From the NCBI GenBank assembly GCA_963728025.1, contig CAVSIF010000003.1, positions 20,596 to 84,595 on the forward strand: a DNA stretch of 64,000 nt. The letters are read 5' to 3'. Under the pieces are notes generated by a model that ran no database searches, was not told the origin of the DNA, and saw only the letters and a program-made list of their open reading frames with translations. Source of the stretch: an uncultured Actinomycetes bacterium. Lineage in GTDB: Bacteria > Actinomycetota > Thermoleophilia > Solirubrobacterales > 70-9. The position numbers and the translations under genes were made by a program. The stretch's first letter is position 1, and every line of letters starts with the position of its first letter. Shown here piece after piece: positions 1-64,000 of the stretch.

Positions 1-798
1 AGCTGTTCCTGGATCGGGCTGGGGCGCCAGCGCTCCGGTTCGCCGCCCTGGACGAAGAAGGAGCGGGCGATCGTCAGGTTGACGTCGAGTCCGATCAGGT
101 CGAGCAGCTCGAACGGCCCCATCCGGAAGCCGCCGCCGAGGCGGACGATGCGGTCGATCGTCGCCGCGTCGGCGACCCCGTCGCCGAGCATCCGCAGCGA
201 CTCCAGTGAGAAAGGACGAGCGAGCCGGTTGGCGACGAAGCCGGGGCTGTCCTTGGCGCGGATCGGGGTGCGGCCCATCCGCTCGGCGACGGCGGTCGTC
301 AGCGCCAGCGCCTGCTCTGAGGAGCGCTCCGTCGCGACCACCTCGACCAGTTTCATCAGCGCCGGCGGGTTGAAAAAGTGCATCCCGACGACCCGCTCCG
401 GGCCGGGGCCCCGGCCGCGATCTCGGCGACCCGCAGCGAGGAGGTGTTGGTGGCGAGGACCGTCTCCGGGCCGCAGGCCGCGGCGACAGCGGCGAGCAGC
501 TCGCGCTTCAGCTCCAGTACCTCGGGCACCGCCTCGATCACCAGCTCGCACCCGGCCAGGTCGGAAAGCTCGGTCGTCGCGTCGAGCAGCTCGACCGCGG
601 CGTCGCCTTCGGCGAGGGTCCAGCGATTGCGGTCGACCCCCTTCGCCAGGGCCTCGCCGATCCGTTCTTGGCCGCTCTCCAGGGCCTCGGCGTCGGAGTC
701 GTAGACGAGGGTCTCGAACTCGCCGAGCGCGGCGAGCTGGGCGATGCCGCCGCCCATAGTGCCGGCACCGAGGATGCCGATCCGGGTGACGGTCACCG
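1..798 (-). CDS. 3-hydroxyacyl-CoA (3-hydroxybutyryl-CoA) dehydrogenase; C-terminus runs off the window; frame broken by an apparent 1-nt indel near 405-418
   Basis: GTG at 796-798 directly after the crotonase stop. Rossmann motif IGILGAGTMGGGIAQ. After ...TNTSSLRVAEIAAG the family-typical PERVVGMHFFNPPALMKLVEVV continues in another frame of the same strand. Confidence 0.8.
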
Positions 799-1566
799 GC
801 CCCGGAAGTCCGGCTCGCGCTTCTCGAGGAAGGCCTGCATCCCCTCGACCCGGTCCTCGCTCGCCATCGCCCGCTCGAACAGCTCGCGCTCGCGCAGCAG
901 TCCCTCGGTGAGCGTCGTCTCCGCGGCGGCGAGCACCGCCTGTTTCGCCAGCCGCGCGGCGAGCGGCGCCCGCGCCGCCACCGTCCGCGCCAGCTCGATC
1001 GCCTCGTCCAGCCAGCGGCCCTTGCCGACGACGGCGTTGACCAGGCCCCACTCCTGGGCCGTCTCGGCGTCGAAGAGGCGGCCGGTAAGCACGTACTCCA
1101 TCGCCCGCTGCTTGCCGATCGCCCGCGCCAGGCGCTGGCTGCCACCGCCGCCGGGGATGATCCCGAGGGTGATCTCGGGCTGGCCGAAGCGGGCCTTCTG
1201 GTCGGCGACGATCATGTCGCAGGCCAGCGCCAGCTCGCAGCCGCCGCCGAGGGCGAAGCCGGAGACCGCGGCGATCGTCGGCGTCTCGACCGCCGCCAGC
1301 CCGCGCCAGAACTCGAGTCCGGCTGAGTCCGGAGCGGCGTCGAGCGGGCGTTCGGCCATCGCCCTGATGTCGGCGCCGGCAGCGAAGACCTTGTCGGAGC
1401 CGGCGATCACGATGCAGCGCACCTCGGGGTCGGCGTCGCAGCGCCGCAGCGCCTCGGTCAGCTGCTCGCGCAGCTCGGCCGAGAGGGCGTTGCGGGCCTC
1501 CGGCCGGTTCAGCCGCAGCAGGGCGACGTGGCGCTCGTCGACCGACGTCTCGACCAGTGCGGCCAA
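793..1566 (-). CDS. enoyl-CoA hydratase/isomerase (crotonase family)
   Basis: 257-aa ORF with LLRLNRPEARNAL, VIAGSDKVFAAGADI and GGGCELALACD, typical of the crotonase fold. Confidence 0.85.
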   Translation of the reverse strand: MAALVETSVDERHVALLRLNRPEARNALSAELREQLTEALRRCDADPEVRCIVIAGSDKVFAAGADIRAMAERPLDAAPDSAGLEFWRGLAAVETPTIAAVSGFALGGGCELALACDMIVADQKARFGQPEITLGIIPGGGGSQRLARAIGKQRAMEYVLTGRLFDAETAQEWGLVNAVVGKGRWLDEAIELARTVAARAPLAARLAKQAVLAAAETTLTEGLLRERELFERAMASEDRVEGMQAFLEKREPDFRGR

Positions 1567-1573
1567 GGCGCGC

Positions 1574-2743
1574 TCAGCTCTCCTCGAAGGGCAGCATCGC
1601 GTTGATCCCGGTCGCGGCGCGGCCGATGATCAGTTTCTGGATCTGCGAGGTGCCCTCGTAGAGGGTGGTGACGCGGGCGTCGCGCAGGTAACGCTCAACT
1701 GGGTAGTCGTCGACGTAGCCGGCGCCGCCGTGGACCTGGATCGCGAGGTTGGCGCACTCGACCGCCGACTCGGTCGCGTACAGCTTCGCGACCGAGGTCT
1801 CCAGCGTGTTCGGCTTGCCTTCGTCCTTGAGCGCGCCCGCGCGGTAGACCAGCATGCGGCTGGCGTCGCGCTTGAGGATCATGTCGGCGATCATCTCCTG
1901 GACCAGCTGGAAGCGGGCCAGCGGCACCCCGAACTGCTTGCGCTCCTTGGCGTAGGCGACCGAAGCTTCGACGCAGCCTTCGCAGATCCCGACGCAGCCG
2001 GCGGCGACGCTGTAGCGGCCGTTGTCGAGGGCGCTCATCGCCACCTTGAAGCCGTCGCCGACCTCGCCCAGCAGCGCCTCCTCGCCGACCTCGACCGCGT
2101 CGAGCGAGATCTCGCCGGTGTCGGAGGAGCGCAGCCCGAGCTTGCCGTGGATCTCCTGGGTGGTGAAGCCCTCCGCTGCCGTCGGGACGAGGAAGCAGGC
2201 GAGGCCGCGGTGCTTCTTCTCGGGGTCGGTCTGGGCGAAGATCAGCGCCACCTCGGAGAAGTTGGCGAGCGAGATCCACATCTTCTGGCCGCTGATCGAC
2301 CAGCCTGAGTCGGTCTTGGTCGCGCGGGTGCGCAGGTTGGCGGCGTCGGAACCGGTGTCGGGCTCGGTCAGGCCGAAGCAGCCGAGCCACTCGCCCGAGC
2401 AGAGCTTCGGCAGCCACTTCTGCTTCTGCTCCTCCGTGCCCCACTTCTCGATCGAACCCGCCACGAGCGAGGTCTGCACGGAGACGACGGTGCGGGCGGA
2501 GGAGTCGGCGCGGCCGACCTGTTCGACGATCAGGCCGTAGCCGAGGTAGTCGAGGCCGCGGCCGCCGTAGCGCTCGGCGACCGGGGCGCCGAGATAGCCG
2601 ACCTCGCCCAGTTTGCTAGCCAGCTCACGGTCGAAGCGGGCGGCGCGGTCGTTCTCCTTGACCCGGGGGATGATCTCCTTGTCGGCGAATTCGCGCGCCA
2701 CCTCGGAGATCAGTCGCTGCTCGTCGCTCAGCTGGAAGTCCAT
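1574..2743 (-). CDS. acyl-CoA dehydrogenase (short/medium-chain type)
   Basis: 389-aa ORF with GLTEPDTGSDA and QVHGGAGYVDDYPVERYLRDARVTTLYEGTSQIQ, the ACAD signature region. Confidence 0.9.
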   Translation of the reverse strand: MDFQLSDEQRLISEVAREFADKEIIPRVKENDRAARFDRELASKLGEVGYLGAPVAERYGGRGLDYLGYGLIVEQVGRADSSARTVVSVQTSLVAGSIEKWGTEEQKQKWLPKLCSGEWLGCFGLTEPDTGSDAANLRTRATKTDSGWSISGQKMWISLANFSEVALIFAQTDPEKKHRGLACFLVPTAAEGFTTQEIHGKLGLRSSDTGEISLDAVEVGEEALLGEVGDGFKVAMSALDNGRYSVAAGCVGICEGCVEASVAYAKERKQFGVPLARFQLVQEMIADMILKRDASRMLVYRAGALKDEGKPNTLETSVAKLYATESAVECANLAIQVHGGAGYVDDYPVERYLRDARVTTLYEGTSQIQKLIIGRAATGINAMLPFEES

Positions 2744-2761
2744 CTCACCCCTATCTCATCG

Positions 2762-2810
2762 GTTGCTGTCGTCTTTTGGTGCGGATAGCGACCCAAAGGG
2801 CGACAGCAAC
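2762..2810. repeat. ~48-nt palindromic intergenic element, copy 1 (second copy at 23119-23166)
   Basis: GTTGCTGTCGTCTTTTGGTGCGGATAGCGACCCAAAGGGCGACAGCAAC. The arms GTTGCTGTCG / CGACAGCAAC are perfect complements and extend imperfectly. Lies between two minus-strand genes. Confidence 0.7.
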
Positions 2811-2816
2811 GGTTGG

Positions 2817-3620
2817 TCATGCCAGTTCCCGCAGCTCGCGGCCGAGCGTCTCGGCGAAGGCCTGCTGCGCCTCGCGGGTGCGCGGGCCGGGGGCGGCGGG
2901 GAGGGCCCTGCCGTCGATCGCCGCGACCGCCTGCACCTCGCGCGTGGTCGAGGCGAGGAAGGCCTCGCCGGCGGCGCGCAGGTCCTCCACGTCCCAGCTG
3001 CCCTCTTCGACCTCGAGCGCCTTGACCAGGCGGTCGCGGGTGATCGACTCGAGCACGCCGTCGGTCAGCGCCGGGGTGCGCAGGGGGCCGTCGGCCGAGA
3101 CCCAGAAGATCGCCGAGGTCGGCGGCTCCAGCACCGTGCCCTCCGGCCGCACCAGCACCGCCTCGTCGGCGCCGCGCCCTTTCGCGATCCGGCTGGCCTG
3201 CATGTTGGCGGCGTAGGAGAGCGACTTGACCCCGTTCAGGATCACCGTCGGGCAGTAGGTCACGGTGGCGACGCTGAGCGTCTCGCCGTGGGCCGGGATC
3301 GGCTCGGTGGCGGCGATGCGGCGGCCGCCGCGGGTGACGATCAGCCGCAGCTGCCCGTCGAGCGGGCCAGCCGCGGTCAGCAGTGCTTCGATCTCCCGCT
3401 CCAGCGCCGGGCGGTCGAACTCGAGCTCGATCGCCGCGGCCGAGCGGCCGAGCCGGTTGAGGTGGTCGACCAGCGCGAACGGCTTGCCCTCGTAGAGGCG
3501 GATCACCTCGAAGGCGCCGTCGCCGCGGTAGAGGCCGTCGTCCTTCATCGGCACCGTCGCCTCGGCCGTCGGGGTCACCTTCCCGTCGACGCTGGCCAGC
3601 TCTGCGAATGCGGCCGTCAT
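2817..3620 (-). CDS. class IV (fold type IV) aminotransferase, branched-chain aminotransferase / aminodeoxychorismate lyase-like
   Basis: 267-aa ORF with DDGLYRGDGAFEVIRLYEGKPF, GVKSLSY and ITRD patterns typical of the family. Confidence 0.7.
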   Translation of the reverse strand: MTAAFAELASVDGKVTPTAEATVPMKDDGLYRGDGAFEVIRLYEGKPFALVDHLNRLGRSAAAIELEFDRPALEREIEALLTAAGPLDGQLRLIVTRGGRRIAATEPIPAHGETLSVATVTYCPTVILNGVKSLSYAANMQASRIAKGRGADEAVLVRPEGTVLEPPTSAIFWVSADGPLRTPALTDGVLESITRDRLVKALEVEEGSWDVEDLRAAGEAFLASTTREVQAVAAIDGRALPAAPGPRTREAQQAFAETLGRELRELA

Positions 3621-3663
3621 CGCGGCGAGGCTACCTCAGACGCTCGCGCGGTCGGGTGTCCGG

Positions 3664-4869
3664 CTAGCCCTGGAGGATGCTGGCGGGGCAGCGCCCGGGC
3701 CTGTCGCTACGCAGCCAGCAGCGGACGCTGATCGAGCGGAACCGGTACCGCTTGTCCCAGACGATCGCGTCGTCCTCCACCGCGTAGAAGACGTCGATCC
3801 GGCCGGAGTAGAGCCTCGGGCCGCTGCGCCAGACGAGGCCACAGGCGTACCGCGCCGGGCCGAACCGCTGGCAGCGGATTTCGAGGATGTCGGCGCGCAG
3901 GAAGCGGCTGCCGAAGGCGTCGGTGAGCGCCGCGCGCATGAAGATGAAGGCGTCGTCGGTGCGCAGCCGTGGAATCGTCGGGTTGACGACCGGCGGCGGC
4001 ACCCCCTGTTCGGTCGCCGCGACCCACTGGCCGGCCCAGGTCGAGACCAGGTCAGCGCGGGTGAAGATATTGGGCACCTTGGTGCTGCAGCCGGGGCCGC
4101 CGGTGCTGACCACGCCGAGCTCGACCGCCGAGCCGTCGGCGCGGTAGGCGATCGCCGGGCCGCCGCTGTCGCCGAAGCAGCCGCCGGTGCGCAGGCCGGG
4201 CGGGCTCGAGGTGCACATCTGGGCGGTGGGGGAGTAGGCCGGCTCGTAGCGCCGCGTCTTCGCCTTGCAGGTGGCGGGACCCTGCACCACGCCGGTGGTG
4301 GCCTGGAGGTTCTGTGGCGTGGACCGGGGCCTGAAGCTGTTCAGGCCCCAGCCGGCGACCGCGACCGTCGTGCCTTCGGCGTAGAGCGGCGCGTCGGCGG
4401 CGCTCGCCAGGGCGATCGGAGGGGCGGCGGTCGGGGCGGCGAGGACGAGCAGGCCGGCGTCGCCTTGGCCGGTCCCGGGGTTGTACCCCGGGAAGACGTG
4501 GGTGGCGCTGACCGCGAGCCGTTCGGCGGGGGTCGAGCGGTAGGGATTGGCGAGGCCGGCGACGACCGTGAACCGGCCTGGCGGCGCGATGCCGCCGCGG
4601 TCGAGGTCCTCGATGCAGTGGGCGGCGGTGAGGACGAGGCGCGGCGAGATCACCGTGCCGGTGCAGGAGAGGGCGCTGTCGCCCTCGGACCTGACGATGA
4701 AGGCCATCGAGGGGAACTCGGCGATCGTGGCGGTGCGGCCGTTGATGATCGACGCCTGCGCTCCGCCGGCGGCGGCCGGGGCGGTGGCGGGCAGCGACAG
4801 CGCGATCGCGATCACGGCAAAAAGGGCGGCGCCGGCCAGGCGCCGCTTGCGCGGCTCTCCCCAGGTCAT
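3664..4869 (-). CDS. secreted trypsin-like (S1) serine protease with extra C-terminal domain
   Basis: N-terminal signal-like segment RLAGAALFAVIAIALSLPATA. IINGR start of mature domain, catalytic LTAAHC and GDSGGP. Confidence 0.85.
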   Translation of the reverse strand: MTWGEPRKRRLAGAALFAVIAIALSLPATAPAAAGGAQASIINGRTATIAEFPSMAFIVRSEGDSALSCTGTVISPRLVLTAAHCIEDLDRGGIAPPGRFTVVAGLANPYRSTPAERLAVSATHVFPGYNPGTGQGDAGLLVLAAPTAAPPIALASAADAPLYAEGTTVAVAGWGLNSFRPRSTPQNLQATTGVVQGPATCKAKTRRYEPAYSPTAQMCTSSPPGLRTGGCFGDSGGPAIAYRADGSAVELGVVSTGGPGCSTKVPNIFTRADLVSTWAGQWVAATEQGVPPPVVNPTIPRLRTDDAFIFMRAALTDAFGSRFLRADILEIRCQRFGPARYACGLVWRSGPRLYSGRIDVFYAVEDDAIVWDKRYRFRSISVRCWLRSDRPGRCPASILQG

Positions 4870-4909
4870 GGCGACAGCCTAATGACTCGCTGAGCGTTCA
4901 GCCGGGTTT

Positions 4910-6109
<1,200 letters not shown>

Positions 6110-6113
6110 CGGG

Positions 6114-6428
6114 ATGAACCGTATCCTTGTTCAGATGCTGTACCTACTGGGGACCCTGGGGATCATCGTCTTCCTGATCGCCGTTCTGGTGCTCGTCGGC
6201 CGCTTCTATCCCGGCAGCGACGCCGACCTGATCGACTGGAAGCCGACCCGCTCGCCCCAGGTCGAGGCGGAAAACGAGATCGACGACATCCGCCAGATGA
6301 TGGAAGCCCAGAACGAGATGCGGCGGCGCCGCGGCGCCCCGGAGATGACCGAGTCTGAGCTGCAGGAGTCGGTCGCCGAAGACGAGCAGGCGCGGCTGCG
6401 CGGCCGCGGCCCGTTCGAAACGATGTAG
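6114..6428 (+). CDS. small membrane-anchored protein, unknown function
   Basis: One N-terminal TM helix ([20 protein letters not shown]) then an acidic/basic helical tail. Strong G/C at third codon positions. Confidence 0.55.
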
Positions 6429-6433
6429 GCGAC

Positions 6434-6892
6434 GTGGCGCGGGCGCTGATCATCGGCTGCGGCTGCCGCGGCAGGGAGCTGGGCCGGCACCTGCTCGACG
6501 AAGGCTGGGCGGTGCGCGGGACCAGCCGCCGCGAGGAGGGCCTGGCGGCGATCGCGGCGGCCGGGATCGAGCCGGCACTCGCCGACCCCGACCGGGTCGG
6601 GACGGTGCTGGAGCTGGTCGCCGACGTCGCCGTGCTGGTCTTGCTGCTCGGCGGCGCCAGCGGCGACGAGGAGGGGCTGGCGGCGCTGCACGGGCCGCGC
6701 CTGGAGCGGCTGCTCGAGCACCTGGTCGAAACTCCCGTGCGGGGGATCCTCTACGAGGGAACCGAGGCCGGGGAGGAGGTGGTGCGCGCTGCCGGCCGCA
6801 CCTGGCGGATACCGGTCGGGATCCTCGGCGAGAAGGCGAACCTGCCTGCCGCTGTCGAGGCGGTTCTCGGGCCGGCAAACCTAAATAGCTAA
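6434..6892 (+). CDS. hypothetical protein with Rossmann-like N-terminus
   Basis: 152-aa ORF beginning ALIIGCGCRGRELGRHLLDEGWAVRG (GxGxxG-like). Function not recognisable. Confidence 0.45.
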   Translation: MARALIIGCGCRGRELGRHLLDEGWAVRGTSRREEGLAAIAAAGIEPALADPDRVGTVLELVADVAVLVLLLGGASGDEEGLAALHGPRLERLLEHLVETPVRGILYEGTEAGEEVVRAAGRTWRIPVGILGEKANLPAAVEAVLGPANLNS

Positions 6893-6945
6893 ACTCGGAT
6901 GGGAATTAAGGTTTTTGACCGCAAGCACGCGAGAGGAGCGGGTCC

Positions 6946-7605
6946 ATGGCGTTGCAGCTTGGTGAGGTAGCACCTGATTTCGAGGCCGACACGACCGAGG
7001 GCCGGATCCGCTTCCATGACTGGATCGACGACTCGTGGGCGGTCCTCTTCTCCCACCCGAAGGACTTCACCCCGGTCTGCACGACCGAGCTTGGCTACAT
7101 GGCCAGCATCAAGCCCGAGTTCGACAAGCGCGGCGTGAAGATCATCGGGCTCTCGGTCGACCCGCTCGACAAACACGAGGGCTGGGCCAGCGACATCGCT
7201 GAGACCCAGGGGACGGCGCCAAACTACCCGATCATCAGCGACGCTGACTTCGCGGTCTCGAAGCTCTACGGGATGCTGCCGGCCGACGTCTCTGGTGACG
7301 CCGGCGATCGCACGCCGGTCGACAACCAGACCGTGCGCAACGTCTTCGTGATCGGCCCCGACAAGAAAGTCAAACTGATCCTCGTCTACCCGATGACGAC
7401 CGGGCGCAACTTCGACGAGGTGTTGCGGGTGATCGACTCGCTGCAGCTGACCGCCCAGCACAAAGTCGCGACCCCGGCTCAGTGGCAGCAGGGCGACGAC
7501 GTGATCATCGCCGGCTCGGTCTCCAACGACCAGGCGAAAGAGATCTACCCGGATGGCTGGGAGGAGCCGAAGCCCTACATCCGCATCGTCCCTCAGCCCA
7601 GGTAG
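6946..7605 (+). CDS. 1-Cys peroxiredoxin (Prx6-type)
   Basis: 219-aa ORF with HPKDFTPVCTTEL peroxidatic-Cys motif and overall Prx6-like layout. Confidence 0.9.
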   Translation: MALQLGEVAPDFEADTTEGRIRFHDWIDDSWAVLFSHPKDFTPVCTTELGYMASIKPEFDKRGVKIIGLSVDPLDKHEGWASDIAETQGTAPNYPIISDADFAVSKLYGMLPADVSGDAGDRTPVDNQTVRNVFVIGPDKKVKLILVYPMTTGRNFDEVLRVIDSLQLTAQHKVATPAQWQQGDDVIIAGSVSNDQAKEIYPDGWEEPKPYIRIVPQPR

Positions 7606-8087
7606 TCAGCCAGGATTCTCGCCGTCGCGCCCCAGATCAGCTGCCCTTCGACCTCGTAGGTGGGGGTGTGGATCGGGACGCCATGGCGGACCAGGCGGCG
7701 CATCGCGTAGCTCTCGCGCAGCGGCTCGAGCGAGAAGGTGAGGATGGTCTCGACCTCGGCCGGATTCGGCCGCAGGTCGAGATCGCGCGGGTGGGGGATG
7801 CGGCCGACGAAGGGGTGGACGAGGTAGCCGGTGGCAAAGGTCTTGGTCGGCGGCAGCGCCTCGCCCAGCTCGACCGTGGCGGGGTCGAGGCCGATCTCCT
7901 CCTCCGCCTCGCGCAGGGCGGTGGCGGCGAGGTCGGCGTCGCCCGCGTCGCGGCGGCCGCCGGGGAAGGAGATCTCGCCGGCGTGGCGGCGCAGGTCGGC
8001 GCGGCGCTCGGTGAAGACCAGGCCGGGGTCGTCGGGCCAGCCGTAGAGGGGCAGGAGGACCGCCGCCTCGACCGCGCCGCCGATCAA
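7593..8087 (-). CDS. NUDIX hydrolase (CoA pyrophosphatase-like)
   Basis: Nudix box GGRRDAGDADLAATALREAEEEIGL. Confidence 0.8.
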   Translation of the reverse strand: MIGGAVEAAVLLPLYGWPDDPGLVFTERRADLRRHAGEISFPGGRRDAGDADLAATALREAEEEIGLDPATVELGEALPPTKTFATGYLVHPFVGRIPHPRDLDLRPNPAEVETILTFSLEPLRESYAMRRLVRHGVPIHTPTYEVEGQLIWGATARILADYLG

Positions 8088-8896
8088 ACGATGACCTGGA
8101 CGGTGCCGCCGTCGACCGACCAGGCGGCGCCGGCGACGTAGGAGGCGCGCGCGGAGCAGAGGAAGACGATCGCGGCGGCGATCTCAGCCGGCGCGGCGAG
8201 GCGGCCGATCGGGCGCTTCGAGCCGGCTTCGGCGAGGGCGTCCTCGCGGGTCTCGGCGCCGCTCATCCGCTGCGACTGGTCGAGCAGGCCGCCCTCCTCC
8301 ATCCACATCTCCGATTCGACCGGGCCGGGGCAGATCGCGTTGACGAGGACGCCGGCCTTCGCGTAGCGGTCGGCGAAGAGGCGCGAGAGCGAGAGCTCGG
8401 CCGCCTTCGCCACCGAGTACTCGGGCATCGCCGCCGAGGGGCGCTTGCCGGCGGTCGAGCAGACGTTGACGACGCGGCCCCAACCGCGCTCGGCCATCGC
8501 CGGGACGGCGGTGCGCATCGCCCGCAGCGGCGCCATCACGTTGAGCTCGTACTGGGCGTACCAGTCCTCGTCGGGGACGTCCTCGAGCCGGCGCCAGGCG
8601 GCGCTGCCGGCGTTGTTGACGAGCACGTCGAGGCTGCCGAAGCGCTCGCTGGCGGCGGTGAGCATGCGCTCACCGGCGTCGCTGGCGGTGACGTCGAGGG
8701 CGAGCGGGGCGGCCCGGCCGCCGGCCGCCGCGCCCGCCGCCTCCGCCTCGGCGACGGCCGCGGCGAGGCGGCCCTCGTCGCGCCCGACGAGCAGCACGCC
8801 GGCGCCCTCGGCGCAGAGCTGGCGCGCCGTCTCGCGGCCGATCCCGCGGCTGGCGCCGGTGACGAGGCAGGCGCGCCCGGCGAGGCCGAGGTCCAT
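8084..8896 (-). CDS. SDR-family oxidoreductase
   Basis: Internal ATG (MDLGLAGRACLVTGASRGIGRE) gives a normal 270-aa SDR with catalytic YSVAKAA. The longer ORF extension is Arg/Gly-rich and overlaps the upstream OsmC gene (8896-9294). Confidence 0.85.
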   Translation of the reverse strand: MDLGLAGRACLVTGASRGIGRETARQLCAEGAGVLLVGRDEGRLAAAVAEAEAAGAAAGGRAAPLALDVTASDAGERMLTAASERFGSLDVLVNNAGSAAWRRLEDVPDEDWYAQYELNVMAPLRAMRTAVPAMAERGWGRVVNVCSTAGKRPSAAMPEYSVAKAAELSLSRLFADRYAKAGVLVNAICPGPVESEMWMEEGGLLDQSQRMSGAETREDALAEAGSKRPIGRLAAPAEIAAAIVFLCSARASYVAGAAWSVDGGTVQVIV

Positions 8897-9294
8897 CAGG
8901 CCGGCTCCAGGCGGTCGGCGACGGTCACCGTCGCCTCGCCGGCGAGGATCTTGTGGACGGGGCACCTGGTCGCGATCGTCAGCAGTCGCTGCCGTTGCTC
9001 GGCGTCGAGCTGGGCCGGGAGATGGACGGAGACGTCGAAGCTGCGCGGCACCGGCCCCTCGTAGCCGATCTCGACCGCCACCTCGACCGCGCCGATCTCC
9101 CACTGCTTGCGCCGCGCGTACATCTCCATCGTGATCGCGATGCAGCTGGCGAGGCTGGCGCCGAGCAGCTGGGTCGGGCGCGGCCCGGTGTCGGTGCCCC
9201 CGGCCGCGGCCGGCTCGTCGACGACGAAGCCGTGCCGGCCTTCGAGGTCGACCTCGTGGGCGTAACCGTCGATGCGGCGGACGGCGACCCGCAC
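8896..9294 (-). CDS. OsmC/Ohr-family peroxiredoxin-like protein
   Basis: 132-aa ORF with GGTDTGPRPTQLLGASLASCIAI and C-terminal TRCPVHKIL, typical of OsmC. Confidence 0.75.
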   Translation of the reverse strand: MRVAVRRIDGYAHEVDLEGRHGFVVDEPAAAGGTDTGPRPTQLLGASLASCIAITMEMYARRKQWEIGAVEVAVEIGYEGPVPRSFDVSVHLPAQLDAEQRQRLLTIATRCPVHKILAGEATVTVADRLEPA

Positions 9295-9295
9295 C

Positions 9296-9862
9296 TCAGC
9301 CCTTGCCGCGGCCCTCGAACAGGGCCGGGTCGTCGACGTCGGCGAAGCGGGCCATCGCGTAGGCGAGGTCGGAGGCGCGGTTGACGAAATGGATCACGGT
9401 CTCGCTACCGAGCTCGCCGGTCTCGGCGAGCGAGGTGATGTGACGCTCCGCACGGCGGATCACCGTGCGGGCGACGTCGAGCTGGGCCGAGAGCTGGTTG
9501 CCGCCGGGGATCACGAACTTCGGCGGCAGCTCGACCTCGGCCATGTAGCGGTCGATCAGCCGCTCCAGCTCGGCGACCATCGCCGCGGTCGTGCGGCTGA
9601 CCCCGTCTTCGAGCCGCGCGGCGGCCTCGGGGGCGGTCGCCAGCTCGGCGCCGGCGACGAAGAGGTCGTCCTGGAGGCGAAGGATGTCGGCCGCCAGCTC
9701 GGTCTCGCCGGGGCCGCAGAGGGCGCGGGCGACACCGAGCAGCGAGCAGGCCTCGTCGAGAGTGCCGTATGCCTGCGTGCGGGGGTGCTGCTTGGGGACG
9801 CGGCCGCCGTACCAGAGGGAGGTGGTCCCGTCGTCGCCCTTCTTGGTGTAGATCTTGACCAC
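9296..9862 (-). CDS. PduO-type ATP:cob(I)alamin adenosyltransferase
   Basis: N-terminus MVKIYTKKGDDGTTSL and 188-aa length are characteristic. Confidence 0.85.
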   Translation of the reverse strand: MVKIYTKKGDDGTTSLWYGGRVPKQHPRTQAYGTLDEACSLLGVARALCGPGETELAADILRLQDDLFVAGAELATAPEAAARLEDGVSRTTAAMVAELERLIDRYMAEVELPPKFVIPGGNQLSAQLDVARTVIRRAERHITSLAETGELGSETVIHFVNRASDLAYAMARFADVDDPALFEGRGKG

Positions 9863-10019
9863 TGGCTGGTCATCTTATGTGGGGCGCCTCCTGCAAACCG
9901 GCGCATCTCGCGGTCCTCGGTCGCTCGGATCGGGTCACGCACTAGAAGTGCGTTCCCCTCACCTCGCTCCCTGCGTCCCGCGACCTGCTTGGTTTTCGGA
10001 GTCGTGCGTGCTTCGGCGC

Positions 10020-11299
10020 TCAGCGGACCGGGTTGAAGGCGAACCCGGTCATCACCTTGGGGAAGAAGTAGGTCGACTTCGGCGGCATGTTCTCCTCGGT
10101 GGCGGCGACGGCGCGGACCTGGTCGACCGGGACCGGGCGCTGGATGAAGGCGGCGTCGTAGCCGCCGCCGTCGACCATCGCCAGCGCCTGCTCGACGCTC
10201 TTCGCGTACTCGAGGCCGTTGCGCTCGTCGATGTCGTGGTCGCTCATCCCCGCCAGCCCCTTGAGGACCAGGGTCTCGAGGATCGCCGAGTCGAGGCGGC
10301 GGTAGGCTCCGGCTTGCCCGCGAGCCGGCGGTCGAGCGCGTCGACGTCCTTCAGCCGCAGCCGGTAGGCCTGCTTGTGGAAGGAGTCGATGAAGCCGAAT
10401 ACCCCGACGCCCTGCTCACCGGCTGGGTCGATCTCCTCGCGGGCGACCTCGCTCACTTCGAACAGCTCGCGCAGGCCCTCGCCGAGGGCGCGCCGGCGCT
10501 CCGGCTCGGCGGCGAAGCCGGAGAGCAGGCGGTGGGTGGGGAAGACGGTGAGGCCGGGGTCGTCGAGCCCGGTCAGCGCCATCAGCGTGTAGTTGTGCGG
10601 GCCCTCGCCGCCGACCTCGTCGCGGAAGGCGCGCGCGGTCTCGTAGCGGTGGTGGCCGTCGGCGATCAGCAGTTCGGCGCCGGCGAGGCGCTCGCTGACC
10701 GCGGCGTGGACGTCGGGGTCGGTGACCTGCCAGACGCGGTTGACGGTGCCGTCCTCGTCGGTTGCTTCCCCCCACGGCTCGGGCGCGAGTGCCGGCGCGA
10801 CCAGCGGCCAGGCGTCGGCGGTGCTGAGCGAGAAGATCGGCGAGAGGTTGTAGCCAGTCGCGCGGGTCAGCAGCAGCCGGTCCTCGAGCGGGCCGGGGTG
10901 GGTGCGCTCGTGCGGGCGCACGCCCTCGTCGTAGTCGACGACCCGGACGCGGGCGAGGATCGCGTTGCGGCTGTAGCTGTTGCCATCCGGCGCGGTGTAG
11001 TCCTGGGTCAGCGCCCAGATCGAGGGCCGCTCGTCCTCGACCAGGGCGCCGTCGGAGCGCCAGGCCGCGATCCGCCGCGCCGCCTCCGCGTAGGGGTCGC
11101 CCGCCGGGCTGCTTGCCGGGTCGGCCGGGTCGAACGGCTTCGGCAGGTCGATCGCGACCGCGTTGTACGGCGATAGCTCCAACAACCGCGCCCGCCCCGC
11201 CGCGTCGATCACGTCATAGGGCGGCGCCGCGACCGCGTCCAGCGACCCGACCGTCCCGAGGTCGTAGTGCAGCGCCTTGAACGGAAGCACGTCAGCCAT
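10020..11299 (-). CDS. DUF1015-family protein; frame broken by an apparent indel near 10305-10312
   Basis: Starts MADVLPFKALHYD and contains LIADGHHRYETA. The C-terminal YRRLDSAILETLVLKGLAGMSDHDIDE...KSTYFFPKV continues in another frame (listed ORF 10020-10247). Confidence 0.75.
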
Positions 11300-11325
11300 C
11301 GGCCGCCACTCTAAACTGAGCCGCT

Positions 11326-11399
11326 CGGGGTGTGGCGCAGCCTGGTAGCGCGCCGCCTTTGGGTGGCGGAGGTCCCCGGTTCGAATCCGGGCACCCCGA
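11326..11399 (+). tRNA. tRNA-Pro (anticodon TGG)
   Basis: Manual cloverleaf: acceptor CGGGGTG/CACCCCG, D arm GCGC-AGCCTGGTA-GCGC, anticodon arm CCGCC-TTTGGGT-GGCGG, T arm CCCGG-TTCGAAT-CCGGG, discriminator A. No encoded CCA. Confidence 0.9.
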
Positions 11400-11682
11400 T
11401 TTTGCTCTCGTCGCGCCTGTGAGCGACCCGGCACCCCTTCTTGGGACGAGTTCCGGGGCCGGCAGGATGTCCCGCGCCCCACCTCCAGGCCCCCTGGTCG
11501 CTCCGAGCCTGCACCAGATCGCGCGGATCAAAGGGTGGCTTTCTCAATGAGGCCTAATTTCGATTAGGCGAATACAAAATAACTGGATGTCAGAGTACTA
11601 GTACTGATCTGACACGGCAGTACATAGTTAGGTTCCCGCGCCTGCATTGACCCGGAAAAGTTTCACTGTTCGAAAGGGAGAG

Positions 11683-14170
11683 ATGAGGCAGATAGAGCGC
11701 GCGGTGCGGTGGTCGGCGATCATGGCGATGCTGATCTCAGTGGTGTTCATGGCTCAGTCAGCGTCTGCGTCTGCGTCATCGAAGATCGTCGGAGGAGAAC
11801 CGACGACGCACGCCTGGCCAGCTCAGGCACGGGTGGGGATCGGGGCCTCGAGCTTTTGCGGCGGGACGCTCGTTGCCCCCCGGTGGGTGCTGACCGCGGC
11901 CCACTGCGTGGCCGATGGTGACGGTGGCGTGCTGGCGCCCAGCGAGTTCCTGGTCACCCTGGGCTCGGGGAAACTCAACGGTGAAGGCGGCACCAATCAC
12001 GCGGTATCCCAGGTCGCGATGAACCCCTCCTACAAAGAATCGACTTTCGAGAACGACGCGGCGCTGCTGCGCCTCTCGACTGCCTCACAGCAGGCGCCCA
12101 TGGCACTGATCTCCAATGATTCGCTCTCCCTCGCGGCGCCGGGGCTCAGCGCGCGGGTGCTGGGCTGGGGTGACACTACTCAGGGAGGGAGCCCCTCCCC
12201 GGTGCTGTTGCAGGCCGACGTCCCGATCGTCGATGACTTCACCTGCGGCTCGCCATCCTCCTATGGCAGCAGGCTGTTCCCGGCGGTGATGCTCTGTGCC
12301 GGTCTGGCGGCGGGGGGCATGGATTCATGTCAGGGGGATTCAGGTGGGCCATTGCTGGTCTACACCGGCATCGGTGCCAATACCAGCTCCCCTCCCAGTA
12401 CGGAGGGCTGGAAGCAGGCCGGCATCGTCTCCTGGGGCGACGGGTGCGCGCAGCCGAACAAGTACGGCATCTACACCGAGCTGGGGAACGCCTCGATCCG
12501 CGCCTGGGTGCACCAGACGATCAGCGGCCTTCCGCTGGGTCTGCAGAACCCGTCGTTCGAGCAGCCCCTCAGCAGTGCTTCGAACTGGGCGGCGACGGTC
12601 TATGACTCGGGGGGCAACGTTGTGCGCAGCGGCAGCAACGCCTGTCCCTCAGGGCTAAGTGAAGCGGAGGCGCAGCGGCGCATCTGCCGCGTCGGGACCG
12701 ACTCCTTCCAAGTCATCGATTCCGGTGTGTCGAAAGACATCGTCGTGTCCCCTCTCGATGGCGACTCGATGCTGCGGCTTGGCGGCCCTTTTCACGTGTC
12801 CGGAGAGGGGCAGGCAATGGATCGCTATGTCGCCAGCCAGAGCTTCGTGGTCGATTCCGCGAACTCGCTCCTGCACCTGAACTACAACATGTTCACGTTC
12901 GACTACACGAACTTCGACGAGCTGCGGCTGCGGGTGCGGCTGTTCGATACCGGAGGGGATGTCGTCTACAACAAAGTCATCGGCTCGTTCGGCCCCAGTG
13001 GGGATGTCTCATTCAAGTCGACCGGTTGGAGATCGGCAAACATCGATCTTTCCTCTCTGGTCGGCGAAGAGGTGACGCTGCGCCTCGATTCGGGTGGCAC
13101 CCAGGACAACCTCTTCGGATTCTGGGCCTACATCGACGCCGGCACGGTTCCGGAAGTGGTGTCGCATCCCGGGCCGCCCGAAGTGGCGACCGAAACGCCC
13201 GCGGGCGGGCCGGTGATCTACCAAGTGCAGGAAGACGCCAACGGCCTCGCCTACTACAACTTCGCGGCCTCGTCAGTGAATGCCTTCACCGCCGTAGGAC
13301 AGTGCCTGAGCCTGAGGCTGCCGGTTCCGATCGAGCCTGGGGCCAGCACCGTTTCCAACGTTTCTCTTCTGCTCAATCAGTCGAGCGGGGGCTCTCAGCA
13401 GGTGCCGCTCGAGGACCCGGACGCGGACAATGTCTGGACGGTCCCGGCCGCCTCGAACGGCATCTGCGTTCAGAAAGGAACGCTGTACGTGACCTTCACC
13501 CTGACCGAGAACGGCGTCAGCCAGGACTTCGTCGTCCCGCTGGGCGGCATCACCCTGATTGATCCCCAGGGCGTCGTCTACGACAAAGAGCGGTTCGAGG
13601 CGAATATCGCGGCCGGCATGGCGCCGGACGCCGCGCGCGCTGACGCCGCTCTCGGTGGGGTGACGGCCACTCTGCAGCGCGAAGTGGTGGGCGGCGGGTT
13701 CCAGACCGTGCTCTCCGGCGACCCGGGGATCTCACCGAACGTCAACCCGGAGATCACGCCGTCCAGCGGCCCGTCCAAGGGCCTCTTCCAGTGGGACGTG
13801 GCGGCGGGCAATTACCGGGTGGCCGTCTCGCTGACGGGCTACCTCGACACGGTCAGCCCAGTGGTCACGATCCCCCCGGAGGTCACCGACCTGCACATCG
13901 CGATGCAGCCTCTGCCTTCGCCTGCTTCACCGGTGGTGCCGCCCCTCCTGTCGGGTGGTGTCCAGCCGCAGCCGCAGCCGCTGCCTCTGCCGGGCCCGGC
14001 CCCAGCCGCGACCTCGGCCCTGCGCCGGCAAGAAGGGCAAGGCGCTGAAGCACTGCCAGTTCCAGCAAAAACGCCGGGCGGCGCTGAAGCGATGCAAAAC
14101 GCTCACCAACAGAGAGAAGAAGGCCAGATGCATCAAGAAAGCGAAGGGGCCCGGCAGGAAAGCCGGCTGA
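11683..14170 (+). CDS. large secreted S1 serine protease with ~550-aa C-terminal extension and Lys/Cys-rich tail; apparent indel somewhere in 13960-14025
   Basis: ATG at 11683 preceded by AAGGGAGAG. Signal peptide, IVGG, WVLTAAHC, CQGDSGGPL. Carboxypeptidase-regulatory-like GNYRVAVSLTGY segment. From ~14020 the third-position G/C signal moves to the frame encoding CAGKKGKALKHCQFQQKRRAALKRCKTL...KKAKGPGRKAG (stop 14168-14170). Confidence 0.72.
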
Positions 14171-14606
14171 GCGGGGCGGGACGATCCCGGGGGGCGGCCG
14201 TGCTGGGGGCGGCCGCCACCCTGCTGGCCTCCGTTGGCCTCGGTTGCGGAGCTGAGGCCCCCCAGCCGCAGGCGGAGGCTGAGGTTGAGCTGACGATCAG
14301 TTTCGGGGCCCGGCGGGGCTGAGCGCCGCCGGCACGGTCTGGCGCTTGCGCTGCGGCCCTGTCGGTGGCGACTGGCCGCGGCCGGCCGCGGCCTGCGCCT
14401 CACTTGAGGCGGCGGACCTGGCCCCGATCGGCCCCGAGAGCCGTGACCTGGTTCCGATCGCGTCGCCTCCCGTGCGGGTGGCGGGCACGGCATTCGGCCG
14501 TCCGGTGTCGTTGGTCTTCGGAGCCGACGGGTCCTCGACCCGCCGCGCTCGCTTCGAAGAGCTGAGAGAGGCGCTGGGGCCGCGCGCATTCGCCTTGGCA
14601 CCTTGA
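14128..14606 (+). CDS. putative lipoprotein with subtilisin-inhibitor (SSI)-like domain; start uncertain; apparent indel near 14305-14312
   Basis: Lipobox-like AAVLGAAATLLASVGLGCG. ELTISFG then, in another frame, VWRLRCGPVGGDWPRPAAACASL resembles the SSI-family LTV...TLxCxPxGGxHPxxxxAC core. Confidence 0.5.
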
Positions 14607-14651
14607 CCGTTCTGGCTCCTGGACGTTTGTACACTGCGGTTTGCAGGCGTT

Positions 14652-14930
14652 TTGTCGATAGGGGACGGGATGAACGAGGGCGATCGCATTGAGCACCGGG
14701 TTGAGCGGGCGGTCTTCGAAACGGACCGGCAGCTGGTGGTCGGGGACGTGACCCTGCCGCCGGAGGGCTACCAGAGCCGTTTCTCGGACGTGCTCAACCG
14801 GCGTGACTTCGACTTCCTGCCGCTGACCAACGTCGAAATCACATCGCTGATCGACGGCAAGGTGAGCGAGCGGCCGTTCATGGTGCTCTCCAAGCAGCAG
14901 GTCCGGATCGCCTACCCGTACGGCGTCTAG
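14652..14930 (+). CDS. hypothetical small protein
   Basis: 92-aa ORF with good third-position G/C. No recognisable motif. Confidence 0.45.
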   Translation: MSIGDGMNEGDRIEHRVERAVFETDRQLVVGDVTLPPEGYQSRFSDVLNRRDFDFLPLTNVEITSLIDGKVSERPFMVLSKQQVRIAYPYGV

Positions 14931-14960
14931 CCCGCTTCCGGACTGCCGCAGGTGGGTGTC

Positions 14961-15264
14961 TCAGTCGCGCCGTGCCCGGCCGCGGTTCGCGTAGGCGCCG
15001 AGGTCGATCACGAAGGCGAGGATCACGATGAACCACTCGAAGCCGGTGACGGCGTCGCGGTTGACGCTCCACATCACCGCGTAGGCAAGCGTCGTCCAGG
15101 GCAGCAGGAAGAAGCCGAGCAGAGGCAGGAACCAGCTGTCGAAGGCGCGGCTGAGCAGGTCGCTGAACAGCCACAGGGCAAACAGCGCCAGGCGTGGCGA
15201 GATCAGCGCGAAGAGGGCGATGAAGCAACCGATCTGGTGACCCTATCGGGCGGTGCGAACGCAT
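14961..15264 (-). CDS. small polytopic membrane protein; apparent indel near 15240
   Basis: Minus-strand frame reads GHQIGCFIALFALISPRLALFALWLFSDLL...WFIVILAFVIDLGAYANRGRARRD but has no canonical start. ATG at 15262-15264 (MRSHRPIG) joins it if one base is removed. Confidence 0.4.
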
Positions 15265-15342
15265 TTAGTTCCGGATAGCGGAACCAAGTGCGTTCGGAGC
15301 GGCTGGACAGCCTCCGTAATGTTGTAGGCAGGAGGCAAGCAA

Positions 15343-15930
15343 ATGAGCCAACTCGAAACGCAGACCCACGCGGTGCTGGGCACCCCGATCAGGGCGCCGT
15401 TCCCGCAGGGAATCGAGGTCGCCTACTTCGCGCTCGGCTGCTTCTGGGGGGCGGAGCGGTTGTTCTGGGGGCTCGACGGCGTCTACACGACGGCGGTCGG
15501 CTACCAGAACGGGGTCACGCCGAACCCGACCTACGAGGAGGTCTGCTCGGGCCAGACCGGCCACGCCGAGGCGGTGCTGGTCGCCTTCGACCCGCGGAGG
15601 ATCGCCTACGCCGACCTGCTCAAGGTCTTCTTCGAGGAGCACGACCCGACCCAGGGGATGCGCCAGGGCAACGACGTCGGCACCCAGTACCGCTCTGGCA
15701 TCTACTACGCGAACGACGCCCAGAAGGCGACGGCGGAGATGGCGCGCGAGGCCTACGACGCCGACCTGCGCGCCGCCGGCAAGGCGCCGATCACGACCGA
15801 GGTCGAGCCGGCCGGGCCCTTCTACTACGCCGAGGACTACCACCAGCAGTACCTGCACAAGGTGCCGAACGGCTACTGCGGCCTGGCCGGCACCGGGGTC
15901 TCCTGCCGCATTCCGGCCGCCGCTTCCTGA
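15343..15930 (+). CDS. msrA: peptide-methionine (S)-S-oxide reductase
   Basis: GCFWGAE active-site motif. 195 aa, with YHQQYL near the C-terminus. Confidence 0.92.
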
Positions 15931-15974
15931 CCGCGGCGTTACACCGCGGGCGCGGTGAATAGCATCTCGCGCCC

Positions 15975-18156
15975 GTGGCACCCTCCTTCGGCTCCTACAT
16001 CGCCGGCTGCCTCGCCCTGATCGGCATCGTCGCGGCACTCGGCCTCGGCGGCTACTGGCTGCGCCGCTGGATCGTGCCCGAGTTCTCCGGCGCCCTGGCG
16101 CGGCTCGCCGACGCGACGCTGGCGGTCGCGCTGCTGATCGTCTCGCTGCAGATCCTCGGTTCGCTCAGCCTCCTCTACTTCGGCTGGATCGTCGTCTTCT
16201 GCATCGCGGTCGGCCTCGGCGCTGCCTGGCTGGGACGGGCGAAAGCGCCGCGCGACGGGCGCGAAGTCGAGGCGCCGCGGGTCGAGACGATCGCCTTCCT
16301 GATCGCGCTCGGCGTCGCCTCCTTCACCGTCGCCGAGTGGACCTTTCCGGCCCAGGCGAGCCTCGACTCGGGGATGTTCGGCGGCGACACGACCTGGTAC
16401 CACATGCCGTTCTCGGCCTTCATGGCGCAGGAGCACTCGACCGTGCCCCTGCACTTCACCGACCCGCTGCGGCTGGCCGCCTGGTTCTACCCGGCCAGCA
16501 CCGAGCTGGTCAACGGCGCCACCATCGTCCTCTTCAAAACCAGCGACTGGCTGGCGCCGCTGCAGAACCTGATCTGGCTGCCGATCGCGCTGCTCGGCGC
16601 CTGGTGCGTCGGCCGCCCCTACAAGGTCGGGCCGGCGACGTTGGTTGCGGCTGCGATCGTCCTCGACGCCGGGGTGATGATTGAAACCCAGCCCGGCGAG
16701 GCCCGCAACGACATCATGGGACTGGCCTTCCTGCTCGCCTTCGCTGCCTTCCTGATCAACGGCCACCAGCGGCGGGCGCCGGCCAGCGGCGCGGTCCAGG
16801 ACACGCCCGAGCGCGACGCGCCGCTGCTCGACAAGGGGCCGCTGATCATGGCCGGCATCGCGGCCGGGCTGGCCGCCTCGGTGAAGACGACCTTCCTCGT
16901 CCCGGTCGTCGCGATCACCCTCGGCGTGATCATTTTCAGCGGCCGCGGCCGGCGCTGGACCACGACCTGGGTGATGGGGCTGCCGATGCTGGTCGTCGGC
17001 GGCTACTGGTACCTGCGGGCGGTGTTCAAGACCGGCGGCAACCCGATCCCGATCACCAAGTTCGGGCCGCTCAACCTGCCGACTCCGGACCAGATGCCGC
17101 TCGACCCGCGGCCGCGCTTCGCGGTCGCTCACTACATCGGCGATCCGACGATGTACCGGCGCTGGTTCTTCCCCGAGGCTCGACAACGCGTTCGGGCCGC
17201 TCTGGCCGCTGATCCTGATCGTCGCCGTCTGCGCCGCGGTCTACATCGCCTGGCGCTCGCGCAACCTGATCCTGCGGGTGATCGCGGTCGCGGCGCTGGC
17301 GACCGCGGTCGTCTACGTCTTCACGCCGCTGACCGCGGCCGGCCAGGAGGGTTCCCCGACCGGGTTCTTCACCAACACCCGCTACCTGACCCCGGGCCTG
17401 GTGCTGGCGCTGGTGCTGTTACCGATCGCGCGGCCGCTGCGGGCGCCGGACCGGCGCGCCTGGCAGACCTTGCTCTTCTTAACCGGGATCTACGCGATCA
17501 CGGTGCTGGCCACGCCGCGCTGGTTCACGCCCTACATCGTCGGCACCGTGTTCTTGACGCTGCTGCTGGTCTGGGCGCCGGCGGCGCTCGGGATGGGACG
17601 GGCGCGCGGCCACGTCAGCCGCGCCGTCGTCGCCGCGGCGGCGGCCGTTCTCGTCCTGCTCGCGGTGGTGCTGGGGCGGGCGCAGCAGGTCCAGTACGCC
17701 GAGCAGCACTACCAGAACCCGCTGCCGTTCCTCGGCGAAGGCGGGCCGCGCCAGGCCTACACCTTCGCCCACAACCAGGAGCACAAGCGGATCGGGATCA
17801 TCGGCTCGAGCCAGATCATCTTCGGCCAGTACGGGTTCTACGGCCACGAACTCAACAACGACGTCGAGTTCATCGGCGAGGAGGGGCCGAACGGCACCTA
17901 CCGCCTGCCGACCAGTTGCCGCCAGTTCCGCCGCCTGATCAACGAGGGCGACTACGACTACCTGATCATGAGCCAGTACACCCAGGACCTCGGCCCCTAC
18001 AACGCCGAAATTCTCAACCCGTACCAGTTCCCGGTCTACGCCTGGGTCAAGAACGACCCGGCGCTGGAGCTGATCATCGAAGAGCCGGCGATCGTGCCCC
18101 AGCCCGACTACGTCTTCAAGGTCAACGGCAAGCTCGACCCGGCCGCCTGCAAGTAG
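15975..18156 (+). CDS. large polytopic membrane protein (glycosyltransferase-C-like topology, function unassigned); apparent indel near 17171
   Basis: Many TM helices. After ...MYRRWFFP the plausible continuation RLDNAFGPLWPLILIVAVCAAVYIAW...VIAVAALATAVVYVF lies in the frame of listed ORF 17278-18156. Confidence 0.68.
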
Positions 18157-18157
18157 C

Positions 18158-18961
18158 TCAGGCGGGCGCGAGCGCGTGCGCTTGGACCAGCTCGGCGCTG
18201 CGCTCGGGCTGCTCCCACCAGAACATGTGGCCGACGTCCTCGTAGGTCTCGAGCCGGGCGCCCGGGATCAGCGAGGCGATCAGCGGGCCGTTCGGGTAGC
18301 CGAGCACGCGGTCGACGGTGCCGTGAACGACCAGGGTGGGGACGGCAAGCCGCGCGAGGCGGGCGCTGGTGTCGTGGGCGGCGATCGCCTGCAGCTGCAG
18401 GGCGATCGTCTGGCGCGGCGCCGGCAGCGCCGCCGCCATCTCGGTGAACTCGGCGTAGTTGGCGGCGCCGGCGGCGAAAGCGGGGGAGACGTTCAGCTCC
18501 CACATCGCCCGCAGGACGCGGTCCTGGTCGCCCGAGGACCACGCTTCGGCGAGGCCCTGGAAGTCGGCCGGGTCCATCAGCCGCGCGCCCGGGCCGCCGC
18601 AGTAGCTGCAACCGATCGTCAGCGAGCGCAGCCGCCGCGGGTGGGCGAGCGCCAGCTCCTGGGCGATCATCCCGCCCATCGAGATCCCGAGCACGTGGGC
18701 GCTCTCGATCTCCAGCGCGTCCAGCAGCGCCGCCGTGTCGGCTGCCATCTCGGCGATCGAGAAGCCCTCGGTCACCGGGCTGGAGAGGCCCATGCCACGG
18801 TTGTCGAAGGCGATCACCTCGAAGCTCTGCTCCAGCAGCGAGCGGAACGGCCGCCCCCAGGCCAGGCGGTTGGCGCTCATCCCCTGGATCAGCAGCAGCG
18901 GCTCGCCACCGCCGGCGCGCTCGTAGTTCAGCTCCACTCCCGGTAGCTCCACCGTCGGCAC
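18158..18961 (-). CDS. alpha/beta-fold hydrolase
   Basis: Nucleophile elbow GISMGGMIA and HG-like LLLIQGMSAN. Start taken at the GTG before VPTVELPGVELNYE. Confidence 0.8.
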   Translation of the reverse strand: MPTVELPGVELNYERAGGGEPLLLIQGMSANRLAWGRPFRSLLEQSFEVIAFDNRGMGLSSPVTEGFSIAEMAADTAALLDALEIESAHVLGISMGGMIAQELALAHPRRLRSLTIGCSYCGGPGARLMDPADFQGLAEAWSSGDQDRVLRAMWELNVSPAFAAGAANYAEFTEMAAALPAPRQTIALQLQAIAAHDTSARLARLAVPTLVVHGTVDRVLGYPNGPLIASLIPGARLETYEDVGHMFWWEQPERSAELVQAHALAPA

Positions 18962-19029
18962 GCGGCGATGGTACGCGAAGGGGGTCCCGCGGGACCCCCT
19001 TCGGCCGCTCGATCTGTGGTGGTGAGCGT

Positions 19030-19692
19030 CTAGGTTCCCGGGGCGAAGACGGTGAAGCCGAGCCCGTTCGCCGGGATCGGGACCCATTTCACTACTTCCG
19101 GTTCCGGTTCTTCCGGGGCAAGCTCGAAGGTCCGCACCTCGAGCTGGCCTTCATCGCATACGAAGACGATCCCGTCGGCGAGCGGTTCGACGAACCTCGC
19201 CCGACCGCCGCCCGAGCCGGCCCAGTCGATCGATGCGACGGGATGGTCGGTATTCGTCCCCGCCGTCGGCGTCAGGCAGTAAACGCCTTCGGGGCCGGGC
19301 CTCTCGACCGCGGCAAAGCCGGGGTGATCGCCGACGAAGACGATTTCTTCGTCTTCGTTCTGTCCGACGGTGCCGTAGGCGCCGCCGTTGGTCAGCCCCT
19401 GCGGCCCCTGGGTCCCTTGCGGGCCCTGCGGCCCCTGAGGCCCTGGTAGGCCGGCCGGCCCGGGCGGGGCCGGGGCGCCCTTGAGGCTGGCCATCGCCGC
19501 CGGGGTGAGTTTCGAGGCGTCGATCGTCGCTTTCTTGATCTTGGCGCCGGTGACCGCGCCGTTCTTCAGCTGTTTGGTGCCGACGCTGCCGTTCGGCACC
19601 GAGGCCGCCCAGGCGACGCCACCGAGCAGCATGAACAGGCAAAGCGTCGAAATGACGTTCGCGTACGACAATCTGCTGCGCAGATTTCGCAT
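19030..19692 (-). CDS. membrane-anchored protein with short collagen-like G-X-Y tract
   Basis: N-terminal anchor ISTLCLFMLLGGVAWA. GPAGLPGPQGPQGPQGTQGPQGLT is 8 consecutive G-X-Y triplets. Confidence 0.65.
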   Translation of the reverse strand: MRNLRSRLSYANVISTLCLFMLLGGVAWAASVPNGSVGTKQLKNGAVTGAKIKKATIDASKLTPAAMASLKGAPAPPGPAGLPGPQGPQGPQGTQGPQGLTNGGAYGTVGQNEDEEIVFVGDHPGFAAVERPGPEGVYCLTPTAGTNTDHPVASIDWAGSGGGRARFVEPLADGIVFVCDEGQLEVRTFELAPEEPEPEVVKWVPIPANGLGFTVFAPGT

Positions 19693-19772
19693 CAGGTCCT
19701 CCCGATGTAGGTCTTCTTTCTCTCCCTAGGCCAGCGGCCAGAACCGCCGGTCGCGCGTCAAACTACCACCGA

Positions 19773-19845
19773 GCCCCCGTAGCTCAGTGGACAGAGCACC
19801 GGACTTCTAATCCGACGGTCGCTGGTTCGAATCCAGCCGGGGGCG
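19773..19845 (+). tRNA. tRNA-Arg (anticodon TCT)
   Basis: Acceptor GCCCCCG/CGGGGGC, D arm GCTC-AGTGGACA-GAGC, anticodon loop CTTCTAA, T arm GCTGG-TTCGAAT-CCAGC. No encoded CCA. Confidence 0.9.
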
Positions 19846-19938
19846 TTGAGAGGGCTGGCCTGCCGACGTGGTGACGGTGGTCAAACCGCACGGAGGCTGA
19901 TGCTGTAAACTGCTGCATCAGATGAATGCACTAATTGA

Positions 19939-20202
19939 ATGCAGGAGGTGGGAGCGATCAAGGCATTGACGATCAGGAATGTGCCTCCCCACCTCGCGGA
20001 GGCTCTTGAGCGCGAGAAGCGACGGAAGGGCAAGTCGCTCAACCAGACGGTCATCGACCTCCTCGGGCAGGGACTCGGCGCGGAGGGCATGCGCTCCAAT
20101 GGACTTGGTCGCCTGGCAGGGGGGTGGAGCGAGGACGAGTTCCGCGACTTCGAGCGGGCGACCGCGCAATTCGAGGCGGTCGACGAGGAGCTCTGGCGTT
20201 GA
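19939..20202 (+). CDS. ribbon-helix-helix antitoxin (VapB/FitA-like); exact start uncertain
   Basis: KALTIRNVPPHLAEALEREKRRKGKSLNQTVIDLL is a typical RHH antitoxin N-terminus. Stop overlaps the PIN gene start (TTGA). Confidence 0.7.
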   Translation: MQEVGAIKALTIRNVPPHLAEALEREKRRKGKSLNQTVIDLLGQGLGAEGMRSNGLGRLAGGWSEDEFRDFERATAQFEAVDEELWR

Positions 20203-20597
20203 GCTCGTTCTGTCTCGATACCTCCGCCTACAGCAACTTCAGGCGAGGAAACGAAGAGGTGGCGGCGCTTCTCGATCGGGCTGAGCTGGTGGGTGTGCCT
20301 ACCGTCGCGCTCGGCGAGCTGCGCACCGGCTTCCTGCTCGGCGGCAGGCAACAGCGCAACGAAGCCGAGCTGGACGCCTTCCTCGACAGCTCTGTCGTCG
20401 AGGTGCTACCAGTCGATGCTGCGACCAGCCGCCACTACGCGGAGATAGTCGCCGAGCTTCGCAGGGCGGGAACGCCTGTCCCCACCAACGACATCTGGAT
20501 TGCCGCCACCGCGGCCCGCAACAGCACTACGGTCCTGACCTGCGACGACCACTTCGAACGCATCGGCCGGGTCGGCTCAATCGTCATCGACAGCTGA
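20199..20597 (+). CDS. PIN-domain toxin (VapC-like)
   Basis: TTG start overlapping the antitoxin stop. Acidic PIN residues in FCLDTSAY, TNDIWIAATA and LTCDDHF. Confidence 0.8.
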   Translation: MSSFCLDTSAYSNFRRGNEEVAALLDRAELVGVPTVALGELRTGFLLGGRQQRNEAELDAFLDSSVVEVLPVDAATSRHYAEIVAELRRAGTPVPTNDIWIAATAARNSTTVLTCDDHFERIGRVGSIVIDS

Positions 20598-20634
20598 TCC
20601 GCCCTCGGCACGCGTCGGGTCGGGGGCGTTAAGT

Positions 20635-21456
20635 TCACTGGCGCGGGATGCAGCAGAGCTGTGCCGCGCCGGTGGCGAGCAGGCGGCCATCCGTGTCCCA
20701 GACTCTGCCGCTGGCGGCCATCAGTCCGCGGCTGGCGAGGGAGCATTCGTGGTCGATCAGCAGCCACTCGCAGTCCGGGCTGGATTGGTGGAACCAGGCG
20801 CTGACGTCGAGGCTTGGCGCCAGGTAATCCATGCTGCGGTAGTGCCGCCAGGCGGCTGGGAATCCATAGGTGTCGAGCAGTATCAGCGAGCGGGCGGCAT
20901 CGACGAAGGGGTCCTCGAAGCAAGCGCGTGGCCGGTACCGCGTCCACTCGCGCACGATCGGGTCCGACGGCTCATTCGAGGTGCTCTGATCGACGGGCCG
21001 GCGCTCGACCCGGTCCCAGAAGGCAAACGGAGGGCGTTTGCCGGGTGGGAAGAGGTCCTCGTAGGGCTTCAGCTCCGCGGGGCGCGGAACGTCGGGAGCC
21101 GTCGCCTGCTGGTGGTGATGGCCCGGGGCGTCAGCGGCGGTCTTCACCAGCGCGTGCAAGATCGGCTTGCCGTCCTGGGTCATCTCGACCGCGAAGGACT
21201 CGGCCCGACGGCCCTGCTTGAGGGCGCGGACGCGGAGCTCGACCGCGTCGAAGGCGGGGGAGTTGAGGAAGTGGCAGTAGAAGCTCGCCGGCTGCGGAAT
21301 CTGGGCAATAGCACCGGCGGCGCGGAGTGCGAAGGTCGCGAGGTAGCCACCGTTCGGTCCCCAAATCTCCCAGTCCTTCGAGAGGTGGGCGACGTAGCGA
21401 CCGCCCTCGCCCTCGATGTTGGTCGCGCGATCGAGATCGGCGTCGCTGAGACTCAT
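20635..21456 (-). CDS. acyl-CoA thioesterase (TesB-like double hot-dog)
   Basis: 273-aa ORF with GPNGGYLATFALRAA and a two-lobed layout typical of thioesterase II-like proteins. Confidence 0.7.
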   Translation of the reverse strand: MSLSDADLDRATNIEGEGGRYVAHLSKDWEIWGPNGGYLATFALRAAGAIAQIPQPASFYCHFLNSPAFDAVELRVRALKQGRRAESFAVEMTQDGKPILHALVKTAADAPGHHHQQATAPDVPRPAELKPYEDLFPPGKRPPFAFWDRVERRPVDQSTSNEPSDPIVREWTRYRPRACFEDPFVDAARSLILLDTYGFPAAWRHYRSMDYLAPSLDVSAWFHQSSPDCEWLLIDHECSLASRGLMAASGRVWDTDGRLLATGAAQLCCIPRQ

Positions 21457-21463
21457 TGCGGGC

Positions 21464-22291
21464 TCAGAACCCAGGCGGGTGGCGGACGACGAAGTCGCCG
21501 GTGGGGCGGCCGGCGAGGTGCCAGCGGGGGCCGCTGCCGCTTTCGGTGCCGGAGGTGTCCCAGCGCAGGCCGGCGATCTCGGCGAAGGTGTGGCCGGCGT
21601 TGGCGTAGACGGTGATCCACTTGCCGGGGCCGGGGGCGCCCCAGCCCTCGAGCTGACCGGAGGTGAGCGGGCGCGGGATCATGCCGCCGCCGAAGAGGGC
21701 GAAGCTGACCGCGCCAGAGCAGTCGTAGCCGTGCGAGTACCAGGAGCCGTGGCCGCCGCCCCAGATGTATGGACGGCCGACGATCGAGTTGGCGTTGTTG
21801 ATCACGTCCTTGACCGCCTGCGGCGCGTCCGGCGGCGGCAGGGCGATGCCGGTGAGCAGGATCGAGGTCGAGCCGCCGCCGTCGACCCGGGTGTTGGCGA
21901 AGATCTTCTGCCGCATCGCGGCGGGGTGGCGCTCGATCTCGGTCCCGTTCGAGCCGGCCGAGGCGGGCGGCAGGGTGGAGGGGTCGCCAGGGACGATCGG
22001 GCCAGGCGGGTCGAGCTTGGCCGCGGCCGCGGCGGCCGCCGCGCGTTTCCTCGTTTCGACCTCGACTCGGTTGCTCGCTTCGATCAGCGCCAGGCCCTGG
22101 CCGAGCGAGCCGATCGCCGCGTCGGCTCCGCTCGAGGAGGCGACGGCTTCGAGCAGCGCCGCGCCGAGGCCGTCGAGGCCCTCGCCGCCGCCCGCGGCGG
22201 GCGGCGCGGCGGCGGCGCTGGGCGCGGCGCAGGAGAGCAGCACCAGGAGGGCGAGCAGCGGGCCGAGCGCGGCTTTGCGAAGAGATTCCAT
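21464..22291 (-). CDS. secreted NlpC/P60 (C40) peptidase-like protein
   Basis: Start at MESLRKAALGPLLALLVLLSCAAP (signal). GRPYIWGGGHGSWYSHGYDCSGAVSF catalytic-Cys motif. The 5' part of the listed 513-aa ORF is not credible. Confidence 0.8.
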   Translation of the reverse strand: MESLRKAALGPLLALLVLLSCAAPSAAAAPPAAGGGEGLDGLGAALLEAVASSSGADAAIGSLGQGLALIEASNRVEVETRKRAAAAAAAAKLDPPGPIVPGDPSTLPPASAGSNGTEIERHPAAMRQKIFANTRVDGGGSTSILLTGIALPPPDAPQAVKDVINNANSIVGRPYIWGGGHGSWYSHGYDCSGAVSFALFGGGMIPRPLTSGQLEGWGAPGPGKWITVYANAGHTFAEIAGLRWDTSGTESGSGPRWHLAGRPTGDFVVRHPPGF

Positions 22292-22315
22292 CCGAAAAGG
22301 GCGAGGGACACGATA

Positions 22316-23116
22316 ATGGCCGCGATGAAGGGCGTTCGCCTCACTCACATCGGGGGACCGACGGTGCTGATCGAGGTCGGCGGCTGGCGCCTGCTGACCG
22401 ACCCGACCTTCGATCCGGCCGAGGGCAAGTACAGCTTCGGCTGGGGGACCGGCTCGCGCAAACTGGCCGGGCCGGCGGTCGCGGCGAGCGAGGTGGGGGA
22501 GATCGACGCGGTCCTGCTCTCCCACGACCAGCACGACGACAACCTCGACAAGGCGGGGCGGGCACTGCTGCCGTCGGCCGGGACCGTGGTGACGACGGCC
22601 TCGGGCGCGAAGCGGCTCGGCGCCAACGCGCGCGGCCTCGCGGCCTGGGAGACGACGCGGCTGGAGGCGCCGGGCAGGGAGGCGATCGAGGTGACGGCGA
22701 CGCCCTGTCGCCACGGCCCACCGCTGAGCCGTCCCATCGTCGGCGAGGTGGCCGGGTTCGCGCTGAGCTGGGCGGGACAGGAGCACGGCGTGCTCTGGAT
22801 CTCCGGCGACACCGTCCTCTACGACGGCCTGCGCGAGGTCGCCGACCGGCTTGAGGTCGACACCGCCCTGATCCACCTCGGCGGCGTCCGTTTCCCGATC
22901 TCCGGCCCGCTCCACTACACGATGACCGCTGCGCAGGCGGTCGAGCTCTGCGGCCTGCTCGAGCCGCGCACGGTGATCCCGATCCACTACGAGGGCTGGA
23001 AGCACTTTCGTCAGGGCCGCGACGCGATCGAGGCCGAGTTCGCGGGCGCGCCCGAGCAGTTCCGCCGCAGCGTTCGCTGGCTGCCGATCGGCGCCACGGT
23101 TGACATCGGCACATAG
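22316..23116 (+). CDS. MBL-fold metallo-hydrolase
   Basis: Start at ATG 22316 (MAAMKGVRLTHIGGPTVLIE). LLSHDQHDDNLD metal-binding-like motif. The upstream part of listed ORF 21416-23116 is antisense to real genes. Confidence 0.72.
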   Translation: MAAMKGVRLTHIGGPTVLIEVGGWRLLTDPTFDPAEGKYSFGWGTGSRKLAGPAVAASEVGEIDAVLLSHDQHDDNLDKAGRALLPSAGTVVTTASGAKRLGANARGLAAWETTRLEAPGREAIEVTATPCRHGPPLSRPIVGEVAGFALSWAGQEHGVLWISGDTVLYDGLREVADRLEVDTALIHLGGVRFPISGPLHYTMTAAQAVELCGLLEPRTVIPIHYEGWKHFRQGRDAIEAEFAGAPEQFRRSVRWLPIGATVDIGT

Positions 23117-23118
23117 GC

Positions 23119-23166
23119 GTTGCTGTCGTCTTTTCGGGCGCTATGCGACCCAAAAGACGACAGCAA
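23119..23166. repeat. ~48-nt palindromic intergenic element, copy 2
   Basis: GTTGCTGTCGTCTTTTCGGGCGCTATGCGACCCAAAAGACGACAGCAA. 15-bp perfect stem TTGCTGTCGTCTTTT/AAAAGACGACAGCAA. Sits between two convergent genes. Confidence 0.7.
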
Positions 23167-23180
23167 ACTGATTTCGGCCC

Positions 23181-24917
23181 TCAGGTGTTCTGGTACAGCG
23201 GGCCGTCGCCGCCCTCGGGCGGGGTGAGGCGGCCGCCCTTGGCGGTGATCGCGCCGCACTGGACGCAGTTCGTGTAGTTGACGGTCACCTCGACCTCGCC
23301 GCTCTCCGGCGCGTCCTCGGGGATCTCGTAGACGCCGGCCGGGCACATCCAGGCCCAGGTCTCGGCGACCTCGCGCGGCACCCGCTTCTGCACCCGGATG
23401 TGGTTGGGCGCGTCGTCGCGGGTCGCGTTACCGCTGATGAAGACGGAGGAGAGCTTGTCGAACGTGTACTTGCCGTCCGGCTGCGGGTAGCCGTCCTTGG
23501 TCTTGCCGATGAACATCGGCTGGGCGTCGTTGCGGTGGATCTTCCAGCGCCCGCCGGGGAAGCGGCCCTTGGTCGCGATCATCAGGTTGACCAGCGGGCC
23601 GCCTTTGATCAGCCCCTTCTGGAACGGCTGGCGGGTGTTGCGCTGTTCCCACAGTTCCTTGCCGATGAACGAGTCCTCGACGGCGGTCTCGTAGGCGGAG
23701 AAATCGTTGCTTCCCTCCTTGAGGGAGGCGTAGATCGACTCGGCGGCGAGCACCCCGGCCTTGATCGCGTAGTTGACGCCCTTCAGCGCCGCCAGATTGA
23801 GCATTCCGGCGGCATCGCCGGCGATCACCGCGCCGGGGGCCGACAGCTTCGGCATCGCCCAGTAGCCGCCGGCCGGGATCGCCTTCGCACCCCAGCTGAC
23901 CCGCTCGCCACCCGCGAGGATCTCGCGGACCAGGGGGTGGGTCTTGAACTGCTGCAGGAGGTCGTGGGCGGAGGTGGTCGCGTCGGCGTAATCGAGGTCG
24001 AGCACCCAGCCGATCGAGACCAGGTCCTCGCCGGTCTTCTCGTCTTTCATCGGGTAGATCCAGGAGCCGCCGATCTGGTGGTACTTGCTGCTGATCTTCA
24101 ACGGCCAGCCGGCGAGGGTGTGGATCACGCGGTCGAGCGGCTCCTTCACCTTCCAGACCTCTTTGACGCCGAGCTCCCAGACCTGCGGCTCGCGCTCCTC
24201 GTCGAGGTCGAACTCGCGCACCGCGGCCTCGGTCAGGTGGCCCCAGCAGCCCTCGGCGAGCACCGTCGCCTTGGCGGCGATGTCGGTGCCGGGCTCGAAG
24301 TTGCCCTGCGGCTCGCCGTCTTTGCCGCGGCCTTTGTCGCCGGAGCGGACCCCGACCACGGCGCCGTCCTCGACGATCAGCTGCGTCGCCGCGGTCTCGG
24401 TCAGCAGGTAGGCGCCGTTCTCCTCGGCCTGGGCCTGCAGGTAGCGGCAGAGGGCGGAGACGGAGATCACCTCGTTGCCGTGGTTGCGCTGCGGGGGCGG
24501 CGGCGGGATCCGCAGCTTGCGCTTGCCATTGGGGAGGAGGTAGATCGCCTCCTTCTCCACCTCGCCGAAGCCGAAGCCCTCTTGGCGCCACTGCTCGCGG
24601 CTCAGGTCGGGGAACAGCTCTTCCAGCGCTTCCGGGCGCATCACCGCGCCGGAGAGGTTGTGGCCGCCGCAGGTCTTCGCCTTCTCGATCACCGCGACCG
24701 GGACCTCGCCGAGCTTCTCCATCGTCTCCGGGTCCTCGGCGAGCAGCTGCAGCAGGCGGTTGGCGCAGGCGAGGCCGGCGGTGCCGCCGCCGACGATCGC
24801 GACCCCGATCTCGATCCGCTCGTCCTCACCGTCGAGCGAGCGCTTGACGAACTCCCCCTCGACCTCGACCGGGGGCGGGAAATCGGCGGGGGAGACCTTG
24901 CCGCTGCTGGAAGTCAT
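23181..24917 (-). CDS. electron-transfer flavoprotein:ubiquinone oxidoreductase (ETF-QO)
   Basis: FAD motif AIVGGGTAGLACA. C-terminal 4Fe-4S region CPAGVYE...NCVQCG. Start placed at ATG (MTSSSGKV) rather than the TTG inside the upstream palindrome. Confidence 0.88.
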   Translation of the reverse strand: MTSSSGKVSPADFPPPVEVEGEFVKRSLDGEDERIEIGVAIVGGGTAGLACANRLLQLLAEDPETMEKLGEVPVAVIEKAKTCGGHNLSGAVMRPEALEELFPDLSREQWRQEGFGFGEVEKEAIYLLPNGKRKLRIPPPPPQRNHGNEVISVSALCRYLQAQAEENGAYLLTETAATQLIVEDGAVVGVRSGDKGRGKDGEPQGNFEPGTDIAAKATVLAEGCWGHLTEAAVREFDLDEEREPQVWELGVKEVWKVKEPLDRVIHTLAGWPLKISSKYHQIGGSWIYPMKDEKTGEDLVSIGWVLDLDYADATTSAHDLLQQFKTHPLVREILAGGERVSWGAKAIPAGGYWAMPKLSAPGAVIAGDAAGMLNLAALKGVNYAIKAGVLAAESIYASLKEGSNDFSAYETAVEDSFIGKELWEQRNTRQPFQKGLIKGGPLVNLMIATKGRFPGGRWKIHRNDAQPMFIGKTKDGYPQPDGKYTFDKLSSVFISGNATRDDAPNHIRVQKRVPREVAETWAWMCPAGVYEIPEDAPESGEVEVTVNYTNCVQCGAITAKGGRLTPPEGGDGPLYQNT

Positions 24918-24935
24918 GTGACAGCCTTTCGTGTC

Positions 24936-24955
24936 GATTGACTGGTCAGTCAATC
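24936..24955. promoter_or_regulatory. candidate operator: 9-bp perfect inverted repeat GATTGACTG-GT-CAGTCAATC
   Basis: Lies 19-38 nt upstream of the ETF-QO ATG. Geometry is typical of dimeric HTH (e.g. TetR-type) operators. Confidence 0.4.
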
Positions 24956-25049
24956 CTACAACGCGCTGCTGGCGACGCGCCTGGGCGACGGCGCCCAGGG
25001 CGTTCCGCGCTTAATCATTCGCTTAGGCGGCGCGAGGAAGATCAGCGCG

Positions 25050-25206
25050 AGTGAAATACCTGCTCGTCCCGCTCGGCATCCTCGCCTTCGTCCTCTTCCT
25101 GCTGGTGCTGGGGGCGATCGGGCTGCTGGTCTCGATGGCGGTGATCGGGGCGGTCGGCCGGGTCTGGCGCTTCCTCAACAGGGGTGGACGCGGGCGGCGC
25201 TCTTGA
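25050..25206 (+). CDS. possible small single-TM protein (only if 1 nt is removed near 25140)
   Basis: GTG...KYLLVPLGILAFVLFLLVLGAIGLLVSMA. Dropping one G of GCGGG gives VIGAVGRVWRFLNRGGRGRRS-stop. As written the frame runs antisense into the next gene. Confidence 0.25.
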
Positions 25207-26215
25207 CCACCTCGAAGGCGCTGCCGGGGATCCGCTTCAGCTGGTTCAGGCTCTCGTCGTCCCAGCGGCGGTCGCTGCTGCCGCTGAAAAACCAGTTCGA
25301 GCCGTTGTCGGCGACGATCAGGCCGTAGCGCTTCATCGCCAGCGCGATCGTGCGCGCGTGGCCGCTGAAGCGGCCGAGGCCGTAGCCGGCCTTGAGCCGC
25401 AGGCGCAGGCCCATCGGCGGAGCGCTGGGGTCGGCGGTGTCGCCGGCGCAGTGGGAGGCAGGGCTGACCCAGGCGTCGCGGCTGCTCTCGAAGGTGACCC
25501 GGATCGCGTGCTCGAGCCGGCCGGCGGCGACTTCGTCGTAGCGGACCAGGCCGGGGAAGATCGGCAGGCCGGCGGCGTCGGCCGAGGTCCAGCCGGCGGG
25601 GCGGAGCGCGGTCGAGCCGAGGTCCCAGGCGACGCCGGAGTCGGCGTTCCAGTGGGGCTGCGGGCGGGGGACGTAGAAAGCGCGGTAGAGCTCGTAGAGA
25701 GTGCAGGTGGAGCGGTCGACCGTGAGCACGTGGCGGTCGCCGTCGCTGCCGTTGCCGCCCTCGATCGGCGCGCCGGCCGGGATCGGGAAGGGGCCGGGGT
25801 CGCTCTCGTCGCCGTAGGCGGTGTAGTTGACCGGGAGCCGGGGCCGGCCGGGGCCGACGACGGCGAAGGGGAAGCCGTAGGGGCGGGGCGAGCCGAAGTC
25901 GGGGTGGAGGTGGTTGCCGCCCTGGGAGTTGATGTAGGCGACGATCGCGGCCGAGCGGGGGTGGCGCGGCGCCTGCGAGATGTCCTGGTTCCAGGCGGCC
26001 TGGTTGGGTAGCGAGGGAGCGCGCGGCGAGAGCGAGGCCGGCGGGTCGGGGAAGGCCTGGCAGGGGCCGAGGTCGGGGTAGGGGCCGAGGAGCGGCAGCG
26101 AACTCGAGCGGAAAGTGTCGCTATAGCCCCAGTTAGTGATCGAGTTCGCGGCGGGAGCGGTGAGGCCGAGGGCCGCGAGCGCGAGCGCGGCGAGGGCGAG
26201 CGCGGCGAGCTTCAC
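25175..26215 (-). CDS. secreted hypothetical protein
   Basis: Signal peptide MKLAALALAALALAALGLTAPA. 346 aa with good coding statistics and no motif I can name. Confidence 0.65.
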   Translation of the reverse strand: MKLAALALAALALAALGLTAPAANSITNWGYSDTFRSSSLPLLGPYPDLGPCQAFPDPPASLSPRAPSLPNQAAWNQDISQAPRHPRSAAIVAYINSQGGNHLHPDFGSPRPYGFPFAVVGPGRPRLPVNYTAYGDESDPGPFPIPAGAPIEGGNGSDGDRHVLTVDRSTCTLYELYRAFYVPRPQPHWNADSGVAWDLGSTALRPAGWTSADAAGLPIFPGLVRYDEVAAGRLEHAIRVTFESSRDAWVSPASHCAGDTADPSAPPMGLRLRLKAGYGLGRFSGHARTIALAMKRYGLIVADNGSNWFFSGSSDRRWDDESLNQLKRIPGSAFEVVKSAARVHPC

Positions 26216-26460
26216 GCCGGCGGCCAGCCCTCGCGCACGGTCAGGCGCCCGACCTCCAGCTCCTCGATCTCGACCCGGCCGAACTTGGCGCGCCTGACCG
26301 CAAGCCGGCCGACGGCGAGCCGGCCGATCGCGAAGCCGCCGACCGCGGCGGCGCCGACGGCGAGGGCGCCGATCGCGATCGCGCCGCGGGCGCTGGCCCC
26401 GGTCGCGGAGGCGGGGCTGGCTTGCGGGCGGGAGTGGGCGGCGCGACGGGACTTGCGCAT
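26212..26460 (-). CDS. small Gly/Ala-repeat protein, translationally coupled to the downstream secreted protein
   Basis: GAIAIGALAVGAAAVGGFAIGRLAVGRLAV then RVEIEELEVGRLTV. Its stop overlaps the next gene's start by 4 nt. Confidence 0.5.
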   Translation of the reverse strand: MRKSRRAAHSRPQASPASATGASARGAIAIGALAVGAAAVGGFAIGRLAVGRLAVRRAKFGRVEIEELEVGRLTVREGWPPA

Positions 26461-26495
26461 CGCGCCAACCGTAGCGCGGCTAGCCTGACGGGCCG

Positions 26496-27212
26496 ATGAG
26501 CGCGGACGAGCGTCCCACCCTGCTGGCGATCCAGCACGTGCCCTGGGAGGGGCCGCACCGGATCCTCGACGCCTGCGGCGCGCTCGAGGTGCACACCGTG
26601 AAACCGCTGGCCGGGCAGCCGCTGCCCGCGCACGAGGAGGTCGCCGGCGCCGTCGTCATGGGCGGCCCGATGAACGTCGACGAGGTCGCGCGCTTCCCGG
26701 CGCTGGCGGCGGAGCGCGAGTGGCTGGCCGAGGCGGTGCGGCGAGAGTTGCCGCTGCTTGGTGTCTGCCTCGGCGCACAGCTGCTGGCGCGGGCGCTCGG
26801 GGCCGAGGTGCGGGCGGGGGAGGGGCCGGAGATCGGCTTCGCCCCGGTCGAGGTCAGCGACCCCGAGGACCCGCTGCTCGGCGGGCTCGCGCCCCGCACC
26901 GAGGTCCTGCACTGGCACGGCGACGTCTTCGAGCTGCCCGACGGAGCGACGCCGCTCGCCTCTTCGGCCCGGACCGAGCACCAGGCCTTCCGCATCGGCA
27001 ATGCCTGGGGCGTGCTCTTCCATCCCGAGGCCGACTTCGCCCTGGTCGAGGCTTGGCTGGTCGTGCCGGAGATGATCGACGACGCGGTCGCGGCGCTCGG
27101 CGACACGGGAACGCACGAGCTGCCGGAGCGGGCCGCGGCGCTGGAGGCGACGCTGATCGAGCGCACCACGCCCGGCTTCGACGCCTTCGCTGAAATCGTC
27201 GCCAGCGGGTAG
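26496..27212 (+). CDS. class I glutamine amidotransferase-like protein
   Basis: Nucleophile motif LLGVCLGAQLLA and His-containing HPEADF. Confidence 0.8.
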   Translation: MSADERPTLLAIQHVPWEGPHRILDACGALEVHTVKPLAGQPLPAHEEVAGAVVMGGPMNVDEVARFPALAAEREWLAEAVRRELPLLGVCLGAQLLARALGAEVRAGEGPEIGFAPVEVSDPEDPLLGGLAPRTEVLHWHGDVFELPDGATPLASSARTEHQAFRIGNAWGVLFHPEADFALVEAWLVVPEMIDDAVAALGDTGTHELPERAAALEATLIERTTPGFDAFAEIVASG

Positions 27213-27222
27213 GAGGGGCGCC

Positions 27223-28177
27223 ATGGACGTCTGCCTGATGATCGAGGGCCAGGAGGACGTGACCTGGGAGGACTGGCGGGCGCTGGCGGCGGCCTGCGAG
27301 GAGCACGGGGTGGGGACGATGTTCCGCTCCGACCACTACCTCTCGGTCGACGACCGGCGCGAGCGCGGCTCGCTCGACGCCTGGACGACGCTGGCGGCAC
27401 TGGCCGCGCTGACGACGCGGCTGCGGCTGGGGACGCTGGTCTCGCCGGCGACCTTCCGCCATCCCGCGGTGCTGGCGAAGTCGGTGGTCACGGTCGACCA
27501 GGTCAGCGGCGGCCGGGTTGAGCTTGGCCTCGGGGCCGGCTGGTGGGAGCGCGAGCACGAGGTCTACGGGATCCCGCTGCCCCCGGTCGGGCAGCGCATG
27601 GACATGCTCGAGGAGCAGCTGCGGATCGTCAGCGCCTACTGGGCCGAGGGCCGGTTCTCGATCGAGGGCGTCTACTACTCGGCGCGCGAGCCTCGACGCG
27701 CTGCCGAAGCCGGTCCAGCAGCCGCGCCCGCCGCTGATCCTCGGTGGCCGGGGCGGCCCGCGCAGCCTCCGCCTCGCCGCTCGCTACGCCGACGAGTACA
27801 ACACTGTGATGGTGACCGCGGAGGAGATCGCCGACCTCCGCGGCCGGCTCGACCAGGCCTGCGAAGCCGAGGACCGCGACCCGGCCACCCTGCCGCTCTC
27901 GATGATGACCGGCTGGCTGGTCGGCGCCGACCGCGAGGAACTGCGCGACCGCGCCGCTCGGCTGTCCGCGTGGAAGGGCCAGGGCGGCGACGGCGACGCC
28001 CTCCTCGCCAACCCGCGCGAGGGCACGATCGCCGGCACTGTCCCCGAGGCCCTCGACCAGCTGCACGAGCTGGAGCGCGCCGGCCTCACTCGCCTCATGG
28101 CCCAGCACCTCCTGCACCGCGACCTCGACGCCGTCGAGCTGCTCGGCCACGACGTAGTCCCCGCCCTCGCCCGCTAA
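27223..28177 (+). CDS. LLM-class (luciferase-like) F420-dependent oxidoreductase; apparent indel near 27681-27691
   Basis: N-terminal FRSDHY...LGTLVSPATFRHP...GRVELGLGAGW. The typical LPKPVQQPRPPLILGGRG and remainder continue in the frame of listed ORF 27518-28177. Confidence 0.8.
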
Positions 28178-28191
28178 ATTGGCTCCAGCGC

Positions 28192-28265
28192 GGTGGCAGT
28201 AGCTCAGTTGGTAGAGCTCCGGCTTGTGGTGCCGGCGGTCGCGGGTTCGAATCCCGTCTGCCACC
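28192..28265 (+). tRNA. tRNA-His (anticodon GTG) with genome-encoded G-1
   Basis: G-1 then acceptor GTGGCAG/CTGCCAC, D arm GCTC-AGTTGGTA-GAGC, anticodon loop TTGTGGT, T arm GCGGG-TTCGAAT-CCCGT, discriminator C. Confidence 0.9.
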
Positions 28266-28386
28266 CCTCTTGAAGTTGCTGCAAGTGGGCGGAAGTGGGA
28301 CTTGGCAAGCTTCAGTGGTCGCCTGCTCGATCCCCGTTGTGGGCAGAAGGAACTAAACCAATACGAGTTAGGTACGCTGCCTGCGC

Positions 28387-31300
28387 GTGGAGGGCGTAGC
28401 GGCGAATCTCACCGATGGCACGGGTGCTGGGGAGGCCCTGAATGACCTTGACGCGGTCGTAAGCGCTGTCGAAGAAAGCCGCGATTCGGCCTTGGAAGCG
28501 ATCAGGCGACTACAGGAGGCGATTGCGGCGGGGGTCCCGGCAGCCGCCGAAGACGTCGGCCTTCTGGAGGCATACGACCAGGCGCTGAGGGACGCCTGGG
28601 CGACGATAGCTCCCGCCGGAGGTGCGGAAGGCGACCTCACCCTCGAGGCGGTGCTGGCTGCCGTCGGTGAGCTGAAGGCACGAGAGCAGCGCGAGCAAGA
28701 GGCCGACTCGCTCTTCGACACCCTCTCTCGATTGGCCGCGTCTCCAGCTGGGGAGGCAGGTTCCCCTCTGCTGGCGGCGCCGAAGCGACGAGCAGCGGAG
28801 CTCTCCGCTTCGGGGGCGCTCGACGATGAGGAGAACGTGCGGGTGGCGCGCGGCCTCGCCGCTCTCGTTCGCCTCAATGAAGCGGGCGAGGGGGACCGGG
28901 ACACACTGGCTGCCGAAGCCATGGAGCTGCTGCCCGTGGATTGCCATGCGGCGGTCGGAGTTGCTGCTTACGGCAATCTTGAGTTCGCGCCGCCAGCCCT
29001 CCCGAGCGAGGCAGGGGAAGAAACCGAGCCTCCTCTTGACGCGGAGTCCGCGGCCGAGGATGACCTCGGCGTGACCGCGGCCGAGGAGAATAAGGACACC
29101 GAGGCCGCTCTCGAAGACGAGAAGGAGGTCGTTGACGACTCGCAGGACTCGGCCGAGGTTTCTGCCGAGCCATCTGACGAGCAGGTCAAGGCGGCGCTGG
29201 GCGGCCTGCTCCGGGAGAGGCGGTTCGGGCTTGCCCGCTGGATCGCCGCGACCTGGTCGTCGCCCGAGGCGCCCGGCCTAGCGAGCGCGCTCGAGGCACT
29301 CGCATACGCGGTGGCGATGCGCAGCTCGACCGGCGAGCCGGCGACCCGCCTCAGGGATCTAATTCAGGCGCTGCCGTCCGACGCCCTGCACGGCAGCAGG
29401 GCGGCGAGCCTGATCGCGCTGACGGCGGGCCTGCGCGGCAACCTGGTCGCGCCCTACTCGGTCAGCGGCAACCTGCTCGGGTCCGTCGCGGCGACCTACT
29501 CGGACCAGCCGGGCCTCGCCGCTCTGATCGAGGGAGTGACCGAAGCCGGACGGCGGGGCGTCTCGGCTCCGGATATGACTGACCAGGTCCAGAGCATTGC
29601 CTCGACCGAAGACAACCTCCAGGCGGTGCAGGAGCGCGCGAAGCAGATGCTGCAGCGGAGCACGATCAAGTACCAGCGGGCCTCCAGGGTATGGCTCAAC
29701 TGGATCGGGCCGGAGGGCATGCTCGGGTCGCTGCTCAACGTGGTGATCGAAAACCGAGTGGATGAGCTCCAGGACGCCGAGCAGTCGGTGCTCGGGTTGC
29801 GCGACGCGAAGACGCTCGAACGCCAGCTCGACGAGACCGCGCGCCGGCTGGCGACGGCGAACCGCCAGCGAAAGATCGTCGAGGCCGCACGCGAAAAGCT
29901 GATCGAACGCGCCGAGGAAAGCCTCGCGATCGTTTCGGAGTGGGTCGATGTCAGTCGAGAACTCGATCGCGTCAAGCGGCAGCAGGCTAACGAGAACTGG
30001 CAGCAGGCTCTGCTCGGGGATTTGCGAACGGTCGCCAGGGACGCGCGCGAGGAAGTGATCTCTACCTGGGAGGAGTGGGCGGGGGGAGATGACCTGATGG
30101 CAGCGGCGGCGACCGGGACCTTGCCGACCATCGGGGAGATCTTCGAGCTTCCTGATCGACGGCAAGCGGCTCGCCAGCGAGGAAGAGGCAATCGACGAGG
30201 TGCTTGGCCTCGACCTCCTGCGAGCCCCCGGCCTCGGCCTCAACCCACGCCTCGAACCGATTGGCGAGCCGACCCTATCCTCGCTGCTCGCCGCCGCTCA
30301 GCCGAGCGACTGGATGAAGGCCTTCGAGATCAGGGTGGGGGAAGCGGACTTCAACGCCGCGGAGCGCATCGTCGAAGTCGTCGGCCGCACCGATCCGGAC
30401 CTAGCAGCGACGCTGGACAAGCAGCGACTCAACCGCCTGACCGAAAAGCGCGACCACCTGATGGCGATGCTCGGGGAGGCGGCCCGCCTGCTCGGCGCCG
30501 CGCGCCGCGAGGGGCGTATCTCCGACTCGGAGAGCCTTGGCCTCAACGGCCGGCTGTCGGCGCTTGAGCTGCGGGAAGGAGAGCAGGGACTCCGCGGCCG
30601 CGACGAAGCGATCCGTAAGTTCCTCGGCGATCTGCGCAGGGCCGAGGAAGAAGGGGAAGAGAGGGCGCGTGCGCAGTATGCCCCCCGTCTGGAGGGCGAG
30701 GCAGAGCTGCAGCCCCATCGCCAGCGGCTGCAAGACCTGCTCGACGGCGGCGAGATCTCGACCCTCGAGGAGCTGGTCCTCGCGATCGAGCGCGGCGACG
30801 AGCTGCCGGAGGAAGGGAAGCTGCTGTTCAGGCAGCTGACCGAGTTCTTCCCCGACGTCGCCAGCGACACCCAGGTCGCCCGGTTTAGCCAGGAGGACGA
30901 AGCTCTGACCGAGGCGATCAGCGGCCGCGGCAGGTTCGGCGCTCTCGACTTCTCCAGCCTTAAGGACGAGGAGGTCGAACCCGTGCTGGCCGCGATCGAG
31001 GCCTGGCGGCGCCTGGAGTGCCTCGAACTGAAGGAAGCCGAAGACGACCTGGCCCGGGTTCTCGACCTGATCGGGCTGACCGTCGAGACGGGGGTTGACG
31101 CGAAGGCATGGAAGCGGGGCCCCGACAAGCGCGGCCGGGGGGAGATCACCGCCAAGCCGCTCGGCAAGGCGCTGGTGCCGGCCTTCGGGTCCGAAACCCA
31201 GGGCGGCCGCTATCGGCTGCTGATGATCTGGGAAAGCATGAGCGACGACGCGATCGCGTCGCTGATCTCCCAGGAAGACGGAGAACAGCCGATCGTCGTC

Positions 31301-33633
31301 ATCTTCTTCGGAAACGCCCTGTCGGCGACGGTCAGGAGAGGGGTCGCCGACCAGCTCCGGCAGCAGCCAAGCCGGCGCGCCGTGGCACTGATCGACGCGC
31401 CCGCCTTTCTCTTCCTTGCTTCTCGAGGAGGTCGCAAACTGGCGACCACGATGCGCATCACGATGCCGTTCAGCGCCGTCAATCCCTACACGCCGTTCGC
31501 GCCAGGCAGCGTCCCGCTGGAGATGTTCTACGGCCGTGGCCGCGAGCTCGCGGACCTGGTCGACCGCAGGGGGACCTCGTTTATCTACGGCGGCCGCCGG
31601 CTCGGTAAGTCCGCGCTACTGCGGGCGGCCGAGCGCAAGTTCCAGGACGAAGCCCCGCGGACGAACACCGCGATCTATGTCGACCTCAAGACCAAGGGCA
31701 TCGGTGAGCGGGAGCCTGCCGAGAAGATCCGCGGTGAGATCGCCAAGGCCCTGAAGGACGCCGGGGTGATGACCCACGGACGAGCCAAGGATCCAAGCTT
31801 CGAGGACATCCGCACCGAGGTAAAGGCCTGGTTCGAGGGCGATGACAAGCGCCGGATCCTGCTGCTGCTGGACGAGTGCGACTCGTTTCTCAACGCCGAC
31901 GCGAAAGCGAACTTCCCCAATGTCACCGAGCTGAAGGCGCTGATGCAGGAAACCGATCAGCGCTTCAAGCTGGTCTTCGCCGGGCTGCATCAGGTGCGTC
32001 GCTTCCAGCGGATGCCGAACCAGCCGCTTGCGCACCTTGGCTATCCGACTCCGGTTGGCCCGCTAAAGCCGCAACCGGCCTATGACCTGATCACGAAACC
32101 GCTCGAGGCGCTGGGCCTGAAGTTCGAGGCATCCGATTTGCCGGTTCGCATTCTCACCGCAACTAACTACCAGCCGAGCCTGATCCAGCTGTTTTGCAGC
32201 GAGTTGGTCGACCACATGCTGGAGAAGGCCTGCGGGCCCGGAACGCCGCCGTATGTGATCACCTCGAGCGACGTTGACGCCGTCTACGGCAACCAGCGTG
32301 TGATCGAAGAGATGCGGACCCGCTTCGGGCTGACCACCCACCTCGACCCGCGCTACCAGGTGATCGCCAACTCGGTCGCCTTTGAAGCTCTTGGCAGCGG
32401 CCTGACGGTCGGGCTCAGCGCCTCCGAGATCCGAGCGATGTGCGATGAGTACTGGCCGGCTGGGTTCGCCAAGACCGACAGCGACGAGTTCCGCGCGCTG
32501 CTCGAAGAGATGGACAGTCTTGGGGTGCTGTTCGAGGACGATCGGGGGCGGTTCATGATGCGCAGCCCGAACGTGCTGCGAATGCTCGGCACCGCGGAAC
32601 AGATCGAGGAGAGCCTCAACGCGTCCAACGAGCTCGACCTCCCGCAGGGTTTCGAGGCGGCCTCGTTCCGCGACCGGCTAGGGAACGACCCCTATCGACG
32701 ACAGCCGTTCACGCACGAACAGGTCGCCGACATCCTCGCCAGTGACGAGGAGGCAGAGGACTCGCTAGTGCGCGTCATCGTAGGCAGCGCCGCCACGAGC
32801 ATCGGCGACGCCAGGGCCTGCCTGCGGGAGCTGTTCGAGGACGGCTCCGGCCGCTACAGCTTCAAGGACGACTCCGGGCAGGACTTCAAACGCCTGCGGG
32901 CCCGTTTCAAGAAGCCCCTGCAGAAGCGCCGGGCTGTGGCTTACGAGCTGAGGCCAGGCCCTCCGGGCGAGCATTTGGCTGGCATCCGCTCGGTGGCCGA
33001 GAAGCTGGCCGAGCCCAACCTCAACGCTACGCTCGCCTTCGTGCTCGGCGACGGGGCGCTCGCGACCTGGAAGGCCTTGGTCGTGCCTGACGACAAGGGC
33101 GGGGCCGGTTATGCGGCGGCATTCGAGGACCAGATCCAGCTGATCGAGCTGAAGCGGTGGAGCAAGGCCGGCCTGCGGGCCTGGGCGCAGGCTCAGGACG
33201 TCGAACTCTTCTTCAGCCAGGACCAGACTCTGAGCGAGCTGATGCGGGTGACCGGCGGCTGGCCGATCCTCGTCAATCGGGTCGTGGACGCCTATCGACA
33301 GGACCACGACTGGAAGGGGGCGATCAAGTCTCTGGAGCAGTGGCTCGACAGCGGCGAGGGGGCGGCCGAGCTGTGCGCGGCGATCGGCTCGAAGCCGACG
33401 AGGACCTGGCGCGGGCCTGGAACCTGTTCATCATCTACAAGGATCCGATCAGCCTCGAGGAATTCCAGGGCCTTGCGGAGGACGAGGACATCGCGGACGC
33501 CGGCCGGGTCGCCGAGCTGCTGCGCTCGATGCAGGTGCTGGAGCTCGACTCGAAAGGCCGCTACATGGTCGAGAAGACGGCGGCTGGTGCCTGGCGGAAG
33601 CGCGTTTCCGCCGAGGTCCATGCAGCATCCTGA
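28387..33633 (+). CDS. giant (~1,750 aa) protein: long acidic/coiled-coil N-terminal region plus AAA+/STAND-like P-loop NTPase; two apparent indels (~30148 and ~33388)
   Basis: Three listed ORFs (28387-, 30200-, 33157-33633) join without stops, and third-position G/C switches frame at the joins. FYGRGRELADLV followed by Walker A GGRRLGKS (~31589-31612) and Walker B LLLLDECD (~31856-31882). Confidence 0.7.
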
Positions 33634-34785
33634 GTGGCGATTGGGGGGCCTAATCGCTTCGTCCGGGCGCTGGCGGCCGAGCTTGAGGGAGGACGCTCGA
33701 CGATCGTACTGCTCCCGGCGTCCGGTTTTCCCGACGGCCTACAGGCCGCCGTGCGCGAGGCGCTGCCCAAAATCGAGGTCAACCGGCTGCGCCTGAAGGA
33801 GATACTGGAGGACCGGGGCCGGATCGTCGACGTCCTCCACCGCCGGCTCGCCCTCAGCACGCCGCCCCGTGGCGACCAGGTCGAAGTCAGTTCCTTCGCC
33901 CGCCACCCCGAGCTGCGGCGACGCCTGATCTGGGTCGACGGCCGATCGGCATCCGCGGCCCAGGTCGATTCCTGGGTCGATTTCCTGGAGCAGTACACCG
34001 GGGTCGCCAACGAGCTTCCGATCCACGGCCGGACTGTGTTCGCGACCCTCTGCGACGGTCGCCACGCCCACCGCATCCCCGACTCGATCATGCTGCTCGA
34101 CAAGCGCTGGTGGTGGGGGGTGGTGACTCCCCTCGACACCGAGGTCTTCGTCGCCGAGCTGGCTAGGAATCGAAGTTGGGAGCCGGCCTTCGTCGAGCCG
34201 GTGACGGAGGTCGCCGGTTTTGACCTCACCCTTGCCGGAATCTTGGTCCAAGAGTGGGACGGTGCCCTCGCTAGTCTGCGGCCGCTACTGAGCGAGTATG
34301 ACCTCGACCGAGAGGGCGGCGATTGGCGATGGTCCCCGAGAGCTTCGCCCCGCGCTCAGCCGCCGGCCGACTCGGTCGCGGCCTGGAGCGCGGGAGTCGT
34401 AAACGCTTGGGGGGACCGGGATCCGCGAGTCCATGCCTGCCACGCGGCGGCCGAGAGCCCGAATGCGCTTCAGCACCTGATATGGCTCGGCCAGGTTCGC
34501 AGCTTGATGCCGCGGATCGAGATCGAACGGCAGGCCCTTGCGGAATGGGTCTACGAACGCCGGAACCTACTGCCGCAGGGCTGGCGAGGCAAGGAGATCC
34601 GTAGCCTCGAGGTCGTCGACCTCGCCACCATTTTTCGGTTCCCCTCATTTCAGAAACACCAAAGCCGCGCCCAACTCGCGCGATGGCTCCATCGCACTCG
34701 CAATGCGATCGCCCATCTTGAGATCCTCAACGTAAGCGAGCTTGAACAGGCGAGACAGATGCTTCGGCGAGGAGCTACCCATTAA
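33634..34785 (+). CDS. 383-aa partner protein with C-terminal HEPN-like Rx4H motif
   Basis: GTG start immediately after the giant gene's TGA. C-terminal WLHRTRNAIAHLE (R356-N-A-I-A-H361, nt 34699-34716). Confidence 0.6.
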   Translation: MAIGGPNRFVRALAAELEGGRSTIVLLPASGFPDGLQAAVREALPKIEVNRLRLKEILEDRGRIVDVLHRRLALSTPPRGDQVEVSSFARHPELRRRLIWVDGRSASAAQVDSWVDFLEQYTGVANELPIHGRTVFATLCDGRHAHRIPDSIMLLDKRWWWGVVTPLDTEVFVAELARNRSWEPAFVEPVTEVAGFDLTLAGILVQEWDGALASLRPLLSEYDLDREGGDWRWSPRASPRAQPPADSVAAWSAGVVNAWGDRDPRVHACHAAAESPNALQHLIWLGQVRSLMPRIEIERQALAEWVYERRNLLPQGWRGKEIRSLEVVDLATIFRFPSFQKHQSRAQLARWLHRTRNAIAHLEILNVSELEQARQMLRRGATH

Positions 34786-34870
34786 CGCGTCACAGTTAGA
34801 TTGAGATGAAGGCATAGAACAGTTGGGCTTTGAGAGCAACTCGAACTTGAAGAGGCTCCAGGCTTGCCGT

Positions 34871-35665
34871 TCAGCCGGACGCCGGCGGTGCCGACATCAG
34901 CAGGCGGTACTCGTAGATCGGTTCGTAGCTCATGGCCGCGTAGATCGGCTCGCCCATGGGGGAGGCCTGGAGGGAGGCGATGTCGGCGCCTAGGTTGAAG
35001 CCGGCGTTGGTGGCGGCAGTGGTGGTGGCGCGGCCGAGGCCCTTGCCCCTTGCCTGCTCGAGGCTGCCGACCCAGTAGATGCCGGCGACTCCGTCGGTGA
35101 CGATGGTCATCGCGATGCTGACCGGGGTGTCGTCGAGGTAGGCGATGAAGGCGGCCACGTTGTCGGCGAGGAGGCCGGCGCCGTCGGTGTAGAAGTCGAA
35201 GACCTCGGGTGGGAAGCCGATGCTGGTGTAGGAGGCGGCGGCGATGCGCCAGTAGCTCTCGGCCTCCTCGGCGCGGCTGAGCCGGCGCAGCTCGGCTCCG
35301 GGCGGAAGCGGTGGCGCCTCGACCGGGGCCTGCAGCACCATCTCCGGCATCGAGTGGACGCACTGCAGCCCCGCCGCCTCGGCCGCGGCGGCGAGGTCGC
35401 GGTCCTCGGGCACCCCGTCTCGCACCCAGACGCTGAAGCCGCGGCCGCGGGCGCCGAAGAAGGCGCGCGCGGCCGCGATGAACCGCGCCGGATCGACTCC
35501 GTCATCGCGGCGGAAGGCCGCGTTGGAGATGGCCGGGTGGTCGGGACTGCCGGCGCCGAACAGCCAGCCGCTGCCGGCCTCGACGGTGGCCTCGGGGTCG
35601 AGTTCGAACAGCTGCCGCGAGCTGTCGATCAGGTTGAGATGGGCGCGGCGGCTGAGCTCGGACAC
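34871..35665 (-). CDS. GNAT-family N-acetyltransferase
   Basis: Acetyl-CoA motif QARGKGLGRATT. Start taken at GTG (VSELSRRAHLNLID). The longer ORF extension is Ser/Arg-rich and implausible. Confidence 0.7.
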   Translation of the reverse strand: MSELSRRAHLNLIDSSRQLFELDPEATVEAGSGWLFGAGSPDHPAISNAAFRRDDGVDPARFIAAARAFFGARGRGFSVWVRDGVPEDRDLAAAAEAAGLQCVHSMPEMVLQAPVEAPPLPPGAELRRLSRAEEAESYWRIAAASYTSIGFPPEVFDFYTDGAGLLADNVAAFIAYLDDTPVSIAMTIVTDGVAGIYWVGSLEQARGKGLGRATTTAATNAGFNLGADIASLQASPMGEPIYAAMSYEPIYEYRLLMSAPPASG

Positions 35666-35684
35666 GGTCCCATACCATCGCACC

Positions 35685-35957
35685 GTGGAGGTTCCGGAGC
35701 AGCATCGCGAGTTCGCCGCAGCGGTCGCGGCGTCGCGCCTGCAGGATCCGATGCCGACGTTCGAGGCGCTGTCGCGGGCGACCGGGGTGCCCGCCGACGA
35801 CCTGGTCAACCACGCGCTCGTGCGCTGGGTCTCCGAGGGGTCAGAGGCGCTGATGCTGGTCGAGCCGGCGGTGCTCCGCAAGCTCGCCGAGGCTCGGGCG
35901 CGCGAGGATTGGGATGCCGTCGCTGGCCTGATCGACTGGCTCGAGGCAGGCAGCTAG
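35685..35957 (+). CDS. small hypothetical protein, divergent from the GNAT gene
   Basis: VEVPEQHREF...MPTFEALSRATGVPADDLVNHALVRWVSEG (HTH-like). Good third-position G/C only from ~35685 onward. Confidence 0.45.
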   Translation: MEVPEQHREFAAAVAASRLQDPMPTFEALSRATGVPADDLVNHALVRWVSEGSEALMLVEPAVLRKLAEARAREDWDAVAGLIDWLEAGS

Positions 35958-36015
35958 CGCTGGTAGGCCGCGTCGAGCGGCGAGGCTCGCGGACTTCGAG
36001 CTGATCGTCCGCGAG

Positions 36016-39000
36016 TCAGCCAAACGGGGTGCCCAGCGCCAGAACGCTCGAGCGTTCTTCGGGGTCGGTGATGCCGTAGAGGTCGAGGACGATCTCATCG
36101 AGCTGGTCGACGAAACCCTCGGTTCGGCGGGCGCCGAGGGAGCGATCTGCCGCCGATAGGCCCTGATGTGACTGGGATACCGATCCTTCCAGGTCGGAGG
36201 CGAGACGGACGAGGGTGTCGTGGCGGGAGCGATCTTCGCCGTCGTCGAAGTCGATGCGCCGGATCGGGAGGTGTTGGATCGAGTTGTCGAAGGCCTCCCA
36301 CATGTTTTCTCCGGTCAGCTTGGCCAAGCCGCGAAAGCGAAAGGTGAGCAACTTCGAGTTGATCAGCGCCAAGAGGTAACGGGGATCCTCCTCGACGTCA
36401 TCCTTTACGAACGCGACCGTGGTGTCGGTGAGGGAGAGCCAGTCGAATTCGTCATCGAGGACGAACCGAAGGTGCCCCGCGCGATAGGGACAGACCAGGC
36501 GTGGTCCTCCGTACAGCTCCTTGCTGAGCGGCCACGTGTAGCGCCACCAGTCGCAGTCCCCTCTTTTGTAGGCGGCGCGGGATTCCAGCTTTTCGCGGTT
36601 CGATGGAAGCTCGAGGTAGGTCCGCACCGTTTTCGGCAGGGCCCCATAGGAGGCAACGTCCTCGAGGTACAGCAGCGAGTGTTCGCTGGGTGCCAGGTAG
36701 AAGGATGAGATCTCCGAGTTGCGGGCCCGGCGTTTGAGCAGGTTCGCCGGGAGGCCATGCTCGGCGATCTGAGCCGCGGAGACGCCGAACACGCTGTTGG
36801 CGCCCGTCTGCATGCCCTGACCGAGGTCGCAGAGGGAGTCCAGGTCCTCGCCGGCTGAGTCGATGCGCCTGTAGAGGGCATCTTCGTGAGGGTTTGGGAA
36901 GTGCCAGGCGCCCGGGCCAAGGGCAACCCGTCGCTCGAACACCTCAAACGGCGCGGAGCGGGTACGTGCTCCCTCGATGACCTCGCCGGACGCGAGTTTG
37001 CCGGTGCGCAACCGCGCCACGTCCACCGTCGTCTCCTCGCCTCCCGAGGAAGTGTCGAAAACCGCGATCGCGGTGGCGATGCTGGCATCGGCGAAAACCA
37101 TGAAGCCGTCGAAGTCGGTGAGCTCGAGTAGCCGGGCGTGGTCGCCCAGCCAGCCCCTCAGCTTCTGCGCGCGGTCCGCTGCCAGGAATGCCCGGGAGAC
37201 GATGAATCCGAGCCGCTCGTTGGCCAGCTCGACTGCCTTACGGAGGAAGAAGTAGTAGATGTCGCCCTTGTCAAGCCAAACGTCGCCGTAGGCCTGCTTC
37301 AGGTAGGCGGGCACGGCATGCCCCGCGCCATAAACGGTGTCGATGGAAAAGTACGGCGGGTTCCCAACGACCACGGAGAAGCCGCCTGCTTTGAGCACCT
37401 TGCCAAATCCCTCGCGGTCGGACTCCCACTTGAAGGGTCGAAGGCGGTGCTCCTCGAAATCATCGAGGGAGCCGGCGAGCTGTTCCTGGCCGTAGAAATC
37501 GGTGCTGACCAATGAGTTGCCGGTTCGGATGTTGCTTGCCAGCGACGGCAGCACCGCCCCAGAGATCTGCATCTGGGTTCGAACGAACTCCGGGGCTTCG
37601 GACTCCAGGGATTTCAGATAGAGGCTCATCGTCGTCACCTCCACCGCCGCCGGGTCGACGTCTACTCCAAAGATATGACGCTGTAGTACGGCCGCGCGCG
37701 CATCGGCAGTGAGCCTGCGGATGTCGTCGGCGTCGGCGTAGTGAGATTTCCGTTCAACGCTTGGATGGGCCGTGTAGTACGCCTCGTAATGAGCAATGAG
37801 GCGTGCGTACGCCCCCAGCAGAAATGACCCAGAGCCGCAGGCGGGGTCGAGAACGCGGAACTCGCGAAGCGCTTTCGGCGCTTTGCCTGAGATCAGTGGA
37901 TCGATCGTTCTGCGAACGACGTCGTCAACCACCCACTGGGGGGTGTAGTAGACGCCTCCGGCCTTGCGAACCTCGGGCTTGAGCTCAATGCTCACCGAGC
38001 GGTCGTCGCCGAGGGTGACGACGCTGGCCAGGGCGCGCTCGTAGATGCTGCCGAGGATCTCGACCCCGAGAACATCGAACCGGTACGGCGACCAGGGGGT
38101 GTACAGGCCACGGATCACTCGCGAGAAGACCGCATCGGGGATCTCCAGCCCGTCGGCGAAGCTGGTGTCCATCAGCCCACCGTTGTAGTGCGTCCGCAGT
38201 GGCTCGAGCGATCGGATGAACTCCGCGTAGACGCCCTCGGTTTCGAGCAGGGGGCGCAGCACCTCTTCTGGCTCCAGGCGCCGGTCCTCGCATACCCGGA
38301 TGAAGACAAGGCGATCCAGGGTCAGCTGCGTCGCTTCGTTGAGCTGCCAGACATCGAGCTCCTCGTTGTCGGCGGCGAACCCCTTCGCGACGGCGGTGCG
38401 CCAGCGCGCCAGGTCCGCGAGGAAAGCCTTGTCCACCGGAAGCTGGCCGGGCCGGCCCTCCAGCTGCTCCATGTAGCGAGTCAGCGAGCCCGACGCGACA
38501 GCCTCTCGCGAAAACGTGTCCCAGAGGAGGTCCCAGTGAGCGACGTAATCACGAAAGTTGAGCCGAAACTCGGGAATCAGCCCGGTCAGCGGCTCGTCGA
38601 GCACCGGTCGGTAGCGACAGTCGAAGACCAAGAATTGCTCGAAGTCGGTGAGGATGACAATCGGGGTGTTGGCCGACCAGCCATATGACTTGACTTGAAA
38701 GACCGGCCGCGGGCTGGTGATGTCCACGGATGGGCGCTTTGCCTCGATGAAGAACTTATGGTCGCCGTTGACGCGGAACGAGTAGTCGGGCCGCCTCACC
38801 CCGATGCTCTCCGCGGCGTCGCCCTGTTCAGTGGGGCCACTGGCGCCACGGAGCGAGTGCTCCAGGATCACGTCCGCGAACGGCCCGCGCTTCTCCTCGT
38901 CCGCCACGTCCCAGCCAAGCGCGGCGAAGAGTGGGTCGATGAATCGCTGTCGGCAACTGGTCTCATCGAACTCCGCGGACTTGTAGTAGTCCAGGGCCTC

Positions 39001-39072
39001 GGCGAACTGGTCGCAGAGATCGCCGACGGCCGCGAGTCCGGTTTTCCTGTCGACGGCTCGTACCGGCGTCAT
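36016..39072 (-). CDS. fused type IIG restriction-modification enzyme (N-terminal PD-(D/E)xK nuclease, gamma-class N6-adenine methyltransferase, C-terminal specificity region)
   Basis: 1,018-aa ORF with nuclease motif RPDYSF...FFIEAKRP, SAM motif I VLDPACGSGSFLLGA and motif IV VVGNPPY. Lower third-position G/C than neighbours. Confidence 0.85.
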   Translation of the reverse strand: MTPVRAVDRKTGLAAVGDLCDQFAEALDYYKSAEFDETSCRQRFIDPLFAALGWDVADEEKRGPFADVILEHSLRGASGPTEQGDAAESIGVRRPDYSFRVNGDHKFFIEAKRPSVDITSPRPVFQVKSYGWSANTPIVILTDFEQFLVFDCRYRPVLDEPLTGLIPEFRLNFRDYVAHWDLLWDTFSREAVASGSLTRYMEQLEGRPGQLPVDKAFLADLARWRTAVAKGFAADNEELDVWQLNEATQLTLDRLVFIRVCEDRRLEPEEVLRPLLETEGVYAEFIRSLEPLRTHYNGGLMDTSFADGLEIPDAVFSRVIRGLYTPWSPYRFDVLGVEILGSIYERALASVVTLGDDRSVSIELKPEVRKAGGVYYTPQWVVDDVVRRTIDPLISGKAPKALREFRVLDPACGSGSFLLGAYARLIAHYEAYYTAHPSVERKSHYADADDIRRLTADARAAVLQRHIFGVDVDPAAVEVTTMSLYLKSLESEAPEFVRTQMQISGAVLPSLASNIRTGNSLVSTDFYGQEQLAGSLDDFEEHRLRPFKWESDREGFGKVLKAGGFSVVVGNPPYFSIDTVYGAGHAVPAYLKQAYGDVWLDKGDIYYFFLRKAVELANERLGFIVSRAFLAADRAQKLRGWLGDHARLLELTDFDGFMVFADASIATAIAVFDTSSGGEETTVDVARLRTGKLASGEVIEGARTRSAPFEVFERRVALGPGAWHFPNPHEDALYRRIDSAGEDLDSLCDLGQGMQTGANSVFGVSAAQIAEHGLPANLLKRRARNSEISSFYLAPSEHSLLYLEDVASYGALPKTVRTYLELPSNREKLESRAAYKRGDCDWWRYTWPLSKELYGGPRLVCPYRAGHLRFVLDDEFDWLSLTDTTVAFVKDDVEEDPRYLLALINSKLLTFRFRGLAKLTGENMWEAFDNSIQHLPIRRIDFDDGEDRSRHDTLVRLASDLEGSVSQSHQGLSAADRSLGARRTEGFVDQLDEIVLDLYGITDPEERSSVLALGTPFG

Positions 39073-39117
39073 CGGCTGGGACGCTACTGGCGCAATCCGA
39101 TGCCTGGCCGCAGGCGC

Positions 39118-39372
39118 TCAGCGCAGCTCGTCGAGCGACTTGACCTCGAGGTCGAAGGCCTCGTCGGCGGAGCGGCGGCGGCGGTAGGGGGAGACGGTGA
39201 CGCGGTGGGTTTCGCCGCAGGGGCAGGGGACTTCGACCGGGCGGGTGTCGGAGGAGGGGTCGGTGTCGACTTTGAGGCGGCGCAGGGTGCCGGTCGTTTT
39301 GCAGCCGAAGGAGATCACCCAGCCGTAGTCCTCGCGCTCTTTGCGTTTTCCTTGGCGACGGGGCTGCGGCAT
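39118..39372 (-). CDS. small basic hypothetical protein
   Basis: Start at MPQPRRQGKRKERED. Contains VPCPCGETH. The 5' extension of the listed ORF is implausible. Confidence 0.4.
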   Translation of the reverse strand: MPQPRRQGKRKEREDYGWVISFGCKTTGTLRRLKVDTDPSSDTRPVEVPCPCGETHRVTVSPYRRRRSADEAFDLEVKSLDELR

Positions 39373-39457
39373 GCGCACATCCTCTCTGGTTTGGCGGCGG
39401 GAGGGCGTTCGCCCCCTGCCGCTAAGGGAATTCGATCCGCGGGACGAATAGAGGCGC

Positions 39458-40738
39458 ATGACAAAACACCCGGCGCTTCGCGCCTTCCGCGGGCGCCTGG
39501 CGCCGGCGCTGATCCTCCTGGCCCTGCTCGCCCTCGCCGCTCCGGCGGGCGCCCTGGCCAAGTCGGCGTCCTCTGTCCTCACCTTCAAGACGATGCAGGT
39601 CGGCTCCCCGGCCAACCCGGCGGTCGGCATCGTCCCCTTCACCGACGCGATCTACCGCACCTGCGCGGAAGCGCCGCAGCCGCAGAAGCCGCAGGACCCC
39701 TCCTGCCAGGAAGTCGGCTCGGTCGGCTACGGCTACGGGATCGGCAAGCTCGAGGTGACGGTCGGCCAGTACGTTAAGTTCCTCAACACGGTCGACCCCG
39801 CCGGCCGCAACAGGTACAAGCTCTACAGCGAAAACGAGAGCGGGGCGGCCTGGCCCCGGTTCGGACAGATCGACTACTCGGCGAAGGCGCCCGCCGGCCG
39901 CCACTACTCGGCGGCCGCGCCGGAGTGGCTCGACAAGCCCTACGGCTTTGCCAACTTCCTGCGCTCGGCCCGCTTCGTCAACTCCCTCTACAACGGCAAG
40001 CTGCTCTCCAAGCAGAGCGGGATGGAAGGCCCCTACAGCTACACGACCTACCGCGTGCGCCTCTCGCGCAACACCGAGCGGGGGATGTACGACATGCGGA
40101 AGCCGAAGACGACGCGCACGGCTAAAACCGGCTTCGTCGTCCCCAGCCAGAACGAGTGGATCAAGGCCGCTTACTACGACCCGATGGGCGGCGGCACCTA
40201 CTCCTACTGGCAGTACCCGACCAACCCGGGTGACTTCGGCGACGAAGGCCAGGCGGCTCCCAGGGAAGCCACTCTCGATCCCAAGACCGGCGACGTCACC
40301 AACGCCTCGACCCAGCCGCTGGCGATCTACCACTCGCCGAAAGTCGAAGTGGCGCCGACCTGGTGCCCGTCGAACCAGTCGGCCGCGGCCTGCGAAACCG
40401 TCAACCCGTTCGGCCTCCCGGCCGAAAAGTACGAGCAGGGCTACGCGGGCAGCCTGGGCACGGTCGGGCAGGCGGGGACTCTCGGCCCCTGGGGCACGCT
40501 CGACCAGGGCGGCAACGCGGTCGAGTGGACGGACACGATCACCGCGCCCCCGTTCGGGGTCAAAGGCAAACGCGTCTGGCGACGGCTGCACGGCGGCATC
40601 GCCAACGCGCCCGTCTACCAGCTCTGGCTCTCGGCGGTTGGCCTGCAGCCGCAGGACAACACCTTCTTCACCGCGACCTACCCGTGGCTCGGGATCCGGG
40701 TCGGGGTGGTCGGCGACCTGAAGCTCGGCAAGGGCTGA
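39458..40738 (+). CDS. secreted FGE-sulfatase (SUMF1)-like domain protein
   Basis: Signal peptide. Divergent FGE-type blocks LEVTVGQYVKFLN, SQNEWIKAAYY, GGNAVEWTD and RRLHGG. Same strand as, and two genes upstream of, a Cys-type sulfatase. Confidence 0.6.
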   Translation: MTKHPALRAFRGRLAPALILLALLALAAPAGALAKSASSVLTFKTMQVGSPANPAVGIVPFTDAIYRTCAEAPQPQKPQDPSCQEVGSVGYGYGIGKLEVTVGQYVKFLNTVDPAGRNRYKLYSENESGAAWPRFGQIDYSAKAPAGRHYSAAAPEWLDKPYGFANFLRSARFVNSLYNGKLLSKQSGMEGPYSYTTYRVRLSRNTERGMYDMRKPKTTRTAKTGFVVPSQNEWIKAAYYDPMGGGTYSYWQYPTNPGDFGDEGQAAPREATLDPKTGDVTNASTQPLAIYHSPKVEVAPTWCPSNQSAAACETVNPFGLPAEKYEQGYAGSLGTVGQAGTLGPWGTLDQGGNAVEWTDTITAPPFGVKGKRVWRRLHGGIANAPVYQLWLSAVGLQPQDNTFFTATYPWLGIRVGVVGDLKLGKG

Positions 40739-40775
40739 GTTGGGCGTCCGTGGGGCGGGCTAGGTTTGCCGCCCC

Positions 40776-42197
40776 ATGGACCGCCCGGCACCGCGCTCCC
40801 GCCTCGTCCGCATTTTCGTCGCGCTGACCGCGGCGGTTGTTGTGTTGGCGCTGCCGATGGGGGCGCTCGCGGCGCCGAAGCAGGGGCAGCCCAAGCCGGG
40901 GACGCTGACCCAGCTCGCCGGCAAGCGCGGTTGCCTAGTCGACCGCTCGAAGCCCGCCAAAGGCTGCGGCGCGGCGCGGGCGCTGAAGGGGCCGGGGCCG
41001 TTCATGGGCTCGCGGGCGATCACGGTCAGCCCCGACGGCAGGCACGTCTACGTCGCCGCCTCGAAGAGCGACGCGATCGCGATCTTCTCGCGTGACCGCC
41101 AGACCGGCGTCCTCGCCCAGGCGCCGAAGGCGATGGGCTGTATTGCCGCCAAAGGCGCCGCCGGTTGCGCTCCCGCGATCGGCCTCGACGAACCGAACTC
41201 GGTCGCGATCAGCGCAAACGGGCGCAACCTCTACGCGACCTCGCGCGCCGGCAACTCGCTCTCGAGCTTCGTCCGCAACCCGAAAACCGGGGCGCTGCGG
41301 CAGCTGCCACCGCCACTGGCCGGCTGCATCTCCGGGCTGCCGCTTCCCGGCTGCGCGTCCGGCCTCGCCCTCGTCGCTCCCGACGTCGTCGTCGTCAGCC
41401 CCGACGGCAACAACGTCTACGTCGGCTCCTTCTTCGGCAACGCCGTCGCCGCCTTCGCCCGCAACCCGGCGACCGGAGCGCTGGCGCAGCTCGCCGGCAG
41501 CGCCGCCTGCGTCGCCGAGGCGACCACCGGCTGTGCCACCGGGATCGCGCTGAAAGCGGTCGAGGGCCTGGCGATCAGCGGCAACGGGGCCAGCGTCTAC
41601 GCCGCCACCGCGCTCTCCAACGCGGTGGTGACGCTGTCGCGCAACCCCAGCACCGGCGCCCTCGCCCAGGCGAGCGACGGCAGCGGCTGCATCGTCGAGA
41701 GCGCGCTCACCGGCTGCACCCTGGGCCGGGAGCTGAGCGGCGCCAACGCGGTCGCGGTCAGCCCCGACGGCGACGGGGTCTACGCCACCTCGCTGTTCAG
41801 CAACAGCGTCACCTCCTTCGCCCGCAACGCTTCGAGCGGGGTGCTGACCCAGCGGGAAGGGACCGGCGGCTGCCTGATCTACCTGCGCTCCGCCGGCTGC
41901 TCCTTCGGCCGCGCCCTCGTCGCCCCCGAGGGCCTGGCGCTCTCGCCCGATGGGAAGAACGTCTACATCGCCGCCTTCAAGAGCGGCGCGATCGCCGTGC
42001 TCAACCGCGGCTCGGCCGGCTCGGTCGCGCAGAAGCCGGGCGCCGCCGGCTGCGTCGCGGCGCGCTCCCTCTCCGGCTGCACGGTCGGCCGCGCGTTGAA
42101 GGGCGTCAGCTCTGTCGCGCTCAGCCCCGACGGCCGCCATCTCTACTCGACCGCGTTCGAAAGCGACGCGATCGACGTCTTCAGGAGGAACAAGTGA
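40776..42197 (+). CDS. secreted seven-bladed beta-propeller repeat protein (lactonase/YVTN-like)
   Basis: Signal peptide. Seven ~57-aa repeats of the form GC-x7-10-GC ... SPDG-x-x-VY ... F-x-R-x-x-x-G-x-L. Confidence 0.75.
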   Translation: MDRPAPRSRLVRIFVALTAAVVVLALPMGALAAPKQGQPKPGTLTQLAGKRGCLVDRSKPAKGCGAARALKGPGPFMGSRAITVSPDGRHVYVAASKSDAIAIFSRDRQTGVLAQAPKAMGCIAAKGAAGCAPAIGLDEPNSVAISANGRNLYATSRAGNSLSSFVRNPKTGALRQLPPPLAGCISGLPLPGCASGLALVAPDVVVVSPDGNNVYVGSFFGNAVAAFARNPATGALAQLAGSAACVAEATTGCATGIALKAVEGLAISGNGASVYAATALSNAVVTLSRNPSTGALAQASDGSGCIVESALTGCTLGRELSGANAVAVSPDGDGVYATSLFSNSVTSFARNASSGVLTQREGTGGCLIYLRSAGCSFGRALVAPEGLALSPDGKNVYIAAFKSGAIAVLNRGSAGSVAQKPGAAGCVAARSLSGCTVGRALKGVSSVALSPDGRHLYSTAFESDAIDVFRRNK

Positions 42198-43825
42198 GCA
42201 AGTCGGACGAACGCCCGGACGAGGAGCGCCGGGACGGGCTGACCCGCAAACAGCTGCTCGGGACCGGCGCCAGCGCCGCCGCGGCGGCGCTGCTGGCCCA
42301 GGGCACGGGCGTCGAGCGGGCGCTCGGCGCCAAGAAGGGCGGCCGGCGCGACGTCGCCGGGATGAACATCGTCCTCATCCTCACCGACCAGGAGCGGGCG
42401 ATCCAGCACTTCCCACCGAACTGGCTGCGCCAGAACCTGCCGGGGATGCGGCGGCTGCGCCAGCACGGGGTCAGCTTCGAACGCGCCTTCACCAACGCCT
42501 GCATGTGTTCGCCGGCGCGCTCGACCTTCATGTCCGGCTTCTTCCCCGCCCAGCACGGGGTCAAGTACACGCTCGAGGAAGACATGCCGTTCCCGGAATA
42601 TCCGCACCAGGTGGAACTGCCGCGGCCGCCGGAGCTGCCGAACCTGGCCACGGTGATGCGCGCGGCCGGCTACAACGTCGTCTACAAGGGCAAGTGGCAC
42701 TGCTCGAAGCCGGCGCAGAAGGAAAACGCGCAGCCCTCCGACCTCGAGCGCTACGGCTTCACCCGCTGGAACCCGCCCGACGCGGGCGCCAACCAGAGCG
42801 TCCCCGAGGCCGGCGGCGGCTTCGTCGACAACGACGGGCGCTTCATGGAATCGACCGGCTCAGCGGAGGCGGGGGACGAGGGCGTGATGCAGTACCTCGG
42901 CTCGGCCGCCGCCAAACAGCAGCCCTTCTTCCTGGTGATCTCGCTGGTCAATCCGCACGACGTCCTCTTCTACCCGAGCAAGACCTTCGAAGAAGCCGGC
43001 TACGACGACTCCTGGATCCAGGGCGAGATCGGCGTGCCGGCGACCAACGAAGAAGACCTCTCGACCAAGCCGACGGTGCAGGAACAGTTCCTGAAGATCT
43101 TCAACCTGACCGGCAAGCCGCGGACCGAAAAGGAAAAGCGCGCCTACCTCAACTACTACGGCAACCTGATGCGCTCCTCCGACAACTACATCGTCAACGT
43201 CCTCAACAAACTCGAAGAGGCCGGCCTCTACGACGACACCCTGATCGTGCGCACCGCCGACCACGGCGAGATGGGCCTGACCCACGGCGGCATGCGGCAG
43301 AAGAACTTCAACTTCTACGAGGAGGCGACGCGGGTTCCGCTGGTCTACTCGAACCCGAAGCTGTTCCCGACCCCGCAGAGCACCGACGCGCTGGTCTCCC
43401 ACGTCGACTTCCTGCCGACCCTGGCGAGCCTCGCGCAGGCGCCGAAATCGGCCCGCGCCAACTGGCAGGGGGTGGACTACTCGAAGTTGGTCCTGCAGCC
43501 GAAGAGCGCGAAGCCGGTCCAGGACTACGTCGTCTTCACCTACGACGACTTCCAGTCAGGGCAGGCGAAACCGCCCTACCCGAAACCGCCGAACCACATC
43601 GTCGCGATCCGCGAAGGCCGCTGGAAGCTGGCCCGCTACTACGACGCCAGCAAGAAAAACCCGGTGCCGCCGCAGTGGGAGATGTACGACCTCAAGACCG
43701 ACCCGCTGGAGAAGAAGAACCTCGCCTACGAGGGCTACGAACGCTCCGAGCGCGAGGAGGCCCAGTTTCAGCGCCTGAAACGGAAGCTGGCCCGGGTCGA
43801 AAAGTCACGTCTGAAGCCGCGCTAG
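42194..43825 (+). CDS. Cys-type sulfatase with Tat-like signal
   Basis: GTG overlapping the upstream stop (GTGA), preceded by AGGAGG. CMCSPARSTFMSG (C-x-P-x-R) formylglycine motif. LTDQER and ADHGEMG metal-site blocks. Confidence 0.88.
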   Translation: MSKSDERPDEERRDGLTRKQLLGTGASAAAAALLAQGTGVERALGAKKGGRRDVAGMNIVLILTDQERAIQHFPPNWLRQNLPGMRRLRQHGVSFERAFTNACMCSPARSTFMSGFFPAQHGVKYTLEEDMPFPEYPHQVELPRPPELPNLATVMRAAGYNVVYKGKWHCSKPAQKENAQPSDLERYGFTRWNPPDAGANQSVPEAGGGFVDNDGRFMESTGSAEAGDEGVMQYLGSAAAKQQPFFLVISLVNPHDVLFYPSKTFEEAGYDDSWIQGEIGVPATNEEDLSTKPTVQEQFLKIFNLTGKPRTEKEKRAYLNYYGNLMRSSDNYIVNVLNKLEEAGLYDDTLIVRTADHGEMGLTHGGMRQKNFNFYEEATRVPLVYSNPKLFPTPQSTDALVSHVDFLPTLASLAQAPKSARANWQGVDYSKLVLQPKSAKPVQDYVVFTYDDFQSGQAKPPYPKPPNHIVAIREGRWKLARYYDASKKNPVPPQWEMYDLKTDPLEKKNLAYEGYERSEREEAQFQRLKRKLARVEKSRLKPR

Positions 43826-44673
43826 CGGCTTACCCTCGCGACTGCTTCAGCGGCGGCCACCAGGGAGTTGCGCTCGTTGATCGCATGCCAGTGCAGCTCA
43901 TTCAAGGCCTCATCGACAGCGGCGTGGCTTTGGAGTGCGCCCAGTAGCCAGACGCGGCCGTCTCGCTTCGCACCTGTGTCGTCTTCGAGCGTTTCGCGGG
44001 CAATGAGCTCGTTGGTGACGTCGACGTCCTCCCGTGGCTTCCAGCGCTCGTCGGCGACGAAAAGCCGTCGGACATCGCAAAGCCAGGAGATCCGCCAGCG
44101 AGAGGTTTCCCAGCGGCGGAAGGGGTGCTCGAGTCGCCAGTTGTAGCCGACCGCTCTGCCCGCCCGGACTTTTGGTTCGGCCGCTTCAGACGCACCCCGG
44201 CGTGGATCTTGGGAGACGAATGCCGCGAGGCTCTCGTACTCGATGGCTGAGGCGGGCCGCTGCGGTAAAGCGCGCAGGGCGGCGACCACAGCGGGCTTGC
44301 CGCGCCCTTCCTCGATCTCCGCGTCGACCGCGTCTCGCGCCCGCCATAACCGTTCTCGGATTTCCGATTCGAGCGAAGCAAGCGCCAAGTCGTCCTTGAG
44401 GTGGGGCGAAAGTGCGGCTCTTGCTTTCTCCCGGTTATGGCGCAGATGCCATCGCATGCGCTCGAGGATGCGGAGGTTCAACATCACGTGCCGCTCGTAG
44501 TCGGCGAAAGAGTCGAACCAACTGCGGCGGAACTCGAGCCTCGCGCCGGGCAGCCATTTGTCGACCGCCGGCAATTCAACAAGGCCAAGCCCCTCGCGCT
44601 GGCCTACTCTTCGTCCCGCCTCAAAAGCTTCCTCGAGTTCGGCGTCGTCTGGCACAGGCGTTACCAATACCAC
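43822..44673 (-). CDS. hypothetical protein (283 aa), no recognisable domain
   Basis: Continuous ORF with coding-like but lower third-position G/C than flanking genes. Start uncertain (GTG 44671-44673 lies 2 bp from the divergent gene). Confidence 0.5.
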   Translation of the reverse strand: MVLVTPVPDDAELEEAFEAGRRVGQREGLGLVELPAVDKWLPGARLEFRRSWFDSFADYERHVMLNLRILERMRWHLRHNREKARAALSPHLKDDLALASLESEIRERLWRARDAVDAEIEEGRGKPAVVAALRALPQRPASAIEYESLAAFVSQDPRRGASEAAEPKVRAGRAVGYNWRLEHPFRRWETSRWRISWLCDVRRLFVADERWKPREDVDVTNELIARETLEDDTGAKRDGRVWLLGALQSHAAVDEALNELHWHAINERNSLVAAAEAVARVSR

Positions 44674-44675
44674 TG

Positions 44676-45508
44676 ATGCGGAAGTGGAGTAAATCCCCCG
44701 GAGAGTTCATCTACTGGTCGGAGCGGAAGCTCTACAGCCTTTGTGCGCAGCTAGGTGTGAAGACGGGCTCATGGAGGCCCGAGATGAAAATCGAGACTGG
44801 CGCTGACGTCGGGGTCGGCGTCCCACCGGCCGGGCAGGTGTCTGCCGGGGGCACCGTTCAGGCTTCTCGCGAAGACCCCAACAAGCACCAAAGGCTCGCG
44901 CTCAAGCGACTGGAAAAGGTCGTAGAGAAGCTGGGTGGCGACCGCCTACCGGATCTGGATAGCGCGGAGGTCGAGATCAGGGAGGCCGGTTGGTTCCGGT
45001 TCCATCGCAGGTTGCGATGGGGCGTGGGTCACGCGGACACGACTCCTGCGGTGAAAGCGTTGATTCTGGCCGACGCGGAGCCGGTACGCGACGGCTTGCT
45101 GAGTCCAGGATTGCTCCTGAACGGCTCGATTGCCCATGCCCTCGAGCCATATGCGACCGACAAAATGCGTGCCTCGGAAGGAAGTCGGTCCGGTTCGGCC
45201 ACGGACCGGTTGTTTGAGTGGCTTGACGAGGCCCGTCGTGCCCTGGAGGAGGATCCGGAAGCAGCCCTCGCCGACGTCAAGACTCGATACCTTCGCTCGG
45301 ATCTCCCCCCGAGGGATCCACGCATCGCGTGCGAAATGTACGAGATGTTCGCGCGAGAAACGCCGGACGAGGGCCCTCGGTGCCGCGTTTGCTTGCGGTC
45401 GGCCCGTGTGAAGGCGTCGCGCAAGCGTCCTTCATCGCGACGATGGAAGAAACCACCGTCGTCATGGGCAGTCCGCTCTATGTACGTATGGCCCCTTTGC
45501 CGGACTAG
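44676..45508 (+). CDS. hypothetical protein (~277 aa), no recognisable domain; apparent indel in 45360-45395
   Basis: MRKWSKSPGEFIYWSERKLYSLCAQLGV... The Arg/Ser-rich tail of the listed frame is implausible. The alternative frame gives LLAVGPCEGVAQASFIATMEETTVVMGSPLYVRMAPLPD with stop at 45506-45508. Confidence 0.5.
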
Positions 45509-46260
45509 TCGTACGTCCTGATCATGCGGATGTTGAGCAGCAGGGCGATCACGCCGAGGGCGCCGACGACGGCGAAGCCGGGGAGGATCTTGGACCAGTC
45601 GAGGTCGGTGAGGATGAGGGAGCGCAGGGCCTCCATCAGGTAGGTCACCGGGTTGACGGTGGCCGCCACCTCCATCGGCTCGGTGAGCAGTTCGCGGGGG
45701 ACGAAGTTGGGGGTGAGGAAGAGCAGGGGGAAGAAGATCAGGCCGCCTGAGTTGACCGCCGCGGCGTTGCGGGTTTTGAGCGCGATCAGCTGCATGAAGC
45801 CGGCGTAGACGACGCCCCAGAGGGAGCTGAGGGCGACGATCAGGACGAAGCCGAGGGGGCCGCTGGCGATCTCGATCCCGAAGGGGAGGGCAATCAGCAG
45901 GATCAGCGAGGAGATCACGATCCCCTTCGCGCCCTCGGCGACCAGCCGGCCCAGCACCATCGAGTAGCGCGGGATCGGCATCGCCCGCAGCTTGTCGAAA
46001 TAGCCGCCCTCGATTTCCTCGACCAGGAACAGCGAGGCCATCCCGAACGAGGCCGCCAGCAGCAGGGTGATCGGGAGCTGGAAGGCGCCGTAGCCCTGGC
46101 CCTCGAGGAACCCGGTCGAGTCCGAGGGGAAGATCTCCGCCGCCTGGCCGGTGTTGACGACGAGGAAGAAGATCGGGATGAACATCGTCATGAAGAGGGC
46201 GTCGGGCTGCCGCAGCGCCTCGCGCAGCGAGCGCATCCCAAGCACGATCGTGGCACTCAC
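45505..46260 (-). CDS. ABC-2 type transporter permease
   Basis: 251 aa, six predicted TM helices, 4-nt overlap with the upstream ATPase gene. Confidence 0.85.
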   Translation of the reverse strand: MSATIVLGMRSLREALRQPDALFMTMFIPIFFLVVNTGQAAEIFPSDSTGFLEGQGYGAFQLPITLLLAASFGMASLFLVEEIEGGYFDKLRAMPIPRYSMVLGRLVAEGAKGIVISSLILLIALPFGIEIASGPLGFVLIVALSSLWGVVYAGFMQLIALKTRNAAAVNSGGLIFFPLLFLTPNFVPRELLTEPMEVAATVNPVTYLMEALRSLILTDLDWSKILPGFAVVGALGVIALLLNIRMIRTYD

Positions 46261-47066
46261 GCTCCCACCTCCTGGACCTCGCCGGCGGCGCGGTCGCGGC
46301 TGCGACCGGTGGCGTCGAGGAAGACGTCGTCGAGGGTCACCGCGGCGTCGCCGCGGCGCTCGCTCAGCTCTGCCTTGAGCGCGTCCGGGGTGCCTTCGCG
46401 CACGATCCGGCCGTCGTCGATGATCGCGAGGCGGTCGCAGAGCTGGTCCGCCTCCTCGAGGTACTGCGTGGTCAGGAAGATCGTCGTGCCGCGCTGGTTG
46501 ATCCGGCGCAGCTCCTCCCAGATCGTCAGCCGGCTCGCCGGGTCGAGGCCGGTGGTCGGCTCGTCGAGGAAGAGCACCCGCGGCTCGTGGACGAGGGCGG
46601 CCGCGAGGTCGAGCCGGCGCTGCATCCCGCCGGAATAGCCTTTCGTGACCCGGTCCGCCGCGTCCTCGAGCTCGACCAGCTCGATCAGCTCCTGCGCCCG
46701 CGCGCTGGCCTTCTCCTGGTCGAGCCCGAACAGCCGCCCGTGCAGGGTGAGCAGCTCACGCCCGGTCTGGCGCGGGTCGAGGCCGGCCTCCTGCAGGGCG
46801 ACGCCGATCAGCCGGCGCACCCCGTCGGGGGCCCGCGCGACGTCGATACCGGCCACCTCGGCGCTGCCGGCGGTGATCGTCAACAGCGTCGTCAGCATCC
46901 GCACCGTCGTCGACTTGCCGGCCCCGTTCGGGCCGAGGAAGCCGAAGACCTCGCCCGGCTGGACCTCGAGGTTGACGCCGCGGACGGCTTCGACCGCGTC
47001 GTCGCCACCGTCGTAATGCTTGACGAGCTCGGTCGCTCGCACCGCTGGTTGTCCCTGGCTACTCAT
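46257..47066 (-). CDS. ABC transporter ATP-binding protein (DrrA-like exporter ATPase)
   Basis: Walker A GPNGAGKSTT, signature YSGGMQRRL, Walker B LFLDEPTTGLD. Start at MSSQGQPAV. Confidence 0.88.
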   Translation of the reverse strand: MSSQGQPAVRATELVKHYDGGDDAVEAVRGVNLEVQPGEVFGFLGPNGAGKSTTVRMLTTLLTITAGSAEVAGIDVARAPDGVRRLIGVALQEAGLDPRQTGRELLTLHGRLFGLDQEKASARAQELIELVELEDAADRVTKGYSGGMQRRLDLAAALVHEPRVLFLDEPTTGLDPASRLTIWEELRRINQRGTTIFLTTQYLEEADQLCDRLAIIDDGRIVREGTPDALKAELSERRGDAAVTLDDVFLDATGRSRDRAAGEVQEVGA

Positions 47067-47191
47067 CCTGCTCCTGCTCTGGTTGGGGGAAGCGGTGAAT
47101 CTAACGACCAAGTTTCGCCGGCGCTTCGCAGGGAATGGGAACTCCACGTTCTTCACGAAGGAAGGCCGGCTAGGCGTCTAGGGAGGTTTCA

Positions 47192-48471
47192 GTGAACCGT
47201 TTTGGGCTTGCATTGGCAGCGACCGTGACCGCGCTCGTCCTCGCGCTCGGCGTGGCGGCATGTGGCGATGACGACGACGAAGCCGGGGGAGGTGGCGGCG
47301 GACAGCTCGACCTGACGATCGGCAACCTGGTGCCGCTGACCGGAGACCTCGCCCCCTACGGACCGGCCGGCGAGAAGGCCGGCGACCTGGCGTTGCAGCA
47401 GATCGAGGCGGCGATCAAAGCGACCGGCGCCGACCAGACGGTCGAGCTGGTCACCGAGGACGGCGCCTCCGATGACCAGGGCGGCGTGCAGGCGGCGCGC
47501 AAACTTATCGCCGACGGCGCCACCTGCATCTCCGGCGACTACGCCTCGACCGCCACGGTCTCGGTCGCCCGCTCGGTGACGATCCCCGAGGGCGTGATGC
47601 TGATCTCGCCCGCCTCGACCGCGGACGCCCTCTCCGATCTCGAGGACGACGGCTTGTTCGCCCGCACCGCGCCGCCGGACGGCCTCCAGGGCAAAGCGCT
47701 CGCCGACCGCATGGACCAGGAGCTCGGTGGGCTGCAGGGCAAGACGATCAACATCGGCGCCCGCAACGACCTCTACGGCACCGGCTTCGCCGACTCGCTC
47801 GAGGCGGAACTGGAAGAGCGGGGGGCGACGGTCGCCGAGAAGGTCGTCTACGACCCCGAACAGCCGAGCTACAACTCCGAGGCGGCGCAGCTGACCTCCG
47901 GCAACCCCGACAACTTCGTGATCATCGACTTCCCGGAAACGTTCGCGAAGCTGGGCCCGGCGCTGGCCCGCACCGGCAACTGGGAGCCGTCCCAGACCTT
48001 CATCACCGACGGCCTCAGCTCGACCGACCTGACCGAACTGCTCGGCGCCGAGGCGACCGAGGGGATGCTCGGGACCGCGCCGGGGACCTTCTGCCGGCGA
48101 AGCCCCCGACGCGTTCGACGCGCTCTACACGAAAGCGCCGGGGCCGGACCGCAACCTCTTCGACGCGACCACCTTCGACGATGTGATCCTCTGTTACCTG
48201 GGCGCGGTCGCGGCTGGGTCCAGCGACGGCGACGCGATCGCCGAGGCGATCGTCGACGTCACCGCTCCCGGCGGCGCAGAAGTACACCTTCGAGCAGCTG
48301 CCGGAGGCGGTCGAAGCGCTCGAAAGCGGCGAGGACATCGACTACGAAGGCGCTTCGGGGCCGGTCGACTGGGACGAGAACGGTGACCTCAGCCGCTACA
48401 TCTACGACATCTCCGAATTCAAAGGCGGCAAACTGGAGAAAGTCGACACGGTCGAGGTGAAAGCCGAATAG
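47192..48471 (+). CDS. branched-chain amino-acid ABC transporter substrate-binding lipoprotein (LivJ/K-like); two apparent indels (~48089 and ~48272)
   Basis: Lipobox LALGVAAC and periplasmic-binding-protein type I layout. SAGEAPDAFDALYTKAPG...VILCYLGAVAAG and then KYTFEQLPEAVEALESGEDIDYEGASGPVDWDENGD...VKAE each continue in shifted frames. Confidence 0.8.
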
Positions 48472-48495
48472 CGCGACGCTCGGAGGACGAGCCGG

Positions 48496-49296
48496 CTAGC
48501 CCGGCTCGCCGTCCGACTCGTCGATGCGGGCGCTGCCGCCGAGGTAGAGGCGGGCGACCTCGGCGTCGTCGAGCAGCTCGCGGCCGCGGCCCTGGAAGCG
48601 GTTGCGACCGAGGTCGAGCACGTAGCCGCGATCCGACATCGCCAGCGCCCGCCGCGCGTTCTGCTCGACCATCACCACGGTCACCCCCGCCTCGTTGATC
48701 CGCCGCACCTGCTCGAAGACGGTGGCGACGAAGGCGGGGGCGAGGCCGGCGGAGGGCTCGTCGAGGAGGAGGACGTGCGGGTCGGGTATCAACGCTCGCG
48801 CCATCGCCAGCATCTGCCGCTCGCCGCCGCTCATCGTCCCCGCCGCCTGCGCGCGCCGCTCGCCGAGCCGCGGGAACAGCTCGTACATCGCGGCGATCCG
48901 CTCCCGCGTGCGCGAGCGCTCGAGCGAGCCGATCTCGAGGTTCTCCTCGACGCTGAGGCTGGGGAAGACGTTGTCGAGCTGCGGCACGTAGCTCATCCCG
49001 CGCCGCGCGATCGAGTGCGGCTCGAGGCCGGTCAGGTCCTCGCCCCGCAGCGAGACCCGGCCGCGGCGCGGGTGCAGGAGGCCGAAGATCGTCCGGATCA
49101 GGGTCGACTTGCCGGCGCCGTTGGGACCGACGACGGTGACGATCTCGCCCTCGCGCACGCTGAGCGAGACGCCGTCGAGGATGTCGACCTCCGGCAGGTA
49201 GCCGGCGACCAGGTCGGTAGCGACGAGCAGTGGAGTCGGTGCCGTAGCCGACATTGACCCCACCCCAGTGTGGTCAATCTCCGATGCGCCGTTCAC
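48496..49296 (-). CDS. livF: branched-chain amino-acid ABC transporter ATP-binding protein (LivF-like)
   Basis: Walker A GPNGAGKSTLI, signature MSGGERQML, Walker B LLLDEPSAGL. GTGA overlap with the upstream gene. Confidence 0.85.
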   Translation of the reverse strand: MNGASEIDHTGVGSMSATAPTPLLVATDLVAGYLPEVDILDGVSLSVREGEIVTVVGPNGAGKSTLIRTIFGLLHPRRGRVSLRGEDLTGLEPHSIARRGMSYVPQLDNVFPSLSVEENLEIGSLERSRTRERIAAMYELFPRLGERRAQAAGTMSGGERQMLAMARALIPDPHVLLLDEPSAGLAPAFVATVFEQVRRINEAGVTVVMVEQNARRALAMSDRGYVLDLGRNRFQGRGRELLDDAEVARLYLGGSARIDESDGEPG

Positions 49297-50060
49297 GCGC
49301 TCCCGCCCAGGTAGGCGTCGATCACGGCCGGGTCCTCGCGCACCGCTTGCGGCGCGCCGGCGGCGATCACCTTTCCCTCCGCCATCACCACGACCCGGTC
49401 GGAGTGGTTCATCACCACCTCCATGTCGTGCTCGACGTAGAGGATCGTCATCCCGCGCTCGCGGCGCAGCCGCTGCAGGTACTCGAGCAGGCGGCGGCCG
49501 AGGCTGGGGTTGATCCCGGCCATCGGCTCGTCGAGCAGCAGCAGCCGCGGCTCGGTCATCAGCGCCCGCGCCAGCTCGAGCAGCTTGCGCTGCCCGCCCG
49601 AGAGCGTGCCGGCGTAGGCGTCGGCGAGCTCGGCGAGGTGGAAGAACTCGAGCAGCTCCAGGGCCTGGCCGTGGACCTGCCGCTCGTGACGGCGCACCGC
49701 GCCCGGGTGCAGCACCAGGTTGCGGAAGCGCTCACCCGGCTGCTCCGGCGCCGCCAGCATCATGTTGTCGATCACCGGCATCGCCTCCAGCGCCTTGGTG
49801 ATCTGGAAGGTGCGGACCATGCGGCGGCGGGCGATCGCGTAGGCGGGCAGGTTCAGCACCTCCTCACCAGCCAGGCGCACCGAGCCGCCCTCGGCGCGCT
49901 GGAAGCCGGTGATCGCGTTGAAGAGGGTGGTCTTGCCGGCCCCGTTGGGGCCGATCAGCGCCGTCAGCGACCCCGCGCCGACCTCGAACCCGGCGCCGTC
50001 GACCGCGCGGATCCCGCCGAAGCGCTTGACCACGCCCTCGACCTCGAGCAGCTCAGTCAC
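49293..50060 (-). CDS. livG: branched-chain amino-acid ABC transporter ATP-binding protein (LivG-like)
   Basis: Walker A GPNGAGKTTLF, signature LSGGQRKLLELAR, Walker B LLLDEPMAGI. Confidence 0.85.
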   Translation of the reverse strand: MTELLEVEGVVKRFGGIRAVDGAGFEVGAGSLTALIGPNGAGKTTLFNAITGFQRAEGGSVRLAGEEVLNLPAYAIARRRMVRTFQITKALEAMPVIDNMMLAAPEQPGERFRNLVLHPGAVRRHERQVHGQALELLEFFHLAELADAYAGTLSGGQRKLLELARALMTEPRLLLLDEPMAGINPSLGRRLLEYLQRLRRERGMTILYVEHDMEVVMNHSDRVVVMAEGKVIAAGAPQAVREDPAVIDAYLGGSA

Positions 50061-51048
50061 CGAGGACCATCTCCTCGCGCTTGCCGAACAGGCCCTGCGG
50101 CCGGAACGCCATCAGCCCGATCAGGACGGCGCCGACGATCGCGAAGCGCAGCGCCGCCGTCTTTTCCTCGCTGATCGGCAGTTCGACGAAGCGCGTCCCT
50201 TCGAGCAGGGTCCAGAGCACGATCGCGCCGACGACGACGCCCTTGTAGTTGGCGAGGCCGCCGAGGACCAGCACTCCGAAGGCGAAGAAGGTGACGATCG
50301 GCTCGTAGTCGTCGGGGTGGATCGTCGCCAGGAAGAGGGCGAGGAAGAAGCCGGCGAAGGCACCGAGCAGGGCCGAGATCGCCAGCGACTGCAGCTTGTA
50401 GAGGAGGGTGTTCTTGCCCAGCGCCCGGGTCGCGTCCTCGTCCTCGCGGATCGCCCGCAGCACCCGTCCCCAGGGCGTCCCCTGCAGGTAGGTGAGGGCG
50501 AGGACGCCGATCGTGACCGTGGCCCAGATCACGAGCAGCAGTGGCAGCAGCGGCTCCGGGTCCGACCAGAAGTTTTCGATGACGCCGAGCATCCAGTCCG
50601 AGACCGAGCGCCAGGAGTCGTCGAAGCAGGTCTGGTTGACGCCTTCGAACTCGCAGTAGAGGCCTTTGTTGCCGCCGGTGACGCCGCGCGCGTTCTGGGC
50701 GACGAGGCGGACCACCTCGGCCATCGCCAGGGTGACGATCGCGAAGTAGTCGCCGCGCAGGCGCAGCGAGGGCAGCCCGATCAGCACCCCGAAGGCCATC
50801 GTGATCAGCACCGCCGCCGGCAGCGCCAGCCAGAAGGAGAGGCCGGCCTCGAGCACGAGGATCGCCATCGAGTAACCGCCGACCGCCATGAACCCGGCCT
50901 GGCCGAAGTTGACGATGCCGGTGAAGCCGACGTTGAGCTGGAGGCCGAGGGTGACGACCGCGTAGATCCCGGCGACGACGAGCACGCCGCTCCAGAAGCC
51001 GACGTTGGTGAAGGCCTCGAGGGTGAAGGCGAGCGGCGGCGCGCTCAT
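50053..51048 (-). CDS. livM: branched-chain amino-acid ABC transporter permease (LivM-like)
   Basis: Start MSAPPLAFTLEAF at ATG 51046-51048 (ATGA overlap with the upstream gene). Polytopic, with LRLRGDYFAIVTLA motif. The 5' half of the listed 665-aa ORF is out of frame over livH. Confidence 0.85.
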   Translation of the reverse strand: MSAPPLAFTLEAFTNVGFWSGVLVVAGIYAVVTLGLQLNVGFTGIVNFGQAGFMAVGGYSMAILVLEAGLSFWLALPAAVLITMAFGVLIGLPSLRLRGDYFAIVTLAMAEVVRLVAQNARGVTGGNKGLYCEFEGVNQTCFDDSWRSVSDWMLGVIENFWSDPEPLLPLLLVIWATVTIGVLALTYLQGTPWGRVLRAIREDEDATRALGKNTLLYKLQSLAISALLGAFAGFFLALFLATIHPDDYEPIVTFFAFGVLVLGGLANYKGVVVGAIVLWTLLEGTRFVELPISEEKTAALRFAIVGAVLIGLMAFRPQGLFGKREEMVLGD

Positions 51049-52031
51049 ACCGTCCGCGCCTGGCCGAAGATCCCCTGCGGGCGGATCACCAGCGCGATGA
51101 TCAGCGCCAGGAAGCCGAAGGTGAGCTTCCAGCGCGGCTCGACGACCAGGGTCGAGAGCTCGATCACGACCCCGAGCACGAGCCCGGCGCTCAGCGCCCC
51201 GAACGGGTTGCCGATGCCGCCGAGGATGACCGCGGCGAAGATCGGCAGCAGCAGCTCGAAGCCGAGCTCCGGCCGCAGGTTGGTCAACGCTCCGGAGAGC
51301 ACGCCGGCGAGCCCGGCGAGGGCGCCGGCGAAGAGCCAGGTGAAGAGGATCACCCGGCGGGTGTCGACCCCCGCCGTCTCGGCCAGGGCGAGGCTGTCGG
51401 AGAGCGCCCGCATCCGTTTGCCGAGCAGGCTGAAGCGGATCGTCAGCCCGACCGCGACCAGGACCGCGATCCCGACGACCACGACCATCAGCTCCGTCTG
51501 GCCGATCCGCAGGCCGAGGAAGCTGACGCTGTCGGTGACGTTGACGTCGAGCGTGCGGATCTCGTTGCCCCAGAACCACTGGATCGCCGAGCGGATCACG
51601 AAGGCGAGCCCGATCGTCATCAGCAGCAACTGCAGCCAGCCGGCGCCTTTCTTCCGCATCGGCCCCCACATCAGCCGCTCGGAGGCGAGCCCGAGCAGCG
51701 CCGTCGCCACCATCGCGCCGACGATCGCCGCCGCCAGCGGCAGCCCCCAGGTGACGTTGACCAGATAGGCGATGTAGGCGCCGAAGGCGAGGAAGTCGCC
51801 GTGGGCGAAGTTGACCAGGCGCAGGATCCCGTAGACCAGGGTCAGTCCGACCGCCCCGAGCGCGTAGATCGTCCCCAGGGTGAGGCCGTTGAGCGAGGCC
51901 TGGGCGACGTCGTGGAGGCCCTCGCCCACGATCAGGGCGAGCACGACCAGCCCGAGCGCGCCGAACGCCGCCGAGGCGGGCCGGTCGTCGAAGAGGTCCC
52001 TCAGCGCGTCGGCGCGCGGCGACGGGTTCAC
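51045..52031 (-). CDS. livH: branched-chain amino-acid ABC transporter permease (LivH-like)
   Basis: 328 aa, polytopic, with LVNFAHGDF motif. Confidence 0.85.
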   Translation of the reverse strand: MNPSPRADALRDLFDDRPASAAFGALGLVVLALIVGEGLHDVAQASLNGLTLGTIYALGAVGLTLVYGILRLVNFAHGDFLAFGAYIAYLVNVTWGLPLAAAIVGAMVATALLGLASERLMWGPMRKKGAGWLQLLLMTIGLAFVIRSAIQWFWGNEIRTLDVNVTDSVSFLGLRIGQTELMVVVVGIAVLVAVGLTIRFSLLGKRMRALSDSLALAETAGVDTRRVILFTWLFAGALAGLAGVLSGALTNLRPELGFELLLPIFAAVILGGIGNPFGALSAGLVLGVVIELSTLVVEPRWKLTFGFLALIIALVIRPQGIFGQARTV

Positions 52032-52243
52032 AGCACCGCTTTACCCGCAACTCCCTGGAGCAAGCTGAGGCTCGATTGCCAGGGGGTCAAGACAACTTGC
52101 GTCGCTGCGGCTCAGTGTCAAATTTAGGTGCGACTTCTTGTCGGTAGAGATTTTTAGGACGCTGGGACCGCTTTACAAGCGGTGTAAAGGGGGGTTGCGC
52201 ACCACGCCGTCAGTGTCAACTTTCTAGAGCTATACTTGACAGC

Positions 52244-53422
52244 ATGGATATCGACCGTCTCTCGAAGAGTCCGGTGGGAAGCCTGGTGCCGGTCGTGGGG
52301 CCGGACCCCGCCACCCACGAGACGGTTGAAGGCAGGGCCTTTCTGCCCGCTCGCCTGCCCTTGGAGCTGGCACTGTCGACGGGAACCTGGAACAAGGTCA
52401 ACGCGGCGACCGCCGCGCTTGTGCGGCTCGACGGGGCAGCTCGCCTCATTCCCCGTCCGGCCCTGCTTCGCCGTCCGACCTTGCGTCGCGAGGCCCAGAG
52501 CACCAGTGCGCTCGAGGGAACCTATGCGCCTTTCGCCGAGGTGCTCGCCGCCAATCGGGAGGATCAGCGCCACATGAGCGCCGAGCTGCGCGAGGTCTTG
52601 AACTTCGAGGAGATGGCGGAGCTCGCCTTCTCTTGGCCCGAGGATCGCGCGTTGACCGTGAGCATGCTCGGCGAGCTGCAGAGGACCTTGGTTCAGGGGA
52701 CTGCTGGAGAACTGGCAGATGCCGGCGGTCTGCGCAACCGAATCGTCGTAATCGGCTCGCCTGGGCGTCCTTTGGAGGAGGCGCGCTTCGTGCCCCCACC
52801 ACCGGGCGACCAGCTGCGAGCCGAGGTAGAGGCGCTGCTTGCCTGGGTCGCCAACCCCCCGCAGCTACCGACCGTCGTGCAGGCGGCGATGGCCCATTAC
52901 CAGTTCGAGGCGCTCCATCCGTACTCCGACGGCAATGGCCGCCTTGGCCGCCTGCTCGTCATCGTCCAGCTGCTGCGGGGCGCCGTGATTCGCGAGCCGC
53001 TGCTGGTTGTCTCGCCCTGGTTCGAGCTGCGCCGCGACGAGTACCAGGACGAACTGCTCAGCCTCAGTTGCGACGGGAGCTGGGATCGCTGGGTCGCTTT
53101 TTTCGCCGCCGGGGTTGCCGCCTCTGCAGCGGCTTCGCAAACGAAGGTCGAGGACCTCGTTTCACTACAGCAAGAGCTTCGAGGCAAGGTCCAGCGGGCC
53201 GGCAAGCGTGGCGTTGCAGAGCGCCTCGCCCCCGACCTGGTCGGTGACCCATACCTCACCGGTCGGGAGATCGCCGCTCGCTACGACCTCTCGCGCCAGG
53301 GGGCCCTGCTGGCGATTCGGACCCTGGCCGACCTCGGGATTCTCGAGGACACTCGCACGGTCGACCATCACAACGCCCGCATCTATGTGGCGCCCGAGGT
53401 TGTGCGCATCATCTCGGCCTAG
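52244..53422 (+). CDS. Fic-family protein (Fic_N-like region, Fic core, C-terminal winged-helix-like region)
   Basis: Fic motif HPYSDGNGRLGRLL. N-terminal ...REAQSTSALEGT block typical of Fic_N. Preceded by a low-GC intergenic region. Confidence 0.88.
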   Translation: MDIDRLSKSPVGSLVPVVGPDPATHETVEGRAFLPARLPLELALSTGTWNKVNAATAALVRLDGAARLIPRPALLRRPTLRREAQSTSALEGTYAPFAEVLAANREDQRHMSAELREVLNFEEMAELAFSWPEDRALTVSMLGELQRTLVQGTAGELADAGGLRNRIVVIGSPGRPLEEARFVPPPPGDQLRAEVEALLAWVANPPQLPTVVQAAMAHYQFEALHPYSDGNGRLGRLLVIVQLLRGAVIREPLLVVSPWFELRRDEYQDELLSLSCDGSWDRWVAFFAAGVAASAAASQTKVEDLVSLQQELRGKVQRAGKRGVAERLAPDLVGDPYLTGREIAARYDLSRQGALLAIRTLADLGILEDTRTVDHHNARIYVAPEVVRIISA

Positions 53423-53474
53423 GCGGAGTTGAGCGCTTGGAGCAAGCCGGGCGGGCCGAGCGAGCGGCCCGGCG

Positions 53475-53681
53475 CTACGCGGCGAGCGTCTGGCGGGCGC
53501 GGCGGGCGGGGAAGGCGATCAGCTCGCCCTCCTCGGCGTAGAGCGGCTCGAAGTCGGCGACCGCGAGCACCACGTAGCTGTAGCCGCAGGCGCAGACCTC
53601 GCGCTCGAGGTCGTCGAGGTCCTCGACCAGGACATCGGCCTCCTCGGCGCAGTCAGAGCAGACGACAAGTGCTTGCCACAT
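53475..53681 (-). CDS. small Cys-containing acidic protein (possible zinc ribbon)
   Basis: MWQALVVCSDCAEEADVLVEDLDDLEREVCACGYSYV: CxxC plus CxC. Divergent from the hemopexin operon. Confidence 0.45.
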   Translation of the reverse strand: MWQALVVCSDCAEEADVLVEDLDDLEREVCACGYSYVVLAVADFEPLYAEEGELIAFPARRARQTLAA

Positions 53682-53756
53682 GCAGGCATGGTCCCCTCTG
53701 GGCCGGACGTACATTCCCCGCCTCTATAAGTAGTGCACCGTTTTCCGAGGGATTCC

Positions 53757-53785
53757 TTGATTAAACGGTTGCAGTCACATACCGT
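53757..53785 (+). promoter_or_regulatory. candidate promoter of the hemopexin operon
   Basis: TTGATT, a 17-nt spacer, then TACCGT (TAnnnT-type -10), ~40 nt upstream of ATG 53825, which has GAGGAAG 8 nt upstream. Confidence 0.3.
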
Positions 53786-53824
53786 GCCCGCGTTCGAGAC
53801 GAGAGGCGCGGCGAGGAAGTGGGT

Positions 53825-55072
53825 ATGGCGGTACTTCCAGACGGGGCACGGGGTTGCGTCCTCGATCCGTCCCGGACCAAGGCGTACTTCTTCGCCGGGG
53901 AGCGGTACTGGCGTTATGACCTGCGGCGCGAATACGGCGAGCTTCGCTACCCGGCGCCGCTGGGCGAATGGACACTTCCCGCCGTGTTCGCCGGCGGGAT
54001 CGACGCCGCCGTCGACCTGAAGGGGACCGAACCGGCCGCGGCCTACTTCTTCAAAGGCGACCAGTGTGTGCGCTACATCTGGGAAGCGGAACCGCTGCTG
54101 TCAGCGGAGCCGATCGATGCGTTCTGGAAGCTCGGGACCGTGGCGGGGTTCGCCGGGGGCATCGACGCCGCCTGCAACGGCGAGGGCCCCCAGGAGGGCT
54201 ACACCTACTTCTTCAAGGACGACAGGTACGTTCGCTTCAGCTGGGGGGCGATGGCGATCGACTGGGGGCCGGCGCTGATCGCCGAGTACTGGAACCTCGG
54301 CCCCGGATTCGAGGACGGCATCACCGCCTGCTGCACCGCCGTCCGTTCCGGCCGGGTGAAGACCTTCTTCTTCAAGGGGGACCGCTACGTCCGCTACGAC
54401 TGGGGCCACGAACGGGCGGACCCCGGTTACCCGCTGCCGGTCAGCGCCGGCTGGCCGTCCGGGTTGGCGGTCTGGGCCGAGCACACGAGCGCGCCGCTGC
54501 GAAGCTGCGCCGACGCCCGGCTCGAAGCCGGCGAGCACTGGCGGTTCTCCTACCCAGAGGGGACGCCGAAGGGGCAGGCGGGATGGCAGCTCGGGGTCAG
54601 GTTCACCGACCCGGCCGGCCTTGCCGGCGCGCTCGAGCGGGCCAGGATCCCGGTCTTCTACGGCGACGACAACGCCGGCCGCGACCCGATCGCGCCGGGG
54701 TCGGTCACGCGGCTGGCGATCGTCGCCGCCGGCGAGTCGGGCTCCTCGCTCGGGCTGCCGTCGCTCGACGCGGACCGGAAGCGGATCGGCAACCTGCTCG
54801 CCCCGGGGGCGCCGGTCATCCTGCTCGGCGGTGACTCTGCCCGCGACGCGGCCGGCGAGGACCTGCTGAAGGCGCTCTCGGCGACCTGGCCCGGACACCC
54901 GGTCACCGGCTTCACCCGGGCCGCCGAGGCCGACGCCGGGGGCGGGCAGCGCCGTCCCGGTCAGCCCTGCGACAACCCGGGCCTGCGGGTGACCGACCAG
55001 GCCTGGGCGCACGAGGGCCTGCCGCACCACCGCAAGACCGCGCTCAACGGCCAGGTCGATGTCCACGCCTAG
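53825..55072 (+). CDS. hemopexin-repeat protein (four blades) with ~200-aa C-terminal domain of unknown function
   Basis: Four repeats: KAYFFAGERYWRYD, AAYFFKGDQCVRYIW, YTYFFKDDRYVRFSW and KTFFFKGDRYVRYDW, each preceded by GIDAA/GITAC-like segments. No signal peptide. Confidence 0.8.
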   Translation: MAVLPDGARGCVLDPSRTKAYFFAGERYWRYDLRREYGELRYPAPLGEWTLPAVFAGGIDAAVDLKGTEPAAAYFFKGDQCVRYIWEAEPLLSAEPIDAFWKLGTVAGFAGGIDAACNGEGPQEGYTYFFKDDRYVRFSWGAMAIDWGPALIAEYWNLGPGFEDGITACCTAVRSGRVKTFFFKGDRYVRYDWGHERADPGYPLPVSAGWPSGLAVWAEHTSAPLRSCADARLEAGEHWRFSYPEGTPKGQAGWQLGVRFTDPAGLAGALERARIPVFYGDDNAGRDPIAPGSVTRLAIVAAGESGSSLGLPSLDADRKRIGNLLAPGAPVILLGGDSARDAAGEDLLKALSATWPGHPVTGFTRAAEADAGGGQRRPGQPCDNPGLRVTDQAWAHEGLPHHRKTALNGQVDVHA

Positions 55073-58000
55073 CCACAGCCTCGCCGCTGTCCGCGCCGCC
55101 GACCTGCTCGTCCTCAACATCGACCTCTTCAACCTGGAGCCAGACGGGGCGGCGCTGCGCCGCCAGCGCCCGGGCGAGCCGGCCCGGGTTGTCCTCCGCT
55201 TCCCCTCCCAGCACCTGCTCGAGGAGGCCTTCGACGAGCTGCACCGAGACAAGCGACGGCGGCCAGCCGTTGCTGCAGCGGTTCTGGGCCGCGGCCGGCA
55301 AGCCGGTGGCGCTCGCCGGCGCCTACGGCGCGGCGCCCTCCCGCGTCGCTTTCGCCGTGCCCGACGAACTCGAAGAGATTCCGGGGACGCTCGTCGAGCT
55401 GCTCGACTTCCTCGCCGGCTGCACGCTCAGCGTCGTCGGCACCGCCGAGGGGCCGGCCCCCGACGGCATCTCCTTCTGGCCGAAATGGCCGTGGATCGAC
55501 CTCGGCGCGGGGACGTTCGGGGGCGGGAGGGGAGAGGAGCCGCGCCCGGACTCGCTGGTTGACGCCCGGCCCCGACCAGACCGCGATCGAGCTGCCCTAC
55601 CGGCTGGTCCTCTCGCCGCGCTCGCGCGCCGGCTTCGCCCACGCCGGGGCGCCGCCGGCGCTGTCCGGCCTCGACCGGGTCGAGCTTTGGCACTCGCGGC
55701 TGGGACTGAAGCCGGGGCGGGAGGGTACGCCTCGCGACCGCGCTGAGCGCACGGTGCGCGCGGTCTGGGTGCGGATGGTGCGACGTGGGGAGGACTGGGA
55801 CCCGGCCGAAGCCTTCGCGCTGCCGCCGGAAGTGGACGACCCCTTCCCGGCGGCGCTGAACCAGACCGAGCGCCACGAAATCGCCCACCTCACCTCGAAC
55901 TACTGGCAGCGGGAGCTGGACGTCCAGCCGATCGAGGTCGAACGGCTCGCCCTCAGCGCGGTCGGCGGCTGGCTCGACGCGACCGGCCGTTGGGAGTACC
56001 GCCGGGGGAGCCTAACCCTCGAGGAATGGACGAACCGCACCACGCAGGGGCGCGACCACTATGTGAAGGTCGTCAGCGCCGGATACCTGTTCCCGTTCGG
56101 CCACCGCGCCTCCCTGATCGAGATCACCGAGCGCAAGTGGCAGGAGGCGGTCCCCGGCCGGCCGGCGGCGCTACGCAAGCGCAGGTTCGTGATCGTGCGG
56201 GTGCCGGAGCTGGGCTACGGCGACGCCGGGGCCGGCCCGCTGCCGCGGCGGATGCCGCTGAAGCGGGTGCGGCTGAAGACGCTGGTGACGCCGGTGATCA
56301 CCCCGCCGGCCGACGAGCGGCTGTTCCGCGTCGAAGTCGAGGGCAAGCCGTTCCACTTCGCGATCGAAGGCGCGGACGAGCGCGGCACGATCACCCAGTT
56401 CGCGATGCCGCTCGTCTTCGTCAAGCCACCCCCGCAAGGGCCGATCGACGTTGCCGCGGCGAGCGGTCAGCTGACCCGGGACAAGGCGCACCGCACCGAC
56501 CTCGGCGGCAGCTCGCTGGCGCTCGTGCCCGAGCGCCCGCCGCCGGCCGCCGACCCCGACGCGACCAAGGGCACGACCAGCTTCCCGGTCACCGCCGCCG
56601 CCTTCAATGCCGAGCCCGGGGGCGGCATGGCGGCGGGCTTTCACCCGGTCCTCGCCGATGCCAGGATCGCCGTGCCGGCGGTCGAGGCCATGACCGGGCG
56701 GCCGACGGCGGAGACGTTCGAATACGCGGCCCCTTATGTAGGCCACGGCTTCGGCCCGGGCAACGCGGGCGAGGTCTTCGCCAAGCTGCCGGCGCCGCCG
56801 CAGCTCGGCCTCAGCGGCGCCGCCAGGGAGGCGGCCGGGCTGCTGGCGCCGAAGATCGCGATCGGCGGCCTCTCGCGCGCGGTCGGGCCGCTCGGCGGAA
56901 CCGACCTCGCCAAGCTCGCCGACAACGACTTCGACCCCGTCAAATTCTTCGCCGGCGCGCTCGGCGGCGCGAAGCTGTTCGGCCTCTTCCCCCTCGACGC
57001 GGTGATCGAACGGGTGCTCGGCCCGCTCGACGCGCTCGGCTCGGCGCCGCGGCTGATCAGCAAGAAGCTCCCGGACGGGCGGCTGGTCGCCGAGTGGGAC
57101 TACTCGCCGACCCTGCAGCCCTTCCCGACACCAAAGGATCCGAACGAGACACCGCGGGATTCGGTCGCCGTCTTCGCTCCCAACTCGAACGGGGGCGGCC
57201 TCAAGCTGCGCGCCCGGATCGCCGCCAACGGGAACGAGCCGAAGCCCGAAGTCGAGTGCACGCTGACCAAGGTCGACCTGCGCTTGCCGCCCGGCAAAGA
57301 CCGCTGCATCGAAATCCCGGTCGAGCGGATTCGCCTGCTCGCTGTGGCCGGCGCGAAGCTCGACGTCGACGTCGTCCTCGGCACGATCCAGTTCGCCGGG
57401 CCGCTCGCCTTCGTCAACGAGCTGCGCGAGCTGATCCCCGCCGACGGCTTCAGCGACCCACCCGCGCTCGAGGTCACCCCGGAGGGGGTCTCCTCCGGCT
57501 TCTCGGTCGCCCTGCCCGATGTCGCGATCGGCATCTTCGCCCTCCAGCACGTCAGCCTCGGCGCCCGCTTCGAGCTGCCCTTCATCGGATCGCCGCCGAG
57601 CTTCTCGTTCAACTTCTGCACCCGCAACGAGCCGTTCCTGCTCACCGTCTCCGCCTTCGGGGGTGGCGGCTTCTTCCTCGTCAGGCTCGACCCGGAAGGG
57701 ATGCAGCGGCTCGAGGCCTCGCTCGAGTTCGGCGCCAGCGTCTCGATGAACTTCGGCGTCGCCAGCGGCGGCGTCCACGTCATGGCCGGGATCTACTTCT
57801 TGCTCGAAACCGCCGGCGCGAAACTGACCGGTTACTTCCGCGCCGGCGGCAACGTCTCCGTGCTCGGCATCGTCTCGATCTCGATCGAGCTCTACCTCGG
57901 CCTCGAATACGACCCCGACTCGGGCAAGGCGATCGGCCGCGCCAGCCTCACGGTCGAGATCGAGCTCTGCCTCTTCTCGACCTCGGTCCAGATCAGCTGC

Positions 58001-58135
58001 GAGCGCAAGCTCGCCGGCTCGGCCGGCGACCCGCCGCTGACCGACCTGCTCTCCCCGTACAAAGACCCCGACGACAAGAGCGGCTCGCCCCGGATCATCG
58101 ATCCCTGGGCGGACTACTGCCGCGCCTATGCCTGA
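55059..58135 (+). CDS. giant hypothetical protein (~1,024 aa); two apparent indels (~55245 and ~55560)
   Basis: Three listed ORFs (55059-, 55189-, 55559-58135) join without stops. ATG overlaps the hemopexin gene stop by 14 nt. Gly-rich beta-like C-terminal module. No known catalytic motif seen. Confidence 0.65.

Positions 58136-64000: not shown

Follow-up and report, generated by a model that had tools for sequence, protein, structure and literature searches.

ORC/Cdc6 ATPases are a mainstay of conflict systems (PMC10853773). In BREX, BrxC/PglY, a large (>1,200 aa) AAA+ ATPase of ORC/Cdc6 type that has long helical regions and a winged helix, is paired with BrxB, a small protein on an inactive STAND/AAA+-like fold, and BREX variants often have this inactive module joined to an effector (PMC12839542). 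In Avs, a switch NTPase carries the nuclease effector that it controls at its own N-terminus, and a C-terminal TPR-like array acts as the sensor. HEPN RNase effectors, including Swt1-like HEPN, Cas13, Csm6, RNase L and the PrrC/RloC-type ATPase-coupled anticodon nucleases, carry the motif R-N-x-x-x-H near the C-terminus of a helical domain. The pPIWI-RE triads contain a DinG-like helicase, and their description by Burroughs et al. 2013 makes no mention of an ATPase fusion (PMC3702460).

Here we compare with these systems a gene pair in the window, that is, the whole stretch of 64,000 nucleotides that was analysed. The pair encodes a giant core NTPase and a small partner, gene D. Like BrxC/PglY, the core is a large ATPase of the ORC/Cdc6 type that includes a winged helix and long stretches of helix, and like BrxB, D is a small protein on an inactive AAA+-like fold, which is moreover fused to a HEPN-like domain in the manner of the effector-fused BREX variants. 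Unlike BREX, the conserved module has no methyltransferase, its ATPase sits mid-protein after ~1,000 residues rather than at the N-terminus, and its effector is predicted to be an RNase-type HEPN domain. BREX/Pgl was rejected as a candidate, as Pfam and PADLOC detected none of DUF499/BrxC, PglZ, PglX/BrxX and BrxL in the pair, and no DUF499, PglZ or BrxX in its homologues; nor are DUF499, PglZ or BrxX conserved in the neighbourhoods of the pair.

The likeness to STAND/Avs proteins includes an 'hhGRxxE' motif before the P-loop, matches of some core homologues to AAA_16 or nSTAND1, the logic of a switch NTPase controlling a nuclease effector, and residence in defence islands and prophages. However, the effector here is encoded by a gene of its own and comes with an inactive AAA+ domain, the core C-terminus apparently holds a second, degenerate P-loop-like module and a winged helix in its structural model, no PADLOC Avs model matches, and the best structural matches of the core are Orc1/Cdc6 proteins. 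Archaeal Orc1/Cdc6 and eukaryotic ORC/Cdc6 share the AAA+ base, lid and winged helix with the core, and the predicted core-D assembly would likewise mix active and inactive AAA+ modules. Compared to Orc1/Cdc6, to which it is 13-15% identical, the core is longer by ~1,000 residues at the N-terminus and ~350 at the C-terminus, and it is paired with nucleases and lies outside any origin or replication context.

D resembles the HEPN RNase effectors in the position of its motif and in a nucleotide-dependent partner that is predicted to control it, but differs in the fusion of its HEPN-like domain to an inactive AAA+ domain, an architecture of which we found no description in the literature searched. 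Some members of the core family carry a fused pPIWI_RE RNaseH domain and one actinobacterial operon type includes a DinG-like helicase, as in the pPIWI-RE triads, whereas the copy in the window has no pPIWI-RE, REase or DinG component.

Organization of the locus and its two proteins

The pair lies directly downstream of a tRNA-His gene and near a type IIG restriction-modification gene, an arrangement noted by an earlier sequence-only reading and confirmed here. The features are as follows.

28193..28267, + strand: tRNA-His (GTG), directly upstream of the big gene (ARAGORN)
28387..33633, + strand: big gene, encoding the 1,749-aa core NTPase once the frame is corrected (intact homologues P0001-P0006)
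28387..29196, + strand: variable acidic N-terminal region, aa 1-270, pI 4.05 (composition)
29197..31075, + strand: conserved, mainly helical region, aa ~271-897 (conserved across the homologue alignment)
31076..31456, + strand: alpha/beta pre-domain, aa ~898-1024 (AF2 secondary structure; invariant columns)
31502..32584, + strand: Orc1/Cdc6-like AAA+ ATPase with lid and winged helix, aa ~1040-1400 (Pfam AAA_22; Foldseek)
32672..33630, + strand: C-terminal region, aa ~1430-1749 (AF2 model lacking the last 81 aa)
33620..34785, + strand: small gene D from its ancestral ATG at 33620; ~388 aa in homologues
34699-34716, + strand: RNAIAH, the Rx4H HEPN-type motif of D, 23-28 residues from the C-terminal end
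34871-35881, - strand: GNAT gene between the pair and the IIG gene
36016-39072, - strand: intact type IIG restriction-modification gene of the Eco57I/MmeI type, part of the same variable island segment (context)

The tRNA region that precedes the pair in loci L002 and L001 corresponds to that of tRNA-His in the window, and the tRNA gene is an island insertion point common to related Solirubrobacterales loci. In the window the variable island at this point includes the pair and the IIG gene; the segment with the IIG gene differs among the window, L002 and L009, and in L001 an integrase adjoins the pair.

The big gene had been proposed to consist of three ORF pieces (28387-30567, frame 1; 30200-33796, frame 2; 33157-33633, frame 1) that form one protein of ~1,750 aa. 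Joining them at ~30151 and ~33387, so that the reading runs in frame 1 to ~30150, in frame 2 to ~33387 and in frame 1 to the TGA at 33631-33633, indeed gives 1,749 aa with no internal stop, and this protein is matched over 99-100% of its length, at 60-87% identity, by six intact homologues (1,745-1,761 aa). Its first ~1,000 residues are acidic (pI 4.5), rich in Ala, Leu, Glu and Arg and without a Pfam match, in line with the earlier description. They begin with the variable region, which ends in a Glu/Ala/Asp-rich low-complexity linker (aa 200-270); tblastn matches of distant homologues mostly start at ~aa 200-330. The helical region that follows has no recognisable domain in the Pfam search, and the pre-domain has invariant G935-S936, R984 and D1004.

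The motif order FYGR, GGRRLGKS, LLLLDECD read from the sequence before and through the NTPase is present, with FYGRGRELADLV at aa 1048 (nt 31526-31561), Walker A at aa 1069 (31589-31612; K1075) and Walker B at aa 1159 (31859-31882; D1163, E1164). The residues G1069, G1070, R1071, G1074, K1075, D1163 and E1164 are invariant in 18 homologues. The assignment to ORC/Cdc6-like AAA+ or STAND NTPases is borne out on the Orc1/Cdc6 side by fold matches: the best Foldseek matches of the core model are 2qby_A, 2v1u_A and 1fnn_A (E ~1e-8 to 1e-7), with a TM(target) of 0.43-0.44 over ~410 aligned columns. AAA_22 is the only Pfam match of the core, at a marginal 27.8 bits against a cut-off of 27, and is found in 13 of 23 diverse homologues (best E 4e-9). 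STAND profiles are absent from the core of the window, and among the 23 homologues AAA_16 occurs in five and nSTAND1 in one. The homologue P0018 carries both. A FAGLH strand followed by the invariant R1206 lies at 31976-32002; the position of R1206, a possible arginine finger, would be compatible with box VII.

The AF2 model of the core has a pLDDT of 79 and a modest pTM of 0.52, and because of the latter the domain arrangement is uncertain. As the sequence-only reading had noted, a long region follows the NTPase, ~583 aa past Walker B against the ~600 aa estimated. In the model this C-terminal region apparently forms a second alpha/beta module, P-loop-like and degenerate (GSAATSIG, no Lys), followed by helices and a probable terminal winged helix. 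The core model also aligns with two-ring AAA+ proteins over 630-875 columns (Foldseek). Neither a repeat sensor (TPR, WD40, LRR) nor a fused N-terminal effector domain was found by Pfam in the protein of the window or its homologues.

Gene D had been described as starting right after the stop of the big gene and ending in an RNxxAH motif. The motif stands, as RNAIAH, and a GTG at 33634 does follow the TGA, giving 383 aa; the conserved start, in contrast, is the ATG at 33620 (MQHPEWRLGGPNRF...), which overlaps the stop of the big gene by 14 nt. The N-terminal domain of D has an AAA+ fold without Walker A (AF2 model, Foldseek) and is an inactive AAA+-like domain as modelled; it dominates the whole-chain Foldseek list. 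From residue 268 onward the model is all-helical, and the motif sits where helix 343-360 ends. Among 116 diverse members R356 never varies and N357 and H361 are kept in at least 90%, and R[NH]x[LI][AS]H occurs in 21 of 22 D-like ORFs of the loci, the exception (L010) being cut by a contig end. Variant motifs such as RRGMAH are seen in D relatives elsewhere.

No curated HEPN family scores above threshold among the 116 members. Below threshold, HEPN_Swt1 is matched by 15 of them (best E 0.0012; Pfam) and every other family by at most one each; pEK499_p136 and Apea match D at sub-threshold E 0.1-0.24, and the best PDB matches fall on the Cas13a HEPN2 motif, at a non-significant E of 0.15. The recurrent sub-threshold matches and the invariant motif are evidence for a putative Swt1-like HEPN domain at the C-terminus of D, and thus agree with the HEPN-motif partner proposed from the sequence.

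The statement that no named system fits also holds, in that Pfam, NCBIfam, PADLOC 2.0 and the PDB give no family-level match. NCBIfam and a PDB sequence search returned nothing. PADLOC 2.0 (the 2023 release, in which Septu, Gabija, Lamassu, PARIS and Avs are modelled) gave for the core PDC-S01 alone (E 0.0017, 72 residues around the P-loop), and had no matches for D or three distant core homologues. RefSeq names the core homologues 'ATP-binding protein', 'AAA family ATPase' or 'hypothetical protein'. The family may already be listed in a more recent catalogue or in the 589-clade STAND survey (PMC13581612).

Pairing, distribution and partner exchange

The two genes had been proposed to form a pair, and a D-like gene immediately follows the big gene in 31 of 31 independent loci, with overlapping or near-abutting junctions: all 18 type-H species loci, the seven metagenome loci found via D and six of six IMG/VR contigs. 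They are adjacent as well on plasmids of Salinibacter and Azospirillum; plasmid pSR118 of Salinibacter ruber, for instance, has an intact pair (WP_162892365.1 + WP_162892366.1). A scan of a GTDB collection that holds 185,579 species matched at least 593 stretches, so that the core occurs in at least 593 species representatives, from Actinomycetota, Cyanobacteriota, Pseudomonadota, Acidobacteriota, Gemmatimonadota, Rhodothermota and other phyla. Relatives of the core are also present in 25 plasmid records. On the IMG/VR contigs, prophage lysogeny modules (integrase and repressor genes) flank the pair. The D family comprises 1,246 clusters at 50% identity, nearly all of them made up of standalone proteins with ~360-410 aa.

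In Actinomycetota the HEPN partner can be replaced by a beta-CASP nuclease or a DEDDh-DinG-RecQ helicase; the Streptomyces-type operons encode DinG-like and RecQ-like helicase domains and a DEDDh exonuclease. Partner type tracks core phylogeny, the MBL and helicase types each being monophyletic within a HEPN-type grade. On some plasmids the core is fused to pPIWI-RE. The suggested defence-gene context was also recovered, the neighbours of the pair including Druantia, PsyrTA, AbiEii, type IIG/DrmMI and mad2 genes, in an uncontrolled aggregate over 128 ORFs that shows presence rather than enrichment.

The strictly conserved pair in islands, plasmids and prophages of many phyla most likely represents a new candidate anti-phage defence system. 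We consider it reasonably probable that the pair in the window is a copy of a widespread, unnamed two-gene conflict module, probably directed against phages or other mobile elements, and infer a defence function for it.

Frame breaks and competing explanations

Two frame breaks had been reported in the pair; DNA alignment to intact loci revealed three 1-nt indels, one insertion and two deletions.

30151, + strand: indel 1, an additional base, GCTT[C]CTG, compared with intact homologues (DNA alignment)
33387..33388, + strand: indel 2, one base missing, ATCGG^CTCGAA; homologues have A (DNA alignment)
33648..33649, + strand: indel 3, loss of one base following a G run, TTGGGGGG^CC (DNA alignment)

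These could be real, very recent inactivating mutations, in which case this copy would be a decayed pseudogene pair with both genes inactivated, irrespective of the role of the family in other genomes. The density of indels fits such decay, with three in these 6.4 kb and about two or three candidates in the remaining ~57 kb of the window, as do the long homopolymer at only one of the three and the effect of indel 3, which cuts off the ancestral ATG of gene D from the rest of the gene, creates the fallback start at GTG 33634 and removes the nearly invariant N-terminal W-x-L. Nevertheless, we regard decay as unlikely. The frame-corrected pair is free of stops over 1,749 + 383 codons, and the window branch shows dN/dS values of 0.07 (core) and 0.06 (D) over 124 + 27 polarised substitutions, as low as or below the 0.10 and 0.08 of the intact L002 lineage. 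The neighbouring LLM gene, a housekeeping gene for a luciferase-like monooxygenase that is unrelated to the pair, is frameshifted by the same kind of 1-nt indel, and further genes in the window look broken too. Several indels lie directly 5' of CTCGA, a post hoc observation that points to a systematic basecalling error. The nearest relatives with DNA, on long contigs of 'MFD' MAG assemblies, also speak against decay. The three frame breaks are thus probably assembly errors, and this copy is accordingly predicted to be functional.

The module might instead serve its carrier element. The ATPase, with an accessory subunit, could act in replication initiation, in partition or in the selection of transposition targets (like TnsC, MuB or IstB), or the pair could be a toxin-antitoxin-like addiction module whose toxin is the HEPN protein. 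Toxins of the HEPN type are known from toxin-antitoxin pairs, and the pair is found on plasmids, in prophages and beside integrases or transposases; moreover, AAA_22 and the ORC/Cdc6 clade include transposition ATPases (PMC10853773). We nonetheless think this improbable, given that no transposase, replication or partition gene is conserved beside the pair across loci, where flanks differ almost everywhere and neighbours are typically defence systems, and that the exchange of partners for nucleases and helicases or the fusion to pPIWI-RE fits an effector role better than replication. An addiction module would, in addition, need an antitoxin of 1,750-2,100 aa, for which we know of no precedent. 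A host housekeeping complex for nucleic-acid metabolism (repair, replication restart or RNA turnover) could draw on the helicase domains and DEDDh exonuclease of the Streptomyces-type operons, which also work in repair, but is very improbable in view of the patchy distribution noted above, the non-syntenic contexts across loci, the carriage by plasmids and prophages and the variable island position at a tRNA gene.

Proposed mechanism and implications

In the candidate defence module the core would act as a switch or scaffold ATPase. It has one active AAA+ domain, of Orc1/Cdc6-STAND type, and apparently a second P-loop-like module that is degenerate, and we propose that the inactive AAA+ domain of D docks on these modules. 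Such docking would resemble the subunit packing of ORC and clamp loaders, and the BrxC/BrxB pairing of an active ATPase with an inactive STAND proposed for BREX. An invader cue sensed by the N-terminal or winged-helix regions of the core would change its nucleotide state or oligomerisation; two HEPN domains would then pair into a composite Rx4H active site that cuts RNA and arrests the infected cell, an abortive-infection mechanism. In the sister clades the core might drive the beta-CASP nuclease or the DEDDh-DinG-RecQ helicase-nuclease, and in another variant the fused pPIWI-RE. More tentatively, the pair may belong to a large unnamed modular immune family, in which a giant core recruits nucleic-acid effectors that can be exchanged for one another, the 'inactive AAA+ plus HEPN' RNase being the ancestral and commonest form and the beta-CASP, DEDDh-DinG-RecQ and pPIWI-RE forms being derived.

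For annotation, the frame breaks of this copy should not be taken for gene decay. If confirmed as a defence system, the pair would add a widespread family, present also on plasmids and prophages, whose core is recognised by none of the annotation libraries searched. Its architecture, with one active AAA+ module, an apparently inactive second one in cis and an inactive AAA+-like domain with HEPN in trans, would suggest an ORC- or clamp-loader-like coupling of an ATP switch to an RNase, and the natural exchange of partners on one core would offer a comparative system for the control of different effectors by a sensor. If the modular-family reading is true, ORC-like heteromeric AAA+ assemblies would serve as immune switches in bacteria.

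The gene pair and its reading frames

Within the window (GC about 70%), four ORFs of the pair follow tRNA-His, the first three representing the big gene and the fourth its partner D.

Features of the gene pair, its 1-nt indels and the genes downstream
28193-28267, tRNA-His, upstream of the ORFs of the pair
28387-30567, + strand, ORF piece of the big gene
30200-33796, + strand, ORF piece of the big gene
33157-33633, + strand, ORF piece of the big gene
33634-34785, + strand, fourth ORF, after the three big-gene pieces
~30151, indel 1, extra base
~33387, indel 2, missing base
~33648, indel 3, missing base, which puts the ancestral D start out of frame
34871-35881, - strand, GNAT acetyltransferase gene
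36016-39072, - strand, Eco57I/MmeI-type IIG restriction-modification gene, intact, 1,018 aa

The first two ORFs end in Arg/Pro-rich out-of-frame sequence, and sensible protein resumes in another frame in the next ORF. Joining the three pieces, as the sequence-only reading had proposed, at positions ~30151 and ~33387 gives a single protein of 1,749 aa, hereafter the core. A search of 5.8 billion proteins retrieved six intact core homologues of 1,745-1,761 aa with 60-87% identity; as these cover 99-100% of the joined protein, the join is correct. Some homologues are longer (2,000-2,080 aa), and a fusion of core and D was rejected as the cause, the extra length being N-terminal and the C-terminus the same.

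The earlier placement of the D start on the nucleotide after the big gene's stop is only partly right: the GTG at 33634 is present, but it substitutes for the ancestral ATG at 33620. In the homologues D begins at this ATG (MQHPEWRLGGPNRF...), with a 14-nt overlap with the big gene's stop. In the window the ATG runs out of frame after ten codons, and the D N-terminus has lost a W-x-L whose conservation across 116 family members is at least 90%. Because the third piece and D have the same frame in the window, one protein interrupted by an in-frame stop was considered, but it was dismissed, as the homologues have two overlapping genes in different frames.

DNA alignment against the intact loci L002, L004 and L001 revealed three 1-nt indels in the pair rather than the two first counted, the one at ~33648 having been missed. 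Programmed frameshifting does not account for them, since none of the three sites is interrupted in the homologues. After frame correction, neither the big gene nor D contains a stop codon. Polarised with L001, the window branch has dN/dS values of 0.07 in the big gene, where 102 changes are synonymous and 22 non-synonymous, and of 0.06 in D; these low values, no higher than those of the intact L002 lineage (0.10 and 0.08, respectively), indicate no period of relaxed selection. The same defect is found in the unrelated luciferase-like monooxygenase (LLM) gene (27223-28177) upstream of tRNA-His, where an extra base at ~27691 (GAG[C]CTCGACG) splits the Bac_luciferase profile between two frames; the listed 377-aa ORF 27223-28356 extends across the tRNA gene and is an artefact of the wrong frame. 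The nearest relatives for which there is DNA are long contigs of ‘MFD’ MAG assemblies. We consider assembly or basecalling error the probable cause of the indels, and a real inactivation of the window copy, which would have to be very recent, less likely.

At least two further genes in the window look broken besides the pair and the LLM gene. In one unrelated gene (ORFs 15963-18242 and 16975-18153) the coding signal changes frame mid-ORF, with a probable break at ~17179 (site GAGGCTCGAC); in another (ORF 47174-48457) the Peripla_BP_6 match ends at profile position 248 of 343, with a probable break at ~48100-48250. Noticed post hoc, CTCGA follows immediately 3' of two of the indels (33387 and 27691) and of the 17179 candidate; this shared context is a hint of basecalling errors of a systematic kind, possibly linked to methylation.

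Architecture of the core and of D

For the core, Pfam gives AAA_22 only, at threshold, and NCBIfam gives no match; PADLOC 2.0 returns only the P-loop-level PDC-S01 (E 0.0017) and nothing for distant homologues, and the core and D profiles, run against PDB sequences, yield only low-complexity noise. The N-terminal 1,000 aa, with a pI of 4.5, form an acidic stretch rich in Ala, Leu, Glu and Arg, and the motif order read from the sequence holds, with FYGRGRELADLV at aa 1048, GGRRLGKS at aa 1069 and LLLLDECD at aa 1159; by computation the ATPase motif set is intact.

An AlphaFold2 model of aa 820-1668 (pLDDT 79, pTM 0.52), outside which lie the last 81 aa, has its best Foldseek matches in the archaeal Orc1/Cdc6 structures 2qby_A, 2v1u_A and 1fnn_A, with a TM(target) of 0.43-0.44 over ~410 columns. 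Further matches are eukaryotic ORC/Cdc6 and, over 630-875 columns, two-ring AAA+ proteins. Combining these matches with the secondary structure gives the domain order. We read the model as an alpha/beta pre-domain (aa ~898-1024, boundaries as they appear in the model), followed by a single active AAA+ domain that includes a lid and a winged helix; next comes a further alpha/beta module, apparently a degenerate P-loop-like one (it reads GSAATSIG and has no Lys), and the end is read as helical and winged-helix. The modelled ATPase appears to belong structurally with the ORC/Cdc6-STAND assemblage.

The model of D (pLDDT 84, pTM 0.77) matches RFC small subunits, ORC, Vps4, FtsH and RuvB with E values of ~1e-4, which assigns its N-terminal ~220 residues to the AAA+ fold; since the P-loop position reads LPASGFPDG, this domain is inactive. 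The C-terminal domain (aa ~265-383) is all-helical in the model and carries RNAIAH, in agreement with the RNxxAH end motif noted earlier: R[NH]x[LI][AS]H lies 20-37 residues from the C-end in 21 of 22 D-like ORFs of the loci, the remaining one (L010) having lost its end at a contig end. Among 116 diverse members, D168 and R356 are the only invariant residues, and conservation reaches at least 90% at N357 and H361. HEPN_Swt1 (Pfam) is matched below threshold by 15 of the 116 (best E 0.0012), and every other Pfam family by at most one. The top PDB matches of the C-terminal profile are to Cas13a, on its HEPN2 RNxxxH motif, at a non-significant E of 0.15. The C-terminal domain of D is likely a HEPN domain.

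Operon types and genomic locations

In a scan that covered each GTDB species by a single genome, relatives of the core occupy at least 593 stretches among the 600 matches listed. Clustering at 50% identity divides the D family of a 1.84-billion-protein library into 1,246 clusters, nearly all of them standalone proteins of 360-410 aa. Operon types were counted across 80 retained loci. The core has D directly downstream in 18 species loci, from Solirubrobacterales, Acidimicrobiia, Cyanobacteriota, Deltaproteobacteria, Azonexus, Longimicrobium, Acidobacteriota and Neomegalonema. In ~40 loci, from Streptomyces, Amycolatopsis, Micromonospora and relatives, a ~1,950-2,000-aa DEDDh-DinG-RecQ/DpdF-like helicase and a ~780-aa protein lie upstream of the core, and in ~19, from Nonomuraea, Actinomadura and relatives, the core is followed by a ~700-aa coiled-coil/MBL/beta-CASP/RMMBL nuclease. 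In an NJ tree of the core, the helicase and MBL types each form a monophyletic group inside a paraphyletic HEPN-type grade.

Linkage of core and D also holds in metagenomes: of the loci found through D, all seven whose upstream sequence is available have the core directly upstream, and in the six IMG/VR contigs found through the core a D-like gene always stands directly downstream. The junctions of the two genes overlap or nearly abut. Comparison by hhalign detected no homology of D to the ~780-aa protein or to the MBL nuclease, which argues against an adaptor domain shared among the partners.

Single loci illustrate the sister types. In Kutzneria (L017:288-6266), DEDDh exonuclease, DinG-like and RecQ/DpdF-like helicase are fused in one protein, and the conserved ~780-aa protein (L017:6263-8479) that lies between this fusion and the core has no Pfam or PADLOC match. 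In Nonomuraea (L020:14572-16617), an N-terminal coiled coil and an MBL/beta-CASP/RMMBL (RNase J/CPSF-like) region stand where the HEPN partner otherwise does. One member of A7, an alignment of core homologues, shows Sigma-70 regions 1.2, 2, 3 and 4 beside the core homologue in one long stop-to-stop reading frame; these regions probably come from a sigma-factor gene upstream that shares the frame, not from a fusion.

Core relatives occur on 25 PLSDB plasmids, with the intact pair, WP_162892365.1 and WP_162892366.1, on Salinibacter ruber pSR118; the Brasilonema plasmid CP030123.1 is a further source of an intact pair. The Azospirillum core (3,256 aa; L102, A. oryzae plasmid NZ_CP054617.1, 1486-11256) bears a pPIWI_RE RNaseH domain at its N-terminus, and its downstream D-like partner (525 aa) an extra C-terminal P-loop (GPTGAGKS) kinase-like domain. 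The same fusion is encoded in an IMG/VR contig (L097:1176-10718), the fusion proteins measuring 3,181-3,256 aa; the ~780-aa protein is unrelated to the pPIWI-RE-bearing N-terminus of L097. RefSeq labels these fusions ‘RNaseH domain-containing protein’, as it does the Microvirga and Bradyrhizobium plasmid matches, known by annotation alone. No ATPase fusion was found described in the pPIWI-RE literature; one apparent lead, PMC7641849, had matched only through the term ‘Piwi-related’. On the IMG/VR contigs the neighbouring genes encode an integrase, CI/CII-like repressors, Mu Gam, an invertase and tail proteins, and an integrase adjoins the pair in L001; a search of the sequenced phage genomes of INPHARED gave no match.

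In an aggregate of 128 ORFs from 19 neighbourhoods of core-D pairs, strong PADLOC matches are DruE/DruF/DruL, PsyrT/PsyrA, DrmMI/type IIG, AbiEii and mad2. With these matches assigned to loci by ORF size, a Smithella MAG (L066:15323-23850) has Druantia-like DruL/DruF/DruE directly downstream of the pair, and an Azonexus MAG (L073:2-7937) has PsyrT/PsyrA-like and type IIG/DrmMI-like genes directly upstream.

In the window, the flanks 25187-28162 and 39566-42233 are syntenic with related genomes, and the segment between them varies by genome. It holds tRNA-His, the pair, and the GNAT and type IIG genes, the last two filling the space up to the conserved FGE-sulfatase/lactonase/sulfatase genes; the reported proximity of the pair to tRNA-His and the type IIG gene stands, with the GNAT gene lying between the pair and the type IIG gene. 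No repeat of the tRNA-His 3' end that could mark an att site or island limit was found. The window lacks a ~6.5-kb block that separates the LLM gene from tRNA-His in its closest metagenomic relatives; the block encodes a 972-aa Mrr_cat-NACHT protein of nuclease-STAND defence type (L002:3075-5993, L003:2351-5269) and contains four metabolic/regulatory genes besides.

Predicted function and relation to known systems

Altogether, computation establishes strict operonic linkage, interchangeable nuclease/helicase partners, and mobile-element and defence-type locations. The module is predicted to work like an NTPase-plus-nuclease defence pair. The inactive AAA+ domain of D would pack against the AAA+ modules of the core, much as in ORC and clamp loaders and similarly to BrxC/BrxB, a pairing that PMC12839542 discusses. 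On sensing a cue, the core would change its nucleotide state or oligomerisation, upon which two HEPN domains might pair into an active RNase, and RNA cleavage would then arrest growth of the infected cell.

The module falls outside BREX, as it lacks DUF499, PglZ and PglX, and outside Avs-type STANDs, as it lacks a fused effector, a repeat sensor and the PADLOC match; in line with the earlier reading, it matches no system in PADLOC 2.0. The literature yielded only analogies and no name, the newest DefenseFinder models and the 2026 STAND-survey supplementary tables lying outside the search, and recent catalogues may already describe the family. With the indel count and the D start corrected, the observation made from the sequence is confirmed, and its interpretation as a conflict-system pair is supported. 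Judged by computation, core/D is a well-supported candidate defence family. Many candidate NTPase-nuclease systems exist, and this family is notable for its breadth, its unusual AAA+ architecture and its alternative effectors, including the pPIWI-RE fusion.
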